Assembly: GCA_026004615.1 (NCBI GenBank) | Contig: BPJM01000001.1 | Span: 443,482 to 507,481 of the forward strand | Source of the DNA: Planctomycetota bacterium | GTDB taxonomy: Bacteria > Planctomycetota > J058 > J103 | Reading direction: 5' to 3' | DNA length: 64,000 nucleotides | In this document: piece by piece, positions 1 through 64,000 of the stretch | How the letters are laid out: each line of letters begins with the position of its first letter | Numbering within the stretch: the first letter of the stretch is position 1 | The notes under the pieces: generated by a model | Databases searched by the model: none | What the model was told of the DNA's origin: nothing | The model's input: the letters and a program-made list of their open reading frames with translations, nothing else | Made by a program: the position numbers and the translations under genes

Positions 1-89
1 TGTCCCGGCAGATCGGCAGCCAGGACTTGCTCCAAGATGTCCGGCCCGAGCAGGCCGCCTTCGATGCGGATAGCCGGAAAGACACTCAT
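1..89 (-). CDS. 5' end of a gene running off the left edge (partial); function unknown, possibly the N-terminus of a large DNA-methyltransferase-type protein
   Basis: ATG at 89 on the minus strand reads MSVFPAIRIEGGLLGPDILEQVLAADLPG to the window edge. It lies 58 nt downstream of the helicase pseudogene stop (148) on the same strand. Only 29 codons are visible. The functional guess rests on my recollection of IRIEGGLL-type N-termini in large Eco57I-like methyltransferases and cannot be verified here. Confidence 0.3.
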   Translation of the reverse strand, partial: MSVFPAIRIEGGLLGPDILEQVLAADLPG

Positions 90-147
90 GGCTGCACCAC
101 CGGTTGCAGAACCAGAATGCCCAAGAGGTCCGGAGGAAACTGCGGCT

Positions 148-2987
148 TCACCTCGAGCCCGCGCACGCGCAAGCGACACCGCCTGGCGGATGCGCTTGTG
201 GGCATCGGCGAGCTCGCTCGCCGCGTCGGGCCACCCGATCCCGGACCGCCCGCTGGATCGGATGTGCGGCGCCCCACTCGGCCGCCGTCGCGTGCCACTC
301 GCCCACGCTCGCAAGCGCTCGCTCGACCAGCTCGCGCTTTTCTTCCGCAGGGATATTGGCGTCTGGCCTGGCCTCGGCCAGCAGCCGGAGCGCGTCCTCG
401 GCTTCCAGCCATTCGGCGTCGGCGGGCCCGGCTCCCGCGAAGCCGACCACGAGCACCTCCTCCGACAAAAGAGGCCGCAGTTGGGGTTGTTCGACCAGGT
501 ACCGCACGCGGAGCAGCAGGATCGTCGTGAGCGCCTCCACGGCTCGGGTTCGCAGAGCACCACAGCGCGAGACGGTGGCGTTGCCGGGCCGGCTCAGCGC
601 TTCCTCGAAGAAGAACCGCGCCAGCGTGGCCACAAGGCGGTGATTGCGCCCCACATACTCGGCGCCCTCGGGTGTGGGCGAGTCGAAGCTGATGAGCCAC
701 CGTCCGCCCTTGGACGCAGGCAAGACCAGCCGGATGGCTTCGGGAAGCGTGGCTGTCGCCTCGGGAGTCACGGTCACCCGGAAAACGCCCTGGCGGCGGT
801 CCGGGGCCACCGCGAGGCCGATTCGCTGAGCCGCGGCGAGGACGAACTCGCGCACGGCGGCCGGGTCGCCGAGCACCGCGTCGGTCGCCTCGAGTTCGCG
901 CTGCACTTCCTCGGGCTTCAAGGCACGCTGGGCGAACCGCGTGCGGTTGATCCGCTCGCGTTCTGCATCCCGTTCCCACCGCTTGTGAAGGTCGGCCACC
1001 TGCGGGATCCCGAGGTCTAGGAGGAGCTGCCGCGGCTCGGCCCGGCGCCGCCCGCGAAGGAAGAGCGCTTCGAGCACCGCCTGGGTGACGCTTTCGCTTT
1101 CTTCAGGCACGGGCACATGCGTGCCCAGGGTGCGGTGGATCTCCCGCGCCTTGTCGAGCAGAACCTCGATCACCACGCCGTCCACGGGGTTGTCCCGCCC
1201 GAAAAAGCGGATCGCCTTGACGGTTCTGGCCGGCTGGCCGTAGCGGTCCACCCGGCCCTCGCGCTGCTCCAGGCGATTGGGGTTCCAGGGGAGGTCGTAG
1301 TGGACGACGGCGGTGAACTTCTCCTGGAGGTTGACGCCCTCGGAGAGGCAGTCGGTGGCCACGAGCACGCGGGGGCGGTCGGCGTCGATCTCGGCGATCT
1401 TGGCCTCGCGCTCGTCGTCGCCCATGCGGCCGGTGACACAGGCGACCTGCACCTGCTGGCCCAACCGGCTGCCGCAGATGCTCGGCGACGTACTCGGCGG
1501 TGGCGATGTACCGGCACCAGAGAATGGGATGGAAGCCTTCCTGCAGCAAGCGCTGCACGATCTCGATGGCGCGCTCGAGCTTGGTGTCTTCGCGTCGTCC
1601 CCAGGAGTCGCTCGGCCAGGCGCTGCGAGTTCTCGCAGCTTGCGGCGGTCGCCCTCAGGCGAGGGTATCTGACGCCGCTTCGACCGCAGGTGTAGGCGAC
1701 TCGTCCTCGGTGCGTTCCTCCGCCGACTCGAACACGTAGGGCCCGAACTCGGGCTCTTCCTCGGCTGCCAGCGACACCCCGGCCCCCTCGCGTCGTTTTT
1801 CCAGGGCCGCCACCGCCGCCGCCGGGCTCGACATCACGCAGCGCAGAAGCGCCAGCGCCCCCCAGTAGCGCACCCGCCGTTTGCGCTCTTCGAGGCCCTC
1901 GCCGGTCCGCACGATCTCCGAGCAAAACGCGTAGGTGCGCTCGAACAGCTCCCGGTACGGACCGGAGAGCTCGTAGGTTTCGTCCGCCGTTTCCCGCTTC
2001 GGGAAACAGGCAGCCGCCTCCCAGGTCTGTTCGATGTCGCGGCGGGTACGCTGGACGAAATGGCGAGCCAGCTCGATGCGCTGCGTCTCGCTCCAGGCTG
2101 CCCAGATCCAACTCGGCGAACTCCGGGCGCAGAAGCCCGAGGAGCGACCGAAAGGCATCCTCGATGCCGCTATGGGGCGTGGCGGTGAGCAGGATCAGAT
2201 GCCGATCCGGCTTCTTCGCCACCTCGCGCAAGAGCGCATGCCGCTCCTGCTGGCGCGGGCCCAGGGCCGCCGCGGCGCCGTGCACCTCGTCCGCGATCAC
2301 GAGTTCGGGACAGAACTGCAGAAACTGGTGGCGGTTGCGGTCGGTCTTCACGAAGTCGATGCTCGCCACCTGGACGGGGAAGTGCTCGTAGAGGCTCCGG
2401 CCGAGCGGGGTTTGCCGCTCGAGCTGCCCTACGGTTCCCGAGCGGATCACCACGGGCTCGAGGTTGAACTTCTCCGCGAGTTCCTTGGCCCACTGCTCGC
2501 AGAGGTACGGGGGGCAGAGCACGCAAAAGCGCTGGATCTCCCCGCGGTCGAGGAGTTCTCTGCGCGATGAGCAAGCGCCTCGATGGTCTTTCCCACCCCC
2601 ACGTCGTCGGCGATGAAGAGCCGCACCGGGTCGAGGCGCAGCGCCATGAGCAGCGGCACGAACTGGTAGACGCGCGGCCGGATGGAGATGCGCCCCAGGG
2701 AGCGAAACGGGGTCGCCCCCTCGCGGAGCGTAAGCCGCGCTGCCTGCCAGAGGAGATGCGCGCTCGCCGCGTCCGCCACGCCCTCCGCCGCCGGCAGGGG
2801 AAACGACGCCGGCGTGACGCGCTCGAAGGGAAGGTCGTAGCCGACGAGAGTCGCCAGGCCCCGGTGCACTTTGACGATGTCGTCGGTCGTCCCGGTGAGG
2901 GGCCGGAGCACGAAGATATCCTCGTTGATCCGCGGGCAGCAGCACCCACTCGCGATTCCGGCAGCGAACGATCGAGCCGGGAATCAT
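148..2987 (-). pseudogene. SNF2/DEAD-like helicase, readable only across at least five frame changes
   Basis: Start MIPGSIVRCRNREWVLLP at 2987 (frame of ORF 1170..4241). It continues in ORF 2447..2911 (RPLTGTTDD, Walker A DDVGVGKTIEA), then back in the 1170..4241 frame (CPPYLCEQWAKEL, DEVH, LLLTATPHSG). It then passes through ORF 1655..2158, ORF 1103..1558 (LLQEGFHPILWCRYIATAEY) and ORF 148..1464 (helicase motifs V/VI: LVATDCLSEGVNLQ, HYDLPWNPNRLEQREGRVDRYGQ). Confidence 0.8.
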
Positions 2988-3329
2988 GGAAACGGCTCCT
3001 TCGTGTCGTTCTCCAAGCGGGGCATATAGCGCCCCCCCACCGGTGCCGGAAGGAAGTCTGTCCCCCGACTGCCCTCGATGGTCGCTCAGAAAGGCGAGCA
3101 TCACCCCTCGCAACGCAGCGAGCGGTCGGCGAGCCCACCCACTGTCGACGGTGGCTGATCTGGGCCTGATGGATCTCCTTGTCCCGCACGCTACTCCGCC
3201 GGCATCTCCCGAGTCGGCAGGGCGACTTCGACGATGCGCGGAAAGGTTCGTCCATGCATCAGATCTTCGTTTGGCGTACGCACATCCTCCCTCGGCGACA
3301 AGCTCTGCAAGAGCCCTGCGAGCCCTCTT

Positions 3330-3650
3330 TGCAGACTTCGTCGGAGCGCCGAGCCGCACCAGCGGCACGTCCTCCAGCCACTCCTCGATCACGTCGTAGA
3401 CCCGGTCGGACCCCATCTGCTCCCGCATGACGTCCAGCTTCGAGAGAACCCTCTGCAGAACCGCGCCCTCGCGGGTGTTCTGGGCGACCAGGTTGTAGAC
3501 CCAGACCTCGCCGGCTTGACCGCAGCGGTGGATGCGCCCCATCCGCTGTTCGAGCCGGTAGCGTGCGCATCGTGCCGGAGGCGCACTCCGTAGCCCAGGT
3601 TGGCGTCCGAATTCCCTTTCGCTGGAGCTGTCGATCCCCGTGTTTCCTCG
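3330..3650 (-). pseudogene. Orphan fragment (motif VI region) of a second SNF2 helicase, paralogous to the intact helicase at 21379..24819
   Basis: The frame of ORF 1170..4241 reads YRLEQRMGRIHRCGQAGEVWVYNLVAQNTREGAVLQRVLSKLDVMREQ. This is colinear with MGRIHRYGQRKDCLIFNFVATNTIEGRVLQRLLEKLQEIRD of the intact helicase. The upstream part is out of frame (ORF 3389..3655). Boundaries are approximate. Confidence 0.55.
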
Positions 3651-3673
3651 ATCATCCGCGACCTCCGGGTTGA

Positions 3674-4081
3674 TCACGCCGCCACGCGCTCCAGCCGTTC
3701 CCGCTCGTGCGGCCCGACACAATAACCGGTGACGCCTGCCTGCCGCGAGGCTCCCGACTGCGGCGCAGGCAGGTAGGCCTGGCCGGCGCACTCGATGACC
3801 CGCTTCCTCACCTCGTAGCAGTAGCGGTCGAGCCGGAAAGCCTCGAGGCTCTCGGCGCACTTCTCGACGAGCGCGCCGGCATGGCCGGTCTTCTTGAGAT
3901 CCAGATAGAACTGCCGGTTGTGCGGGCCGGAAAAGATGAACTGGCCGCTCAGCATCTTGTGGATCTCGCACAGGACCGTTTTCACTTGGGTAACATCGGA
4001 AAGAAGGTCGCCAACCGGGTCTCCGCCCTGTCCTTGTTTCCGCGGCCGTCGTTCTTCGACGCTCCGCCGAAGTTCCGCCAT
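3674..4081 (-). CDS. Hypothetical protein, 135 aa
   Basis: Internal ATG (4081) of ORF 3674..4444: MAELRRSVEERRPRKQGQGGDPVGDLLSDVTQVKTVLCEIHKMLSGQFIFSGPHNRQFYLDLKK... The composition looks coding-like after residue ~25. It occupies the same position (leader, then small ORF, then helicase) as the small ORF upstream of the intact helicase. No family recognised. Confidence 0.4.
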   Translation of the reverse strand: MAELRRSVEERRPRKQGQGGDPVGDLLSDVTQVKTVLCEIHKMLSGQFIFSGPHNRQFYLDLKKTGHAGALVEKCAESLEAFRLDRYCYEVRKRVIECAGQAYLPAPQSGASRQAGVTGYCVGPHERERLERVAA

Positions 4082-4200
4082 CGAAACGATCGCAGTCGGG
4101 GAAGTCTGACCACGCTGCCGGCCCGCCAGCCCGGAGCCCCCCGCCCTCGCAGGCGTGCGGCACCCGATCCGCGCCCCCAGACCCGCCACAGCCCACTCCG
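4020..4200 (-). repeat. Copy A of a conserved ~180-200-nt leader/terminus sequence (copy B at 25560..25740)
   Basis: By-eye alignment with 25560-25740 gives shared blocks in the same order: gaaacgatcgc, tctgaccacgc, cggcccgc, agccccc, cctcgcagg, ccgatccgcgcc. Both copies sit immediately 5' (minus strand) of a small ORF that precedes SNF2 helicase sequence. Boundaries are approximate. Confidence 0.6.
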
Positions 4201-4479
4201 CTGGTCTGGGCCCGACGTCGAACCGAGCACGCGGCGGCCAACGCCCCGTGCTCGCCCTCACCGCAACGAGAGTCCGGCCGGGCGGGAGCCTCATGTCCCG
4301 TCGAGCGTTCAGGTTCGGCTTGTCTTCAACCCGAACCTCGAGACCTTTTTCGCGTCTCCTCGAAAGCCTTGCCTGACCCCGCGGAGCGCTGAGACCGCCG
4401 GACAAATCAGCGCTCCCACGCGGCGAGGGCGAGGGATACCGCAAGGAGCACCGTCGACTCCGGCTCGGCCGTCCCCTAC

Positions 4480-4915
4480 AGGGCTGCCATCAACGCCCGG
4501 CTGCAGGACCTTCGTCCGATCCCCGACCCGCCGTCTGCTCGATCCCGAGCGCGCCGGCCAGGCGCAGCAGACCCGCCTGTTCGGAAGCATCCCGACGGCC
4601 GTGGTGCGCCGTCGGCTCTCTCGGTGGAGGCGTTCGAGCGGGTTTGTCGAGTGGATCGGGCGCCGGGCCGCCGCCGGAATCGCCAGGTACGCGACGGCGC
4701 CGTCGCCGGAGTTCGCAAAACAACTCGCCCAGATGCGAATGCGTCCGGTCCAGCGCGGCAACGACGCTGGGGACCTGCTCGCGTGCCTGCTCCTAGGACG
4801 GCTGCGCGAAGACCGTCTTCAGGGTCGCGCAGCTCATCGGCTGCGAGCGCTTCGGCACGTGCGCCAGCGCGTTGCGCATAAGATCCGCGCGGCAGCCCTG
4901 CCAGCAGGCCGCGTG
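4480..4915 (-). mobile_element. IS256/mutator-family transposase, C-terminal remnant only (frameshifted, N-terminal two thirds missing)
   Basis: The tail of ORF 4793..5722 reads WQGCRADLMRNALAHVPKRSQPM..TLKTVFAQPS. ORF 4309..4761 reads IHSTNPLERLHRESRRRTTAVGMLPNR, and ORF 4490..4723 reads AGLLRLAGALGIEQ. These are colinear with the conserved C-terminal blocks of IS256-family transposases as I remember them. At least two frame changes are needed. No inverted repeats identified. Confidence 0.6.
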
Positions 4916-5722
4916 GACCAGCCGCAGGGGCGGCGGTGCGCCGCCGCCTTCGCTGCCGGCGGGCCGGCTGCCATCGAGCAGCGCCCGCAGCAGGCGCGCG
5001 CCGTCCTGGAGCAGCTCGCCGAAGGCGATCCGGTGCGCCAGCTCCCCGTCGTAGAAGAAGACGGCGATGCTCGGCTCGCCCGCTCCGGGCAGCCGCTGCC
5101 GGTAGGGCACCGTCGTATCGAGCGTGCCCGGCTCGACGCGCCGCCAGGGCGCCGCCGGGCCCGGGCGCACCGCGGCCGCCTGGTGCGGGGCGAGCACCAC
5201 GAACCGCACGCCCGCCGCCACCAGCTCCTGGAGCACCGGCAGATCGACCGCGCACTCGGGCAGCCACATCCCCGCGGGCTCGCGCCCGAAGCGGTGGCGG
5301 AAGTCCGCCAGCCCCCACCGCACCTGGGTGCGCAGATCGCGCGGCTCGCACAGCGGCAGGATCGCGTGCCCGTAGGCCTGCGCCAACGCCGGCCCGTGCC
5401 CGCCGTGGCGGGCGGCGGCGCGCCGGTCGGCCTCGAGCACGCGCGCGTAGGTCCGCGGTGCCTCTCGTTCGAGCCAGCTGAGCAGGGTCGGCCCGACATC
5501 GAAGCTCAGCCGCTCGTAGTTGGAGACGATGCGGGCGATGCGCCCTGTGGGGCCGAGGATGCGCGCCCAGCCGTTCGGCGCATAGCACTCCTCGTGCACC
5601 CGCCGGTTCCAGTCGCGGGCGGGGGCGGCAGTCTCCTCGCGCTCGACCGCCTCCAGCCACGGATTGTCCCGCGGCGGCTGGTAGAAGTGCGCGTGCACGC
5701 AGACCTGGTGCAGGCCCGCCAT
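4916..5722 (-). pseudogene. Glycoside hydrolase family 57 (GH57) gene, N-terminal ~265 codons only, truncated by the IS256 remnant
   Basis: ORF 4793..5722 starts MAGLHQVCVHAHFYQPPRDNPWLEAVE...ECYAPN...SFDVGPTLLSWLE, which are typical GH57 N-terminal blocks. After ...LVHAA the same reading frame continues into transposase-like sequence. The junction position is approximate. Confidence 0.7.
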
Positions 5723-5820
5723 GTGCCCTGCCTCCCTCCGCTACCCGCTGCCTCCCCCGGCTGCGCGCCCGGGGCCGGGCTGCGCCCCCGGCCGCTCCGC
5801 CGCGCCGGAGCCCGGCCGGC

Positions 5821-6011
5821 CTAGCCCCCCCGCGCGCGCGAGCAGCGCCAGCAGCTCCGCGGCGGCGGGCAGCGCGCCCAGCTGTTCGAGCGCCGGCTGC
5901 GCGCGCCGCCGCCAGTTGGGGCAGTCGGCGCCGGTGCCGGGGACGTTCTGCGGCCGCGTCTCCAGCCACAGGTCCTCCAGATTCAGCAGCACCCAGCGCG
6001 CCTCGCTCGCC
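5821..6011 (-). repeat. Left copy of island-flanking direct repeat = orphan duplicate of the last ~63 codons of malQ
   Basis: Nearly identical to 25807..25999. I count 2 substitutions and one 2-nt indel. ORF 5741..5992 translates LLNLEDLWLETRPQNVPGTGADCPNWRRRAQPALEQLGALPAAAELLALLARAGG, versus the malQ C-terminus ...LLNLEDLWLETRPQNVPGTGAECPNWRRRAQPALEQLGALPAAAELLALLARARGG. Confidence 0.9.
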
Positions 6012-6062
6012 GGGTTCCAGCGGCCCCTCGACCGTTACGGGTGCCCCCGCTCCGCCTGGATC

Positions 6063-8906
6063 TCAGCCGTCATCGCTGACCTCCAGGCAGCTCGAGATGC
6101 CCAGATCATCGAGGATCCGGCGAAGCTCGGCCGCCAGGTGCCCCGCAAGGTCGCGTTGGACCGTGACCGCGAACTCCACGTTGAGCTTCAGCTCCGAGCC
6201 CGTCCTTCGCAGCACCGGAACGAGTTTGGTCCCCAGGCGGTTCCAGACGTCGGGGGGAACGGCGCCCGACAGGCGAATGGTGCTCGTCTGGACGCCGGGG
6301 GCCGGCTCGAGCCCCGGCTCCGGTGCGGGGCAGGGCTCCGGTGCGGGGCAGGGCCCCGGTCTCGATAGGGGAGGCGGGGGTTCCGCTCCCCCTTCCGGAA
6401 CAGGCGCCGGAATGCCCGCCTCGAGCGCCTGCGCCCTGGCCCTGGTCAGCAAAAAGACGTCCGGCTCGAAGGCGACCTCGTCGTGGGGGACCGGCTCGCC
6501 GAACCAGATCCGCTCGTAGGTTCCGTCCGCCTTCTCGCCCGAGGCGAGGCCGAACTCGCCCCTTGCGACGAACTCGACGATCTTCTCCCGCAGGGTCTTC
6601 TCCGGGTCGAGGAGCCTCGTCAGCGAGCCGTTCAGGAAACTCTGGCGCAGGCTGGCGAGCGGCCACGCGCCCGACTCCTTCAGGGCAGGAGGCCAGTTCC
6701 TCTCGATGTAGCCCGCACCGACAGACTCGTTGAGCAGGGCTTCGGACTTGAGCGCGGCGATGACCCTGCCGCACAGGGTCTCGCCGCTCGAGGAGTGGCC
6801 GGCCCCGAGGTCGATGGTCTTGAGGCCGTCACCCTCAGCCTCGCTCCCTGTTCCCCCGGGGGAGGCTTGGGGTGAGGGCTCATAGATCACAGCGAACCGG
6901 TAGCCCGCCCACACCTCGTCCTTCGCCGCCTCCTCTGCGGCCGCGACCTTCGAGCGGAGGCCGGCGCGATCCGACCCGTCGAACTCACCTCCCAGCGTAC
7001 CCTCGTCCACTTCCCGGGCTACTCGCTTCCACGCGAGCCACAGCTCCACCTTCTCGCGCAGATCCCGCCCCGGCTTCTTGAGGCACCACACGAGCGATCC
7101 CGGGTACAGGCGCGGGGATCTGCCGCGCTGCCTGGTCCATTCCGCGATCTGGCTCCTCAGCGGTCCGCCGCCCGTCCACTCGGCCTCCGGTTCAGCGACG
7201 ACCAGCGTGAGCCTCGGGGTGTCCGGGACGTCGGCTCCGTCCCGGGGGAAAAGCGTCACGGGAATGCTCGCTCCCCGGCGGAACTCAACCTCGACGAGCT
7301 TGCGCATCGCAGGCTTGATCTCGGTCTCCTCGTCCAGCGACGCCCGCCGGTCGTTCACCACCTTCTTCATCGTGGGCTGGTGGCTGATCTTGAACCCGTC
7401 CGCGCCCACCTTCCGGATGAAGTAGGACCTGTCCTCGAGCGCGAACGCGGCGCTGTCCACCGAGGTCGTGTCCACCTGCGGCTCGCCGAGGGCGAAGCGC
7501 AGCTCCGGCAGGTGCGCCACCTTGTCGGTCTGGCCGCCCGAGGACTCGAAGAGGATCGCCGTCCCCACGCGGCGGTGGATATCGCGCAGCGGCCCTTTCG
7601 TATCGGCATCCAGGGCGCGGGCGTGCGAGGTTTGGCCTGCTATGTCTGCCTCGATCGCCGCGACGAGCCGGGACTCCCCGAGCTGACCCAAAATCGTGCT
7701 CCGGAACCCCAGATCGTGAAGCGGGGCGGAGCCGAGCGTGATGAGCGGCTCGCGCCGGGCGGTCGTGAATCCGTCCCGATATGCCCAGGCGATCCACTGC
7801 GCGAGCATCGCCAGGGTCCCGCGCGTCTGCTGGTACTGGGGCAGCGCCTGCCACTTTCTCTGGAAGACCGAGAGCGTGGCCGGGTGGAAGGGGTAACACG
7901 CCTCGAATCGGCTGCGGAGGTACTGGCGGGCCTTGGCCTCCGTCGCCACCGCGTCCACCGCGGTCCATTCCCGCGGCAGCTGGGCGCGCCGTTCGAAGCA
8001 CCAGTCGGCGAAGGCCTTGGCCACGTTCTTCCTGACCCGCTCGCTTCCCAGGTCCTCGAACAGCCGCCGCCGGACGACCTCGCTGATCTCCGTCTCGTCG
8101 TTGGCGATCAGGTCCCTGGCGACGCGGCGCACGACCTTGGTGATCTTCTCCTGCCACTGCAGGTCCCAGTCGGTCATCTCGACCTGGCTGCGCGGGAGGC
8201 TGATCACCGCCGCGCCGTGGGTCGTCCCGGTCGTGGCGACCGTCAGATTCTGGATGAAGGCATGGAAGGATTCCGCCATCCCGCGGTGCCGGTTGAGGAA
8301 GTTGAGCACCTCGTCGAACAGAAGCAGCACGGGGGCGTTGGCCGCCTGAAAGACGCGGGCGATGGACTCCGTTCCCGGAGGGATCGTCTTCGCCGCGGTC
8401 CCCAGCGCTTCGACCCCCGCGTCACCCGCGAGCTGGCGGGCGAGGTCGATCCACGGGGTCTCGCGGCCCTCCTGCGGGTCCCAGGCGTTGCCGACGAACA
8501 CGCCCACGCGCGCCTTGGGAACCGAGGAGAGGCCGGCCTCCCGGATCAGATCGGCGACCCCCGGGCACCCGTACGCCTTGTCGCCGCTCGTGCCGAGGTG
8601 GTAGAGGGCGGTGAGCGTGTGCGTCTTGCCGCCGCCGAACTGGGTGATCAGGGTCAGGACCGGGGCGGTGTTGTCGGTCCTGCCGGAGAGCCTGCGCAGC
8701 ACCATGCCCGCGTGTTCCCGAAGCGCGCGCGTCCAGCACGTGCGCGCAAAGAACTGCGCGGGATCCCGATAGTCCTCGGGGGCCGTTCCGGCCACCACCT
8801 GCTCGAGGGCGATGGCGAACTCGTCCGGGTTGAAGGACCGTCCCTCCCGGACTTCTCTGCGCGGGGTTGCGACTTTGTACCAAGGTTCCATGTCATTCCC
8901 TGCCAC
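6063..8906 (-). CDS. DUF499-family (COG1483) P-loop ATPase, 947 aa, intact
   Basis: ORF 6063..8906. The N-terminus reads PWYKVATPRREVREGRSFNPDEFAIALEQVVAGTAPEDYRDPAQFFARTCWTRALREH...LITQFGGGKTHTLTALYHLG, which is the signature opening of DUF499 proteins. No internal stops. It contains an 18-nt perfect tandem duplication near the 3' end (6318-6353, PCPAPE x2). Confidence 0.9.
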   Translation of the reverse strand: MAGNDMEPWYKVATPRREVREGRSFNPDEFAIALEQVVAGTAPEDYRDPAQFFARTCWTRALREHAGMVLRRLSGRTDNTAPVLTLITQFGGGKTHTLTALYHLGTSGDKAYGCPGVADLIREAGLSSVPKARVGVFVGNAWDPQEGRETPWIDLARQLAGDAGVEALGTAAKTIPPGTESIARVFQAANAPVLLLFDEVLNFLNRHRGMAESFHAFIQNLTVATTGTTHGAAVISLPRSQVEMTDWDLQWQEKITKVVRRVARDLIANDETEISEVVRRRLFEDLGSERVRKNVAKAFADWCFERRAQLPREWTAVDAVATEAKARQYLRSRFEACYPFHPATLSVFQRKWQALPQYQQTRGTLAMLAQWIAWAYRDGFTTARREPLITLGSAPLHDLGFRSTILGQLGESRLVAAIEADIAGQTSHARALDADTKGPLRDIHRRVGTAILFESSGGQTDKVAHLPELRFALGEPQVDTTSVDSAAFALEDRSYFIRKVGADGFKISHQPTMKKVVNDRRASLDEETEIKPAMRKLVEVEFRRGASIPVTLFPRDGADVPDTPRLTLVVAEPEAEWTGGGPLRSQIAEWTRQRGRSPRLYPGSLVWCLKKPGRDLREKVELWLAWKRVAREVDEGTLGGEFDGSDRAGLRSKVAAAEEAAKDEVWAGYRFAVIYEPSPQASPGGTGSEAEGDGLKTIDLGAGHSSSGETLCGRVIAALKSEALLNESVGAGYIERNWPPALKESGAWPLASLRQSFLNGSLTRLLDPEKTLREKIVEFVARGEFGLASGEKADGTYERIWFGEPVPHDEVAFEPDVFLLTRARAQALEAGIPAPVPEGGAEPPPPLSRPGPCPAPEPCPAPEPGLEPAPGVQTSTIRLSGAVPPDVWNRLGTKLVPVLRRTGSELKLNVEFAVTVQRDLAGHLAAELRRILDDLGISSCLEVSDDG

Positions 8907-10052
8907 CTGCCGGGGTCTGTCCGGTCAGGAGCGAAAAGTCCTTGGGCGTGAGCTCCTGCGTCGTCTGGACGAACCAACCCCACGAACGGGACGGATCCCT
9001 GCCCCGAAAGGCATCGAGCCGGCCCCGGAGCTTCTCGTCGATGGAGACCGGGCGATCGAGGTACATTTGGACCTGCTCGAGGGTGATCGTCCAGGGGTAG
9101 CTCTCCTTTTCCCGCACGGCGGATGCGGTCTATGCTCCGGGCCGCTCTTCACCCGGGCGTGCGCGACGACCCCCGTTCCGCTCGCGTAGAACGCGATCCA
9201 GTCCCCCGCCTGGATCCGGGTTCGGTGGGGGGTGCGGTCTCCAAAAGCGTAGACGCCCTCGGAAAGCAGCCTTTGGATCTTTTCGGCCGCCGAGGAATCC
9301 GCATCGCCGCTTACCGGAGTCAGCCAGCAGGATCCGCCGGTCCTGCGCTCCTGCTCGGTACCGGCCGGCATCGCCGGTTCGAGGGCCTGCCCCTGGGCTG
9401 TCGCCTGGGCAACGATCGTCGAAACGACGCGCACGAGCGGACTGATGCTCGGCTCCGGGGGTTTCAGGAACCGCAGGACATCCGCATGGGGGACATCGTA
9501 ATCCCTCATGAGCTCCGCCAGGGAAAGGAGTTCCTCCACATCGATGACGCGGAGCTGTTCCGTCCTCTTCTCGGCACGGATCGCGTTCTCGATCTGTCTG
9601 GTGTCCGAATCCCGGCGGCCGATGGCGTAGAGTCCGATGGCCTTGTCCCAGCTCGGGATCCGGCGCGCGGAGATCAGCTCGTCGACATATCCCACGAGCG
9701 TCTTCGTTGAAACCGCGTAGGTCTCCGTCGTCTTCACCTCCACGACCACGTGGAACTCGGACGGGGACGTCCACAGGCCGTCGAAGCCGACCTCCCCCCG
9801 GATCCCCCGGTACCGGCCGTACTCGACCTCGAATCCGAGGAGTTCGCCCAGGCGGTTCACGAGGTCCTGGAGGGCCTTGTTGTACTGCTCCTCCGAGGCC
9901 TGGAGGCACTCCTGGACGTAATCCCTCAGAAGGCCGACATCTCCGACCTGGCTTCGCAGGAACCGCCGAAAGCGCTGGCGAGGGGTGTCCTCGCCGGGAC
10001 AGTCATCCAGTTTTCCCACCAGGCTCAGCACCTCCTTGAGCTTCACGGCCAT
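8893..10052 (-). CDS. PD-(D/E)xK restriction-endonuclease-like N-domain fused to an EVE/PUA-like C-domain; one frameshift near 9118-9140
   Basis: ORF 8925..10052 shows GFDGLWTSPSEFHVVVEVKTTE (a D...E-x-K nuclease core) and then IQAGDWIAFYASGTGVVAHARVKSGPE. The reading continues in ORF 8893..9117 (REKESYPWTITLEQVQMYLDRPVSIDEKL...WGWFVQTTQELTPKDFSLL), which is EVE-like. The stop at 8893 overlaps the DUF499 start (8906) by 14 nt. Confidence 0.6.
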
Positions 10053-10109
10053 GTCAGGACCTCCTCCGGCGGGGCGGCACGCCGATACCAGCTTTCCATC
10101 ACGCTCCTC

Positions 10110-11060
10110 CTACGGTCTCTTCATGCGTGCGAACAGCTCGGCCGCGGATTTCTTCAGCCGGCCGAGGTTCGCGTATGCGACCGGCTCGAACCCCCTCTGG
10201 CACGAATACATGCGGTAGCGGATGCCGTCGGTCACGACCACGTCCCGGGGCGTACCGAGCGCTTCGAGGTACCCCTTCGCCTGCTCCAGCGCTCCTTCCA
10301 CGCCCGCTCCCAGGCGCTTCGCCTCGATCACCAGCTGGCAGTTCTCCGGCGTCCGTGGCAGGGCCCGGAACACGGCCACGTCGATGTACCGCCACTTGAC
10401 GGCGATGCGTTCCGGCGGCCAGCCCAGCGCCCGCAGGAACGGAACCACGAAGTGCGCGACCATCTCGTCCTCGCTCGGGTGCTCGCCGAACGCCTGCCGA
10501 TCCCCCACGCGCAGGACGAGGTCGTTCGCTTCCGCAACGAGGCCTCGGAGTGCGGCGGGCACGTCCTCGAGGGGCGGTTGCTCCGGCGGTAGATGCGGCA
10601 AGGCGGCCGTCTGCCAGTGCGTGGGAGGCGAATGCAGGAAGCGGTGGGTATAGTCGAGAACCTCTTCGCTCCAGACGCGCGACAGCCGCCCAGGATTGGC
10701 ACCGAAGACCGGCTTGCCGAACTCATGGGGTTCCGGCAACGGCTGCCAGCGCACGCGGCGCGCGTGCTGGAGGTCCCAGCCGTTCACGTCGTCGAACTGG
10801 TTCAGGTAGAGGTAGTCGCTGGCGACGATCCCGACCGCGCAGATCCTCGAGATCCCGGTCCGTAGCAGGAAGACGTCACCGACCTGGACCTCGCTGGCGA
10901 AGCGGCGGACGAAGCCGCCTTCGAACTCCTGGTCGTCCCGCTCCGCGTTCCAAGGGCCCGCGTCCCCCGGGCCGATCAGGCCGACACCGTACTTCAGGAA
11001 GACGCCGTCATAGGAGCGCACAGCCGGCCCGCCCGAGATCTGCCAAGTTGCGCGCGTCAC
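10110..11060 (-). CDS. Two-domain protein, 316 aa: N-terminal beta-rich putative sensor domain + C-terminal HsdR_N-like PD-(D/E)xK nuclease domain
   Basis: Part of ORF 10110..11270. The likely start is GTG at 11060, overlapping the upstream TGA (GTGA at 11057-11060). The C-terminus reads MVAHFVVPFLRALGWPPERIAVKWRYIDVAVFRAL...CQLVIEAKRLGAGVEGALEQAKGY, resembling the type I HsdR N-terminal nuclease domain (D...E-A-K). The N-terminus (WQISGGP...GVGLIGPGDAGPW...VGDVFLLRTGISRICAVGIV) resembles the small sensor modules fused to McrB/type IV enzymes. The N-domain assignment is tentative. Confidence 0.55.
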   Translation of the reverse strand: MTRATWQISGGPAVRSYDGVFLKYGVGLIGPGDAGPWNAERDDQEFEGGFVRRFASEVQVGDVFLLRTGISRICAVGIVASDYLYLNQFDDVNGWDLQHARRVRWQPLPEPHEFGKPVFGANPGRLSRVWSEEVLDYTHRFLHSPPTHWQTAALPHLPPEQPPLEDVPAALRGLVAEANDLVLRVGDRQAFGEHPSEDEMVAHFVVPFLRALGWPPERIAVKWRYIDVAVFRALPRTPENCQLVIEAKRLGAGVEGALEQAKGYLEALGTPRDVVVTDGIRYRMYSCQRGFEPVAYANLGRLKKSAAELFARMKRP

Positions 11061-11680
11061 TGTGTCGTCCGTCTTTGCGCGCCGAGTTGGCGCAGATGCG
11101 CGCGCAGGTCGTCGAGAAACGCCTTGAGCGATGTATCCTGCTTGCCTGCGCGGAACCAGTCCATCTTTTCGACGAGGTCGCGGGCGAACTCGATCCCGCC
11201 GAGGGTGAACGGGTGGCCAGCCATCCGCACAGCACTGGCGAGTAACTGCTTGTAGTGACCCCTTGTGCACTTCTTTTCACCGACCACGGGGCGGTGACCG
11301 ACCACATCGTTGAATGAATCCGGATCTGCGAGGTACCAGCGTTCCACGTGGGGATCCGGGCAGGCGGCAACCACTCTTCCCTGAAGTTCCTGCGTGGTCG
11401 CACTCGCGATCTCTTTTTTCTTGTCTGCGAACGTCGTACAGTTGCCGTCTATGGCTACGACCACGAGCTCCGGCGGCGCCTCCCCGAAGGCACCCCTCTG
11501 TATCAGCTTCTGGTACGTCCCGAACTCCGCGATGGCCCGGCCGTGTCCGCCTCGCGCGGAGCGAACGCGGAGTTTGACCTTCACCTGCTCCTCCTTCGCG
11601 ACCCGCTCCACAAGCGGCACCAAAAACTCTTCGTGCGCACGATCTTCCACAAACAGATCGATGAGGAGAACGTCACTCAT
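11057..11680 (-). CDS. DUF4276/TOPRIM-like small protein, 207 aa, partner of the upstream ATPase
   Basis: ORF 11057..11680: MSDVLLIDLFVEDRAHEEFLVPLVERV...PELVVVAIDGNC... It has an N-terminal acidic E motif plus a later D-x-N/D motif, as in OLD/TOPRIM-like DUF4276 proteins. The start overlaps the ATPase stop by 8 nt. The family call is from memory. Confidence 0.6.
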   Translation of the reverse strand: MSDVLLIDLFVEDRAHEEFLVPLVERVAKEEQVKVKLRVRSARGGHGRAIAEFGTYQKLIQRGAFGEAPPELVVVAIDGNCTTFADKKKEIASATTQELQGRVVAACPDPHVERWYLADPDSFNDVVGHRPVVGEKKCTRGHYKQLLASAVRMAGHPFTLGGIEFARDLVEKMDWFRAGKQDTSLKAFLDDLRAHLRQLGAQRRTTQ

Positions 11681-12908
11681 CCAGCAGCCCCCTCATGAGC
11701 ATGCTCTCGAAGAGGCCGTCCTCGGTGCCCGCCGTGAGGGCGGCGGCGATCTCCTGGTCCTCGACCACCGCACCGGTGACAGCGAACGGTTTGACGATCG
11801 TCTCCCCGCCCGCGCGGTGGACATTGAAGAGCCCGATATCCGCCGGCCTGGAACGGGCGTGCTTGAGCACCGCATCGCAAAAGAGCGGCGAGTGCGTCGT
11901 GACAACGACCTGGCGGTTCTGCTCCAGGGCCAGCGAGAGCAGAAGCTGGGCGATCAACTCGAGTCTGCGCGGGTGGACGCCGTTCTCGGGCTCCTCGAAG
12001 CCGACGAGGGAGCCGCCCCACGGGTTGACGGCGATGGCGCAGAGCGCCAAAACACGGAGCGTTCCCTCCGAAACGATGCGCGTGGAGTAGTCGACGCCGG
12101 CCTGCCGGATGAGGACATCGAGCGTGCCGCGCCGCTTGTCCAGATCGACGGCCAGCTCCTCCACGCTCGGGACGATCGATCGCAGGGTGCGAAACACCGC
12201 AGCAAAGCGCTTCGGCTGCTCGGCCCGAAGCCGATAGAGGAACGGCGCGATGTTCTCGCCGAGCACGCCGATATCGCGCACGTCGGATGGAGGCCGCTCC
12301 GCGCGCATCGCCACGCGTGGATCGAGGTAGTAGATACGCCACGCCGTCAGCTCCTGGCGCACGCGCTCCAACGCGCGGTACTCCACACCCCCGAAGCGGC
12401 TGTCCGACAGGACCGTGTGGTTCAGTCCTAAGGGCTCAGTACGGGGGTGTGCCGGCTTGCTTTTCCGGCGGATTCGCAATTCCCCATCGACCTGTTCGAT
12501 TTGGGGTCTGCCCTTCGGTTCGCCTTTCGCCCCAAGTTGGGCCAGGTACTCATCGGCCACCGTCAGTCTTCCCGATGCGGGTTCGATTCGAACGGCAAGC
12601 CGGTACCGGTACGAATCCCTCCCGTCATCGACATCTGCGCTCAGCTCGAAGCGAGCGTCGGAACAAGCCAGAAGTGCCGGAAGCCCCTGGGGAGGGAAGG
12701 AGAACGCCTCGATCTGCCGGCCACGAATCGGGTCGCTCAGCGCGTCCGCGAGCGTGCGCTCCGTGCCGAGCCGCGACAGGGCCAGGATCGCATCGAGGAG
12801 ATTGCTCTTCCCAGCGGCGTTGGGTCCGAAAAGCACCGCAAAGCGAGGGAGGTCCACGCTCAGGTTGGCCAGGGACTTGAAGCCCTTGACGGTCAGCTTC
12901 TTCAGCAT
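11673..12908 (-). CDS. ABC/SMC-fold ATPase (AAA_15/AAA_21 class), 411 aa
   Basis: Internal ATG at 12908 within ORF 11673..14321: MLKKLTVKGFKSLANLSVDLPRFAVLFGPNAAGKSNLLDA (Walker A), LVGFEEPENGVHP (Walker B/D-loop), VVVTTHSP (H-loop). GAGGAGG lies 4-10 nt upstream. Everything 5' of 12908 in that ORF is out-of-frame methyltransferase sequence. Confidence 0.85.
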   Translation of the reverse strand: MLKKLTVKGFKSLANLSVDLPRFAVLFGPNAAGKSNLLDAILALSRLGTERTLADALSDPIRGRQIEAFSFPPQGLPALLACSDARFELSADVDDGRDSYRYRLAVRIEPASGRLTVADEYLAQLGAKGEPKGRPQIEQVDGELRIRRKSKPAHPRTEPLGLNHTVLSDSRFGGVEYRALERVRQELTAWRIYYLDPRVAMRAERPPSDVRDIGVLGENIAPFLYRLRAEQPKRFAAVFRTLRSIVPSVEELAVDLDKRRGTLDVLIRQAGVDYSTRIVSEGTLRVLALCAIAVNPWGGSLVGFEEPENGVHPRRLELIAQLLLSLALEQNRQVVVTTHSPLFCDAVLKHARSRPADIGLFNVHRAGGETIVKPFAVTGAVVEDQEIAAALTAGTEDGLFESMLMRGLLDE

Positions 12909-12918
12909 CGAGACCTCC

Positions 12919-15900
12919 TCATCGTGGCACCGCCAGGAGCATCGCGTCGAGCAGGCGCTTCTCCTCGCTGCCCTTCGGGTAGAGGGCGGAAAGCGCGTTG
13001 GCCAGCCGCAGGAAGTCCGGCCCGCGCTCTGCTCGGCCTCGAGGAGCGCGCGCAGGGCATTCGCCTGCCCGCTGGCCTGCAGCAGCATGGCCGCGTGCAC
13101 GCGGTCGAGCGTCGTGCCGCCTCGCCGCAGTGGCCTCGCGGTCTTTTCAGTTCCACCTCCGAGGCGTCGATGAGCCCCTTGCGCCGCCGGCCCCGCGCCG
13201 CGGCCCTTCGGGGGCGCGTTCCGCTCCATCTCCGGGAAGAGCACCTGCTGGAGGTTCTTCTTCGGGTCCTCGGCGATCCAGTCCGCGCCGCCTCCGCGCC
13301 CTCGCCGCCGAAGAGTCTGCCTGGCGCGCTCGCGGACCGCCATCAGAGCGGACCACGCCCTTTTTCGTCTCGATGATGCGGCCTTCCCATCTGGGAAGGT
13401 CGATTCCCAGCGGCTGGGCGAAGCGGCGGACGACGTCGAAGACCAGAGTGTAGCCCCTGCCCTCGCTTTCGCCGAGCGGCTTCTCTTCGTCCTCGCTCCT
13501 CTTCGTCCTCGTCGGCTCGCCTCGCCGGCGTTCCTGCTCCGTGCCGCTGGCCGGTGGTCCTGCAGGGTCCAGAGGAACAGCGCGGTGAGCCGCGCGTCCT
13601 CCTCCAACGCCCCGGCCGCGCCGTTGCGGGCCTGCGCCTCGGCCGTGCCGAGCACCTGTTCCAGCGCTGTTCGGCCGACGACCTCCCAGACCTTCTCCAG
13701 GTACTCGGCCAGTGTGACCTCGCGCCCCTCGGCGGTCTCGACCTTGCGGTAGCGGCTGAAGATTTCGAGCGCCGGGCCGATGCAGGCGAAGACGAGGTCC
13801 GCGCCGCGGATGCCTTCGGCCTGCAGGCGCTCCATCCAGTCGCCGACGCGCCGGGGCAGTTCGCGCAGGACCTCCGCCCAGTCGCCCACCGGGGCATCTC
13901 GGGCCGCGGGCGGCAGACGAGGTGAACGCTGGTGGCGAGGGCGGCGGATTCGCGGGACCGCAAGCGGCCCGGTCGTTCCGTAGCGATCGGCCAGGAGCCG
14001 GTGATTGTCCAGCCGCCGCGGATCAGCCCGGAAAGGAGCGCCTCCCAGCCCTCCGTCGTCTTGTGGGCGAAGACGACGAGCCCACGCCGTCCTCCGCGCA
14101 GGACGCGGCGCCCTTCGGCGAAGGCCTTCGCCATTGTCTCCTCGAACCACGCCCGGTCCTTGGTGCGCCCGTCGTCCTTCTTGGTCTCGTCCTGTACGGC
14201 CTCGCGCTTCTTCGGCGTCGAGCGGGTTCTCCGGATCGAACGGGTCGCGCAGGAGCGGATGCTCCGGCAGCGCGCGCTTGAGCCAGACGAGGAAGAAGTC
14301 CGAGAGGTCGGCGTAGGGCACCGCGTCGTAGTAGGGCGGGTCGGTGAACCAGACGTGCGCCGTCTCGTCGGGGAGCGGGTGCTCGGTGGCGTCGGCGGGC
14401 TGGACCTGGCCGGAGCGCGACCGGGCCAGGCTTCACGACGCTCGCAGCCCAATCGACTGCACCTTCTAGCGTTCCGACGGAATCCGCCCAGAGTCAGCTT
14501 CGCGAAATCCCAGACGATTGGCAGCGCTTGCCGGCCAAAGTGTGCGCTCGAACTCGCCGCTCTGGCTCCACGAACACCGAGCTACCGTAGTCGCGCACTG
14601 CCGATCACGCAAGGCCATCGCCGCCCGCACGCGCCGTCGTCCGCTCCGGCCGCTCCCGCACCAGCCGCGCCAGCGTCACCAGCGCCACCTTCTGCCGCGC
14701 GGTGAAGAGGTCGCCCCACTGGAGCATGCCGTAGCGCTGCACGCGGAACGCCGCAGCGTCCGACCGCCGCCGCGGCAGTGGCTCATCCGGCACGGGACAC
14801 GGCCCCCGCTTGCCGCCGCGCTCCCACTCCTCGAGCATCTTCGCGAGCCGCGCCTGCGCCTTGCGGACCGCCTCGTAGTCGCGCTCGGTCGGCAGCCGGT
14901 AGTGCCGCCCCGCTCGCCGGGCCTGAGCGTCACCACCGCCAGCAGCCGCGCCCCGCCCGTGCGCCGCCCCCTCGTCGAAGACGACGTCCGCCCCGCCGCG
15001 CTGGGCCGCAAGCTGCGCGCGCACGCGCTCGGGCGGAAGCACAGCGCCGCAGCCAGGCACGTCGCCTTGGCGCGCGCTCACCGTGCCGCGGGAACCTCCG
15101 TCTCGCTCTTCGGCTCGAAGATCTCGAACGCAACCTCCGGCGGCTTTCCGCCGGGCGCTCCACGCGGTAGCGGAGCGCGCGCCTGCGGTTCGCCTTCTTG
15201 CACAGCCAGAACGAGCGCACGAGCGGAATCTCCGCGCCGCAGTTCGGCGACTCGCAGCGCACCGTCCGCGCCCAGAGGTAGGCGATGGGTGTCGCGCCGT
15301 CCGGGTCCTTCGGGTAGAGGTCGGCGAGCTCCTTCTCGGCCTGCTTTCTTGATCTCCGCCCCCACCCGGCGCAGCTCCTCGGCCAGCTCCGGCCCGTGGC
15401 GCGGGATGTCCTCGAGCATGACCTTGAGGATCAGGCAGGCGACCGGGTTGAGGTCGCTCGCGAACGCCTCGCAGCCCACCCGCAGCGCCTCCAGCGGGAT
15501 CGAGCCGCCCCCCGCGAAGGGGTCCACCACCAGCGGCGGCTCCTCCGGGTACGCCGCCTTCGACGAGCGCCCGGGCCACTTCGAGGTAGGTGCGGTTGGC
15601 CGCCAGATCCCAGTTCGCGAAAGTCCGCGATGAAGCGGAGCAGCGCCCGCCGCAGTCCTCGTCCGTCTGCCCGGGTGGCAGCCGCCCACCTGTCCGGCAG
15701 CAGCCGCCGCGCCTCCTCCTTGAATCGCCGCGGGCACAGCGGATCGCACGGATCCGGCCACAGAAGCGCCAGAGCACCGCCCGGCACGACGCCAGCGGCC
15801 GCCGCGCCCACCAGAGGTGCAGCGTCGACGGATGCCCGTGCCGGATCGACTTCTCCCGCGCCGCGTGCTTCGACACCTCGGCAATCGGAAAGTCCACCTC

Positions 15901-15930
15901 GGCCAGGCGCTTGCAGTTTTTGGCAATCAT
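12919..15930 (-). pseudogene. DUF1156 (COG1743) Zn-ribbon DNA methyltransferase, full length (~1004 codons) but readable only across many (I estimate 8 or more) frame changes
   Basis: Start [52 protein letters not shown] (ORF 14605..15930). Further blocks follow in different frames. They are [23 protein letters not shown] (ORF 15431..16012), [43 protein letters not shown], which is the SAM motif (ORF 15078..15926), and [22 protein letters not shown], the Zn ribbon (ORF 14930..15262). Next come VVFAHKTTEGWEALLSGLIRGGWTITGSWPIATE (ORF 13343..14452) and then blocks in ORF 11673..14321. The true end GPDFLRLANALSALYPKGSEEKRLLDAMLLAVPR-TGA is at 12919. Confidence 0.85.
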
Positions 15931-17123
15931 GCGCCTTCCCCTGCTGACGCATCACCCTCGGCCGGCGAGGCTTTATCCTCACGCGGTAACATTTCCTTCT
16001 CTCCCACTGCATTCCGGACTCGCTGAAGGCACAGTTTTGATCTACAATCGCTGCAGATCCGGCTCCAATGCGAGTCCAGGCTGTTGCGCCGCTCCGAAGG
16101 TGGCCTCAAGAAATTAACTGTGTTCGCAAACTTCTCGAAGGCGTCAATCTGGACATTGTCGTCATCCGTAAACTCGTAACGTCCCGCCTTTTTCAAAAGG
16201 CACTTGACGACAAGAGGGAATGCAATGCTGGCCAATGCCAAATGCTCAAGTGGGTTCCACACCATGGGCTGCGCCGTATTCAGCTTCCCATGTGCGAAAT
16301 CCCCCCGAATTCGATAAAACTCGCGCATCCATTCGTAACGGAGGAACTGCTTAGTATCCTGCCACCTTTGCGATCGCCGGGTTGCGTCACGAGCTAACAA
16401 AGGTTCGGTGGGGACCACTACCGCGGCGAATTTCGCGGCTACATCCTTTGCGTCGGGTTTCGCGCCCAGGATGTGCTCAAACGCGCTGCACAGCAGAACC
16501 CACTCCACCTGGTAACGAACGTTTTCGCTATCCGTGTTCGCCTGATTGAAGCATGTGATCGCGTTCTGCCACTTGGCCCAGGAGTTGTTGCTGGTCGCTC
16601 CTCGATGAGATATGAGTGCCTTCAGGAGGGTCTCGTCCAGCCTGACTTCCGGTATCCCATGGCAATGAACGGGAACGGTGATGGCGATGTGATCAATCGG
16701 CCATGTGCTTAACGTTTCACCCTCTCGACGACGAGTTGTGATGGCTGTGAAGTCGGCCCTGTCGAATTTCTGGATGTAGAGCGAGAAGCAGTCGCTATTG
16801 CAATAGGGACCGAGCTCATTGAAGTATTCGCGCCTGGCCAGCCCACAGAAACAAGCTATGGCCACGAGTTCACGGATTGTTTCCCGCTCCTCCTCGTTCA
16901 GATCGTCTATCACTGATTTACCGGCGTAGCGGGCGATGGCGGCACGGTCTACCGGTTTGGCCTGGATAGTCTTATAGGTTGCCAGAATCGTGTTGACGCG
17001 ACATTGTGCGGCCCCGTCGAGACCTTCGATGGGTTGGTGACGCTTAAAAGGCAGGATCTGTAGCTGGCCTACGTCGTAGGCCTTATCGATCCTGCACCAC
17101 GGCAAGAATGAAACCATCGACAT
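15927..17123 (-). CDS. HEPN-like (Rx4H) protein, 398 aa, possibly Apea-like HEPN; markedly lower GC than its surroundings
   Basis: ORF 15927..17123, uninterrupted. It contains [14 protein letters not shown] (an R-x4-H HEPN-type motif) in an alpha-helical-looking C-terminal half. A hand count of one 60-nt line gives ~52% GC, against ~70% or more for neighbours. Its TGA overlaps the DUF1156 ATG (ATGA at 15927-15930). Confidence 0.6.
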
Positions 17124-17126
17124 TGG

Positions 17127-17410
17127 CTACTTCGCCCTCTCCCAATCACCGCGAGTTCCGTACGTCGCACTCTCCTCACGAACCCCCATTGGTTTCGTCA
17201 GAGCATCCACCGACAGGCAGTAGTGGGCTACCTTCGTGACCTCGCGCCAGTCGAAGCGCGCAGGGTCCTTGATCGGTTCCTGGAGCTGCGCCTTGGTGGC
17301 GCCTGCCTGCGCCGCGCCCCGGGACGCGGCAGGGAGGCCGTTGGTGACCAACGCAGAGCGAGTAGCAGTCGTGTCGGTCTTGGGCCGCGCGGCGGTCCTT
17401 CGGGTGGGAC
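17127..17410 (-). pseudogene. Orphan duplicate of the helicase 3' end (DUF3883 tail), with indel/frameshift
   Basis: ORF 17127..17351 reads ...QLQEPIKDPARFDWREVTKVAHYCLSVDALTKPMGVREE, against the helicase end ...QLQEPIKDPARLEWHEVTKVAHYYLSVDAMTRPMQVREE. DNA similarity extends to about 17410 (PKDRRAAQDRHDCYSLCVG vs PNERRVAEDRRDCYWLYIV in another frame). Confidence 0.8.
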
Positions 17411-17419
17411 CGCATTGTC

Positions 17420-17568
17420 GGGCGCGATGTGAGGCGCTGCTTGGCCAACCGAGGTGCAGCGTCGAGGGATGTCCGTGCCGGATGCTTTTTTTCCCGCGGC
17501 GCGTCCCGCGAGACTTCCGCGATGGGGAAGTCCAATTCAGCGAGGCGTTTGGGGGATTTGGGGATCAT
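17420..17568 (-). pseudogene. Orphan DUF1156 5' fragment (~50 codons, frameshifted), fused directly to the helicase 3' fragment
   Basis: ATG at 17568: [28 protein letters not shown], then after a frame change [15 protein letters not shown]. This is homologous to the first ~50 codons of the DUF1156 gene at 15930. The ATG overlaps the HNH gene TGA (ATGA at 17565-17568). Confidence 0.8.
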
Positions 17569-18059
17569 CGCTGCGCCCCTTCCCAAATCTCGCGGATGTC
17601 GGTGCACCGTCGCTTCAGCGTGAAAGCAACGGTGTGTCGTTCGTACGCCATCTTGAGAAAGAGACCGGCGGGGATCCGGGGCAGGTCGTCCTTGTTCCGT
17701 CCCAGCTCGTCGCACCACCAGGTGACAAGATCCTTGTCGTCTTTCGACCGCGCGCACTCGTCGCAGGCGTGGACGAGGTTCTGCATGCCGACAGGCCCGC
17801 CCAACCGGCGGGGCACCACCTCCACCGGCACCGTCGTCCCCTGACTTCCGCAAAACACGCATAAGCCCGGCTGCTGAGCCAGCTTTTGAATCTCTCGATC
17901 ATACTCCGACATGCGGATCTCCCCGCTCTTCAACCGCTTGTATTGGTCGATGATGAAGCGGTAGTTGGCCTTCTGCCCGGCAGACACGGCGATCACCAGC
18001 TTGGCGTAGTAGTAGAGAATGAAGTCGCCAACGGTTCTGGGAACGGCTGGGGACGGCAT
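17565..18059 (-). CDS. HNH-like (beta-beta-alpha-Me, Cys4 zinc) protein, 164 aa, with non-canonical catalytic positions
   Basis: ORF 17565..18059: CVFCGSQGTTVPVEVVPRRLGGPVGMQNLVHACDECARSKDDKDL matches the CxxC...DHxxP..GG...NL...CxxCNxxK HNH layout. It has EV in place of DH and A in place of the N after the second CxxC. The start is 3 nt after the RadA-like stop. Confidence 0.7.
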   Translation of the reverse strand: MPSPAVPRTVGDFILYYYAKLVIAVSAGQKANYRFIIDQYKRLKSGEIRMSEYDREIQKLAQQPGLCVFCGSQGTTVPVEVVPRRLGGPVGMQNLVHACDECARSKDDKDLVTWWCDELGRNKDDLPRIPAGLFLKMAYERHTVAFTLKRRCTDIREIWEGAQR

Positions 18060-18062
18060 GGC

Positions 18063-19340
18063 TCAGCCCTCGCCAAACAGATCCGGCCAGAGCTTTTGCA
18101 GGAGGCCTTCCAGGTCCGCAACCGGAACGATCTCCACCGATTCCCGGACCGCCGGTCCGCCTGCGTCGGGGCGCATGCTTGCCAGATCGGAGGCGCACTC
18201 GGCCGCAATATAGAGTCTCCTGATCTTCCCCTCCTGTGGCCCGGTCAAGAGCTTCGCCAAGGCAGCGAGATACATGCGGTCGGGCGGCCGGATCCGGCGC
18301 GTGAGATCTAGTTCCCCAACGAACAGCGCGCCTGCCGGAACCGGCCGCTGCAGGTAGGAGCTCAAGAGCGCCACCGCAATCGGCAGATCCAGCTCCTCTC
18401 GGTAGCGCTGCTGTCGGGGCACGTAGCAGTTGATCTCGTAGGAGAGATCCGTCAGGTCGACCTCCTTGATCGTGCTCAGAATGCTGAGCAGCTGCTTGAC
18501 CTTCTTGCCCGGCAAAAAGGGAGCGTTTAGTTCCGGGCGCGAACCATAACGCGGCAGCGTCACGGAAGCCTGGCCCTCGGCGAACTCTTCGCCGATTCCA
18601 CTGTAACCCAGGACGGCAGCGCTCTTCGCGGCCCGATGCGGCGATTCCACCAGGCGGCCGCGCTGGTCCATCATGAGGACGAGCGGATCCAGGACGGCCG
18701 GTCCGAACCGATTCTTGGGCACGAAGAAGGGCCGCAGACGAAAGGCCCGCCGGATGTACATGACGCAATCCACATTGTGCTCCAGGTCCTTCGGGCCGGC
18801 GATCTGGCCTTTCTTGGTGACGTGCCCGATCAGGATCGAAACCAATCCCTGTGCCTTGGCGTTTTCGCCGAATTCATAGAGCGCCCGGTACTTGCGGGAT
18901 GCGGTCGAGGCCAGCCCCCGGCCCTGCACCGAGTCGACGACGATCGCCTGAATGCCGTGGTAGGCCTCTCCTTCCGTGAGCACGCGCCGGGCGAGAAAAC
19001 GCGGCAGCGCGTCGACGTCCTCGATTGCGTCGTCGAGGAAGAAGTTCTCCAGAATGGACTTCGGAAGGCGCCCGCCGGCGTCGCCGTGAATGCGGATGAT
19101 GGCGCGCTTGAGGTCGGCCAGCCCCTGCTCGGTGGTGAGGTAAAGCGACCGGATTCCCTGCCCGGCAAAGTCGCCCAGCACCTGCATGGCGAGCGTCGTC
19201 TTCCCGATGCCCGGTTCGCCCGCGACAAGGTAGACCCCGCCCCGGATGAACCCGGGGCCGATGGCCTTGCCCAACCAGGGCAGGGTTGAAACGGGAATGC
19301 GCTCGGGCCCCTTGTCTGTAATGTCCTCGATCTTAGGCAT
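18063..19340 (-). CDS. RadA/Sms-like protein lacking the N-terminal zinc finger: RecA-fold ATPase + Lon-protease-like C-domain, 425 aa
   Basis: Internal ATG (19340) of ORF 18063..19412: MPKIEDITDKGPERIPVSTLPWLGKAIGPGFIRGGVYLVAGEPGIGKTTL (Walker A), AIVVDSV (Walker B) and FFVPKNRFGP (the RadA-specific KNRFG motif). The C-terminal DLPIAVALLSSYLQRPVPAGALFVGELDLTRRIRP is the RadA Lon-like P domain. Confidence 0.85.
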   Translation of the reverse strand: MPKIEDITDKGPERIPVSTLPWLGKAIGPGFIRGGVYLVAGEPGIGKTTLAMQVLGDFAGQGIRSLYLTTEQGLADLKRAIIRIHGDAGGRLPKSILENFFLDDAIEDVDALPRFLARRVLTEGEAYHGIQAIVVDSVQGRGLASTASRKYRALYEFGENAKAQGLVSILIGHVTKKGQIAGPKDLEHNVDCVMYIRRAFRLRPFFVPKNRFGPAVLDPLVLMMDQRGRLVESPHRAAKSAAVLGYSGIGEEFAEGQASVTLPRYGSRPELNAPFLPGKKVKQLLSILSTIKEVDLTDLSYEINCYVPRQQRYREELDLPIAVALLSSYLQRPVPAGALFVGELDLTRRIRPPDRMYLAALAKLLTGPQEGKIRRLYIAAECASDLASMRPDAGGPAVRESVEIVPVADLEGLLQKLWPDLFGEG

Positions 19341-19414
19341 GGTCGTCCTGCAGATACCGGCGGCAGTCTGCCTTCGGGTGCGGCTGCATCCGCATGTGGG
19401 GCGTCGGATCAAGC

Positions 19415-19626
19415 CGCGGGATCGCGGGGCGGTGCGACTCGCACAGGCCTGGCCAGAGGAGCGCCGGCACCGCCGCCCGGCACGGCGCCAGCGCCCGCCT
19501 GGCCCACCCCAGACGCAGCGTCCAGGGATGCCCGTGCCGGATCGACCTCTCCCGCGCCGCGTGCTCCGAGGCCTCGGCGGTCGGGAGGTCCACCTCGGCC
19601 AGCCGCTTGCACTCCTCGGGGATCAT
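19415..19626 (-). pseudogene. Orphan DUF1156 5' fragment (~68 codons)
   Basis: ATG at 19626 (ORF 19333..19710): [65 protein letters not shown]. This is colinear with the DUF1156 start at 15930. Similarity is lost near 19415, 75 nt before the RadA-like start. The ATG overlaps the upstream TGA (ATGA at 19623-19626). Confidence 0.85.
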
Positions 19627-20228
19627 GCCGTTTGCTCGATCAGACGCCTGAGGCAGTCGAGCGCGCGGCGGAGGCTCTCCGAGCGCTCGGCCGCCACCGC
19701 CGGGCGCCACTTCGTCTGCACGTACTCGATGAGACGCGAAGAGTAGGCCGGGCCGACCGAGCGCCCACTTCGCTCGCGCGGCACCATGTCCTGCCGAATC
19801 GCGCTGCGCCGCGACCGGCGCGCCAGCTCCACCATGGCGACCTTGGCGTTCGGCAGGCTCTCTGGGTTATCGGGGACCTTGGCTTGCGCGACCCCGAGGT
19901 AGCCGGCCAGGGATGCACGATCCGCCATCAGCCACGCCTCGACCTGCCGCACCGCGACGCGAAAGCAAAGCAGCGGAGCGGGATTGGGAAGCCAGTTCTC
20001 TCGCAGCGGCGGCGCGCAGTCCGCGTCGCTGTCGAGGTCCACGAGGACCAGCCACGGCGTGCGCCGGGCAGCGTTGTTGTAGCCCTGGATCTTCCTCCGC
20101 AAGTCCTGCTTGCCGTTCTGGCCGTATACGCGCCCGGCCTGCCCGCCTGCGCAGGCGATCAACTTCCGCGCCACCACCGCGTCCAGGGGCCCCTCGACGG
20201 CCGCATGGATCACCACGGGGTTCGGCAT
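19623..20228 (-). CDS. TOPRIM-like (DUF4435/DUF4276 class) small protein, 201 aa
   Basis: ORF 19623..20228: VIHAAVEGPLDAVVARKLI (conserved E) and PWLVLVDLDSDADC (DxD), the two acidic motifs of TOPRIM/OLD-type nuclease domains. The start is 2 nt after the ATPase stop. Confidence 0.65.
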   Translation of the reverse strand: MPNPVVIHAAVEGPLDAVVARKLIACAGGQAGRVYGQNGKQDLRRKIQGYNNAARRTPWLVLVDLDSDADCAPPLRENWLPNPAPLLCFRVAVRQVEAWLMADRASLAGYLGVAQAKVPDNPESLPNAKVAMVELARRSRRSAIRQDMVPRERSGRSVGPAYSSRLIEYVQTKWRPAVAAERSESLRRALDCLRRLIEQTA

Positions 20229-20230
20229 CG

Positions 20231-21382
20231 TCAGAGATCTCCAAACAGCGGGAGCCGCTCCGCGCGCTCAGGCCGTGTCTTCGGGATGACGGCGTCGGCC
20301 AGCGTCAGGCCGCCGTCCAAAAGATCGCGGATCTCGCGGTGCGATGCGGCAATGGTCACCTCGGTGCCCTCGCGGCCGGGAACGAGCAGCACCACCTCGT
20401 CGAGCCCGATCCCCTCGTCCCGCAGGAGCTCCGGCGAGTGCGTGCTGAGGAAGATCTGCCGTCCCGTCCGGCGCTGGACGCGCGCCAGCATCTGCGGCAG
20501 CACACGGACGATCCCAGGATGCAGGGAGAGCTCCGGTTCTTCGAGCAGCAGCGGCCCCTCCTTTTCCATCGCTGCCCACAGGAGTCCCATCAAGCGAAGG
20601 GTCCCGTCCGAGAACTGCTCCTCGGTCTGCCACGCGCCTCGCGGCCGCCAGTGAGCGTACTTGCCGCGAAGGTGTGGTGTGCCGCGAGCGTCGCGCCAGA
20701 GCTCGACCTCCTCCAGTTGCGGGACCGCGACGCGCAGGGCTTCCCGGATGCGCCGCAGGCGCGCGCTCCGCGTCCGCTCCGGCGTCCTGGCCACCTGCTC
20801 CAGGAAGTCCCCCCCGAAGGGATCGTTCGAGCGGCCCACGGAGCGGTCGGGCTCCCGGACGAGCTGCGGGACGATGTGCAGGTAGCGGATGGATGCGAAG
20901 AACGTCGCGACCTCACGGAAGTCCCGATTCACGTTGACCTGCTCGAGGAAGGTCTGGCTGAGGCGCGCGGGGTCGGCCTCGTCGTCCTTGTTGGGCCGCT
21001 CGAGAAGTGTCTCGCCGCCGCGCAGCACGCGCTCCTTGCGCAGGAGCGCTCGCCGCTGTTGGTCCTGGCTGAAGGCGACCTCGTACGTCCAGCGCGGCCC
21101 GTCGTGTTCCCTCTGCAGCTCGACTGCGACCTCGATGGCCGGGTAACGCCGCGCGGCCAGGCATCGGATCGCGCTCACCCCACCACGGCGACCGACGGCT
21201 TCCTGAAAGCCGCCGCCCGTCGAGGCGAGATCCCGCAGGAAGCGAAACGCATCCAGGAGATTCGACTTGCCCGAGGCATTGGGACCGACGAGGAACAGGC
21301 GGTCGCCGATCTCGATCTCGACCTCGGCGAAGTTCTTCCAGTTCGTCAGGCGAAGTTTGCGGAACTTGAGGGGAGAGCTCAT
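20231..21382 (-). CDS. ABC/SMC-fold ATPase (AAA_15/AAA_21 class), 383 aa, paralogue of 11673..12908
   Basis: Internal ATG (21382) of ORF 20231..21490: MSSPLKFRKLRLTNWKNFAEVEIEIGDRLFLVGPNASGKSNLLDAFRFL (Walker A), LLLEEPELSLHP, IFLSTHSPELL. The ATG overlaps the helicase TGA (ATGA at 21379-21382). Confidence 0.85.
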   Translation of the reverse strand: MSSPLKFRKLRLTNWKNFAEVEIEIGDRLFLVGPNASGKSNLLDAFRFLRDLASTGGGFQEAVGRRGGVSAIRCLAARRYPAIEVAVELQREHDGPRWTYEVAFSQDQQRRALLRKERVLRGGETLLERPNKDDEADPARLSQTFLEQVNVNRDFREVATFFASIRYLHIVPQLVREPDRSVGRSNDPFGGDFLEQVARTPERTRSARLRRIREALRVAVPQLEEVELWRDARGTPHLRGKYAHWRPRGAWQTEEQFSDGTLRLMGLLWAAMEKEGPLLLEEPELSLHPGIVRVLPQMLARVQRRTGRQIFLSTHSPELLRDEGIGLDEVVLLVPGREGTEVTIAASHREIRDLLDGGLTLADAVIPKTRPERAERLPLFGDL

Positions 21383-24300
21383 GGTTCCTCCGGTGTCCTG
21401 TACGGCGGGGCTTCCTCGCGCACCTGCATCGGTCGCGTCATCGCATCCACCGACAGGTAGTAGTGGGCCACTTTCGTGACCTCGTGCCACTCGAGGCGCG
21501 CAGGGTCCTTGATCGGCTCCTGGAGCTGCGGCATCGCCGCGCAGTTCGTGACGATATACAGCCAGTAGCAGTCGCGCCGGTCCTCGGCCACGCGGCGTTC
21601 GTTCGGCGTGAGAAGGATGGTGCCCGTGGCCTCCGCCAGCCCCTTCACCTCGATGAGGCGCAGCTCCCCGGAGTTCAGGTCCAGGCTCGTGAGGTCGTAG
21701 CCCAGGTTCTTCTCGTGGACGTCATAGACCTGCCGGCCCTGGGCGCGCTCGTAGTCCATGACCACGCGCATGGCGATGGCCTCGGTCTCCGGGTTGGGCT
21801 GGAGTCGCCGGACTTCCGGCGTCTCGCGCTCGGGGTGGGGCAGAACCAGGACGCTCGCCATGCGTTCCACGCCTTGTAGCGTCAGCGAGCGCTGCCGCTC
21901 CAGCTCCTTGCGCCGCCGCTCCCGCCGCTGGCGCAGCTCCTCATGCCGGGCTTCGGCCTGGGCGAGACGCCCTTCCGCGCCCTGTTCCCCGCGATCCACG
22001 GCTTCCTGCGCCCGGCCGATCTCCTCGTCTGCCCGCTGCAGCAGCTCGGTGAGGGAGAGCTCGACGTGGGCCGCAATGCGCTCCACCTCGGCCAGCCGCT
22101 CCTCCCGCGTCTCCTCCAGAAAGGGCACGAGCGCATGCGTGTGGATCCACGCCGCCGCCTCGGGAAGCATGGCCACCGCCGGGAGTGTTTGCGGCGCCTC
22201 CGCCGGCGTCAGGTCACCCAGCAGGCTCGGCTCGCGCAGGCACGGCTCCCTGTCCTCGGCGATCTCGACGGCGAACAGGCGTTCGTGGACCACCTGGCCC
22301 ATGCCATCGACGATGCGGGCCCGGTAGAAGTCGATGCGCGCGGGCGCGTCGTGCTGAAGCGAGTAGAACGTCGCTCCCTTCCCGAAGGTCTCGAGCGCCT
22401 GCGCGTAGGTATGCCGCCGGATCGCCTCGAACAGGGGGTGGCCCGGCGTGACCCATTCCAGGTTGTGGGTCTCCGCCGTCTCGCGATCCGTCGAACAGCG
22501 AGGGTACCTGGCCGCCAGTGGAGGCAGCTTCCAGCTCGGCTCGCGCTCGTAGCGGCGCAGCACCGACGGCGTCCTGCCCGGCTCGAAGGTATGGGGAAGG
22601 CGCGGAACCGTCTTGAGCGTCAGGGGTACAAAGTCGGCCGCGTCCCGGATGAAGCGAGCAATCGTCTCGGGCACGACTCGCCGCTCTTGAGCCCGCGCCC
22701 GGCGCTCGATGAGCATCTCCAGATTGAGTTTCTTCGATGCGAGCCCCTCGAGCGCGTTCTGGCAGATGGCGCGGAACTGGCGCTCGTCCACGTTCCTCAG
22801 GAGCCGCTCCTCGAGGTCGGCCTCGCCGAGCCGCCCCGCGTAGTAGTCGCGGAGCACACGCTCCACGTGGGCCGCAGGCAGGATCTCGCCGACCACGTTG
22901 AAGACGGCATCGTCGTCGAGGGCGTCGCGGATCTCCTGGAGCTTCTCCAGCAGCCGCTGCAGCACCCGGCCCTCGATCGTGTTCGTGGCCACGAAGTTGA
23001 AGATCAGGCAGTCCTTGCGCTGGCCGTAGCGGTGGATGCGGCCCATGCGCTGCTCGAGCCGGTTCGGGTTCCACGGGATGTCGTAGTTGAACAGGATGTT
23101 GCAGACCTGGAGGTTGATGCCCTCGCCCGCCGCCTCGGTCGCCACCAGGATCTGGATCGCCCCCTCGCGGAACTGCTGTTCGGCATGAAGCCGCGTCCCT
23201 GGCTCGTCTCGCGATCCCGGTTTCATTCCGCCGTGGATACAGCCCACGCGAAAACCCCAGGACTCGAGCCGCTCCACGAGGTAATCCAGCGTGTCCTTGA
23301 ACTCCGTGAAGATGAGGAGCCGCTTCTGCGGGTGGTCGAAAAAGCCTTCCTGCTGGAGCAGCTCTTTCAGCTTCGAGAGCTTGGCCTCCACGCCGGAGTC
23401 CTCGACCGTCCGGGCCTGGGCGGCGAGTTGTCGGAGCTCCTGGACCTCCTCCCGGACCTGCTGGGCGTTGCCCGCGAGGGTGATGGCTTCCAGCGTTTCT
23501 TCCAGCCTCTCGCGCTCGCTTTCCTCCATCTCCTCCAGCTCTTCAGGGTCGGGAAGGTCCGGCGGCGCCAGTCGAGCGAGCTCATGGGCTCGCTTCAGCC
23601 CCTCCTCCAGGCGCCTGGCCCGGTTCTCGAGGGAGTGCCGCATCGCGTACGTGCTGGAAGCCAGCCGCCGCTGATAGAGGGACATCAAGAAGCCGACGGC
23701 GCGCGCGCGGGGGTCGTCGCCCTGGGCCGCAGCCCTGGCGCTCTGCCGCTTGACGAAGCGCGTGATGTCGCGGTAGAGCTCGAACTCCGCCCCGTCGATC
23801 TGGAACTGCACGGTGTGCGGGATGCGCTTCGTGAAGATCTTCCTGGCCACCCACGCTCCGTCGGACCGGCGCTCCGGGAAGTACACCATCGCCTCCTTCG
23901 TTCGGCGCAGGTAGAAGGGCGCGCGCCGGCGATCCATGGCCTCGCGGATGGACCGGACGTCCGCATAGGCGTCCGCATCGAGGAGCTGCAGGAACAGGCT
24001 GAAGTTGCGCGGATCGCCCTTGTGCGGCGTGGCGGTGAGCAGCAGCATGTGGTCGGATGTGTCCCGCAGCAGCTCGCCCAGCTTGTAGCGCAGGCTCTTG
24101 TGGGTCTGGTCGGCCGCCGACATCCGGTGCGCCTCGTCGACGATGACCAGGTCCCAGTGGACCTGCCGAAGCCCGGGAAGGATCTCCTTGCGCTTGGCCA
24201 GGTCGAGCGAGGTGATGATCTTGTTTCGCTCCAGCCACTGGTTGACGCCGAACTGGTCGCGGATGGCGTCGCCCTTGAGAACGAGGAACGTCGCGTCGAA

Positions 24301-24819
24301 CTTCTCCTTCAGCTCCCGTTGCCACTGGAAGGCGAGGTTGGCGGGACAGACGACGAGAATGCGTTCGGCCAGGCCCCGCAGTTCCAGTTCGCGGATCAGC
24401 AGCCCGGCCATGACGGTCTTCCCAGCCCCGGCGTCATCGGCAAGGAGGAACCGAACCCGGGCGAGCTTGAGCAGGTAGTCGTAGACGGCCTCGAGCTGAT
24501 GCGGCAGCGGGTCGACCCGGGAGATGGAAAGGCCGAAATAGGGGTCGAACTCGTAGGCGATCCCGAGGGAGTACGCCTGCAGTCCGAGTCGAAGCAGGCG
24601 CCCGTCGCCGTCGTAGCTCTGCCTGGTGGCGATGACGGTGAGCCGCTCGAGATCGCGCCTGGTGAGGGTGACCTTGCGAAACCGCTCCGACTCGGTGCCG
24701 ACCAGACCCACCACCCACGTGTCGGGCCCGTGCGCCTGAACGGTCTCCACCCGCATCGGCTCGCTGAACAGGGGTCCCGCGAGGATCTGGCCCTCGGTGA
24801 GCGCCCTTTGCTCACGCAT
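21379..24819 (-). CDS. SNF2-family helicase with C-terminal DUF3883 (nuclease-like) domain, 1146 aa, intact
   Basis: ORF 21379..24819: LADDAGAGKTVMAG (motif I), VIVDEAHRM (II), LLLTATPHKGD (III), ILVATEAAGEGINLQ...YDIPWNPNRLEQRMGRIHRYGQ (V/VI). The C-terminal LGYDLTSLDLNSGELRLIEVKGLAEATGTILLTPNERRVAEDRRDCYWLYIV matches DUF3883. Confidence 0.9.
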   Translation of the reverse strand: MREQRALTEGQILAGPLFSEPMRVETVQAHGPDTWVVGLVGTESERFRKVTLTRRDLERLTVIATRQSYDGDGRLLRLGLQAYSLGIAYEFDPYFGLSISRVDPLPHQLEAVYDYLLKLARVRFLLADDAGAGKTVMAGLLIRELELRGLAERILVVCPANLAFQWQRELKEKFDATFLVLKGDAIRDQFGVNQWLERNKIITSLDLAKRKEILPGLRQVHWDLVIVDEAHRMSAADQTHKSLRYKLGELLRDTSDHMLLLTATPHKGDPRNFSLFLQLLDADAYADVRSIREAMDRRRAPFYLRRTKEAMVYFPERRSDGAWVARKIFTKRIPHTVQFQIDGAEFELYRDITRFVKRQSARAAAQGDDPRARAVGFLMSLYQRRLASSTYAMRHSLENRARRLEEGLKRAHELARLAPPDLPDPEELEEMEESERERLEETLEAITLAGNAQQVREEVQELRQLAAQARTVEDSGVEAKLSKLKELLQQEGFFDHPQKRLLIFTEFKDTLDYLVERLESWGFRVGCIHGGMKPGSRDEPGTRLHAEQQFREGAIQILVATEAAGEGINLQVCNILFNYDIPWNPNRLEQRMGRIHRYGQRKDCLIFNFVATNTIEGRVLQRLLEKLQEIRDALDDDAVFNVVGEILPAAHVERVLRDYYAGRLGEADLEERLLRNVDERQFRAICQNALEGLASKKLNLEMLIERRARAQERRVVPETIARFIRDAADFVPLTLKTVPRLPHTFEPGRTPSVLRRYEREPSWKLPPLAARYPRCSTDRETAETHNLEWVTPGHPLFEAIRRHTYAQALETFGKGATFYSLQHDAPARIDFYRARIVDGMGQVVHERLFAVEIAEDREPCLREPSLLGDLTPAEAPQTLPAVAMLPEAAAWIHTHALVPFLEETREERLAEVERIAAHVELSLTELLQRADEEIGRAQEAVDRGEQGAEGRLAQAEARHEELRQRRERRRKELERQRSLTLQGVERMASVLVLPHPERETPEVRRLQPNPETEAIAMRVVMDYERAQGRQVYDVHEKNLGYDLTSLDLNSGELRLIEVKGLAEATGTILLTPNERRVAEDRRDCYWLYIVTNCAAMPQLQEPIKDPARLEWHEVTKVAHYYLSVDAMTRPMQVREEAPPYRTPEEP

Positions 24820-25632
24820 GCGGCTCTCTTTCTTCCGATTCAGAGGTTACGGCGCAGCCCCTACGACTCCATGCCTCACCAGCCAAGTTGGGATTGTAGT
24901 CGATCCGCGCCTCGATCTCCGAAACGGCGGCGCAGGAGGGTTTCTCGCCCAGCTCCGCCCCGTAGCCGTCGCCGGCGATCGACCGGGCTACCACGAAGGC
25001 GCCTCTCGATCGAGCACTCTCTCCCTGCTCGGAACGTTGGCCTCGAGCACCTCGCGCTCGTCCACCGCCGCGACGGGCGCCAGGGTGTCGATGTCGCCGG
25101 GACGAACCGGAACGATGCGGACGAAGTCGTCCCGCCGCTCGTTCCTGTGGCCGTGGGACCTGGCGAACGGTACGAGGTACGCGCGGGCCCTGGGCTGCTG
25201 CTCGCCGGTCTTTTCGAGCAGGCCCTGGCCGAGCACGCAACCCACCTCCTTCCGGGCGAGGAGGAATGGTTCGAACCGGTCCTGCACCCGGCGGCGGCTG
25301 GCGGCCACGGAGGCGAAACAAGGTCGTCGAAAATACCCTCCTGCACCCTCGCCATGGCCGACCCGCGTCCCTGACACCGCAGCAGCCCCGCCACGACCCC
25401 GAGGCCCGTCCGGGGACAGTCTCACGGCTGGCCCTCTGGCTCCGGTCCCACCTGGCCGGCTGGTCACGGTGGATCGCCCGATCTTTCGGGAACGAGACGA
25501 CCCCTTGCAGGCAGCGCAAGGAGCTCCGGCCTGTGGGCCCGCCACAGCGCCTGCCCCGCCCATGGGCCTGTCCTCTGTTTCCACAGCGGGTCGTTCCTCG
25601 ACGCTACCCCGAGCTTCCCCCAGGCATCGCAC
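24812..25632 (-). CDS. Small upstream ORF(s) of unknown function preceding the helicase; probably frameshifted near 24990; true start uncertain
   Basis: ORF 24988..25632 has a coding-looking part from ...VQDRFEPFLLARKEVGCVLGQGLLEKTGEQQPRARAYLVPFARSHGHRNERRDDFVRIVPV... The tail of ORF 24812..25519 (FVVARSIAGDGYGAELGEKPSCAAVSEIEARIDYNPNLAGE) ends 8 nt inside the helicase start. The N-terminal ~90 codons are Gly/Arg-rich and may be untranslated leader. The first residues (GSVEER) resemble the start of ORF 3674..4081 (RSVEER). Confidence 0.3.
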
Positions 25633-25740
25633 GAAACGATCGCGGCCGGAGGAATCTGACCACGCCGTCGGCCCGCGAGGCCACAGCCCCCAGCCTCGCA
25701 GGGGTTGGGCAGCCGATCCGCGCCGGAAGCACCGCCATGT
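25560..25740 (-). repeat. Copy B of the conserved leader/terminus sequence (copy A at 4020..4200)
   Basis: See copy A for the shared blocks. It lies between the malQ stop / right direct repeat and the first island ORF, so it is at the 5' end of the minus-strand gene array. Confidence 0.6.
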
Positions 25741-25806
25741 CCGCTGCGCCGGCCGAGGACCCGCTCGGCGCCCGCGCCCGCGGCCGGTCCGCCGCGCCGC
25801 AGCCCG

Positions 25807-25999
25807 CTAGCCCCCCCGCGCCCGCGCGAGCAGCGCCAGCAGCTCCGCGGCGGCGGGCAGCGCGCCCAGCTGTTCGAGCGCCGGCTGCGCGCGCCGCCGC
25901 CAGTTGGGGCATTCGGCGCCGGTGCCGGGGACGTTCTGCGGCCGCGTCTCCAGCCACAGGTCCTCCAGATTCAGCAGCACCCAGCGCGCCTCGCTCGCC
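25807..25999 (-). repeat. Right copy of the island-flanking direct repeat (3' end of intact malQ)
   Basis: Matches 5821..6011. Both copies begin at the cta (TAG stop on the minus strand) and end at ...cctcgctcgcc, after which the sequences diverge. Confidence 0.9.
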
Positions 26000-27978
26000 C
26001 CCAGCCAGCGCACGCACCCCGCCAGCAGCGCCTGGAGGCAGCCCGCCCCGGGCGCCTGCTCCGGCGGCCCCTCCAAGAGCGGCCGCAGCGCTGCCGGCTC
26101 GGCCAGCCCCTGCGCGACCAGCCAGCTCGCCAGCCGGCGCACCGCCGCCGCGCGCGCCGCGCGCTGCGCCGCCGCCTGCGCCGGCTCGAGCAGGCCCAGC
26201 GCCCGGCGCTGCTCCAGGTCCAGGCCCTGCACCCAGGCCGCGAACGGCGGCATGTCGTGGGTGTTCAGGCTCGCCACCACCTCGCGCGCGGGCGGCGCCG
26301 GCCCCTCGGGGCCGGCCGCCGCGGGCGGGCGGGCGCGCAGCGCGAACGGCAACACGTACATGCGCGCGATCCCGTGCCGCACCAGCGCCTGCTCGACCGC
26401 CTGCGGCACCGTGCCCAGGTTCTCGCCGACCAGCAGCGTGCGGTGGCGCGCCGACTCCAGGCACACGAGCGCGAACAGCTCCTCGGCCGGATAGCGGACA
26501 TAGACCCCCTGGGAGGCCGGCATGCCGTCGGGCACCCAGAACATGCGATACAGCCCCATGACGTGATCGAGCCGCAGCATGCCCGCCACCTGCATCTGGT
26601 GCACCAGACAGGCGCGCAGATACGCATGGCCGTCCAGCCGGCTGCGCTCGGGATGCAGCGGCGCAAATCCCCAGCACTGCCCCCCGGGCCCGAGCGCATC
26701 CGGGGGTGCGCCCGCCGCAACCCCGAGCGCGAACGCACCGCGAAACCGCCACACGTCGTAGCCCAGCCCGTGCACCCCGAGCGGCAGGTCGAGGTAGAGC
26801 TGCTGGCCCTGGGCCGCGAGCCGCGCGCGCAGCTCGCTGAGCTGCTCGTGCATGAGCCACTGCGCGTACAGATGCAGCCGCTCCACCGCCGGATCGGCAT
26901 CGGCGGGCTCCAGCGCCCCGCCCTCGCGCAGCCGCGCCGGCCAGTGGGGCCAGCCCTCCGGCCGCAGCGCCATGGCCCCGCGGAAGCGCGCGTACTCCGC
27001 CAGCCGCGGCTGTGCCGCCACGTAGGCGGCGAACGCCTCGCGCCGCGCCGCCGGGCCCGTCTCCAGCCCCTGGAGCAGCGCCTGGAGCACCCGCCGCTTG
27101 AACGCATGGATGCGCGCGTGCTCGACGAACTCGCCCGCGCGCAGCGCCGCCTGCTCGCGCAGGCCCTCGGGCGAGCCGAGGAGCGCGCGGGCGGCTGCGC
27201 TCGCCTCGAGCTCCGGTACCCGCTCGAGCGCCAGATACAGCTCGTTCCAGAACAGCCGGCTGGCGGGCACGTAGGGGCTCGGCTCGCAGGGCTGCTCCAG
27301 GAAGGCGGCCAGCAGCGGCAACGTGCCGAGCACCTTGCCGCCGTGCCCGGCGAGCCATCCCGCGAGCGCCTGCAGATCGGCCACATCCCCGCAGCCGGCG
27401 CTGCGCTCCGAATGCAGCGCCCAGGCCGGCACGTACACCCCCCAGGCCCGCTCCGCGGGCGCGCTCTGGAACGCCTGCGGCGGCGCCACCAGCAGCGTCG
27501 CCTCGTGCGCGTTCCCTCCGGCCTCGATCCGCAGCCGGTGCACGCCGGGCGGGGGCGGCTCGGGCAGCCGCAGCCGCGCGCGCACGAACCGCTCCCCCTC
27601 CAGCTCGCGCATGCGCCCGTCGAGCTGCGGCCGCACCGGCAGGCGCCAGGCGCGCTCCTGGCCCTGCTCGTCGCGCACCGCCACCCGCAGCGTGCCCTGC
27701 TCCGGCCGCGCCGGCAGCCGCAGCCGCACCTGCGGCGGCGCGCCCTGCCAGAGCACGACCACCGGCTCCACCACCCGCCGCCACAGCTGCAGCCGCCGCG
27801 CGCGCAGCGCCGCGCCGGCCTCGCCCGCGCGCTCCAGCGGCGCCCCCAGGACCTGCAACACGCGCAGCAGCGCCTCCGGGCCGGCGCTGCACGCCGTGCC
27901 GTCCGTGCGCCGGTACGCGGTCTGCACCCCGTACAGGCGCGCCAGCCGATAGAGCTCTGCGCGGTCCCGCTTCGCCAC
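25807..27978 (-). CDS. malQ: 4-alpha-glucanotransferase (amylomaltase, GH77)
   Basis: ORF 25807..28185 carries characteristic GH77 blocks: AWGVYVPAWALHS, LPLLAAF, SPYVPASRLFWNELYL, LYLDLPLGVH..GYDVW, GAPPD, GQCWGFAPL, LRLDHVMGL.RMFWVP, VGENLGTVP, SLNTHDMPP. The start is uncertain. GTG at 27978 with GGAGG 10 nt upstream avoids overlap with the divergent gene at 28139. Confidence 0.85.
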   Translation of the reverse strand: MAKRDRAELYRLARLYGVQTAYRRTDGTACSAGPEALLRVLQVLGAPLERAGEAGAALRARRLQLWRRVVEPVVVLWQGAPPQVRLRLPARPEQGTLRVAVRDEQGQERAWRLPVRPQLDGRMRELEGERFVRARLRLPEPPPPGVHRLRIEAGGNAHEATLLVAPPQAFQSAPAERAWGVYVPAWALHSERSAGCGDVADLQALAGWLAGHGGKVLGTLPLLAAFLEQPCEPSPYVPASRLFWNELYLALERVPELEASAAARALLGSPEGLREQAALRAGEFVEHARIHAFKRRVLQALLQGLETGPAARREAFAAYVAAQPRLAEYARFRGAMALRPEGWPHWPARLREGGALEPADADPAVERLHLYAQWLMHEQLSELRARLAAQGQQLYLDLPLGVHGLGYDVWRFRGAFALGVAAGAPPDALGPGGQCWGFAPLHPERSRLDGHAYLRACLVHQMQVAGMLRLDHVMGLYRMFWVPDGMPASQGVYVRYPAEELFALVCLESARHRTLLVGENLGTVPQAVEQALVRHGIARMYVLPFALRARPPAAAGPEGPAPPAREVVASLNTHDMPPFAAWVQGLDLEQRRALGLLEPAQAAAQRAARAAAVRRLASWLVAQGLAEPAALRPLLEGPPEQAPGAGCLQALLAGCVRWLGASEARWVLLNLEDLWLETRPQNVPGTGAECPNWRRRAQPALEQLGALPAAAELLALLARARGG

Positions 27979-28138
27979 CGCAGGTGGACCTCCCGGGCGT
28001 TCGGCATACCACAGGGCGGCCCTGCGCAGAAGCCCCCCGCGGCGGCGTGCCGGACCGCGGCGGAGCGGTCTTGCGCGCTCGGGGGCGAGCGCCCATCGTG
28101 GTCGCGGTTGCTGGCCGTCGCGCGCGCGGAGGCGGGGC

Positions 28139-28912
28139 ATGGGCGCAGCGCCCCCGGTCTCGCTCATCGTGGTCAACCGCCGCACCCCGCTGCAGACCCG
28201 GCTCTGCCTGCGCTCGCTCCGCCGCTACACCCCGCCCGGGCTGGCGGAGGTCATCGCGGTCGACAACGCCTCGGACGACGCCTCGCTGGAGTATCTGCGC
28301 GGGCTCGTGTGGATCCGGCTCATCGAGAACCGCACCGGCCCTCCCACCCACCAGCACGCGCTCGACCTGGGGGTGGCGGCGGCGCGCGGGCGGGTGATCG
28401 GGGTGCTGCACTCGGATACCTTCGTGCGGCGGGAGGGCTGGCTCCAGGCGCTACTGCAGCACATGGACGAGGGGGTCTGGATCGTCGGCTCGCCCGAGCG
28501 GCTGATCCTGCCGGTGGGGCCCTGGTCCTGGCCGCGGCTGTGCTACAAGCGCTGGCGGCTGCGCCGGCGCTGGCGGCGGCTCGGCCGGCCGCCCAAGCTC
28601 ATCACCCACTGCGCGCTCTACCGGCGGGAGCTGTTCGAAGAGCACGGCCAGCGCTTCGATCACCCGGAGTGGCACCGCGGTATGCGCCAGGACTGCGGCG
28701 AGCCGATCCAGCGCTACTGCGAGGCGCAGGGGCTGGGGATCCGGGTGCTGGGACGCGAGCAGCTGGCGCCGCTGTTGTGGCACTTCGAGGGCGCGACCCT
28801 CAACGCGGTGAACCGGCGGCGGCTGGGGCTCAAGCGGCGGCTGCGCGCCTGGCGTTTCTACCGGCGGCCCGAGATCCGGGCGCTGCTGGCCGACCGGACG
28901 CTCGACGTCTGA
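28139..28912 (+). CDS. Family 2 glycosyltransferase-like protein, 257 aa
   Basis: ORF 28139..28912: VSLIVVNRRTPLQTRLCLRSLRRYTPPGLAEVIAVDNASDDASLEYL...VIGVLHSDTF. These are the GT2 N-terminal Rossmann blocks, with DNxSxD and a D-x-D-like HSD. Confidence 0.75.
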   Translation: MGAAPPVSLIVVNRRTPLQTRLCLRSLRRYTPPGLAEVIAVDNASDDASLEYLRGLVWIRLIENRTGPPTHQHALDLGVAAARGRVIGVLHSDTFVRREGWLQALLQHMDEGVWIVGSPERLILPVGPWSWPRLCYKRWRLRRRWRRLGRPPKLITHCALYRRELFEEHGQRFDHPEWHRGMRQDCGEPIQRYCEAQGLGIRVLGREQLAPLLWHFEGATLNAVNRRRLGLKRRLRAWRFYRRPEIRALLADRTLDV

Positions 28913-29040
28913 GCCGCAGCGCGGTCCGCTGCCCGGCGGGTCCGCCGCCGGGGCCGTCGCCTCCGTGCCTGCGGGGCGCCCGGGGCGCGCGCCGCTTCGA
29001 AGACGCCCCTTCGAAGTCGAAAAAAAGCCGCGACGAATCC

Positions 29041-29077
29041 AAAAAAAAAACGGGCGCGCCCGGATCGGCGCGCCCGT
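29041..29077 (-). terminator. Rho-independent terminator for a minus-strand transcript
   Basis: Perfect 10-11-bp GC stem (29051-29060 cgggcgcgcc pairs with 29067-29076 ggcgcgcccg, loop cggatc). It is preceded on the plus strand by A10 (29041-29050), which is followed by U10 on the minus strand. Confidence 0.65.
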
Positions 29078-29425
29078 TCCGAGGGTGTTCGGCCGACGGT
29101 GCCTGTCTGCGTCTGTCCCGCGAGCGGTGGCCTGGGGCGAGCTGCGCCTCAGCCGCGCGCCCGGCGGGGACGCCACCCCGCAGGCGCTCCCGACGGTCCG
29201 CCGACGGTCAGGAGGTCGACCCCCTCCGGCGTCTGGGACTACGTTCCAAGGATCACCTCCTTTCTGCACTCGGTTACCCCGGCCTACGCGCCCCGTCCGG
29301 CGGGCTCTCGGCCGGGCCGGGCGAACCGTCGCGCCGCGTACGCGCGACCCGCAACAGGACCGCTGCTGCCGTCCTGCTGCCGCCAGCATAGCCCCGGCCG
29401 CGTGCGGATGCAAACAGGGCCCCGC

Positions 29426-30394
29426 TCAGCGCGCGGCGGTGCGGGCGTCCGGCTCCCCGGCGGGAAGGTGCGCCCGGGGCCGCTCGCCCCGCTCGGGGCC
29501 CGCGCGCCACAGCCGGTGGTGCCACAGATACGACTCGGGATGGCGCAGGATCAGCTCGCCCGCCACGTCGCACAGCCGCTGCAGCATCGCGCGCAGGTCC
29601 TCGGCGCGATCGCCGCTCGGCGGCGGCCGCTCGACCTCGGCCGCGTGGAGCACGTGCTCGGGGCCATCGTCCAGGCGCCGGTCGACGACCACCAGCACGC
29701 GCGCCTCGGGGTGGCGCAGCCAGGCCGCCGCCACCCCCTTGTACATGGTCGCGGGCTGGCCCAGGAACTCGACCGTGATCCCGCTCTTGCGCGCATGCTG
29801 GTCGGGCAGCATGCAGACGATGGCGGCGCGGGCGAGCAGCGCGTTGATGCGCGCGATCGCGCCCGGAGACTTGGCGTCGATGATCCCGAAGCCCCAGCGC
29901 CGGCGCGCCGCGAGCAGCAGGCGGTTGTAGCGCTCGACCTCCAGCGGCTTCATGACCGCCCACAGCGGGCGCCCGGGATGGCGCCGGCTCCACCACAGGC
30001 CGATCAGGTCGACGTTGCCGGAGTGGAACACCGCGGCGATCGTGGCGCGCGGTTCCTCGGCCACCCGCCGCAAGAGCTCGGGCGTCTCGGTGCGCACGTG
30101 CCGCACCAGCCGCGCGCACGGGCGCGCGCTGGCGCGCAGCATCTCCACCGCCGACAGGCACAGGTTGCGATGGGCGCGGCGGGCGATCTGCCGCCGCTCC
30201 GCTCCGCCCGTGAGCCCACCGAGCACGCGCTCCAGGTTGTCGAGCAGCACCCGGCGCCGCACCCCGAGCGCCCAGGTGACCTCGGCCACCAGCCATCCCA
30301 GCCCGAGCGCCACCCGGTGCGGCAGCGCGCCGAAGAACACCATCAGCGCGCGCAGCCACAGCGTGCCCAGCTGCTCGCCGAGCGCTCCCTTCAT
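29426..30394 (-). CDS. Lipid A biosynthesis (LpxL/HtrB-type) lysophospholipid acyltransferase family protein
   Basis: Internal ATG (30394) of ORF 29426..30520: MKGALGEQLGTLWLRAL..ALPHRVALGLGWLVAEVTWAL..RRRVLLDNLERV...AAVFHSGNVDLIG (HxxxxD-type block)...CMLPDQHARKSGITVEFLGQPATM. This is the LpxL-family layout. Confidence 0.65.
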   Translation of the reverse strand: MKGALGEQLGTLWLRALMVFFGALPHRVALGLGWLVAEVTWALGVRRRVLLDNLERVLGGLTGGAERRQIARRAHRNLCLSAVEMLRASARPCARLVRHVRTETPELLRRVAEEPRATIAAVFHSGNVDLIGLWWSRRHPGRPLWAVMKPLEVERYNRLLLAARRRWGFGIIDAKSPGAIARINALLARAAIVCMLPDQHARKSGITVEFLGQPATMYKGVAAAWLRHPEARVLVVVDRRLDDGPEHVLHAAEVERPPPSGDRAEDLRAMLQRLCDVAGELILRHPESYLWHHRLWRAGPERGERPRAHLPAGEPDARTAAR

Positions 30395-30600
30395 CCCGCC
30401 CACCGTTCCCGCGGCGCAGCGCCCGCACGACGATACCACAGAGAGCAACGGGGCCGTGCAGCCCCAGCCCGGCGGCGCCCCCTGCCGCCACCACCGTTCG
30501 GGGCCGGGCTTGCACGCCACCGGAGGTGCGCCCTACGCTGAAACGCGGAGACAGGCGAGCCGGGCGCCGGCGAGTGCCGGGGCGACGGGGAGGGGGAGCG

Positions 30601-31083
30601 ATGGCCAGCAGCGAGGCGGGATGGCGCGAGCGCGCGGAGGCGCTCCGCCCGTACGGGATGGAGCTGATCCGCATCTATCTCGGCGTGGGGCTTTTTCTGA
30701 AGGGTCTGTTCTTCGTGAGCAACATGGACTTCCTGGTGCGCTGGATCGAGCAGGGACAGGCGGACTTCGTCTCCACGAGCGCGGTCGCGCACTACGTGGC
30801 GGCCGGACACCTGTGCGGCGGCGCGCTGCTGGCGGTGGGGCTGCTCACGCGGCTGGCCGCCCTGGTGCAGGTCCCGATCCTGGTGGGGGCGGTGTTCTTC
30901 GTGCACCTGCGCGAGGGGCTGTTCACCCAGCACCAGAACCTGGAGTTCTCCGCCCTGGTGCTGTTCCTGCTGCTGGTGCTCGCCGCCTACGGCCCGGGGC
31001 CGCTCTCGCTGGACGCGGTGCTGTTCCGCCGCTCGCCCGGCGGCGCGGAGAGCCCGGCGATCGAGCCCGGGCCGCGCCGCTAG
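30601..31083 (+). CDS. DoxX-family membrane protein
   Basis: ATG at 30601 in ORF 30526..31083. It has four hydrophobic segments: LIRIYLGVGLFLKGLFF, AHYVAAGHLCGGALLAVGLLTRLAALVQVPILVGAVFFVH, EFSALVLFLLLVLAAYGPGPLSLD. This is the typical DoxX pattern. Confidence 0.65.
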   Translation: MASSEAGWRERAEALRPYGMELIRIYLGVGLFLKGLFFVSNMDFLVRWIEQGQADFVSTSAVAHYVAAGHLCGGALLAVGLLTRLAALVQVPILVGAVFFVHLREGLFTQHQNLEFSALVLFLLLVLAAYGPGPLSLDAVLFRRSPGGAESPAIEPGPRR

Positions 31084-31156
31084 CGAGCGAGCGTCCAGGG
31101 GCTGGCACCGCCGCGGCGCCTGCCGCCGTCGCCGCCGCCCGCGCGGCGGGCGGCTG

Positions 31157-34087
31157 ATGCGTATCTCCATCCGGCACCGGAGCACCGGACCGCGCAACGG
31201 GAGGTCGATCGGGATGCGGCAGCGAGCGGAACAGGAGCGCTCCGGGCGGCGCCGGGCGGGCGGCGCCGTGCTGCTCGCCCTGGCGGTGCTCGGCGCCTGG
31301 GCGCTGTGGCGCGCGGCGGGCGGGCGCGCCCCGGCACCGCCGCCCCCGCCGGCCGCCGCGGCTGCACGCACCGCGGGCGGTGCGCACCAGGCCGGCGGTG
31401 CGGGGCCGCTCGGCGCGAGCGGCCTGCGATCGCCGAGCGCCCGCGCAGCGCGCGCCGCCCCGCCGCGCGCCGAGGGCGGCCCCGCTCCAGCGGGCGCAGC
31501 GCTTGCCGCGCCCGAGGCGAACGCGGCCGGGATCGCGGGGCTGGTCGTCGGGCCCGACGGAGCGCCGGTCGCAGGGGCGCTGCTCATGGCCCACGCGCTC
31601 GAGGCGCTGCCGCGGCGCAGCCTCCTTGCGCGCCCGGCGGCGCTGCGCCACCAGCCGCCCGCCGCCACCGCGAGCAGCGCTGCTGACGGCAGCTTCGCGC
31701 TCGGGGGCCTCGCCCCCGGTGCCTACGCGGTGACCGCGCGCGCCGCGGGCTTTCGGAGCAGCGCCGCGGTCGAGGTGGAGCTGGCGGCCGGCGGCCGGGC
31801 CTGGGTGCGGCTGGAGCTGCGGCGCGGGGCTGCCATCGCCGGGCGGGTGCTGCTGCCCGAGGGCGCCGCCGCCGCGGGCGTGCGGGTCGAGGCGGTGCCG
31901 GAGGGGGGGCGCAACCCGTTCGCGAGCGGCGCCGCCGCCGAGGGAGGCGAGACCACCAGCGCCGCCGACGGCTCCTTCCGGCTGGAGGGACTGGCGGGCC
32001 GCCGCTTCACCGTGACGGCGTGGCCCGACGACCCCGCGCTGGCACCGGCGGCGCAGGGCGGGGTGCGGCCGGGCACCGAGGACCTGGTGCTGCGGCTGGT
32101 GCGCGCCCAGGCGCTCGGCGGCCGCGTGCTCGAGGCCGGCACCGGCGCACCGGTCGCGGGCGCGCAGATCGAGGTCGAGATGGCCGGGGGCGTGCGCCTG
32201 GGCGCGGCCAGCGACGCGCAGGGCGCCTTCCGCGTCGCGGGCGTGGTGCCCGGCCGCCTGGTGGTGCGCGCGAGCGCGGCGGGCTACGCCCCGTTCGAGA
32301 GCGAGTTCGCGCAGGCCCCGCCCGAGCTGCTGATCGAGCTGCTCGCCGGCGCGGCGATCGAGGGCCAGGTCATCCGCGCGCGCGACGGCGCCCCGCTCGA
32401 GGGCGCCGTGGTGTACGTGCTGGAGGCGAGCGCCGCCGGGCGGCGGCCGCCGCCGCGCGCGCAGGGACTGGTCGAGCTGCTCGCCTCGGGCGTCGATCCG
32501 GGCGGGCTCGGCGGGCGCAGCCGCCCGGAGCTGGAGCAGGCGCTCGCGCGCACCGCCCGGACCGACGCCGAGGGGCGCTTCCGCCTGGAGGACCTGCCGG
32601 CGGGGCCCAAGCTCGTGCTCGCCGCGCACCCGGAACACCCCGCCGCCTGGAGCGAGGTGGCGCTCGAGGGTCCGGGGGAGGTGGCCGAGGTGACGATCGC
32701 GCTCGCCGACGGGGGTGCGATCGCCGGCACCGTGCTCGACGAGCAGGGCGCCCCGCGCGCGGCCGCCGAGGTCTTCGCCTTCTCGCCGGCCGGCAGGGCG
32801 CGCAGCGCCGAGACCGACGCGCGCGGCAGCTACACGATCCGCGGCCTGGCGCCGGGGGAGTACCTGGTCGCGCTCGGCCGCGCGGCGCCGGGAGCGGACC
32901 GGGAGGACGCGGCGGAGCCGGAGCGCGGCCCCGGCGGCATGCGGATCAAGACCGCCCACGTCGAGGCCGGCCGCACCGCGCGCGTGGACTTCGGCACCGA
33001 ACCGCGGGTGCGCCTGGAGGGCACCGTCAGCCGCGCCGGCCAGCCGGTGGCCGGCGAGCAGGTCAACCTGTTCCCCGCCGCCGGGGGGCTCGGCTTCGAG
33101 CAGGCGCGCACCGACCAGGCGGGCCGCTACGCGCTCCAGGTGCTGCCGGGCCGCTACGTGCTGCGGGTCGAGAACTACAGCGAGCCGCTCGAGGTCCCCC
33201 CGGCTCTCGCGCGCCTGGTGCACGACGTGGAGCTGCCGACCGGCGCGCTCAGCGGCCGGGTGGTCGCGGCCCCCGATGGCGCGCCGCTCCGGGCGCGCGT
33301 GACGCTCTACCGCCAGGAGCGGCCGGAGCGGATCGAGACCCTGGCGGCGGTGCTCGGCAGCGCGGCGGGCGATGCGCGCTCGCGCCCCGAACAGGGCGGC
33401 GCCTTCCGCATCGAGCAGGTGCCCCCCGGCCAGTACACGCTCGTCGCGCGCGCGGACGGCTACATCGAGGCGCGCCTGGACGGGGTGCGGGTGAGCGGCG
33501 GCGCGGAGACCTCGGGACTGGTCCTCGCGCTCGAGCCTGGAGGGCTGATCCGCGGCACGGTGCGGGACGCGCGGGGCAGTCCGGTCCCGCAGCCGTTGCT
33601 CTGGGTGGTGGACGTGCGCGCACCCGATCTCGCCGGGGGCGATCCGCCGCGGGGCGATGATGACGGCCGCTACGAGGTGCGCGGGCTCGCGCCCGGGACC
33701 TATCTGCTCCATGCGGTGCACGAGCAGCACGCCCCGGTGCGCCAGCGCGTGGAGTTCGGCGGCGGCGAGCTGGAGCTGGACCTGGTGATGCCAGAGGGGG
33801 GTGCGCTCGAGGTGGCCGCCTTCGATGCCGCGACCGGCGCACCGCTGCCCGGGGCGACGGTGGAGCTGTTCTATCCGGACGGGGCGCGCGTGATCACCGG
33901 GCTGGTCGACTTCGTGCAGCCCGCGAGCCCGACCGGCCCGGATGGACGCATGCGCCGCAGCCGCCTGCCGCCAGGCGCGCTGCTCGGCCTGGTGCGCCTG
34001 GCACCGCCCGGCGAGCCCGTGCGGGAACGCCGCTTCGAGGTGGTCATCGCCGAGGGGGGGCAGACCGAGCTCGCGGTCGGACTCTAG
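31157..34087 (+). CDS. Secreted/membrane-anchored protein made of ~10 carboxypeptidase-regulatory-like (CarboxypepD_reg) beta-sandwich repeats
   Basis: ORF 31157..34087. It has an N-terminal anchor GGAVLLALAVLGAWALW (alternative start at 31214) and recurrent units of the type G.V.D..G.P..GA.V......(T)DA.G.F.L.GL.PG.Y.L.A. Confidence 0.75.
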   Translation: MRISIRHRSTGPRNGRSIGMRQRAEQERSGRRRAGGAVLLALAVLGAWALWRAAGGRAPAPPPPPAAAAARTAGGAHQAGGAGPLGASGLRSPSARAARAAPPRAEGGPAPAGAALAAPEANAAGIAGLVVGPDGAPVAGALLMAHALEALPRRSLLARPAALRHQPPAATASSAADGSFALGGLAPGAYAVTARAAGFRSSAAVEVELAAGGRAWVRLELRRGAAIAGRVLLPEGAAAAGVRVEAVPEGGRNPFASGAAAEGGETTSAADGSFRLEGLAGRRFTVTAWPDDPALAPAAQGGVRPGTEDLVLRLVRAQALGGRVLEAGTGAPVAGAQIEVEMAGGVRLGAASDAQGAFRVAGVVPGRLVVRASAAGYAPFESEFAQAPPELLIELLAGAAIEGQVIRARDGAPLEGAVVYVLEASAAGRRPPPRAQGLVELLASGVDPGGLGGRSRPELEQALARTARTDAEGRFRLEDLPAGPKLVLAAHPEHPAAWSEVALEGPGEVAEVTIALADGGAIAGTVLDEQGAPRAAAEVFAFSPAGRARSAETDARGSYTIRGLAPGEYLVALGRAAPGADREDAAEPERGPGGMRIKTAHVEAGRTARVDFGTEPRVRLEGTVSRAGQPVAGEQVNLFPAAGGLGFEQARTDQAGRYALQVLPGRYVLRVENYSEPLEVPPALARLVHDVELPTGALSGRVVAAPDGAPLRARVTLYRQERPERIETLAAVLGSAAGDARSRPEQGGAFRIEQVPPGQYTLVARADGYIEARLDGVRVSGGAETSGLVLALEPGGLIRGTVRDARGSPVPQPLLWVVDVRAPDLAGGDPPRGDDDGRYEVRGLAPGTYLLHAVHEQHAPVRQRVEFGGGELELDLVMPEGGALEVAAFDAATGAPLPGATVELFYPDGARVITGLVDFVQPASPTGPDGRMRRSRLPPGALLGLVRLAPPGEPVRERRFEVVIAEGGQTELAVGL

Positions 34088-34218
34088 CCGGCGGCGCCCA
34101 GGCACGGCCGCGGCCGTCCCGGCGGCGCGCGGCCAGCGCCCGCGCCGGTGGCTGGCGCGCGCGCGGGCCACCGCGTACGATCGGGGGGCGCTTCGGCACC
34201 GCGCGGCTGAGCTCGGAC

Positions 34219-34968
34219 ATGGCACGACGCGCCGCGAACCAGACCCCACGCCTGCGCGCCTTCCGCTTCGAGCCCGGCGAGCGGCTGGCCGGCAAGTACG
34301 AGGTGCTGGCGAAGCTCGGTACCGGCTGGGAGGGCGAGGTCTACAAGGTCCGCGAACTCGGCACTGGGATCGAGCGCGCGGCCAAGCTGTTCTTCCCCCA
34401 CCGCAACCCGCGCGACCGCACGCTGCGCTTCTACGCCAAGAAGCTGCACAAGCTGCGGCACTGCCCGATCGTGATCCGCTACCACACGCGCGAGCGGGTC
34501 AGCTACCGCGGCATGCCGATCAGCGTGCTGGTCTCGGAGTTCGTGGAGGGGGAGCTGTTGAGCCGGTTCGTCGCCCGCCAGCCGGGCGGGCGGCTCGACG
34601 CCTTCATGGCGCTGCACCTGCTGCACGCGCTCGCCAGCGGCCTGGCGCAGGTCCACCAGCAGCGCGAGTACCACGGCGATCTGCACGCCGACAACGTGAT
34701 CGTGCGCCGCTATGGACTGGGGTTCGATCTCAAGCTGGTGGACCTGTTCCACTGGGGACCGCCGAGCCCGGAGAACATCCGGGAAGACGTGATCGACCTG
34801 GTGCGGCTGTTCTACGACGCGATCGGCGGCCCCCGGCGCTATGCCAGCCAGCCCGAGGAGATCAAGGCGATCTGCTGCGGGCTCAAGCGCAGCCTCATCC
34901 TCAAGAAGTTCCGCACCGCCGGGCAGCTGCGCGACTACCTGGAGACCATGGAGTGGCACCAGCCCTGA
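34219..34968 (+). CDS. Small protein kinase-fold protein (Ser/Thr kinase-like), 249 aa
   Basis: ORF 34219..34968: LGTGWEGEVYKV (Gly-rich loop), RAAKLF (VAIK-type Lys), YHGDLHADNVIV (catalytic loop), LKLVDLF (DFG-like). Confidence 0.7.
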   Translation: MARRAANQTPRLRAFRFEPGERLAGKYEVLAKLGTGWEGEVYKVRELGTGIERAAKLFFPHRNPRDRTLRFYAKKLHKLRHCPIVIRYHTRERVSYRGMPISVLVSEFVEGELLSRFVARQPGGRLDAFMALHLLHALASGLAQVHQQREYHGDLHADNVIVRRYGLGFDLKLVDLFHWGPPSPENIREDVIDLVRLFYDAIGGPRRYASQPEEIKAICCGLKRSLILKKFRTAGQLRDYLETMEWHQP

Positions 34969-35103
34969 GCCGCTCCAGCCGCTCCGATCGCGCGCCCTCC
35001 CCCGCCGGGCGGCACCCGCCTGTAGGCAAGGCGCGATCCATCGGGTAGACTCGGGGGCGTGCCGTATCGGGGCGTACGGCCGGAGCGCACAGGGGGAGCG
35101 ATC

Positions 35104-35622
35104 ATGGCGAGCGTGGAGACGTTCGTGCCCGAGGGCTTCGTCGTCGGCCGCCACCCGCGCGTCAGCCCGGCGCTGAGCCGGCTGCTCGAACGCACGGGAC
35201 CGCAGGGCGCACCGCAGCGCATCGTGGCCGTGCTGGCCGAGGGTGCCGACGAGCAGGCGCTCCAGGCGCTGCTCGACGAGCAGCCGCAGTGGGCCGCGCG
35301 CACCAAGGCGCCGGGCGTGATCGAACTGATGGCCACCGCCGAGGACGTGGCGCAGCTCGCCGCGCGCGACGACCTGTTCCGCTGGCTGGACGTCGCCACC
35401 CGGCTGTTCGGCCACAAGCTCACCGACCCGGCGGCCACGGTCGCCGTCGAGGTCGCGAGCAGCGATCCCGAGGCGGTCCGGCTCGAGCTCGCCGCACGAG
35501 GCGGAACGCTGCTGGGGATGGGAGCCGACGGCCTGCTGCGCGGCCGCATCCCGGCGAGCCAGCTGGGCACGCTGCTGGAGGTCGAGGCCATCGAGGCGAT
35601 CGAGGTCTTGGGGACCGCGTAG
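35104..35622 (+). CDS. Hypothetical protein, 172 aa
   Basis: ATG at 35104 within ORF 35059..35622. The composition is coding-like and no family was recognised. Confidence 0.45.
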   Translation: MASVETFVPEGFVVGRHPRVSPALSRLLERTGPQGAPQRIVAVLAEGADEQALQALLDEQPQWAARTKAPGVIELMATAEDVAQLAARDDLFRWLDVATRLFGHKLTDPAATVAVEVASSDPEAVRLELAARGGTLLGMGADGLLRGRIPASQLGTLLEVEAIEAIEVLGTA

Positions 35623-35783
35623 CCGAACCGCGGCGTGGCGTTTGCTGAAAGGCACGCTCGTGATGCGCCGCCCGGCACCGGATCGGGCACGCCGGGCGGG
35701 TGCGCCGCGAGCGCGGCAACGGCCGGGACGCAAGCGAGCCGCAACGTCCCGCCGGCACCGAACGTGAGACGGAGGGGGCGACG

Positions 35784-38366
35784 ATGAGCGGTGTGAGCGG
35801 GGTCGGACCGGGCAGCCCGGGCTGGGAGCCGGGTACGCAGCCGGCGGAGACCGTCGATCCGGAGGCGGTGGCGGAGCTGCTCTCGGGCCTGCGCAACATC
35901 CACGACGCCAGCCAGCCCTGGATGCCGCGCTGGCTGGTGCGCTGGCTGGATGGCGACTCCAACGTGGCGTCGCTCGCGCGCAGCGTGCTCGCGGACAACC
36001 GCGTGACCGCCGAGGAGGTGCGCCGCCTGGTGAGCAGCGCCTATGACTATGGCGCGATGCAGCCGGGCGAGAAGCGCATCCTGACGACGCTGCTCAACGA
36101 GCACGCAGCCAAGTTCGAGCCGGTGGCGCGCGAGGCGCTGGCGCAGTTCCTCGGCGTGCCCAACCCGCTGCCGGCGGGACCGGCGGCTTCGAGCGGGCCG
36201 GCCGGGCCGGCCGAGCCGGCCGCGCCCACCGGCGGCCCCCGCGCCTCCGACCTGGTGCCGGCGCACATCCTGACGCGCCACGGGCTCGACCCGAACAAGA
36301 TGACGACCGAGTCGAAGTACGAGGGCCACGAGTGGAACGTGGGCTACTATCCCTACTCGGGTGACGTGCAGTACGAGGCCTTCGGCAAGTTCCGCAACGT
36401 GTTCGGCCACGGGGGCGAGGACGGCCACGCCTACTTCGAGTTCTACTCCAACCCGCCCAGCGGACTGGAGCCGGGTTCGTGGATCGCGCGCGGGCACATC
36501 CGCGAGGACGACTTCGAGGCGACCGCCGGGGTCGACATCAACGGCACGCGGCCGGTCTCCAACGAGCTGTACCGGGAGATCCGCGAGGCGGGGGCGCCGG
36601 CCGGCGCCCGCTTCGCGGTGCTGGACGCGAACGGCCGCCAGCTCCCCTTCGGCGCCGGCGACCGGCTGGTGCCGACGGTGATGCAGAACGGCCGCCCGGT
36701 GGAGACCCAGGACCGCAGCGGCAGCGACGTGGTCTGGCGCATCAAGCGCGCCGACGGCACGATCGAGGCCGGCGGCGTGCCCAAGTCGCGGCAGGAGGTG
36801 CTGGGGCTGGCGAACGGGGTGAAGTTCGACTTCCTCGATGCGACCGGCCGCCTGGTCGGCTTCAGCCCGCGCAGCGGCGACCGCATCGTCGAGACCTTCC
36901 AGGACGGCGAGCGGTGGCACGCCTTCGCGCGGCTGGATGACGGCCGCTTCCAGCACCAGGTCATCGAGGGGGGCCGGATCGCGCGCACCGAGACCATCGA
37001 CGCCGCGGCCAAGGAGCGGCTCACCCGCGGCCGGGAGCTCATCCACCGGGTGCAGGCGCGCGACGGCACCCTCAAGGGCGATGGCAAGGTCGGCGGCGAC
37101 TACAACATGGGCTGGTGGGGCAAGTGCCACAACGTCGCCTCGCTGTCGACCTCCAACTTCCCGCGGCCGGAGAACCCGGTGCGGGTGGTCAACAACCTCG
37201 AACGCGGCGAGACGCTGGCGCTGCAGTACGGCAACAACGTGCTGCGGCCGCAGCAGGACGGCGGCTACCTCCACGAGGTGCGGGAGGGCAACCAGGTCCG
37301 CAGCTCGCGGGCGATCTCGGCGGAGGAGGCGCAGCGGCTGGCGGAGGAAAACGGTGCCAACCCGGTCATCGTCCGCCGCGACGGCAGCCTCAAGCGGGCC
37401 GAATACGAGACCTTCACCCCGCGCGATCTCGATGCGCTGGTCGCGCACATCGGCGACGGTGCGGTGGAATACAAGAGCGGCGCCGGCGCCCGCTACTACG
37501 GCCACCCGGACATCCTGGTCACCAAGGACGGGCGGCAGATCCAGGCGCACATCGTGTCGGTCAAGACCCGGAGCGGCAAGACCGAGACCATCGGCAGCCG
37601 CAGCGGCTTCGAGTTCCACGAGACGACGCGCGATCCGCTGCGCGCCCCCGGCATGCAGAGCCGCACCTACAACTGGGGCGGGCGCAGCTATGCCTTCAAC
37701 GTCCAGGACATGGCCGGGCTCAACCGCTATCGCGAGGACGACATCACCGAGCTGACGGTGGTGCACCCCGACGGGCGGGAGGAGACGATCCGGGCCAACG
37801 AGCTGGACCTGATCGCCTGGGAGAACCAGAACGACTTCCGGCCCGACCAGCTGTGGGCGCTGCACAAGACGGTGGGCAAGGATGGCTCGACCGTGATCGA
37901 GACCGCGATCGGCACCCAGGTCTGGAACTACGCCGCCCGCGAGGTCGCGACCCGGCCGCTCGATCCGGCGAGCCTCAGCGCCTCCGAGCGCGAGGCGGCG
38001 GCGCGGCCCGGCATGATGACGGGCAGCGTCGGCGAGCAGGGCAAGTACTACTTCGAGACCACGATCCGGACCGACGGGCCGACGCGGACGCTGCGCTACT
38101 GGGTCCGGTTCGACGAGCAGGGCAACGTCGCCGACTACGCCTACCTCAACGGCACGCCGCCCGACTTCGTCTGGACCCAGCACGTCCGCGATCCGTACAC
38201 CACGCGCTGGACCGGCGAGTCGCAGGCCCCGGGCATCTCGAACGCCGAGGTGCAGCGGCTGTACCTGGCCTCGCGGGGCGCCTTCCCGGAGGCGACCCTT
38301 CCCGGTGGCGTGATTGCGCGCGAGGCGCTCATGAACGCGCGCCCGGTGCGGCCCGGCGAGCGCTGA
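35784..38366 (+). CDS. Large hypothetical protein, 860 aa; possible Cys-His (transglutaminase/papain-like) core
   Basis: ATG at 35784 (GGAGGGGG upstream) within ORF 35700..38366. It is uninterrupted, with non-repetitive coding-like composition. The motif NMGWWGKCHNVASLS is reminiscent of a nucleophile Cys context. No signal peptide is evident. The function call is speculative. Confidence 0.7.
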   Translation: MSGVSGVGPGSPGWEPGTQPAETVDPEAVAELLSGLRNIHDASQPWMPRWLVRWLDGDSNVASLARSVLADNRVTAEEVRRLVSSAYDYGAMQPGEKRILTTLLNEHAAKFEPVAREALAQFLGVPNPLPAGPAASSGPAGPAEPAAPTGGPRASDLVPAHILTRHGLDPNKMTTESKYEGHEWNVGYYPYSGDVQYEAFGKFRNVFGHGGEDGHAYFEFYSNPPSGLEPGSWIARGHIREDDFEATAGVDINGTRPVSNELYREIREAGAPAGARFAVLDANGRQLPFGAGDRLVPTVMQNGRPVETQDRSGSDVVWRIKRADGTIEAGGVPKSRQEVLGLANGVKFDFLDATGRLVGFSPRSGDRIVETFQDGERWHAFARLDDGRFQHQVIEGGRIARTETIDAAAKERLTRGRELIHRVQARDGTLKGDGKVGGDYNMGWWGKCHNVASLSTSNFPRPENPVRVVNNLERGETLALQYGNNVLRPQQDGGYLHEVREGNQVRSSRAISAEEAQRLAEENGANPVIVRRDGSLKRAEYETFTPRDLDALVAHIGDGAVEYKSGAGARYYGHPDILVTKDGRQIQAHIVSVKTRSGKTETIGSRSGFEFHETTRDPLRAPGMQSRTYNWGGRSYAFNVQDMAGLNRYREDDITELTVVHPDGREETIRANELDLIAWENQNDFRPDQLWALHKTVGKDGSTVIETAIGTQVWNYAAREVATRPLDPASLSASEREAAARPGMMTGSVGEQGKYYFETTIRTDGPTRTLRYWVRFDEQGNVADYAYLNGTPPDFVWTQHVRDPYTTRWTGESQAPGISNAEVQRLYLASRGAFPEATLPGGVIAREALMNARPVRPGER

Positions 38367-38439
38367 GCGGCAGGACAACGAGACGGGTGCCGGAGCCGGG
38401 AGCAAGGGTCCGGTCCCACTTCGCAGGGGAGGACCGCGC

Positions 38440-38790
38440 ATGTCGTTCATGGGCAAGATCGACGGCAACACGCAGTACGCGGGCGGAGCGGAGGAGCTGG
38501 AGCGCACGATCGACCACGCCGCCTCGGCGAAGGAGAACCTGCGCCAGGCGGGCCGGCACCTCCAGGAGATGCTCACACCCGACAAGATCCGGCAAGCCGC
38601 GCAGATGTTCGAGGTCGGCAGCGACTCGGTGCTGTTCGGCTTCGGCATCGCCTTCGGCACCATGATGATGCCCTTCATGGCGGCCCTCGACGCGCTCGAT
38701 CTGGTCGTCCAGCCGTTCGCGGCGTTGAAGGACGCGGCGGACGCGGCGGTGCACGGGGTGATCGCCGGCTTCAAGAAGCTGGTCGGCTGA
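38440..38790 (+). CDS. Small hypothetical protein, 116 aa, hydrophobic C-terminal half
   Basis: ORF 38440..38790: helical polar N-half (AEELERTIDHAASAKENLRQAGRHLQEML) and hydrophobic segment VLFGFGIAFGTMMMPFMAALDALDLVV. Confidence 0.5.
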   Translation: MSFMGKIDGNTQYAGGAEELERTIDHAASAKENLRQAGRHLQEMLTPDKIRQAAQMFEVGSDSVLFGFGIAFGTMMMPFMAALDALDLVVQPFAALKDAADAAVHGVIAGFKKLVG

Positions 38791-38947
38791 AGGCCCCGGC
38801 CTGTTGCGCGGGTGGCGGGGATGCACGGCTCGCCCCCTCGCCGGGGGGGCCCGCGTCGCGGTCATGTCGCGGTCTTTTTCCCCAGGCCGGCGCGGGCGCG
38901 AGCGGGAGGGCGCGGCGGAGCGGCGCGGCGCTGCGGCGGCGCGCGCC

Positions 38948-41900
38948 ATGAGGGGATCGGGCCGGATCGGCGCCCTCGCCGCCGCGCTGCTCGGCGCCGC
39001 TGTGGCATGCCTTCTCGGCGGCTGCGGCTACATCGCCGCCGGGCTCGCCGCCGCCATCGCGACCGGCGGCGGCGCGGGCGGCGGCTCGCGCAACGCGCGG
39101 CCGGTCGTCTCCGATTTGCTCGCCACCACCGACAGCGGGACCGATCGCGATGCCGACGGCCTGATCCAGCTCTCGTTCACCGTGAGTGACCCGGAGGGCG
39201 ACCCGGTCCGCATCGAGGTCGAGGTCGCGCCCGGCGGCGGCGACGCCTTCACGCTCGCCGCCACCGCCGCGGCGGCGAGCCCGCCCACCGAGGGGCTCGC
39301 GGCCCCGCCGGGCGGACAGCGCTACACGCCGGGCTTCGTCTGGGACTACGGCGCGCAGCTCGGCCCGGCGCCGCGCACGGTGGCCCTGCGCGTGCGCGTG
39401 TTCGATGCGGGGGGCGAGGGGACGTCCGCCCGCACCAGCCCGCTGCTCGTCGGCAACGATCCGCCCGAGCTGACCGCGGTCGCGATCGACGGCACCAGCG
39501 GCAACGTCATCGTCCGCTATACGCTGCGCGATTCCACCGGCGACCTCGCCGCGGTGCGCCCCTCGTTTTCGATCGGCGGTGGCCCGTTCCAGGCGGTGGC
39601 GCCGGATCACATCGCCGGCGGCGTCACCAGCGCGCTGGTGACCCGCGCGGACGGCAGCGAGGTCAGCTTCGACTTCACCTGGCGCACCTTCGCCGAACCC
39701 GAGCTGCAGGGCGGGCCGGTGCCCGAGGTGCGCATCGCGCTGGTGCCCTCGGATGCCTTCGCGGAGGGAGCCACCCTGACCTCCGATCCGGTCACGATCG
39801 ACAATGGCGAGGACACGCCGCCGATCGTGGCGATCCTCGGCGCCGGCACCGAGAGCGGCATCGCGTCGCTGGACGGCCGCATCCCGGTCCGGTTCGCGCT
39901 GTTCGACAACGAGGCGGCGCTCGATCCGAGCGGGCCGAGCGGCCTGCCGGCGGTGACGGTGGAGGTCCTGGCGCCGGGGGCGCCCTTCCAGCCGGCCACC
40001 GGTCTGGTGGTGCGCCATGGCGGGCGCGAGCTGGGCCTGGCGAGCACCGAGCAGCTGCGCGCCCAGCCCTTCCCGCTCGTGATCGAACAGGGCCCGGAAT
40101 CCAATGTCCACACCTTTCTCTGGGACGCGCTCGCCGACGGGCTCGGCGGGCTCGGCGAGCTGAACGTGCTGGTGCGCATCACCCCGCAGGGTGGCACCCT
40201 CACCGGCCAACCGGCTCTGCTCCCGATGGTGCTCGGGGAGGACGCCCCGCTGCTGCAAGCGGTGGATCCTCCCCTGGGCATCGGCACCGGCGGCGCCCTG
40301 CCGGCCGCGCTCAGGCTCGCGGACCTGAACGAGGACGGACTGCTCGATCTGGTGCACGCGCTGGGAGCCGTGCAGGGCGAGACGCCGAACGGCGGTTTCG
40401 CCGTCCACCTGGCCAGCCCTGGGCACCCGGCACCTTCTCCCCGCCGGCGATCGTGCCCGCGCTCGAGCTGCCGGTCGATCTCGCCCTGCTCGATCTGGAC
40501 CGCGATGGAGCGCTGGACGTCGCGGTGGCGAACTTGCAAAGTCGCGCGGTGAGCCTGCACCGCAACGATGGCGCGGGTGGTTTTGCGGGCGGCTTCACCG
40601 AGGTGTCGCAGTTCCTGCTCCAGCCGCGGGCGCTCGCCGCCGGCGACCTGGACGACGACGGCGCCACGGACCTGGCGGTCGCGGTCGTCGATGGCGACCC
40701 GGCCAGCTTCGATCTGGCAAGGATCTGGTTGGGCGACGGGCGAGGGGGCCTGGTGCAGCCGCCGCCTCCGCTACCCAGCACCTATGCCCTCGGCCCCGAG
40801 CCCAGCATGCTGGCACTCGCCTGGTTCGACTCCGGCGACGAGACTCTGGATCTGTTGGGTATCGGCGCCGACAACTCCGTGCGGGTGCTGCTCGGTCAGG
40901 GCGGCGGCAGCTTGACCACCCCGGCCGCCACCTTCGCCATCGGCAAAGCTCCGGTGGCGCTGGCTCTCGCCGACCTGGACGGCGACGGCAACCTGGACGC
41001 CGCGAGCGCAAACCGGGATGGCAACGACGTCGGAATCAGGCTCGGCGATGGCGCCGGCGGCCTGGCGCCGGGCGCACCGCGCGTGGCCGGCGCCGGTCCC
41101 TCCGCGCTGGCGGCCGGCGATCTCGACGGCGACGGCCACCCCGATCTGCTGGTCGCCAATGAACTCTCCAACGATGTGACCCTGCGCCGCGGTCTGGGTG
41201 GCGGAGAGTTCGGAGCCCAGACCCAACTGCACACCGGCACCGGGCCGGTCTCGCTCGTACTCGGCGACCTCGATCTGGATGGACGGCTCGATGCGGTGGT
41301 GGCCAACGGCGGGCTCGGTACTCTGCGGCTGTTGCGCAATACGGGCGGAGGCGGCCTGGGCGCCGAGCCACCCTTCCTCACCGGTAGCCTTCCCGACCGC
41401 GTCGCGCTCGGCGACCTGGACCGCGACGGCGCCCTCGATCTGCTCGCCAACGACACCCGCGACAACCAGGTCGTGGTGCGACTGGGCAACGGCAGGGCGC
41501 GGTTCAGGGGCTCCCTGAGTCTGGGGATCGGCGCCCAGCCCGCGGACATGGCGCTCGCAGACTTCGATGGCGACGGCATCCTCGATCTCGCGGTGGCGAA
41601 GGCTAGCACCGCCACGCTCAACGTCTACCGCGGCGACGGCGCGGGCGGATTCAGCGCCCCTCTCGCCCTGAGCGTGGGCGCGCAACCGGTCGCACTCGCC
41701 GCCGGCGACCTGAACGACGACGGGGCGCTCGATCTGCTCGCCGCCTGCCTCGCAGAGGGGACGGTCTCGATCCTGTTCGGGCGCGGCGATGGCACGTTCG
41801 AGGACGACGCGCCGCTGGTGGTGCCCTCCGGGGACCCGGCGGCGATTGCGCTCGGCGATCTCGATCACGACGGCGATCTCGACCTCGTGGTCGCGAGCAC

Positions 41901-43497
41901 CAGCCGCGAGCTGAGCGTGTTCCGCAACGAGGGCGGCCAGAGTTTCGCGCTGCTGCCGCCGCCGCTCACCACCTCGGAGGCACAGGTCGACGTGGCGCTG
42001 GCCGATCTGGACGGCGACGGCCATCTCGATCTGCTGGTGCTGGTCGGCACCGGAGCGGAGCTCAGCGTGCGGCGCGGTACCGGCGGCGGCCGCTTCGCCG
42101 GCGAGCAGCGCTTCGCGGTCGGCCTGCGCGCCGGCCGCATGGCGGTGGCGGACCTGGATGGCGATGGCCGCCTCGATGTGGCGGTCACCGACCCCTTCGA
42201 CGGCCGGGTGCACGTGCTGCGCCAGCGGCCGGCAGCCTTCGCCTTCGGCCCGGTCGAGGGCGGGCGGCCCGGCCGCGGGGATGGGCGTGGCGCGGCGCTG
42301 GTGCTGGTGCGGCAGAGCTTCCCGGTCACGGGCAGCCCCGAGGGCATCGCCGCCGGGGACGTGAATGGCGACGGGGTGGCGGACCTGGTGGCGGCGGGCA
42401 GCGGCGGGGTGCAGCCGCTCATCTCGGCGGCGGTCGGCCCCTCCGCTCCGGAAGCTGACCTCGAGCCGGCCTTCGGCCGCCCGCTGCGCCGCCTGCCGGT
42501 GCCGGCCCTGCCGCTCGGGGCGTTCCCCGCCCTGGCGCCGCCGCCCGGCACCCGCCTGCTGGAGGCCTCGCCCGCGATCGCGCTGCTGCCCGAGACGGCG
42601 ATCGCCACCGCCAGTGCGACGCTGGTGCTGCCGCTGCGCGCCGCGCTCACCCGCGAGGAGTTGACCGCGGGCACCTTCCGGATCTTCCGCCACCTGGAGG
42701 GCACCTTCGGCACTCCGGGCCTGCACATCGATCCCCGTTTCGGCACGCACCTGTTCGCGGCGATCGAGGAGGTGGCAGCCGGGGCGGCGATCGTCGATCC
42801 CGCCGCCGGCACCATCTCCCTGCCGGTCGATCGCGCCGGTCGCTATCAGGCCTTCCTCCAGGCGCCGAGTGCGACGGCGTGGCTGGTGCGCGAGACCTTC
42901 GACGCCACCGGCCCCGGCTCGGGGGGGCTGGCGCCGCGGCCATTCGGCTGGTGGGGCAACGGGCTGTGGGAGGTCGGGGTGCCGAGCGCGACCGCGATCG
43001 CCAGCGGCGAGCGGCCGGCGCCGGCGAGCGCGCCGAACCTGCTCGCCTTCGGGCTGCGGCACGCGCCCGCCCGCGCGGAGACCGCCGCGCGGATCGCGGT
43101 GCTGCACAGCGGTGCGTTCCAGCTGCCCGCGGCGCGCGCCGGTCGCACCTTCCGGCTCCGCATGCGGGTCTGGCACGATCTCGCTCCGGGCGACGAGGTG
43201 CGGCTGTCGGTGGCGCTGTTCGGTCCGCTGGGCCCCGCCGAGCAGACCGTGTCCACCTTCACCGGCACCTCGCCCGGCCAGGTCACGCTGAGCGAGGCCG
43301 CGGGGACGGACCCGGTCTTCGAGGCCGATCTCACCGCCGCGCTGTACGACGGCGACCTCGTACGGACCGCCGATCCCGGCGCGCCGCAGGACGTGCTCGC
43401 CGAGCTGCGCTTCACCGCCCGGTTGCAGGCCGGCACCGCTCCCACCGGCCGCGGTTGGTTCGCCGACGACGTCGAGATCCTGAGCGAGGCGCCGTAG
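38948..43497 (+). CDS. Very large FG-GAP/VCBS-repeat lipoprotein (~1515 aa), one frameshift at about 40418-40435
   Basis: ATG at 38948 with a lipobox (LGAAVACLLGGCG) in ORF 38804..40552. After ...GGFAVHLASPG the reading continues in ORF 40453..43497. There are many repeats of the type ADLD(G/R)DG.LDL.VAN....V.VL.G.G.G.F. Confidence 0.75.
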
Positions 43498-43772
43498 CGG
43501 CAGCTGCCGGCCGCGGCCAGCTTTGGGCTAGCTGGGCCGCGGCCCGGCTCACCTCCCGCCGGCGCTCCCGGCCCCGCCGGCCGCACCGCCCCCCGCGCCC
43601 GCCGCCTGGAGCGCGCGCAGGACGCCCTCGGCCTGGGCCCGCAGCACGGCGGCAGTGCCCGGCTCGGCGCCGAGCTCCTCGAGCGCGCGGGCGCGGCGGC
43701 GCGCGGGGACGGCGTTGACCGGGCGGCGGCACGGGATAGACTCGGGCTGAGCGCTGCGGGAGGGCGATTGCG

Positions 43773-45299
43773 ATGGGCGCCGTGCACGGACCGCGGCCCC
43801 TGGACGCGCAGGGCGCGGAATGGGAGCCGGAGGCCGAGGACACCGCGCGGGCGCCGGCCCCTCCGGCAGCGGACAGCGCCCGCGCCGCCCCGGCCAGCCG
43901 CGCGGGCCCGAACGGGGGCCGTCTGGCGGTCGTGGCCGCGCTGGCCGAGGCGGCCGCCGCCGCGCCGCTATCCGGTGGCGAGCTTGCCGCCCCGGTGGGC
44001 CGGCCCGGCGCGCTGGAGCTGGTACCCGGGCGCTGTGCCGACGCGGTGAGCCTGTCCAGCGTGCTGGCCGCGATGCCGCCGGAGCAGGCCGAAGGAGCGC
44101 TCGGGCGGCTGGGCGCGCTGTTGGAGCGCACCACGGGCGTGCGGCCATCCGCGGAGCAGCTCGCCGAGGCCGCTTCCGGAGCCGGGCTGGCACGGCTGGT
44201 CGCGCTCAGCCCGGCCCAGCTCAGCGCCGGCATGGACGCGCTCAACGCCGCCTATCGGGCGGGCGCCCTCGGCGAGCTGCCGCCGCGCCCGCAGCGCCTG
44301 CCGGACGGCTTCGACCTCGCAGAGCTGCCCTCGCTCAGTTTCGAGCTGCCGCAGCCCGAGCTCGAACCGCTCGCACCGGGGCTGTGGCACGGCGACGCGC
44401 CGGGTGCGCTGCCGCCCGCCCGCGCGCGGGCGAACATCGCGGCGGCCGAGATCTTCGACCGCCTGGCGGCCAACGCCGGACTGCCGGAGGGCGAGCGGTT
44501 CTCCGTGCGGTACGCCGGCGGTACCTACACGCGCCTGGATACCTTGCTCGACCGGCTGCTCGCCGACGGGCACACCATCGAGGTGGAGGTCAGGCACCGG
44601 GTCGCCAACTTCGCCAACCTCAAGACCCGGGCGCCCGACGGGCGGCTGCTCGACGTGCCGCTGCCGCTGCTGGTGCGCACCGGGGTGCGGGGGCCGGACG
44701 GCGAGGAGGCGGCGGTGCCGGCGGTGCACTCCGAGCTGGTCTTGCACATCCGGCCCGGCCCCGAGACCGCGGGGCCCGGGCTCACCGCCGACGTCAAGTG
44801 GTACCAGGGCGTGAACGGGACCGGCTTCTTTCCCTGCGACCTGACGGCCAGCCCGGCGTGGTGCGGCGGGGTGGTGACCGAGCGGTGGACCGGCGAGCGC
44901 GCGCGCGAGGCGGCGGCCCTGGCGGGGCTGCTCGGCGAGGCGATCCGGGCGAGCGCCCGCGCGCAGGGACTGGCCGCCGGCGGCTACGGGATCACCGGGG
45001 TGTGCAACGACTCGGTCGCGATCGTGCAGCACGCGCTCAGCGGCCGCGTCACGGGACATCCCCTCCTCATGCGGGATGAGGCGCTGCAGGGCGAGCTCGA
45101 GCGGCGGCTCGCGGAAGGCCCCCGCCGCGATGGCCGGCGCTACCGGCGGCTGCTCGCCTCGATCGCCGCCGTGCCGAGCGACCAGGAGCCGAACGGCAGC
45201 GCGCCCGCGCGCGCGCTCGCCTCGCTGCCCTGGCCCCCGGGACGCGAGCCGCTCGGGGTCGCCATCCACGCCCGCGCCGCCCTCGAGGGCGCCGGCTGA
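43773..45299 (+). CDS. Hypothetical protein, 508 aa
   Basis: ORF 43773..45299. The C-terminal two thirds are coding-like (RFSVRYAGGTYTRLDTLLDRLLADGHTIEVEVRHRVANFANLKT...GYGITGVCNDSVAIVQHAL). The start is uncertain. Confidence 0.55.
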   Translation: MGAVHGPRPLDAQGAEWEPEAEDTARAPAPPAADSARAAPASRAGPNGGRLAVVAALAEAAAAAPLSGGELAAPVGRPGALELVPGRCADAVSLSSVLAAMPPEQAEGALGRLGALLERTTGVRPSAEQLAEAASGAGLARLVALSPAQLSAGMDALNAAYRAGALGELPPRPQRLPDGFDLAELPSLSFELPQPELEPLAPGLWHGDAPGALPPARARANIAAAEIFDRLAANAGLPEGERFSVRYAGGTYTRLDTLLDRLLADGHTIEVEVRHRVANFANLKTRAPDGRLLDVPLPLLVRTGVRGPDGEEAAVPAVHSELVLHIRPGPETAGPGLTADVKWYQGVNGTGFFPCDLTASPAWCGGVVTERWTGERAREAAALAGLLGEAIRASARAQGLAAGGYGITGVCNDSVAIVQHALSGRVTGHPLLMRDEALQGELERRLAEGPRRDGRRYRRLLASIAAVPSDQEPNGSAPARALASLPWPPGREPLGVAIHARAALEGAG

Positions 45300-45478
45300 C
45301 GCCGCAGGAAGCGGCCGCGAAGACCAGCCGGACGGAGGGCGCGCCAGCCCCTCACCCCGACCCTCTCCCCGGAGGGGAGAGGGCGGTGCAGGCCCGGCGC
45401 GGATCGGACTGCTCCCGACGTTCTCCGCGGAGGGAGACGCGGCCTACGGGCGCGCGTGCTGGATTCCTCGGTGGGCGC

Positions 45479-47749
45479 TCAGCCCTGGGGCCAGCCCTCG
45501 AAGCGGAAGCGGGCCGGCGGGGCGGGCTCCAGCCGCAGCGTGAAGCCGCCGCGGCCGCGCGGCTCCTGCCAGCCGCGGCGCAGCTGCTCCAGCCCGAAGC
45601 ACGAGCCCTCGTCGACATACCGCACGCCGGCCTCGCGGTTGTCGTCGTGCACCCGCACCTCGATCCGATCCCAGGAGCGCCAGGCGAACTCCCCCGGTCC
45701 GAACAGCGGCTGCTCGAAGCTGGCCTCGTGGGTGTTGCGGCGCACCGGGGTGCTGCGCGGGCCGGCGCGCGCCGACTCCAGCCGCAGCACCAGATCGAAG
45801 GTGTCGAACAGCGAATCCAGCTCGGCGCTGGCCCAGGCGCGCTCGACATAGACCGCGTAGTAGCCCACCCGCTCCAGATCGCCGAGGTGCGCTGCCAGCG
45901 CCTCCAGCCGCGCGGCGTGCTCGGGTGCGAGCGGCTGGCGCGGCAGGGCGGCGACCAGCTCGCGCAGGGCTGCCAGGTGCGCGGGGCCGCTCGCGGCCGG
46001 CTGCCGCACCGTCTCCTCGTAGAGCGCCGGCAGCGCGGCCAGGAGCGCTGTGGCCGCGCTGCCGTCGAGCTGCGCCGCCAGCTCGGGCGCGAGCGCCCCG
46101 AGCTCGCCGCCGGCGAGCGCCGCGCCGAGCAGCGCCGGGGCGAGCGCCCTGCCGGCCCGCGCCCGGAAGCGCTCGGGCGGCGGCTCGGGCGCGCGCGCGA
46201 GCGCCTGGAGCAACACCGCCGGCCGCGCGGCGGGCTCGGCTGCCTGGAGCTCCGCCGCCACCAGCTCCCAGGCCCGCTCCCACAGCCGGGCCTTGGCTTC
46301 GGTGAACGCCTCGGGGGCGAGCCCGCCGTGCTCGCGTTCCAGATCGAGCACCGGCGTGAACAGCTCGGGGTAGCCCGGCGGGGCCTCGGCGCCGGGCGGC
46401 GCGCTCGTGGCGGCGCGCTCGGCCGCGGCGAGCAGCCCTGCCACCACCCCCTCGACCCGCGGTCGCACCACCTGCTCGCGCAGCACCGGATCGGCGCAGC
46501 TCTGCAACAGCTCCTTCCACGCGGCGAGGGTGGCGGGCGCGGCCGGCGGCATCTCGGCGATGCGCGCCTTTTCGTGCAGCCGCGCGATCAGCGCCCGGCG
46601 CGCCGCACTCACCGCGGCTGGCTCGCGCTGCCGGGCGGGGGTGTCCGGGCCGGCGAGCACCCGCTCGGCGAGCAGCAGCCACTCCGCGGCGGTGCGGTAC
46701 TGCGCCGGCCGCAGCTCGACCGCGGCATGAGGCTCCGCCACCGCCGGGTGCGAGCGCAGCGCCGCATCGAGCTGCTGGGCGTGGGCCCACAGCGCCGCGC
46801 GCGCCCCCTCGAGCCCGAGCAGCGCTCCCAGCAGCGGCAGTCCGGGCAGCCGCTCCCAGCGCTCGATGCGCGCGAGTGCCCGCGCCACCAGCCGGCCCTG
46901 CTCGGCCGCCCCCAGCTGCGCCGGCGCGGCGCGCACCTGGAAGAGCTCCCAGGCCGCCCAGCCCACGAGCAGCGCCGCGGCGAGCAGCAGCAGCGCCAGC
47001 GCCTGCACGAGCCGGCGCGCCCAGCGGCGGGGTGGCGGCGCGGTCACGCGCCCGAACAGCCACTGGCCGGCCGCGCGCCACTGCTCGGGCTGCCCGGCGG
47101 CTGGCGCCCACACCGAGACCCGCAGGCGGCGGGTCGGCACCAGGTGCAACAGCGCCCGGACCGCGGGCCAGCGCCCGGGCTCGGCGCGCCGCTCGGCCGG
47201 CAGCCGCTCGGCGCCGTGGGCCACCACCGCGACCATGAGCGGCCCGGCGCTGAGCGGGCGCAGCGCGACGAAGGCGCGCAGCACCGCCGCGGTGCGGTCC
47301 AGCTCGGTGCGCGAGACCCCATCGGGTGCCGACCACCGCTCGGCGTCGAGCACGAGCACCAGCCCCGCCACCTCGCGCGCGTGCGAGCGGAACGGGTGCA
47401 GCGGATCGGTGAGCCCGGAGTCGTTCTCGAACAGCGCCGCCGGGGTGTCGTGCCATTCCACCAGCGCGCTCCCATCGCTGCTCTCGACCAGCAGCGCCTC
47501 GCCCTCGGGGGCCGGCGGGCCCTGGCCGCGCAGCAGGTGGTCCAGCACCTGGCGGGTGGTGCGGCCGCCGGGCGGGGCGCTGGGGTCCTCGCGGAACAGC
47601 CCGCGCAGCTTCAGCTCTTCTTCCAGCGGCAGCAGCCGCGCCGCCGGGGCGGGACCCTCGAGCAGCGCCTCGAGCAGCCATCCCAGCACCAGGCCGCGCC
47701 CGTGCTCGGGCAGCCCCAGCGCGATGACGCGCGCGCGCCGGCGCTTCAT
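45479..47749 (-). CDS. Hypothetical membrane-anchored protein, 756 aa, last gene of the Mla-like operon
   Basis: Internal ATG (47749) of ORF 45479..49318: MKRRRARVIALGLPEHG... It has one TM segment (LVQALALLLLAAALLVGWAAW), a long Ala/Leu-rich helical region and a distinct C-terminal domain (GYYAVYVERAWASAELDSLFDTFDLVLRLE...). Confidence 0.6.
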   Translation of the reverse strand: MKRRRARVIALGLPEHGRGLVLGWLLEALLEGPAPAARLLPLEEELKLRGLFREDPSAPPGGRTTRQVLDHLLRGQGPPAPEGEALLVESSDGSALVEWHDTPAALFENDSGLTDPLHPFRSHAREVAGLVLVLDAERWSAPDGVSRTELDRTAAVLRAFVALRPLSAGPLMVAVVAHGAERLPAERRAEPGRWPAVRALLHLVPTRRLRVSVWAPAAGQPEQWRAAGQWLFGRVTAPPPRRWARRLVQALALLLLAAALLVGWAAWELFQVRAAPAQLGAAEQGRLVARALARIERWERLPGLPLLGALLGLEGARAALWAHAQQLDAALRSHPAVAEPHAAVELRPAQYRTAAEWLLLAERVLAGPDTPARQREPAAVSAARRALIARLHEKARIAEMPPAAPATLAAWKELLQSCADPVLREQVVRPRVEGVVAGLLAAAERAATSAPPGAEAPPGYPELFTPVLDLEREHGGLAPEAFTEAKARLWERAWELVAAELQAAEPAARPAVLLQALARAPEPPPERFRARAGRALAPALLGAALAGGELGALAPELAAQLDGSAATALLAALPALYEETVRQPAASGPAHLAALRELVAALPRQPLAPEHAARLEALAAHLGDLERVGYYAVYVERAWASAELDSLFDTFDLVLRLESARAGPRSTPVRRNTHEASFEQPLFGPGEFAWRSWDRIEVRVHDDNREAGVRYVDEGSCFGLEQLRRGWQEPRGRGGFTLRLEPAPPARFRFEGWPQG

Positions 47750-47907
47750 GCGGCGGCTCCCGCGCCGGCCCCGCGCCGCGCCCCCGCCGCAGACAGAGCC
47801 TGGCGAGCGGGCCGCCCGCTCCGGGCGCCGCGGCCGCAGCGCCAGGAGCGCAGGCGCGGGCTCCGGGCCGGCGGCGGCAGAGCCGGATGGCCGGGCCGGC
47901 GCATGCG

Positions 47908-49614
47908 CTACCTCCGCACCTCGAGCAGCAGCACCAGGAAGAACACCGTGATCACGGCCAGGATGCCCTGCATGATCGCGCGCGTGATGGCGCGGTTCAC
48001 GTCGCGGGCGCTCGCCTTGGGGCGCGTCCCCTCGCGCCAGGCGAGCAGCGCGCAGAGCAGGCCCGCCGGCACCAGCTTGGCGAGCAACCAGCCGGTGCCG
48101 TGGTACGGCAGGTCGAGCCAGTGCTCGCCGAGCCCGCCCACGTAGCTCGCGGTGAAGGTATACCAGGTCACCAGCGGCCGCGTCATCAGCACCACCACCA
48201 GCGAGGCGAAGCTGGCGGCGGCGAAGCAGATCGCGGCGTGCAGCGGCATCCCGATCATGAAGCTCAACGCCACCTTGTCGCCCAGCAGCGCCCAGGGCGG
48301 CATGCCGAGCACCCGCAGCGCGTCCAGCTGCGAGGAGCGCTCCATGTGGCTCAGATGCCCGGCGATCGCGGCGCCCGAGCGCGCCGTCAGGCAGATGGCG
48401 GCGAGCAGCGGCGCCAGGATCTGGTACAGCGCCAGCCCCAGGCCCTGGATGATCTCCTCGATGAAGATCGGCTCGGCCTGCGCCTGCAGTTGCTCGGGAA
48501 CCGAGTTGAGGCTGAAATACGAGACCACCAGGCCGATCGCCACTCCGGCGAGCGCGGTGAACGGCACCGCGTCGATCACCAGCAGGCGGGCCAGCGAGCC
48601 GGCGAAGCGGCGGTGCCAGCGCAGGCTGCGGGCATACAGCCGCGGGGTGCTGCGGAGCAGGTCCCACAGCCGGCCGGGGGCGGAGCGGAAGCGGTACCAC
48701 TCGGCGCGCTGGCGCAGCGCGCGCACCTGCGCGCGGCTGAGCGGGCGCGGCCGCGGCGGCTCCCACTGCTGGAGCGCGCGCTTGAGTTCGGCCCCGAGCC
48801 GCTCGCGCTCCTGTTCGTTGCGGATCGGATAGACGGTGAAGCCGCGCGCCGGGTGGATCAGCACCACCCGGTCGGCGACGCCGAGCAGGTTGGTGTAGTC
48901 GTGGGTGACGACCAGGCTCAGCCCCGGGCGCAGCGCCGGGGGGGTGTCGTGCTGCGTCTGCCGGATGAGCGCCGCGACGCGGCCTGCCGCATCGGGATCG
49001 AGGCCCGAGGTGGGCTCGTCGTAGATCAGGATCTCCGGCCGCAGCGCCAGCATGCGCAGCAGCGCGGTGCGCTGGCGCTGCCCGCCGCTGAGCACCTCGA
49101 TGGGCGAGCGGAGCTGGCGCTCCAGCTTGAGCCGGCGCGCCTGGGCGTGCAGCTGCTCGGCGAACACCGCCGGCGGCAGCGGCTCGGCGGCCAGCGTGCC
49201 GCCGAAGCGGATGTTGTCCTCGACCGACAGCTCGTCGAACAGCGCGTGCTCCTGGAACAGATACCCGATGGCCCCGCGCAGCCGCGCCGGATAGCGGCTG
49301 GTGCCCAGCACCTCGCACTGCTCGCCGCTGCGCAGATGGACCCGCATGTGGGAGGTGGGCGCGATCGACAGCGCCGGGCTGCCCGGGCCGAGCAGTCCCA
49401 CCAGCAGCTTGGTGAACAGCGTCTTGCCGCTGCCCGAGGGGCCGACCAGCAACACCACCTCGCCGGCGGGAAGCGCGAGCTCGGCGTCGCGGAAGACCGT
49501 GCGCAGCGTTCGCTCCTGCAGCGACTCCACCGTCAGCCCGCTCACCTCCAGCACCAGGCGGGTCGGCTCGGTGCTCTGCGCCGGCTGCTCGGTGCGGGCG
49601 GCGGGCGCGCTCAT
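47908..49614 (-). CDS. Fused ABC transporter ATPase + MlaE-type permease (MlaF-MlaE fusion), 568 aa
   Basis: Internal ATG (49614) of ORF 47908..50142: LLVGPSGSGKTL (Walker A), LSGGQRQRTALLRML (signature), ILIYDEPTSGLD (Walker B), VVTHD. This is followed by permease-like TM segments (...ARSGAAIAGHLSHMERSSQLDALRVLGMPP... is an MlaE hallmark). The ATG overlaps the upstream TGA. Confidence 0.8.
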   Translation of the reverse strand: MSAPAARTEQPAQSTEPTRLVLEVSGLTVESLQERTLRTVFRDAELALPAGEVVLLVGPSGSGKTLFTKLLVGLLGPGSPALSIAPTSHMRVHLRSGEQCEVLGTSRYPARLRGAIGYLFQEHALFDELSVEDNIRFGGTLAAEPLPPAVFAEQLHAQARRLKLERQLRSPIEVLSGGQRQRTALLRMLALRPEILIYDEPTSGLDPDAAGRVAALIRQTQHDTPPALRPGLSLVVTHDYTNLLGVADRVVLIHPARGFTVYPIRNEQERERLGAELKRALQQWEPPRPRPLSRAQVRALRQRAEWYRFRSAPGRLWDLLRSTPRLYARSLRWHRRFAGSLARLLVIDAVPFTALAGVAIGLVVSYFSLNSVPEQLQAQAEPIFIEEIIQGLGLALYQILAPLLAAICLTARSGAAIAGHLSHMERSSQLDALRVLGMPPWALLGDKVALSFMIGMPLHAAICFAAASFASLVVVLMTRPLVTWYTFTASYVGGLGEHWLDLPYHGTGWLLAKLVPAGLLCALLAWREGTRPKASARDVNRAITRAIMQGILAVITVFFLVLLLEVRR

Positions 49615-51068
49615 CGGCGGCGGGCCTCGAAGCGCTGGCCGGCGGAGACGGGGCTGCCGCTGCCCGGCTGCTCCAGCACCAGCAGCGGCTGGGTGCGGCC
49701 GAGCAGGCGCGCGCGCAGGAACGCCACCACCAGCGGGTTGGGGCCGGTGCCGGTCTCGTCCAGGGCGACCTCGCGCAACAGCGCGATCAGCAGCTCCAGC
49801 GCGCTGTCGGCCGCCCGCCGCAGCCGCTGCTGCAGCTCGGCGTCGCTGCCGAGCGCGCCGGCCAGCCGCTGCACGCGCTCCCAGGCCTCGGGGCCGTGGC
49901 GCGCGACGATCTCGGCCTGAAGCTGCCGGTCGCCCGCCAGCCGCGCCCCCGCGGCGAGCAGCCGCTGCTCCAGCCGGAGCTCCTCGGTCAGCTCGACCGC
50001 GAACTGGCTGAAGCCGGCGCCGAGCTCCGCCTTGTGCCGGGGAAAGGCAGCCTTGAGGTTCCTGCCGGCCTCGGCCAGCGCCGCCTGCTCGAACGCGAGC
50101 GGATCGGGCGCCACCAGGGCGAGCACCTGCTCGCGCAGCCACGCCCCGACCCCGCGCTGGTCCTCCTCGCCGGGCTCGGCACCGCCGGGCGGCGGCACCC
50201 CGGGCTCCAGCGGCCCGGGCTCGACATAGCCCAGCGCGCGGCGCACCCGCGCCGCATAGCCCCCGCGCATCCCGGCCCAGAGCGTGCGGAGCAGGCCGGC
50301 CTCCGCCAGGAACCGCCCGGTCGCATCGCCAGCGGGCGAGTCCAGGTAGTCCTCGACCACCCGATCCCAGTCGATCTGGTCGAGCAGCTCCGCCTGCAGG
50401 CTGGTGCCGATCGCCGCCCGCAGCGCCGGATCGGCCAACAGCCGCCGCCCCAGCTCATCCGCGCCCAGGTGCTCGGCTGCCAGCTCGCGCACGCGCGCCA
50501 GCGCCGCTTCCAGGTCGCGCTCGTGCGCCCGGTACCACTCCGCCAGGCGGCGGGCGGCGGCGGCGCGCCGCTCGGCGGTGAAGTGGGTGGCGAAGATCTC
50601 CAGCAGGTCCGGCGTGCTGAGGCGGAGCGCGATCCGCGCGTCGTCGCGCACCAGCTCCGCGGTCTCGGGGAACAGGCTGACCCGCACGACCTGATCGGCC
50701 GCCAGCGGGCGGGGCGCCCGGGGCTCCAGCGCCTCGACCACCCCGAGCACCCGCAGCTCGGGCCGGAGCAGGACGAAGGGCGTGCCCACCGGCGGCGGGG
50801 GGGCGTCGGTCAGCACCAGGATGTGCGGGTTGGCATGCAGCGGCGCCGGCAGCCGCGCCCTGAGCCGCGCGAGCGGCTCGCGGCCGAGCACAAGCGCCAC
50901 CAGCCCCAGCGCCACCAGTCCGATCCGCCAGCGCCAGGTGAACAGCCGGAAGCCCACCTCCTCCAGCGACACGCTCCGGGCGCCTCCCGACGGGCCTTGT
51001 CGCTCCTCATCTTGCACAGCGGCCGGTCCGCGACAAGCCGGGCGGGCCCCCGCACGGGCTTCACCCAC
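49611..51068 (-). CDS. Membrane-anchored protein with possible MlaD/MCE-like N-domain and long helical C-region
   Basis: ORF 49611..51068. It has a TM segment (WRIGLVALGLVALVLG) and then VGTPFVLLRPELRVLGVVEALEP...VVRVSLFPETAELVRDDARIALRLS (MCE-like, tentative). The true start is probably downstream of 51068. Confidence 0.55.
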   Translation of the reverse strand: MGEARAGARPACRGPAAVQDEERQGPSGGARSVSLEEVGFRLFTWRWRIGLVALGLVALVLGREPLARLRARLPAPLHANPHILVLTDAPPPPVGTPFVLLRPELRVLGVVEALEPRAPRPLAADQVVRVSLFPETAELVRDDARIALRLSTPDLLEIFATHFTAERRAAAARRLAEWYRAHERDLEAALARVRELAAEHLGADELGRRLLADPALRAAIGTSLQAELLDQIDWDRVVEDYLDSPAGDATGRFLAEAGLLRTLWAGMRGGYAARVRRALGYVEPGPLEPGVPPPGGAEPGEEDQRGVGAWLREQVLALVAPDPLAFEQAALAEAGRNLKAAFPRHKAELGAGFSQFAVELTEELRLEQRLLAAGARLAGDRQLQAEIVARHGPEAWERVQRLAGALGSDAELQQRLRRAADSALELLIALLREVALDETGTGPNPLVVAFLRARLLGRTQPLLVLEQPGSGSPVSAGQRFEARRR

Positions 51069-51194
51069 GGGGCCTGGAGCGGCCGGACAGCGCGCGCAGA
51101 GCCGGGCACTGCCGGCGCCGTGTCCACCGTCTTGCGTGCAGTGGATGCAGAGCGGCCGGCGCGCGCCCCGCTGGTCCCGGCCGCGGATGCCGGC

Positions 51195-52001
51195 TCAGAA
51201 CCCGACCGCGACGCCCAGCGCCACCTCGTCGTACGGGCGCACGGTGCGCCCCCCGCCACCGCGGTCGGTCCACGGCAGCCGCAGGCGGTCGATCGCCTCC
51301 AGGCGGACCGCTCCGATCCGATAGCTCACGCCCGCGATGCCGAGCAGATGGAATGCGCTGGTGTGCTCTCCGGTGAGATCGAACCGGCTCATGCCCGCGC
51401 CTGCTCCCGCGAGCAGTTCCAGCTCGGTGGCCAGCGGCAGCTGTAGCCGCGCGCACAGCGAACCCTCCACCGCCCAGAGGGTCGCGGTGCGCCGCCGCCA
51501 CGACTCCCCGGCGAGCGGCTCCTGCGCATCGTGCCGGATGGGCAGGCGAACCTCGGCCTGCGTCTGGGTCCAGCTCCAGCCGACACACCCAGCCCAGCCT
51601 CCGCCCAGCGGCAGCTGCATTTCCAGGTGCATGCCCGGCGCGTCCTGCATGCGCAGCGCGCGGTCGAATACCCACCAGCCGGCGGCGGCGCCCAACACCA
51701 GAGCATGGCCCGCTGGCTCCTCGCTCGCAGCCCGTCGCTCGCGCACGCGGAACGAACCGCGGAGCGAACTCCGCGCTGGCAACGGCGGTTGCACGGTGTG
51801 CCGGTCGGGCGGCGCGGTGGGCCCCGGCATCTCCGAAGCCGGATTCGCCGCCGGGCGCCATGGGGCCGCGGGCACGCCGGCACAGCCGATACAGAGCGCG
51901 CAGGCCGCCAGCACGCCGGCAAGCACGAGGCTCGCCACCGCGGGGCGTCTTCCCTCCCGCCGGACCATCGCCGCTGCCCGAGCTTGACGGTCGAGCGGCA
52001 T
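51195..52001 (-). CDS. Putative outer-membrane beta-barrel lipoprotein, 268 aa
   Basis: Internal ATG (52001, or 51968) of ORF 51195..52475. It has a lipobox-like LAACALCIGCAG, alternating beta-strand pattern and a C-terminal ...ALGVAVGF ending in Phe. Confidence 0.55.
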   Translation of the reverse strand: MPLDRQARAAAMVRREGRRPAVASLVLAGVLAACALCIGCAGVPAAPWRPAANPASEMPGPTAPPDRHTVQPPLPARSSLRGSFRVRERRAASEEPAGHALVLGAAAGWWVFDRALRMQDAPGMHLEMQLPLGGGWAGCVGWSWTQTQAEVRLPIRHDAQEPLAGESWRRRTATLWAVEGSLCARLQLPLATELELLAGAGAGMSRFDLTGEHTSAFHLLGIAGVSYRIGAVRLEAIDRLRLPWTDRGGGGRTVRPYDEVALGVAVGF

Positions 52002-52130
52002 GCGAGTATGGCTGGATTTCAGGTGATCTCCCGTGCTCGGCAGCAGAGCACAGGCTCCTGCGGGCGCCCGAGGGAGTTGCGCCCGGCCGCGCCGTTCGAG
52101 TGCTGGCAGCGATCTCGACAGGAGGAGGGC

Positions 52131-52580
52131 ATGAAGACGACCGCGGTGATCTCGATGGGCTGTGGGTTGGCGCTGGCTCTGTTCGCCTTGGCTGCCGGTC
52201 GCGACGGAGCTGCCGAGGAGAACGCCGCCAACAAGCCGTTCGACCCTGCCGACGTGGTGGCGCTGGCTGTGTACAGCGGCGATCCGGACAAGGGCTACCA
52301 GGATATCCGAGGACTGAAGGCAGAGCAGGTGCGTTTCGAGGTCACCGACGCGGCCGCCATCGCCGCGGCACTCGCCGCCATCGATCTGGAGCATCCGCTT
52401 CACGCCAAGCTCGCCATGCTGCCCCATGCGGTGGTGTTTCTCAAGTTCAAGGACGGCGCGGTGCGCAAGGCCCACCTGCTGGATGACTACCGCTACTTCG
52501 ACCTGGTGGGAGACCCATTTTACACCTACCGGGTCCGGTCCCGGGAGCCCCTGGCGAAACTCGCGCGCACGCTCCCCTAA
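52131..52580 (+). CDS. Secreted hypothetical protein, 149 aa
   Basis: ATG at 52131 (GGAGGAGG upstream) within ORF 51531..52580. Signal peptide: MKTTAVISMGCGLALALFALAAG. Confidence 0.6.
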   Translation: MKTTAVISMGCGLALALFALAAGRDGAAEENAANKPFDPADVVALAVYSGDPDKGYQDIRGLKAEQVRFEVTDAAAIAAALAAIDLEHPLHAKLAMLPHAVVFLKFKDGAVRKAHLLDDYRYFDLVGDPFYTYRVRSREPLAKLARTLP

Positions 52581-52618
52581 GCGCGGGCTGCGGACTTCCG
52601 TTCGGCAAGAATCGTCTG

Positions 52619-53026
52619 GTGTCTGCGGTGGACATGCGCTCCCGGCTGCTGCAGGTCACGCTCGCGCTCTGTGCCGCTTGGCTCCAGTACGCCTGCGCCG
52701 GCACCGAGCCCGCGCCGGAGCTGGCGGGCCGCTACGTGGCGTCCGATCCCGCGCTGGTGGCGTTGGGCCACCCCGGCGAGGCGGAACTGGTGTTCCTGCA
52801 GGACGGTCGCTTCGAGCTGTGGGCGGTGCCCGATGAATACCCGCTCTCCAGCCAGGAGCGCCTGGTGCGTGCGGTGCACGGGCGCTACGCGGTCTCGGCG
52901 GCAAGGCTCACGCTCTGGTTCGACGGCAGCGAGCGCCAGTTCCGATTCCGCCTCGCGGCCGGCCGGCTGACGCTGGTGGATGAACGGGCCGGGACCCGCA
53001 TGGAGTTTCGGAGGAGAGAGCCATGA
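52619..53026 (+). CDS. Putative lipoprotein, 135 aa
   Basis: ORF 52619..53026 with signal/lipobox LLQVTLALCAAWLQYACAG. Confidence 0.5.
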   Translation: MSAVDMRSRLLQVTLALCAAWLQYACAGTEPAPELAGRYVASDPALVALGHPGEAELVFLQDGRFELWAVPDEYPLSSQERLVRAVHGRYAVSAARLTLWFDGSERQFRFRLAAGRLTLVDERAGTRMEFRRREP

Positions 53027-54614
53027 CGCCCACGAGCGCCTCACGGCTGGCCTGGGTGGTCGCCGTCCTGTCCGTTGCGCTCGCTCCGGCAACGGCGTTC
53101 GCCCAGCAGCAGAATCCGGTGGACGTGCACGTCGCTTCCTCGCAAAACGGCGCCGTCGACCATCTGGCGGGCAAATATGGTGCACCGCGGGTGCGCAACG
53201 TGCGCGATCTGGTCGACACGGTGCTGCGCCGGCTGCGGCCTGGGGACTGCATCCGGTCGCTGACGATCCACGGCCACGGCGCTCCGGGCATGATCGAGAT
53301 CGGGGGGCAGGTCCTGAGCAGCACCAACGTCGGTACCTTCGCCGCCGAGCTGCGCAGGCTGCGCGGCCGCTTCTGTCCCGGCGCGACGGTGACCCTGAAC
53401 GGTTGCCAGGTCGGGGCACGCGCCGCAGGGGCCCGTCTGCTCAAGGAGCTGGCCGACATCTGGGGGTATCGGTGCGGGCCCCGACCGGGCTCAAGTGGGT
53501 TCGCAAGTGGTTGCTCTGCCTGTACACCGAGGTCTGGTACGACCGCGGTACGCGCTGGCAGACCGCACGGCCCGGCCAGCCCGCTCCGGCGCCGATCGAG
53601 CCGCCCGGCGCCGACGACGAACAAGCCAAGAAGAAAAAGGACAAGAAGAAGGGCGCCCTGGTGGCTTCGTTTGTGATCCCGGCTCGCGCCGAGGATACCA
53701 TCCGCATCAGCCCCAGGGCGGGTGCTCTGACGGCGGCGTATGTGGTCAAAGAAGACGGGAGCACGAGCGAGCTCGCCCGCGACGAGCAGGGCGACTGGGT
53801 GCTGCCGGCGGCGAGCGGCGCGGCTGGTCTGCTGCTCGGCGGCGGCGGCGGCTACGTGGCAGCCCTGCTGACGGGTCGCGGCAGCGACGCCCCGGCCCCA
53901 GGTACTCCTCGCGAGGTGCCCTTCACCGCGACCGAGCAGCGCGGGTGGCAGCCCCAGCTCACCGTGGCGCGCCGGCTCGCAGCAGGCGAGCAGCTCGATG
54001 ACACGCGGGTGCTCCTGCACAGCCCGGCGACGGGGCAGGTGCTGCAGGGCGAGCCGGTGGCGGTGGTCCAGGGCTCCGACGGCGCGCGGTCAGCTCACTA
54101 CCTCTTGCCCGCGGTCGAGGATCCGCAGCTGCTGGCCGATCCGGACAAGCGGCTCGTCTTCGAGCGGGTCCACCGCGATCCGCAGACGGGTGCCCCGAGC
54201 GCGCAGACGCTGGAGAGCGCGCCCGTGCGCACGCCGGCGGCGACCGCCCTGATGCTCGGCAAGCCGGAGGCCGAACCCGCCGAACCCAATCCGGTGCTGC
54301 TGACGCTTGCGGACGCGCGGCCCGGTGACGCGATCATCCTGGAGCGGGTCCAGGTCGCCAACGGGACGTTCCAGCCGGCCGAGGGATTCGTCGCAGCGGG
54401 ACCGGCTCGCTGGCGGGGCACGGTGCCAGCAGGCGGCGCTCCGGTCCAGGTCGGTTCGGTGGTGGGGGCACAGGGAGTGGTGACGATCCGCATGGACGTC
54501 ACCGTCTCCAGCGGCGAGACCCTGGAGCCGCTCGCCAGCGCGCCCGACACGCCGTCGCTGGAGCAGCGCCAGGCGGCGCTGGAGCGCGCCGCCGAGCGGC
54601 TGGGGGGGCGGTAG
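53023..54614 (+). CDS. Secreted protein with DUF4347-like N-domain; one frameshift in a G5 run at about 53461-53470
   Basis: ORF 53023..53676 has a signal peptide and IRSLTIHGHGAPGMIEIGGQVL...VTLNGCQVG (DUF4347-like, from memory). After LADIWG the reading continues in ORF 52980..54614 (VSVRAPTGLKW... to the stop at 54614). Confidence 0.55.
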
Positions 54615-55110
54615 GCGGCCGGAGTGCGGCGGCTCGGCTGTTGGACCGCGAGGCGCGCCCGGCCAGGGCAGGACGGGCCCCGGGGGGCCGGGCCGCGGGC
54701 CTGGCACGCCCTCGGCGGCGCTTCCCCGAGCCTCGCCCGGCGCTGCTCGGCGTTGCCCGTGAGCGCCGTGCGGCACCCCTGCACCGGCCGCGCAGCAGCG
54801 CCGCCACAGCCGACCCCAGCAGCGCGATCCGCCGGCGGCGGCTCGCCGCTCGGACTCCGAGCTGCTGCCGCGCGGAGCGCCGGGCGCCTGCGGACGGGCG
54901 TGCTCGCCCCGCATCCCGGCAGCCCCGCCGCCGCCGCCCGGGGACCCGCATGGCCGCGGCCGCAGGCGCCCGGGTGCACGGGGCAAGGCGCAGCGCGACC
55001 GGGCGCGGGCAGGGGAATTGCGACCAGGACGGCGGCTATGCAACCATGGGAGCCGGTTCGGTCGTGGCGAGTAGCGGCGCGGCGGCTGGTAGCGCGGCGG
55101 GGAGGAGAGC

Positions 55111-55536
55111 ATGAACACGCCCCTGGGCAGCTTGGAGGTAGGACCGGAAGCGGTGCAGAGCACGACCACGACCGTCCGGCTGCCGGGCGGCGAGCCCGAG
55201 CATGCGCTCGTGCTGGTGATCAAGAAGCTGGCGAGCGACGATCTCGATGCCGGCCGAGCGTACGAGCTGGAGAAGGAGGGCGTGCGGGCCGGCTTCGGAG
55301 ACAACTTCCGCGAGGAAGGAGAGGGCAGGGTGCAGTTTCTGAACGGCCAGCGGCCGTGCTGGCGCTACTCCTTCCAGGTGGGCGAGCACCGCGTCACCCA
55401 GGTCCTGGCCGTAGCCGCCTGTCCGTATGGGCTCTACAGCGTCACCGCGAGCGCGTTGAGCGAGCGGTTCGACGAGCAGTGGCCGCGGCTGGAGCAGGCG
55501 ATCGCCTCGTTCCAGCCCAGCTTCCAGCCGCACTGA
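55111..55536 (+). CDS. Hypothetical protein, 141 aa
   Basis: ORF 55111..55536 with GGGAGGAG upstream. No family confidently recognised. Confidence 0.55.
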   Translation: MNTPLGSLEVGPEAVQSTTTTVRLPGGEPEHALVLVIKKLASDDLDAGRAYELEKEGVRAGFGDNFREEGEGRVQFLNGQRPCWRYSFQVGEHRVTQVLAVAACPYGLYSVTASALSERFDEQWPRLEQAIASFQPSFQPH

Positions 55537-55598
55537 GACGGAGGGCGGACCATGGGCGTGGGCGGGATCGGAGCGGGAGCGGTCGGGGGGCCGGCCGC

Positions 55599-56453
55599 TC
55601 AGTGCCCGCCGCCGGCGCGCGCCGGGCCGTCTCGCGCCGGCTCGCCATAGGGCAGCGGCAGGTAGTAGACGCTCGGGCGGCGGTTGGGCGGCTGGGGGTG
55701 CAGCGCCATGATCTCGTGGATCTCCGGTGGCAGATCGCAGCTGATCCTGAGCCCCAGGCTGCGCGCCCGCTCGCAGGTGATCGGAAAATCGTGGGTGAAG
55801 CTGCCCTGCGAGAGCACCTCGGCCACCTCCTCGGCCTTCGCGGGCTCCATCTTCCCCTTGAGCAGCTCGCGGACGGTCTCGCGGACCTGCTCCAGCGCCA
55901 TGCGCGCGATGTCCGCCTCGATGAGCGTCTGGTCGCTGACGCGCTCGACGGGCTTGCCCTGTACGGCGCGCAGGATCGAGGCCGCCGGTCGCTGGCCGAT
56001 CTGCGGATCGACCGGCCCCAGCACCGCGTGCGGATCCATGACGATCTCGTCGGCGGCCAGGGCGAGCAGCGTGCCCCCGCTCATCGCGTAGTGGGGCACG
56101 AACACCGTCACCTTGGCCGGGTGATCGCGCAGCGCGCGTGCGATCTGGTCGGCTGCCAGCACCAGCCCCCCGGGGGTGTGCAGGATCAGGTCGATCGGCA
56201 CGTCGCCGGTAGTCATCCGGATGGCGCGCAGCACCTCCTCGGAGTCCTGGATGTCCAGGTAACGCAGCAGCGGAAAGCCGAGCAGGCCCATGGTCTCCTG
56301 GCGGTGGACCAGCAGGATGGCTCTGGAGCCGCGCTTGCGCTCCAGCCGGTGCAGCAGGCGCATCCGCTGCGCCTCCAGCAGCCGGCGGGACACCAGGGGC
56401 TGCAGCATGGTGAGCAGAAAGAAGATCCAGATCAGCTCGCCGATGCCCGGCAT
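55599..56453 (-). CDS. SDH-family Clp-fold serine protease (membrane-anchored)
   Basis: Internal ATG of ORF 55599..56633: MPGIGELIWIFFLLTMLQPL (TM)...DLILHTPGGLVLAADQIARAL...TVFVPHYAMSGGTLLALAADEIVM. This is the typical ClpP/SppA-like fold of the SDH (serine dehydrogenase proteinase) family. Confidence 0.75.
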   Translation of the reverse strand: MPGIGELIWIFFLLTMLQPLVSRRLLEAQRMRLLHRLERKRGSRAILLVHRQETMGLLGFPLLRYLDIQDSEEVLRAIRMTTGDVPIDLILHTPGGLVLAADQIARALRDHPAKVTVFVPHYAMSGGTLLALAADEIVMDPHAVLGPVDPQIGQRPAASILRAVQGKPVERVSDQTLIEADIARMALEQVRETVRELLKGKMEPAKAEEVAEVLSQGSFTHDFPITCERARSLGLRISCDLPPEIHEIMALHPQPPNRRPSVYYLPLPYGEPARDGPARAGGGH

Positions 56454-56765
56454 CGCTGCCCTCCTCGGAACAACTCTCGCGCGGCTGCCCGCGCCCGCGC
56501 GCGCCACCGTGGGGGCGAAGCATACCATACGGTCGCGCACGCGGCCACCGCCCTCGCCGCCCGCCGGTCCGCGCTCCGTATTCGCAAGGGCGGGCGGGTC
56601 CTGCGCGGCTGGTCCTGCACGGGGCATGGGCACTCGCGGCCGCGCACCACCTTCGCCGGCGATCGCTGCCGGCCAGCGCCCACATGGCAGATAGGACCCG
56701 CAACCCCCCCCGCGGCCGGCGCGAGCGTCCTCAGCCGGCGCCAGCGTCCGCTGCCGGCGCCATGC

Positions 56766-57650
56766 TCAGCGCGGCGCCGTGCGGATGGCGAAGCCGGTCA
56801 GGGCCACGTCGCGCCGGCCGCGCAGGCGGGCGACCTCGGCGTCCGACAGCTCGGGGGGATATTCGCCCGCAAGCCGGCCGAACAACGTGCGATCCCGGTC
56901 CTCGTAGCCGAAGGCATTGCCCCCGTCGAACATCACCACGTCCGTGAAGCCGGCCCGCAGCAGATCCGCCTGCAGATCGGCCAGCCGCAGCGAATTCGTC
57001 TCGACGATCAGATAGGCCCGCCCGTCGCTGTGGATGCCGATGAGCGTGTGCCGGGCAGTGGCCTCGAACTGGGGCGCGGAAGCCCCACCGCGGAAGCGCT
57101 GCCGGGTCTCGAGATCCTCGCTCGAGACGGCCTTGCCCCCCTCCAGGATCAACGCCCCACCGCCCATGAACTCCTGCAGCGGGACGCCCGGCTGCTCGAA
57201 CGCAGCCCGGACGGAAGCCTCGCGGGCGTCGGGATAATACCCGATGCGGATCTCCCCGTTGGCCAGCACCGCCACTCCGCCCCTGCCGTGTGGCCACACC
57301 CCGCTGGTCAGCCAGCGCCCGCCGGAGATGACCGGACCCACCGGCCCCCGACCGTCGTGGAAGGTGCCGCTGACCACGATGTCGGCACCGACCTCCGAGG
57401 GATGGATCGTGCGGACGTCCCGCCCGCTGGCCGCGGGATCGCGCGGTGCGTACAGCGTCCGCAGCGAGTCGATCGGAGCCAGTATGTAGCCCGCAGGAAG
57501 CGAAGGCGGAGCGATGGGTGCGGGGGCGGCCAGCTCCTCGGCCGCTGCGATCAGCTCGGCTTCCTCCGCCGGCACCGTGTCCGACAGCCCCTCTTCCGGA
57601 TCGAAGGCAAAGGGCCAGCTGCTGGCCGGCCCGACTCCCCAGAGCCCCAT
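56766..57650 (-). CDS. Phosphodiester glycosidase (NAGPA/DUF2233) family protein, 294 aa
   Basis: Internal ATG (57650, GAGGAGG upstream) of ORF 56766..58901: ...VVSGTFHDGRGPVGPVISGGRW...GGGALILEGGKAV...RHTLIGIHSDGRAYLIVE...LADLQADLLRAGFTDVVMFDGGNA. Confidence 0.7.
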   Translation of the reverse strand: MGLWGVGPASSWPFAFDPEEGLSDTVPAEEAELIAAAEELAAPAPIAPPSLPAGYILAPIDSLRTLYAPRDPAASGRDVRTIHPSEVGADIVVSGTFHDGRGPVGPVISGGRWLTSGVWPHGRGGVAVLANGEIRIGYYPDAREASVRAAFEQPGVPLQEFMGGGALILEGGKAVSSEDLETRQRFRGGASAPQFEATARHTLIGIHSDGRAYLIVETNSLRLADLQADLLRAGFTDVVMFDGGNAFGYEDRDRTLFGRLAGEYPPELSDAEVARLRGRRDVALTGFAIRTAPR

Positions 57651-58095
57651 GGCATACCTCCTCGCCCGCCGCGCCGGCCGGCCCGCCAGCTTTGGCCGCC
57701 CGCGGCCCGACCCCATCCTGCCCACCGGGGGTCGAGATCGGCGAGCTGCGCACCGGCCACCCCGGAGCGCCCGCGCCACCGAGGCCCCACGCGAGGCGCG
57801 TGGAGCCCGGATCCGGTGCGGAACACGGACCCCGGTGCCGCAGCTCGCCCGACTCGACGCACCGGCCAGCAACCATGATAGCCGCCCGTGGAGCGCCTTT
57901 CGCCCCCGGCCCGGAATTCTCTCCCCGCCCTTCGGGGCAAAGGGTCGGCAGTGCGCCTTGCCTGGCCCGATCCCGTGCGGCCGTTCCCCTCGAGCTGGCA
58001 GCGGCCGGGGAGGCCTCGCTCCGAACGCCAGCCGCGATTTTCGCTGCGTGCAACCGATGGCCGGCCCCGGCTCGCTCCGTATCGCCTCGCCGCGT

Positions 58096-58938
58096 TCAGC
58101 CCGGGCGGCGACGGCAGGCGGCGGCACGGAGCTGTTCGAGCACGTCCGCCGGCAGCGGCTGGCTGCCGAGCTCGGGACGGTCCGGATCGCCGTGGAAGTC
58201 CGAGCCGCCGGTGACCACCAGGCGGTAGCGCGCTGCCTCGGCCAGCCAGCTCGCCACCTCCTCGGGCGTGTGGCTCGGATAGTAGACCTCGATCCCGCCC
58301 AGACCGGCGGCGACCAGCGCCGCGGTCCGCGGGCGCTGGCGGTAGCGGCCCGGATGCGCCAGGACCGCGACGCCGCCCGCGGCGCGTACGGCCGCGATGG
58401 CCTGCTCGACCGGCGGCAGCGGTTTGGGCACGTAGCAGGCCGCCCCGGCGCCCAGATAGCGGCGAAATGCCTCCGGGATCGAGGCCACGACGCCGGCTTG
58501 CACCAGCAGTCGCGCCAGGTGCAGGCGCCCCGGATTCGTCGCCGCCGAGGCGAGCAGCGCTCGCGCATCGAGCCGGACGCCCGCCGCCCCCAGCCGCTCC
58601 AGCATCTGCTCGAAGCGCGCGCGCCGCGCCGCCGCCTGCTGCTCCAGCAGGCGCAGCAGGGGCTCGGCCGCCGGGTCGAACAGATAGCCGAGCAGGTGTA
58701 CCTCGGCGCCGGCGTGTGCCGCGCTGATCTCCACGCCATGCACGAGCTCCACCCCGAGTTCCCGGGCCGGTCCCGCTGCCAGCGATAGCGCCGCGATGGT
58801 GTCGTGATCCGTGATCGCCAGCGCCCGCAGCCCCCGCCTGTGTGCGAGTTCGACCAGCGCTCCCGGCGCGAGCAGCCCGTCCGAGCAGCTGCTGTGGGCA
58901 TGCAGCTCGATGGCGGAGGCGCTGGCGGCGCTGGGCAT
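58096..58938 (-). CDS. PHP-domain metal-dependent phosphoesterase
   Basis: ORF 58096..58941: IELHAHSSCSDGLLAP..LVELAHRRGLRALAITDHDT...EISA....EVHLLGY...VAVLAHP...GGIEVYYPSH...TGGSDFHG. The ATG at 58938 shares one base with the upstream TGA. Confidence 0.85.
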   Translation of the reverse strand: MPSAASASAIELHAHSSCSDGLLAPGALVELAHRRGLRALAITDHDTIAALSLAAGPARELGVELVHGVEISAAHAGAEVHLLGYLFDPAAEPLLRLLEQQAAARRARFEQMLERLGAAGVRLDARALLASAATNPGRLHLARLLVQAGVVASIPEAFRRYLGAGAACYVPKPLPPVEQAIAAVRAAGGVAVLAHPGRYRQRPRTAALVAAGLGGIEVYYPSHTPEEVASWLAEAARYRLVVTGGSDFHGDPDRPELGSQPLPADVLEQLRAAACRRRPG

Positions 58939-60485
58939 CACCGTCCCAGCTCGTGCGGCATCGGCACCGGCGGCGAGCGGAAATACTGGACCGGCGAGTA
59001 ATGGATCAGGTTGGAGACGCGGCTGGTGTAGATGCAGGCGTACTCCTCGAGCTGTTTGGCGAACAGGCTCGTCTCCACGCCCTCGCGGAACAACCGGCCC
59101 CAGTACGGGTTCGCTGCGCTGTCGACGCGCTGTTCGATCTCCTCCTTCTCCACCCGCAGCCGCCGCGCCTGCGCGCGCAGTTGCTCCAGCGCGCAGCGGG
59201 CGGCGCGCTCGGCGCGCGCGGCCTGGGCCGTGGGCGTGTCCCCCCCATAACCGCTGCTCTCGCCGCTGGCGGCGCGCTGTTCGCGCCGCCGCGCCGCCTC
59301 GGCGAGCAGGAGCTTGTAGTAGTTGATCTCGTAGTCCAGCCGCCGCAGCTCGTCCTCGATGCGCTCGGCGCGGGCGTGGTCCGCATCGAACAGCTGCTGG
59401 TGCCAGAGCACGTCCTCCAGCTCGGGCACGATCATGGCCGTGCGCCAGAGCGAGGACTTCTTCGACTTGAGCATGTCGCCGTAGATGTGGTCACCCACGT
59501 AGAGCACGTGCTCGCCCCCGAGCCCCGCCAGCTGCTCGAGGTCGCGCAGGTTGCCGCCCTGGTAGACACGCCCCTTGTCGAGCGTCGCCGCCGGCTCGGC
59601 GCCCGGCCGCCCGGTGCGCTCGTCGATCGGCAGGAACGGACTGCGCGAGGCGAAGAACTCCGGCTTGCGCGCCCCCACCACCACCAGGTCGAAGTAGGTA
59701 CGCCAGGAGGGATAGCCCTCCAGCGCACCATCGAGCAGGTAGCGCATCACCGCGCAGGTATAGGGCCAGTAGGAGTTGGTGAGCAGAAACAGCCGCTTGC
59801 CGCTGGAGCGCAGCCGGTGGAGCGTGCGCGCCAGGTCCGGATCGCGCTCGATGTAGGCCGCGGGCTCGGCCTGGATGACGGACTTGAGCGAGCCGTCGGC
59901 GTGCACCTCGTCGATCGCCGCGCGCGTGTCGTCGTAGAGCTGCTCGTACGAGGGCCGTCGCTCCGGGGCGCGGGCGTCGAACCAGTCCACCAGCAGGCTG
60001 TACAGGCACACCTCGGGCAGCGAGAACAGGGTGTCGACCCAGGCATAGCCGCCCGAGTGCAGTTCGATCTTGCGGGTGCGGTACAGCTCCCGCCGCTCCT
60101 CGCGCCCGAGCTGGCGGCTGCCGTGCCAGGCACGCCCGACATGGCCGTAGCGGTCCATCTTGAAGATGTTGCCGCGGTGCTTGTCCACCACCAGACCGCG
60201 GATCACGCGCTCGGGCTCGTAGCGGATCTGGCGGATCTCGGGCGGGTAGCCGCGCGAGGCGATGAGGTTCTCGACGGTGAGGCGGAACGCCAGCTCCTCG
60301 ATGGCGCCCTTCTTGTAGATCGCGAGCGTGTAGTCCATGTCGAAGCCGACGAACTTGACGCCCGCGAGATTGAGGTTGCGGTTCACGAAGACGCGCCGGC
60401 GCGGATCCAGCGGAGCCACCGCGTGGGCGGTGTCCAGCACGTCCAACAGATCGATCCGGACGGCGGCATCGGCATCGGTCGCCAT
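58938..60485 (-). CDS. HAD-IG family 5'-nucleotidase (cN-II-like)
   Basis: Internal ATG (60485) of ORF 58938..60548: VFVNRNLNLAGVKFVGFDMDYTLAIY...RGLVVDKHRGNIFKMDRYGHV...LFLLTNSYWPYT...VLYVGDHIYGDMLKSKK. These are hallmark blocks of the 5'-nucleotidase HAD-IG family. Confidence 0.85.
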   Translation of the reverse strand: MATDADAAVRIDLLDVLDTAHAVAPLDPRRRVFVNRNLNLAGVKFVGFDMDYTLAIYKKGAIEELAFRLTVENLIASRGYPPEIRQIRYEPERVIRGLVVDKHRGNIFKMDRYGHVGRAWHGSRQLGREERRELYRTRKIELHSGGYAWVDTLFSLPEVCLYSLLVDWFDARAPERRPSYEQLYDDTRAAIDEVHADGSLKSVIQAEPAAYIERDPDLARTLHRLRSSGKRLFLLTNSYWPYTCAVMRYLLDGALEGYPSWRTYFDLVVVGARKPEFFASRSPFLPIDERTGRPGAEPAATLDKGRVYQGGNLRDLEQLAGLGGEHVLYVGDHIYGDMLKSKKSSLWRTAMIVPELEDVLWHQQLFDADHARAERIEDELRRLDYEINYYKLLLAEAARRREQRAASGESSGYGGDTPTAQAARAERAARCALEQLRAQARRLRVEKEEIEQRVDSAANPYWGRLFREGVETSLFAKQLEEYACIYTSRVSNLIHYSPVQYFRSPPVPMPHELGR

Positions 60486-60620
60486 GGCAGCACGATTATA
60501 GCCCGCCGGCGCCAGGTGGCTGCACTCCGGCGGCAGCCCCGCCCCCAAAGACAGGCGCGGCGCCGGGTCGGCGACCCGGCGCCGCGCACAACCGGCCAGC
60601 TCGTCGGCCGCGCGCGTTCG

Positions 60621-62393
60621 CTACTGCGCCGTCACGCGGATGTCGTCCAGGAAGAAGCCCGCATCTCCGATCGAGTAGTCGCTGGCGAACTCCCACGCCA
60701 CGATCCAGCGCGGCGCGATCGCGAGCGCCGGAGTCAGGTCGACCGTGTAGGTCTGCCAGCCGTTGGAGCGGCCACCGAAACCGGGGGTCGAGCTGCCGCT
60801 GCTGGTGGTGAAGGCATCGATTGCCTGGTAGTTGTAGCCCTGATCCGGCACCAGCAGGTACCAGGTGTTGCCCTGGTCGGGGGTGGCGAGCAACCGCACC
60901 CCGTCCGCCGCGTACTGGCCCTGACCGTAGGTCTCCAGCGAGAAGTACGCCTTGAAGGAGAGCTGGGCGCTGGTGCGGCCGCTGAGATCGATCTCGCTCG
61001 TGTAGAGCAGGTCGTGCGCGTCGTCGTCGTAGACGGTGGCGAACTTGGTGCCGGCGCAGAAGCTGCCCTGTGCCGCGGCGCTCGGCAGGTTCGGCGTGCT
61101 GAACTGCGCGGGGTCGTCGACGTACCACTCGACCGTGCCGACCGCGCTCACACGGCCCAGTGCGTAGCTGGCGCCCTCCAGATCCTCCGCGAAGACCAGC
61201 TGGCCCTGGCCGCTGGAGCCGCCGGTGCTGCCGCCGCCGCTACCGCCGGTGCTCCCGGTGCCGCCGCCCACCGTGGCGCCGATCGCACTCGCCTCACCGA
61301 TCAGCACGTCGTTGATCGCCCAGAAGCCACCCCAGCCCTGCGGCATCGAGGTGTCGTCGGCGTCGCTGACGAACCAGAAACCGACGACGACGTCGGCGAG
61401 CCCAGCGAACGCACTCAAATCGACGGTGACCTGGGCGAAGCTGGACTGGGTGCCGGTGAACCAGCCCGGCGCGGGCGTCTGATAGAACAGCTGCTGGACC
61501 GGATAGCCCCCCTGGATGTCGGGATAGTTCCACTGTACCCCGTCCCAGACCACCACCTTGGCGCCGTCGAAGTTGGGCTCGATGTCGTAGGCGTGACGGA
61601 ACACGAGCACAGGGTGCTGCGCGCCGGTGAAGTCCAGCGGCGGCGTCAGCAGCACGTCGCTCATGTTCGGGGCGTAGCCGCCGCCCCAGCCCACCGCGGC
61701 GACGGTCTCGCTGCCCGCTGTCCCCACACCCCAGCCGTTGCCGGCCTGAGAGGCCTGGCCCACCACGCCGAAGTTGCCGTACGGTGCGGCGTCGAAGCCC
61801 TCGGCCACCCAGATGCCGTTGGACGGCTGGACCCCGCCGGTGGGCGTCCCGGTCTGACCGCCGCTGCCCCCCGTGCCGCCCGTGCTGCCGCCGGTACCGC
61901 CGGTGCTACCGCCCGTGCCGCCCGTGCTGCCGCCGGTGCCGCCGGTGCTACCGCCGGTGCCGCCGGTGCTGCCGGTGCTGCCCCCCGTGCTTCCGCCCGT
62001 GCCCCCGGTGCTGCCGCCGGTGCCGCCCGTGCTTCCGCCCGTGCCGCCCGTGCTGCCGCCGATGCCACCGGTGCTGCCGCCGGTACCGCCGGTGCTGCCC
62101 CCCGTGCTTCCGCCCGTGCCCCCGGTGCTGCCGCCGGTGCCGCCGCCCGTGCTGCCGCCGGTGCCGCCCGTGCTGCCGCCGCCCAGGGTGCCGCCGCCCG
62201 GCAGGGTACCCCCGCTACCGCTCCCGCCGGTGCTCGTGCCCGAGCCGCCGGTGCTCGTGCTGCCGCTGGGGGTGGAGGAGCCGCTGGAGATCTTCTTGGA
62301 GCTGGACGGCTTGTCGTTCCCACCGCAGCCGAACAGGGCCAGCGATCCCACCGTCACCGCGACGACCAACAGGTCTCTGAGACTGGGCGCCAT
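60621..62393 (-). CDS. Lipoprotein with a ~120-residue (T/S)GG-heptad linker and two globular beta-rich domains
   Basis: Internal ATG (62393) of ORF 60621..62489. It has a lipobox (VGSLALFGCGG), then GGSTGGT repeats, then two similar domains (...GFWFVSDADD... and ...WEFASDYSIGDAGFFLDDIRV). Confidence 0.75.
   Translation of the reverse strand: MAPSLRDLLVVAVTVGSLALFGCGGNDKPSSSKKISSGSSTPSGSTSTGGSGTSTGGSGSGGTLPGGGTLGGGSTGGTGGSTGGGTGGSTGGTGGSTGGSTGGTGGSTGGIGGSTGGTGGSTGGTGGSTGGTGGSTGGSTGSTGGTGGSTGGTGGSTGGTGGSTGGTGGSTGGTGGSGGQTGTPTGGVQPSNGIWVAEGFDAAPYGNFGVVGQASQAGNGWGVGTAGSETVAAVGWGGGYAPNMSDVLLTPPLDFTGAQHPVLVFRHAYDIEPNFDGAKVVVWDGVQWNYPDIQGGYPVQQLFYQTPAPGWFTGTQSSFAQVTVDLSAFAGLADVVVGFWFVSDADDTSMPQGWGGFWAINDVLIGEASAIGATVGGGTGSTGGSGGGSTGGSSGQGQLVFAEDLEGASYALGRVSAVGTVEWYVDDPAQFSTPNLPSAAAQGSFCAGTKFATVYDDDAHDLLYTSEIDLSGRTSAQLSFKAYFSLETYGQGQYAADGVRLLATPDQGNTWYLLVPDQGYNYQAIDAFTTSSGSSTPGFGGRSNGWQTYTVDLTPALAIAPRWIVAWEFASDYSIGDAGFFLDDIRVTAQ
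61855..62225 (-). repeat. In-frame tandem repeat, 21-nt unit (about 17 units, imperfect) encoding GGSTGGT
   Basis: ggtgctgccgccggtgccgcccgt-type units are visible from about 61860 to 62220. A shorter related run lies at about 61201-61270. Confidence 0.85.
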
Positions 62394-62778
62394 CCTCTGC
62401 CCTCCTCCTCGAACGCTGCTGCCGCGGCTGGCTGGCGGGGCTCCCCGCGCTCGCGCTGCCGGGGCTCTGGCGGGATGGCCCTCGCGCATGCGGCATGCCA
62501 GCCCGATGGGATCGGCGCCACATGCCAGATCTCCTTAAGCAAAAGAAGATTGCGAAGTACCGCGCCGGCCTGCCGATCGGCCCACGTGCGCGCTGTGGCG
62601 CTCGTGGGACGCAATCCCGGGCGCAGTTTCGTTTCAACTCCCGGACACGCTGCAGAGGCCGACACGCGGGGCCCTCCCCGGCACCCTCACCTCCCGGAGC
62701 AGCGAGAGCGGGTGGCGGATTGACCGCTCCGGCGAATCGGATATCTTTGGAGATTCACCGTAGGCAAGCGGAGGACGC

Positions 62779-63540
62779 ATGCGGCTGCGGGTCATGGGCA
62801 CCTATGGCGCCGAGCTGGGACAGATGCGCACGACCTCGTTCCTGCTCGAGCAGACCGTGCTGCTGGATGCCGGCTCGGCCACCCAGGTGCTGGGGGTCGA
62901 GGAGATCCAGGCGCTCCAGGCGGTCGTGCTCACCCACGCCCACGTGGATCACGTCAAGAGCCTGCCGTTGCTGCTCGATGCGCGCATGGGCTGCCCCACC
63001 CTGGAGGTCTACGCCGCTCAGCCCACGATCGCGGCCCTGCGCGTGCACCTGTTCAACGGCGAGCTGTGGCCCGACCTGGAGTCGATCCCGAGCCCCGACA
63101 ACCCCTGCCTGCGCTTCCGCACGATCGAGCCAGAGCGCCCCTTCCAGGCGGGTGGGCTGCGCTTCACCGCCGTCGAGGTCACCCACACGGTGCCCACCGT
63201 CGGCTACATCGTCGAGGACGGCACGAGCGCGCTCGCCATCTCGTCGGATACCGCGGAGACCGAGCGGCTGTGGCAGCTGGTGCGCGCGCATCCCGCAGTG
63301 CGCGCAGCGATCGTGGAGGTGTCCTATCCCAGCCGCCTGCATGCGATCGCCGAGGCGAGCAAGCATCTGAGCACCGTGAACCTGGAGCGCGAGCTGGCGA
63401 AGATTCCCGAGGGCGTCGCGGTGTACCTGACGCACCTCAAGCCCGTGTTCTTGGAGGAAATCCTCGCCGAGCTGGAACCGATCCGCCGGCGCCACCCGCA
63501 CGTGCGGCTGCTCCAGCAGGACCAGTCGCTCGAGCTGTAG
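62779..63540 (+). CDS. MBL-fold hydrolase resembling class-II 3',5'-cyclic-nucleotide phosphodiesterase
   Basis: ORF 62779..63540: FLLEQTVLLDAGSA...AVVLTHAHVDHVKSLP (HxHxDH)...VEVTHTVPTVGYIV...ISSDT...YLTHLKP. The layout is that of the PDEase_II family. Confidence 0.7.
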   Translation: MRLRVMGTYGAELGQMRTTSFLLEQTVLLDAGSATQVLGVEEIQALQAVVLTHAHVDHVKSLPLLLDARMGCPTLEVYAAQPTIAALRVHLFNGELWPDLESIPSPDNPCLRFRTIEPERPFQAGGLRFTAVEVTHTVPTVGYIVEDGTSALAISSDTAETERLWQLVRAHPAVRAAIVEVSYPSRLHAIAEASKHLSTVNLERELAKIPEGVAVYLTHLKPVFLEEILAELEPIRRRHPHVRLLQQDQSLEL

Positions 63541-63710
63541 CCGCTGCTCCCGCACCGCGCCACGGCTCGCTCCGAGCACCCTGGCGGACTGCAGCGCGCG
63601 AGGCCGCTGCGGCGCGAGGGGTCGGCGGCGGCGAGGAGCGGGCCGTGGCGCCTGGTCTGCCGTGCGCACAGGACGGTGCGGCTGCGAGGGAGTACGTGCC
63701 GATGGCGGTG

Positions 63711-64000
63711 CACGAGCCGGGAGCGGCCGCAGGCCCGAGCCGCGCGGGATGTCCCGCCGAGCCCTCGATTGCCGTCGTCGGGCCGCAGGAGCTGGCGGCG
63801 GCGGTCGAGGCCGCGTTGCAACGCCGCAACGGGGGCGCGCGCGTCTTTCGCCTGCAGGCGCCCGAACAGCTGTTCTACCTCGACGAACCCCTCGAGGCGG
63901 CAGTGGTGTTGCTCGCAGCCTCCGAGATCCCGCGCGCCGTGCACGAGCTGGCAGGCCGCCTGGGCGTGCCGCTGATCGTGATCGGCGAGGACGACGAGCC
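63711..64000 (+). CDS. Possible 5' end of a gene running off the right edge (partial), unknown function
   Basis: The open frame from ATG 63711 to the window end reads MAVHEPGAAAGPSRAGCPAEPSIAVVGPQELAAAVEAALQRRNGGARVFRLQAPEQLFYLDEPLEAAVVLLAASEIPRAVHELAGRLGVPLIVIGEDDE. It is not in the supplied track, presumably because no stop is reached. Confidence 0.3.

Follow-up and report, generated by a model that had tools for sequence, protein, structure and literature searches.

Gene-end scars separate three defence cassettes, probably stacked head to tail, within an Hma anti-phage operon

Introduction

Why does the space between two core genes of an anti-phage operon hold three sets of defence genes, with broken ends of the two flanking genes lying among them? 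The locus lies in a 64,000-nucleotide stretch of DNA from a Planctomycetota bacterium (hereafter the window), and an earlier note had read it as a cassette-shuffling hotspot inside a defence operon. The hotspot is real, but it is of a kind already published as 'Hma-embedded' genes, which occur in 62.7% of 1,485 Hma systems (Payne et al. 2021; bioRxiv 10.1101/2024.01.29.577857). The survey of Payne et al. set an upper limit of three embedded genes in a gap and dropped loci that contained pseudogenes or duplicate copies of hma genes; scarred, stacked loci like that of the window were thus excluded from it. The words recombination, remnant and truncated are absent from their text, in which a 'genomic sink' is the only idea offered for embedding. 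No such scars or adapters were found in the literature searched, and the scars, with their mechanistic message, appear to be the only new part of the present analysis. Such leftovers of the flanking genes are present in many unrelated genomes and show how "embedded" defence genes get collected.

Results

The Hma operon and its decayed hmaB gene

The window carries an Hma operon on the minus strand, where all window features described below also lie, consisting of the hmaA helicase, the hmaB DUF1156 methylase and the hmaC DUF499 ATPase genes. HmaA, HmaC, HEC-01A and HEC-01B were identified with PADLOC and Pfam; related loci are designated by L numbers. The hmaA gene (21379–24819) is intact and encodes a 1146-aa SNF2 helicase with a C-terminal NOV_C/DUF3883 domain (PADLOC HmaA, 1.5e-179; Pfam SNF2, Helicase_C and NOV_C). 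The hmaC gene (6063–8906) is also intact; its 947-aa product (PADLOC HmaC, 6.6e-92) shows 82% amino acid identity to that of L001 over residues 6–947.

The hmaB gene (copy A, 12919–15930) had been taken for a full gene. It is full length, but a frameshift-aware alignment with intact HmaB required about 25 frameshifts and contained one in-frame stop, indicating a pseudogene. As a control, 20 other loci were aligned in the same way; 13 needed no frameshift, and comparably many were found only in L031 and L068. The pseudogene call was also examined with a GC3 frame plot. The gene is a mosaic, its first ~130 nt resembling L082, its middle L010/L004 and its 3' half L018.

A second embedding site, between hmaB and hmaC, starts with a 411-aa AAA_21 ATPase that is HEC-01A-like (11673–12908; Pfam AAA_21, 4e-30; PADLOC HEC-01A, 1e-56; 88% amino acid identity to L018) and a 207-aa DUF4276 protein (11057–11680; Pfam DUF4276, 3e-6, below the family cut-off). 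They are followed by the p386/316-aa gene (10110–11060), which is conserved directly upstream of hmaC in about 10 loci and whose GTG overlaps the preceding stop as GTGA. A 375-aa ORF between this gene and hmaC (8925–10052) has no assigned function; it gave no family match and had no relative among the fetched loci.

Three cassettes and three orphan gene ends share one gap

Five embedded genes, grouped into three cassettes, occupy the hmaA-hmaB gap. Between the cassettes lie three orphan gene ends, namely two 5' ends of hmaB (207 and 157 nt) and a 3' end of hmaA (279 nt). Cassette 1 comprises HEC-01A (20231–21382), a 383-aa AAA_21/ABC-type ATPase (PADLOC HEC-01A, 3.7e-161; Pfam AAA_21, 3e-37) whose ATG is overlapped by the hmaA TGA stop, and HEC-01B (19623–20228), a 201-aa DUF4276-like protein (PADLOC HEC-01B, 3.3e-66). 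The first orphan hmaB 5' end follows (copy C, 19420–19626; ~69 codons without internal frameshift). Junction 1 (19350–19419) is a stretch of ~70 nt without recognisable relative, in which sliding blastn gave no match; it spans from the end of the hmaB homology to the start, at 19349, of homology with the RadA-like module of Chthonomonas calidirosea (L089).

Cassette 2 consists of a 425-aa RadA/KaiC-like ATPase with a C-terminal ChlI/Lon-like region (18063–19340; Pfam KaiC ATPase, 3e-11, AAA_25 and ChlI) and a 164-aa HNH-like protein (17565–18059; Pfam HNH_5, 5.5e-4, below the family cut-off), the two genes forming a pair that is conserved in L089 and L091. Next comes a linker made of the second orphan hmaB 5' end (copy B, 17412–17568; ~52 codons, with +1 and −1 indels) and the orphan hmaA 3' end (17127–17405; the last ~93 codons, with a frame change). 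Cassette 3 is p398 (15927–17123), a 398-aa protein of no described family. In the window, hmaA, hmaC and every cassette gene are intact, and the linker adapter and hmaB are decayed.

These results bear out the threefold methylase start (15930, 17568 and 19626, all minus strand) and the twofold helicase end (full gene ending at 21379, orphan at 17127–17405), and likewise the direct fusion of copy B into the orphan hmaA end at about 17405–17412. The copies had been described as diverged rather than identical, and the hmaB 5' ends indeed share 70–84% identity: copy B (~157 nt) is 70–76% identical to copies A and C, and copy C (~207 nt) is 84% identical to copy A across 156 nt. The orphan hmaA end is 80–86% identical to the full copy, contains a 36-nt insertion and switches reading frame. 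The repeated pieces are short yet far above chance; with intact HmaB as the tblastn query, copy C was recovered at E = 1e-19 and copy B at E = 2e-6. The feature is real, although it extends over about 15771–21660 rather than 15830–21490 as first given.

The ATGA junction proposed as the end of each cassette needed correction. In each cassette the stop codon of the last gene (HEC-01B, HNH or p398) does overlap an hmaB ATG, but ATGA is no hallmark of cassettes. Across 54 loci, hmaB almost always begins with ATG-ATY-CC (Met-Ile-Pro), so the TGA of ATGA belongs to hmaB's own start. The last embedded ORF ends in an ATGA-type overlap with the hmaB start in 27 of 52 occupied loci, and at the empty sites of L004 and L038 the hmaA stop makes the overlap. 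The orphan hmaA end does not finish in ATGA; it holds a Shine-Dalgarno-like run, GGGAGAGGG, and terminates with TAG, 3 nt ahead of the p398 ATG. The copy C ORF is open for 98 codons from its ATG, and its TAA overlaps the RadA-like ATG by 8 nt.

Cassette 3 had been called HEPN. We regard p398 only tentatively as HEPN-like: Pfam and PADLOC gave no match, and its AlphaFold model (pLDDT 86) matched the DUF86/HEPN structure 1ylm weakly, with no PDB match below E = 0.6. Among its 306 homologues, R273 and H278 (R273-x4-H278) are invariant in an alignment of 33; homologues are Hma-embedded in 23 of 62 metagenome loci.

Each cassette occurs alone elsewhere, together with its flanks

The claim that alternative alleles were stacked and not replaced held up, as single-cassette versions were found for all three cassettes. 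The order hmaA-HEC-01A-HEC-01B-hmaB occurs in L002, L047, L064 and L035, whose HEC-01A is 72–75% identical in amino acids to that of the window. C. calidirosea has the order hmaA-RadA-like-HNH-hmaB-hmaC, its RadA-like protein being 84% identical to the window's. The segment 19349–17453 (RadA-like gene, HNH gene and hmaB stump) aligns with C. calidirosea as a single collinear HSP of 77.5% identity, in which copy B corresponds to the hmaB start behind the HNH gene. L097 and L110 are among the loci with the order hmaA-p398-hmaB-hmaC. In the window, p398 forms one collinear block with the orphan hmaA 3' end before it and the initial ~130 nt of copy A after it; the p398-bearing loci L082–L084 are the best match throughout 17401–15801, and near 15800 the best match shifts to other loci. 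In L082–L084, the hmaA end preceding the p398 homologue shares 80% identity with the orphan hmaA end over 275 nt.

The scar at 17405 is shared with another Planctomycete

The linker at 17570–17187 matches positions 15167–15548 of L018, a second Planctomycete, across the junction (76% identity, E = 1e-71), with derived substitutions shared in the hmaB part. Fourfold-degenerate identity between the window and L018 is 74.6% for the neighbouring AAA_21 gene and 47.5% for hmaA; the 24% divergence of the linker thus equals that of the fourfold sites of the neighbouring gene. A common junction diverged to the neutral level indicates that it is older than the split of the two loci. Judged by these comparisons, the 17405 scar is inherited rather than made in this genome and has diverged at the neutral rate. 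The window and L018 carry different cassettes on either side of the scar, a sign of later swapping. A metagenome scan for the junction motif found no further carrier; the two known carriers come from one hot-spring community.

These observations also bear on the possibility, implied by the earlier note, that two recent events stacked all three units within this lineage. The GC content of p398 (55%, against ~70% in its surroundings and ~70–75% in the genome) suggests recent arrival, and copy C is free of frameshifts across 69 codons. However, the age of the shared junction and the different cassettes beside it make wholly recent stacking unlikely, and partial inheritance is the reading that we retain.

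Orphan gene ends mark long gaps, and some form in-frame adapters

We surveyed 54 related loci having hmaA plus an hmaB start. Gap orphans were present in 12, all derived from the hmaA C-terminus or the hmaB N-terminus, that is, from the ends facing the insertion site; no gene-interior orphans occurred in the gaps of these 54 loci. The median gap length was 4352 nt with orphans versus 1806 nt without (Mann-Whitney p = 6.5e-4). Orphans are marks of long, multi-cassette gaps. Further stacked arrays with linkers were found in L087/L094 and L095, and hmaB 3' orphans lie downstream of hmaB in L073 and L079.

Five independent hmaB'::'hmaA junctions (window/L018, L087, L028, L013 and L032) are in frame, against a chance expectation of (1/3)^5. 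Intact ORFs of 63–88 codons remain at three of them. Each of these ORFs has a stop that overlaps the start of the following long ORF; for L013 and L087 there is also an overlap between the start of the mini-ORF and the stop of the ORF before it. This pattern suggests that the intact mini-ORFs may keep translational coupling. The hmaA stop itself is overlapped by the start of the following ORF in 29 of 68 loci. Cassette genes would be coupled to an upstream hmaA stop and a downstream hmaB start, and an in-frame mini-ORF could provide both contexts, so that ribosomes would be relayed from cassette to cassette. The idea is weakened by three frame changes in the window linker, by p398 having its own Shine-Dalgarno-like sequence, and by the hmaB stumps of L007, L059 and L087b, which have no coupled ORF before or after them; in addition, long open frames arise easily by chance in GC-rich DNA. 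We consider it evenly balanced whether scars persist through translational coupling via such adapters.

The intact ORFs retain the conserved QEPIKDPARFEWHEVTKVAHYYLSVDA tail, as would be expected if the linkers encoded a small functional protein joining the HmaB N-terminus to the HmaA C-terminal tail. This is very unlikely, because the hmaB part varies in length between 5 and 52 codons, three of the five fusions (those of the window, L018 and L028) now contain frameshifts or stops, and the window-L018 pair diverged at the neutral rate.

The array is not readily explained by misassembly or mobile elements

The source is a metagenome-assembled genome, and cassette-variant strains of one Hma locus might have been concatenated at conserved gene ends. 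The contig was assembled with metaFlye from PacBio HiFi reads (N50 10.5 kb). Repeats of at most 207 nt and 70–84% identity are far too weak to mislead overlap assembly of such reads. A 3644-nt Logan contig, produced by an independent assembler probably from the same reads, is 100% identical to window positions 19531–15888, covering the linker and part of junction 1; the join of HEC-01B to copy C falls outside its span. It breaks within copies A and C, at k-mers common to other hmaB genes. Furthermore, the units are only 75–89% identical to their nearest relatives and so do not represent co-existing strains, dozens of unrelated assemblies contain similar scars, among them closed long-read chromosomes and relatives of an isolate, and one scar is common to a different genome at 76% identity. 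Concatenation of strains is thus extremely improbable. Misassembly in general is unlikely, and we infer single-read support across 15.7–21.7 kb from the published read lengths.

Placement by a transposase or integrase, with the repeats as target-site duplications or att sites, is just as implausible: although ~3% of Hma-embedded genes are mobility-associated (Payne et al.) and an ORF within the hmaA 3' end of L040 looks IS200/RAYT transposase-like by eye, the operon-strand ORFs of 6063–24819 are all accounted for and include no recombinase, and the copies are diverged and unequal in length, each having its closest relatives beside the same cassette, whereas target-site duplications or att sites should have a fixed length and almost no sequence differences.

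Discussion

The hmaA-hmaB embedding site is very probably a head-to-tail array of three defence cassettes stacked with scars. Each unit would correspond to an ordinary single-cassette allele in truncated form. Unit 1 comprises hmaA, HEC-01A/B and the first 207 nt of hmaB; unit 2, the RadA-like and HNH genes with 157 nt from the start of hmaB; and unit 3, the last 279 nt of hmaA together with p398 and hmaB. HmaA shows 74–86% amino acid identity to its counterparts in 80 loci of many phyla, and at this level of conservation foreign Hma DNA could pair with a resident locus on one side. The other end would be joined illegitimately within the resident hmaB 5' end, so that a cassette is added and the old one is kept; the scar left behind would be an hmaB 5' stump, accompanied in some cases by an hmaA 3' stump. 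Recombination through conserved gene ends, as proposed earlier, therefore stands as to the stacking and fails as to the joins, which are illegitimate and not crossovers in homologous sequence: hmaB nt ~157 is joined to a point 279 nt ahead of the hmaA stop, and hmaB nt ~207 to a point ~9–80 nt upstream of the RadA-like start. The cassettes beside the 17405 scar may later have been exchanged, presumably with stumps and full genes as homology arms.

We infer this mechanism from its products; homology-facilitated illegitimate recombination and a single crossover involving a circularised fragment would explain them equally well, and unequal exchange between tandem loci would also fit. Homology-facilitated illegitimate recombination, reportedly demonstrated by experiment in bacteria capable of natural transformation (de Vries and Wackernagel 2002), anchors foreign DNA through homology at one end, while the other end is joined illegitimately. 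DNA is added and part of the anchor can be duplicated, as in the window; the window, however, presents products only, and the same products would result from a circular intermediate or from unequal exchange.

Integron arrays are likewise one-directional, with promoterless adaptive cassettes and a recurring linker element, read from upstream. The window array shares these features, but it has no integrase or attC-type folded site, its linkers are variable stumps of flanking genes, and movement of its cassettes would need general or illegitimate recombination. Island accretion at tRNA/att sites uses site-specific integrases and builds serial units between near-identical att repeats; units in the window were also added serially, each leaving a partial duplicate of a target-gene end, but these duplicates have diverged from one another and the locus lacks an integrase.

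The Hma systems of Payne et al. have the same three core genes, embedding sites and orientation, and cassette 1 is their HEC-01; the window differs in its dead hmaB and in holding five embedded genes (three cassettes) in one gap. In P2/P4 defence hotspots, cassettes swap rapidly between conserved flanks and small, no longer recognisable remnants are put down to intense recombination (PMC13586616), and such swapping is a likeness that the window shares with these hotspots and with genes embedded in type I RM and BREX loci. The P2/P4 remnants have 'lost any recognizable homology' (PMC13586616), whereas those in the window are identifiable stumps of the flanking genes with defined polarity and frame.

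An array of three truncated Hma alleles

All of the genes concerned lie on the minus strand, in sequence with a GC content of 70%, and the source MAG is Planctomycetota bacterium KatS3mg102. Since PADLOC and Pfam assigned HmaA, HmaC, HEC-01A and HEC-01B, the operon is, on sequence grounds, a Hma (helicase, methylase, ATPase) system. HmaA, an SNF2 helicase with a C-terminal NOV_C/DUF3883 domain, is encoded at 21379-24819 (-) (PADLOC HmaA, 1.5e-179, residues 7-1091; Pfam SNF2, Helicase_C and NOV_C). The DUF499 ATPase HmaC is encoded at 6063-8906 (-) (PADLOC HmaC, 6.6e-92; Pfam DUF499) and is 82% identical over its full length to that of the related locus L001. The gap between hmaA and hmaB holds three cassettes. 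The first consists of HEC-01A, an ABC-type ATPase (20231-21382 (-); PADLOC, 3.7e-161), and the TOPRIM/DUF4276-like HEC-01B (19623-20228 (-); PADLOC, 3.3e-66), which lie 2 nt apart as the adjacent pair that defines HEC-01. The second encodes a 425-aa KaiC/RadA-like ATPase (18063-19340 (-)), with a KaiC/RecA-type ATPase match and a weak ChlI/Lon-like match, and a protein weakly matching Pfam HNH_5 (17565-18059 (-)). A RadA/Sms repair protein combines an N-terminal zinc finger with a RecA-like ATPase and a Lon-like domain, and is found in housekeeping surroundings. Homologues of the 425-aa protein occur in defence loci, either embedded in Hma or adjoining an OLD-type gene, so the label 'RadA-like' describes only its fold. 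The third is p398 (15927-17123 (-)), which is 100% identical to KatS3mg102_0366. A full-length but frameshifted hmaB homologue (12919-15930 (-)) follows, and past it lies the AAA_21 gene of a second AAA_21 + DUF4276 pair (11673-12908 (-); PADLOC/Pfam).

The three hmaB 5' ends described in the earlier note, at 15930 (A), 17568 (B) and 19626 (C), were all found, as was a second, orphan hmaA 3' end (17127-17405); stump B is joined to it head to tail near 17405-17412, forming a linker. The ATGA junctions ascribed to every cassette were borne out in part. Three overlaps exist, but the orphan hmaA end stops at TAG, 3 nt ahead of the p398 start, and ATGA is not a cassette ending but hmaB's own start, which reads ATG-ATY-CC (Met-Ile-Pro) in nearly all loci. 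The TGA within this start is used by the hmaA stop in the empty sites L004 and L038, and by the last embedded ORF in 27 of 52 occupied loci. A candidate hmaA remnant behind copy C (19340-19420) was dropped after an unconvincing MAFFT alignment.

Each of the three cassettes also exists as the only content of the hmaA-hmaB gap elsewhere, as the proposal of stacked alleles would have it: HEC-01A/B in L002, L047, L064 and L035, the RadA-like/HNH pair in Chthonomonas calidirosea, and p398 homologues in L097, L110, L096, L104 and others. Hma genes were seen in 23 of the 62 metagenome loci with a p398 homologue. The flanks match loci carrying the same cassette. Window positions 19349-17453 align with C. 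calidirosea as one HSP (77.5%) that begins 9 nt ahead of the RadA-like start and extends 115 nt into stump B. In L082-L084 the hmaA end that lies upstream of the p398 homologue matches the window's orphan hmaA 3' end at 80% identity (275 nt). When best matches were mapped in sliding windows, these loci came first everywhere along 17400-15801, after which the best match switched. Because the lone-cassette alleles exist and the flanks travel with them, the array is a head-to-tail series of three single-cassette alleles, each truncated, as the earlier note proposed; its reading is supported and extended here.

Misassembly of strain variants would give a similar picture. The genome was assembled by metaFlye from PacBio HiFi data (read N50 10.5 kb; PMC9671151); no repeat exceeds 207 nt, and the copies agree at 70-84% identity, which cannot mislead an assembler fed 10-kb reads. 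Moreover, window 19531-15888 is matched at 100% identity by a contig of 3644 nt from the Logan assembly of run DRR290133; it runs from the tail of copy C through the RadA-like gene, the HNH gene, the linker and p398 into the first part of copy A. This contig probably derives from the same reads as the MAG, yet it was built by a different assembler. We infer that single reads span the array.

A linker inherited by two Planctomycetes

The linker was also found in L018 (Pirellulaceae KatS3mg110), which comes from the same hot spring as the window genome. Window 17570-17187 and L018 15167-15548 are 76% identical, unbroken over the hmaB'/'hmaA junction, and their hmaB parts have derived changes in common. 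The cassettes flanking the L018 linker are different: a SIR2/pAgo-associated-like protein, and a Ppl-like ATPase with its partner. At fourfold-degenerate sites, the nearby AAA_21 gene is 74.6% identical between window and L018, and hmaA 47.5%. The linker is therefore as old as the hmaB-3'/AAA_21 segment and evolves about neutrally. Judged from these identities, the linker is an inherited scar, and the hmaA of the window belongs to a lineage other than that of the hmaB-3'/AAA_21 segment. The known carriers are these two genomes only, and a metagenome scan with the junction motif CAAGCAGCGNCNCACATCGCGCC returned 0 matches. The two loci have their middle in common, and not hmaA or the cassettes: the AAA_21 proteins (11673-12908 (-) and L018 22611-23399) are 88% identical, and L018 is also the best match for the hmaB 3' half.

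Orphan gene ends always face an embedding site

We retrieved 80 loci with HmaA (L001-L080), covering more than 10 phyla at 74-86% protein identity, among them Planctomycetota, Acidobacteriota, Nitrospirota, Bacillota, Pseudomonadota and Bacteroidota. Conservation to this degree is unusual in a defence gene and, as far as these comparisons go, suffices for long DNA homology across phyla. All loci were then searched by tblastn with intact HmaA, HmaB and HmaC. Orphan fragments were common, and their source was always the gene end facing an embedding site; no gene-interior hma fragments were seen in any locus by this search. C-terminal hmaA stumps were found in L001, L013, L018, L032, L040, L066, L074 and L075, and N-terminal hmaB stumps in L007, L018, L028, L059, L060, L062, L071 and L073. 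C-terminal hmaB stumps follow a full hmaB in L073 (23322-23390) and L079 (22345-22476 and 22767-22859), indicating that the second embedding site, between hmaB and hmaC, bears the same type of scar. Gap orphans were present in 12 of the 54 loci having both hmaA and the hmaB start, and gaps with orphans were longer than those without (median 4352 vs 1806 nt, p = 6.5e-4).

Two of these loci showed a further arrangement. In L001 (~13900-14119) a cassette ORF runs in frame into the orphan hmaA tail; in L040 (6305-7100) an ORF inside the hmaA 3' end, RAYT/IS200 transposase-like by eye only, likewise continues in frame into the hmaA tail.

In-frame fusions as proposed adapters between cassettes

Translation of the linkers placed the hmaB and hmaA parts in one frame at five independent junctions, for which the chance expectation is (1/3)^5. 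Three of these mini-ORFs are intact: L087 (hmaB to codon 37, hmaA from codon 1105; 88 codons), L013 (to codon 11, from codon ~1083; 63 codons) and L032 (to codon 5, from codon ~1092; 65 codons). The junction common to the window and L018 (to codon ~52, from codon ~1063) is frameshifted, and that of L028 (to codon 25, from codon ~1108) has a frameshift and a stop. L095 was left out, as 117 nt of unrecognisable sequence separates its stumps, which are in the same frame. Each intact mini-ORF has a stop that overlaps with the start of the following long ORF; in L013 and L087 there is a further overlap, between the mini-ORF start and the stop of the preceding long ORF. An overlap between the hmaA stop and the start of the ORF after it was counted in 29 of 68 loci. 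The window ORF that begins at stump C is open for 98 codons, and its end overlaps the RadA-like ATG; all the way from hmaA to p386 (10110-11060 (-)), neighbouring genes of the operon either overlap or are at most 10 nt apart.

Cassettes would thus be fitted to two natural coupling junctions, and an in-frame hmaB'::'hmaA ORF would chain two of them with translation unbroken. We infer this coupling role from the reading frames and overlaps. Against it, the linker of the window itself now carries frameshifts, and p398 comes with a Shine-Dalgarno-like run of its own. A scan of 15700-21700 for promoters and terminators found nothing exceeding the shuffled expectation, and thus no evidence of sigma-70 promoters or terminators in the stumps. 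The linkers are accounted for by hmaB and hmaA homology, and a repeat search of the window found no inverted repeats inside them.

A more speculative proposal, which we regard as possible but rather doubtful, is that Hma operons are recombinase-free, integron-like collectors of defence cassettes, with the in-frame mini-ORFs as portable adapters having two jobs. As homology arms, they would let recombination between direct stumps release a cassette in circular form, which an Hma locus of whatever phylum could then take up again. As a ribosome relay, they would pass ribosomes from cassette to cassette, keeping up the expression of added cassettes and also of hmaB and hmaC downstream. An integron has an IntI tyrosine recombinase beside its array and, between its cassettes, attC sites, imperfect inverted repeats that fold as hairpins. 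No IntI is present in this Hma operon, where every ORF of the operon strand from 6063 to 24819 was assigned and no recombinase or IntI was among them.

Decay of hmaB

The earlier note had taken the gene at 15930 as a full methylase gene; it is a pseudogene. A frameshift-aware protein-to-DNA alignment with the intact HmaB of L004 (70% identity) gave ~25 frameshifts and one stop over 3 kb, and the same method gave zero frameshifts in 13 of 20 control loci. A GC3 frame plot confined the disorder of reading frame to hmaB and 1.5-4.7 kb. Its surroundings differ: hmaA (3.4 kb) and hmaC (2.8 kb) are intact, as is each of the eight embedded genes. Sequencing error is judged unlikely, albeit not proven to be absent, as the data are HiFi and the lesions occur only in hmaB and the stumps, with none in the adjoining 3.4 kb of hmaA. 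The recurrent hmaB indels sit outside long homopolymers, the one point for which a low-gap-penalty, over-gapped blastn alignment serves. Thus, the core Hma system here is probably not working for modification, hmaB being dead. Either hmaB died long ago and selection kept its neighbours, or intact neighbours were recombined in later. A sliding best-match map showed hmaB to be a mosaic. Exact-protein look-ups found no record for HmaA, HEC-01A, the 441-aa hmaB ORF or DUF4276_2.

A broken hmaB was also seen in C. calidirosea (L089 vs L090). It is split into 448, 94 and 398 aa in GenBank GCA_001457975.1 and is intact (1013 aa) in the Logan assembly of ERR368945, reflecting either strain variation or assembly error.

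Relation to published work

[quoted passage not shown] The scars are a readable record of how embedded genes arrive and stay expressed, a question left open, and through them the embedding mechanism becomes testable. They suggest that cassettes travel with the ends of the flanking hma genes, that addition is possible besides swapping, and that surviving additions tend to carry an in-frame adapter linking two natural gene-overlap junctions.

Payne et al. found embedded genes in 62.7% of 1,485 Hma systems and named HEC-01 to HEC-09, HEC standing for 'Hma-embedded candidate' (bioRxiv 10.1101/2024.01.29.577857). Their survey admitted no more than three embedded genes in a gap and excluded loci in which hma genes were repeated or pseudogenes occurred; their text does not mention recombination, remnants or truncation, and their discussion leaves the origin of embedding open (bioRxiv 10.1101/2024.01.29.577857). 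In P2/P4 hotspots, swapping is fast and remnants are unrecognisable (PMC13586616). The hotspot itself is thus already known. Novelty appears to lie in the stacking scars and their polarity, in the neutral linker that two genomes share, and in the recurrence of in-frame adapters; in the literature searched, which lay outside subscription journals, no description of hma-derived scars or adapters was found. Stumps also offer a practical rule for spotting multi-cassette arrays, which current pipelines discard for 'duplicated' or 'pseudogene' hma fragments.

p398 and other genes of the locus

p398 had no match in Pfam or PADLOC. It contains an R-x4-6-H motif of the HEPN type, in which R273 and H278 (RGDFAH) are invariant among 33 homologues. 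Its AlphaFold model is confident (pLDDT 86) and has no solved relative; the best PDB match in a fold search was not significant (E = 0.65), and the DUF86/HEPN protein 1ylm matched the model with a TM of 0.51 at a probability of only 0.30. The family comprises more than 300 unannotated proteins. Close relatives are Hma-embedded, and the contigs of distant ones (at most 40% identity) carry no Hma genes.

Directly upstream of hmaC, a gene of ~316 aa (p386; 10110-11060 (-)) gave weak HSDR_N-like and PDC-S02 matches. It is kept at this position in ~10 loci, including L007, L016, L017, L031, L042, L046, L055, L060 and L067, and may be an unrecognised accessory Hma gene and not a cassette.

Downstream of hmaC, 150-4500 (-) is a mix of broken defence genes. 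These include an SNF2 helicase resembling DpdE, which is split between two reading frames, and a fragment of BrxC/PglY; a piece of the HmaA Helicase_C region lies at 3557-3375 (54% identity), and a weak DUF1156 N-terminal motif at 3194-3087.
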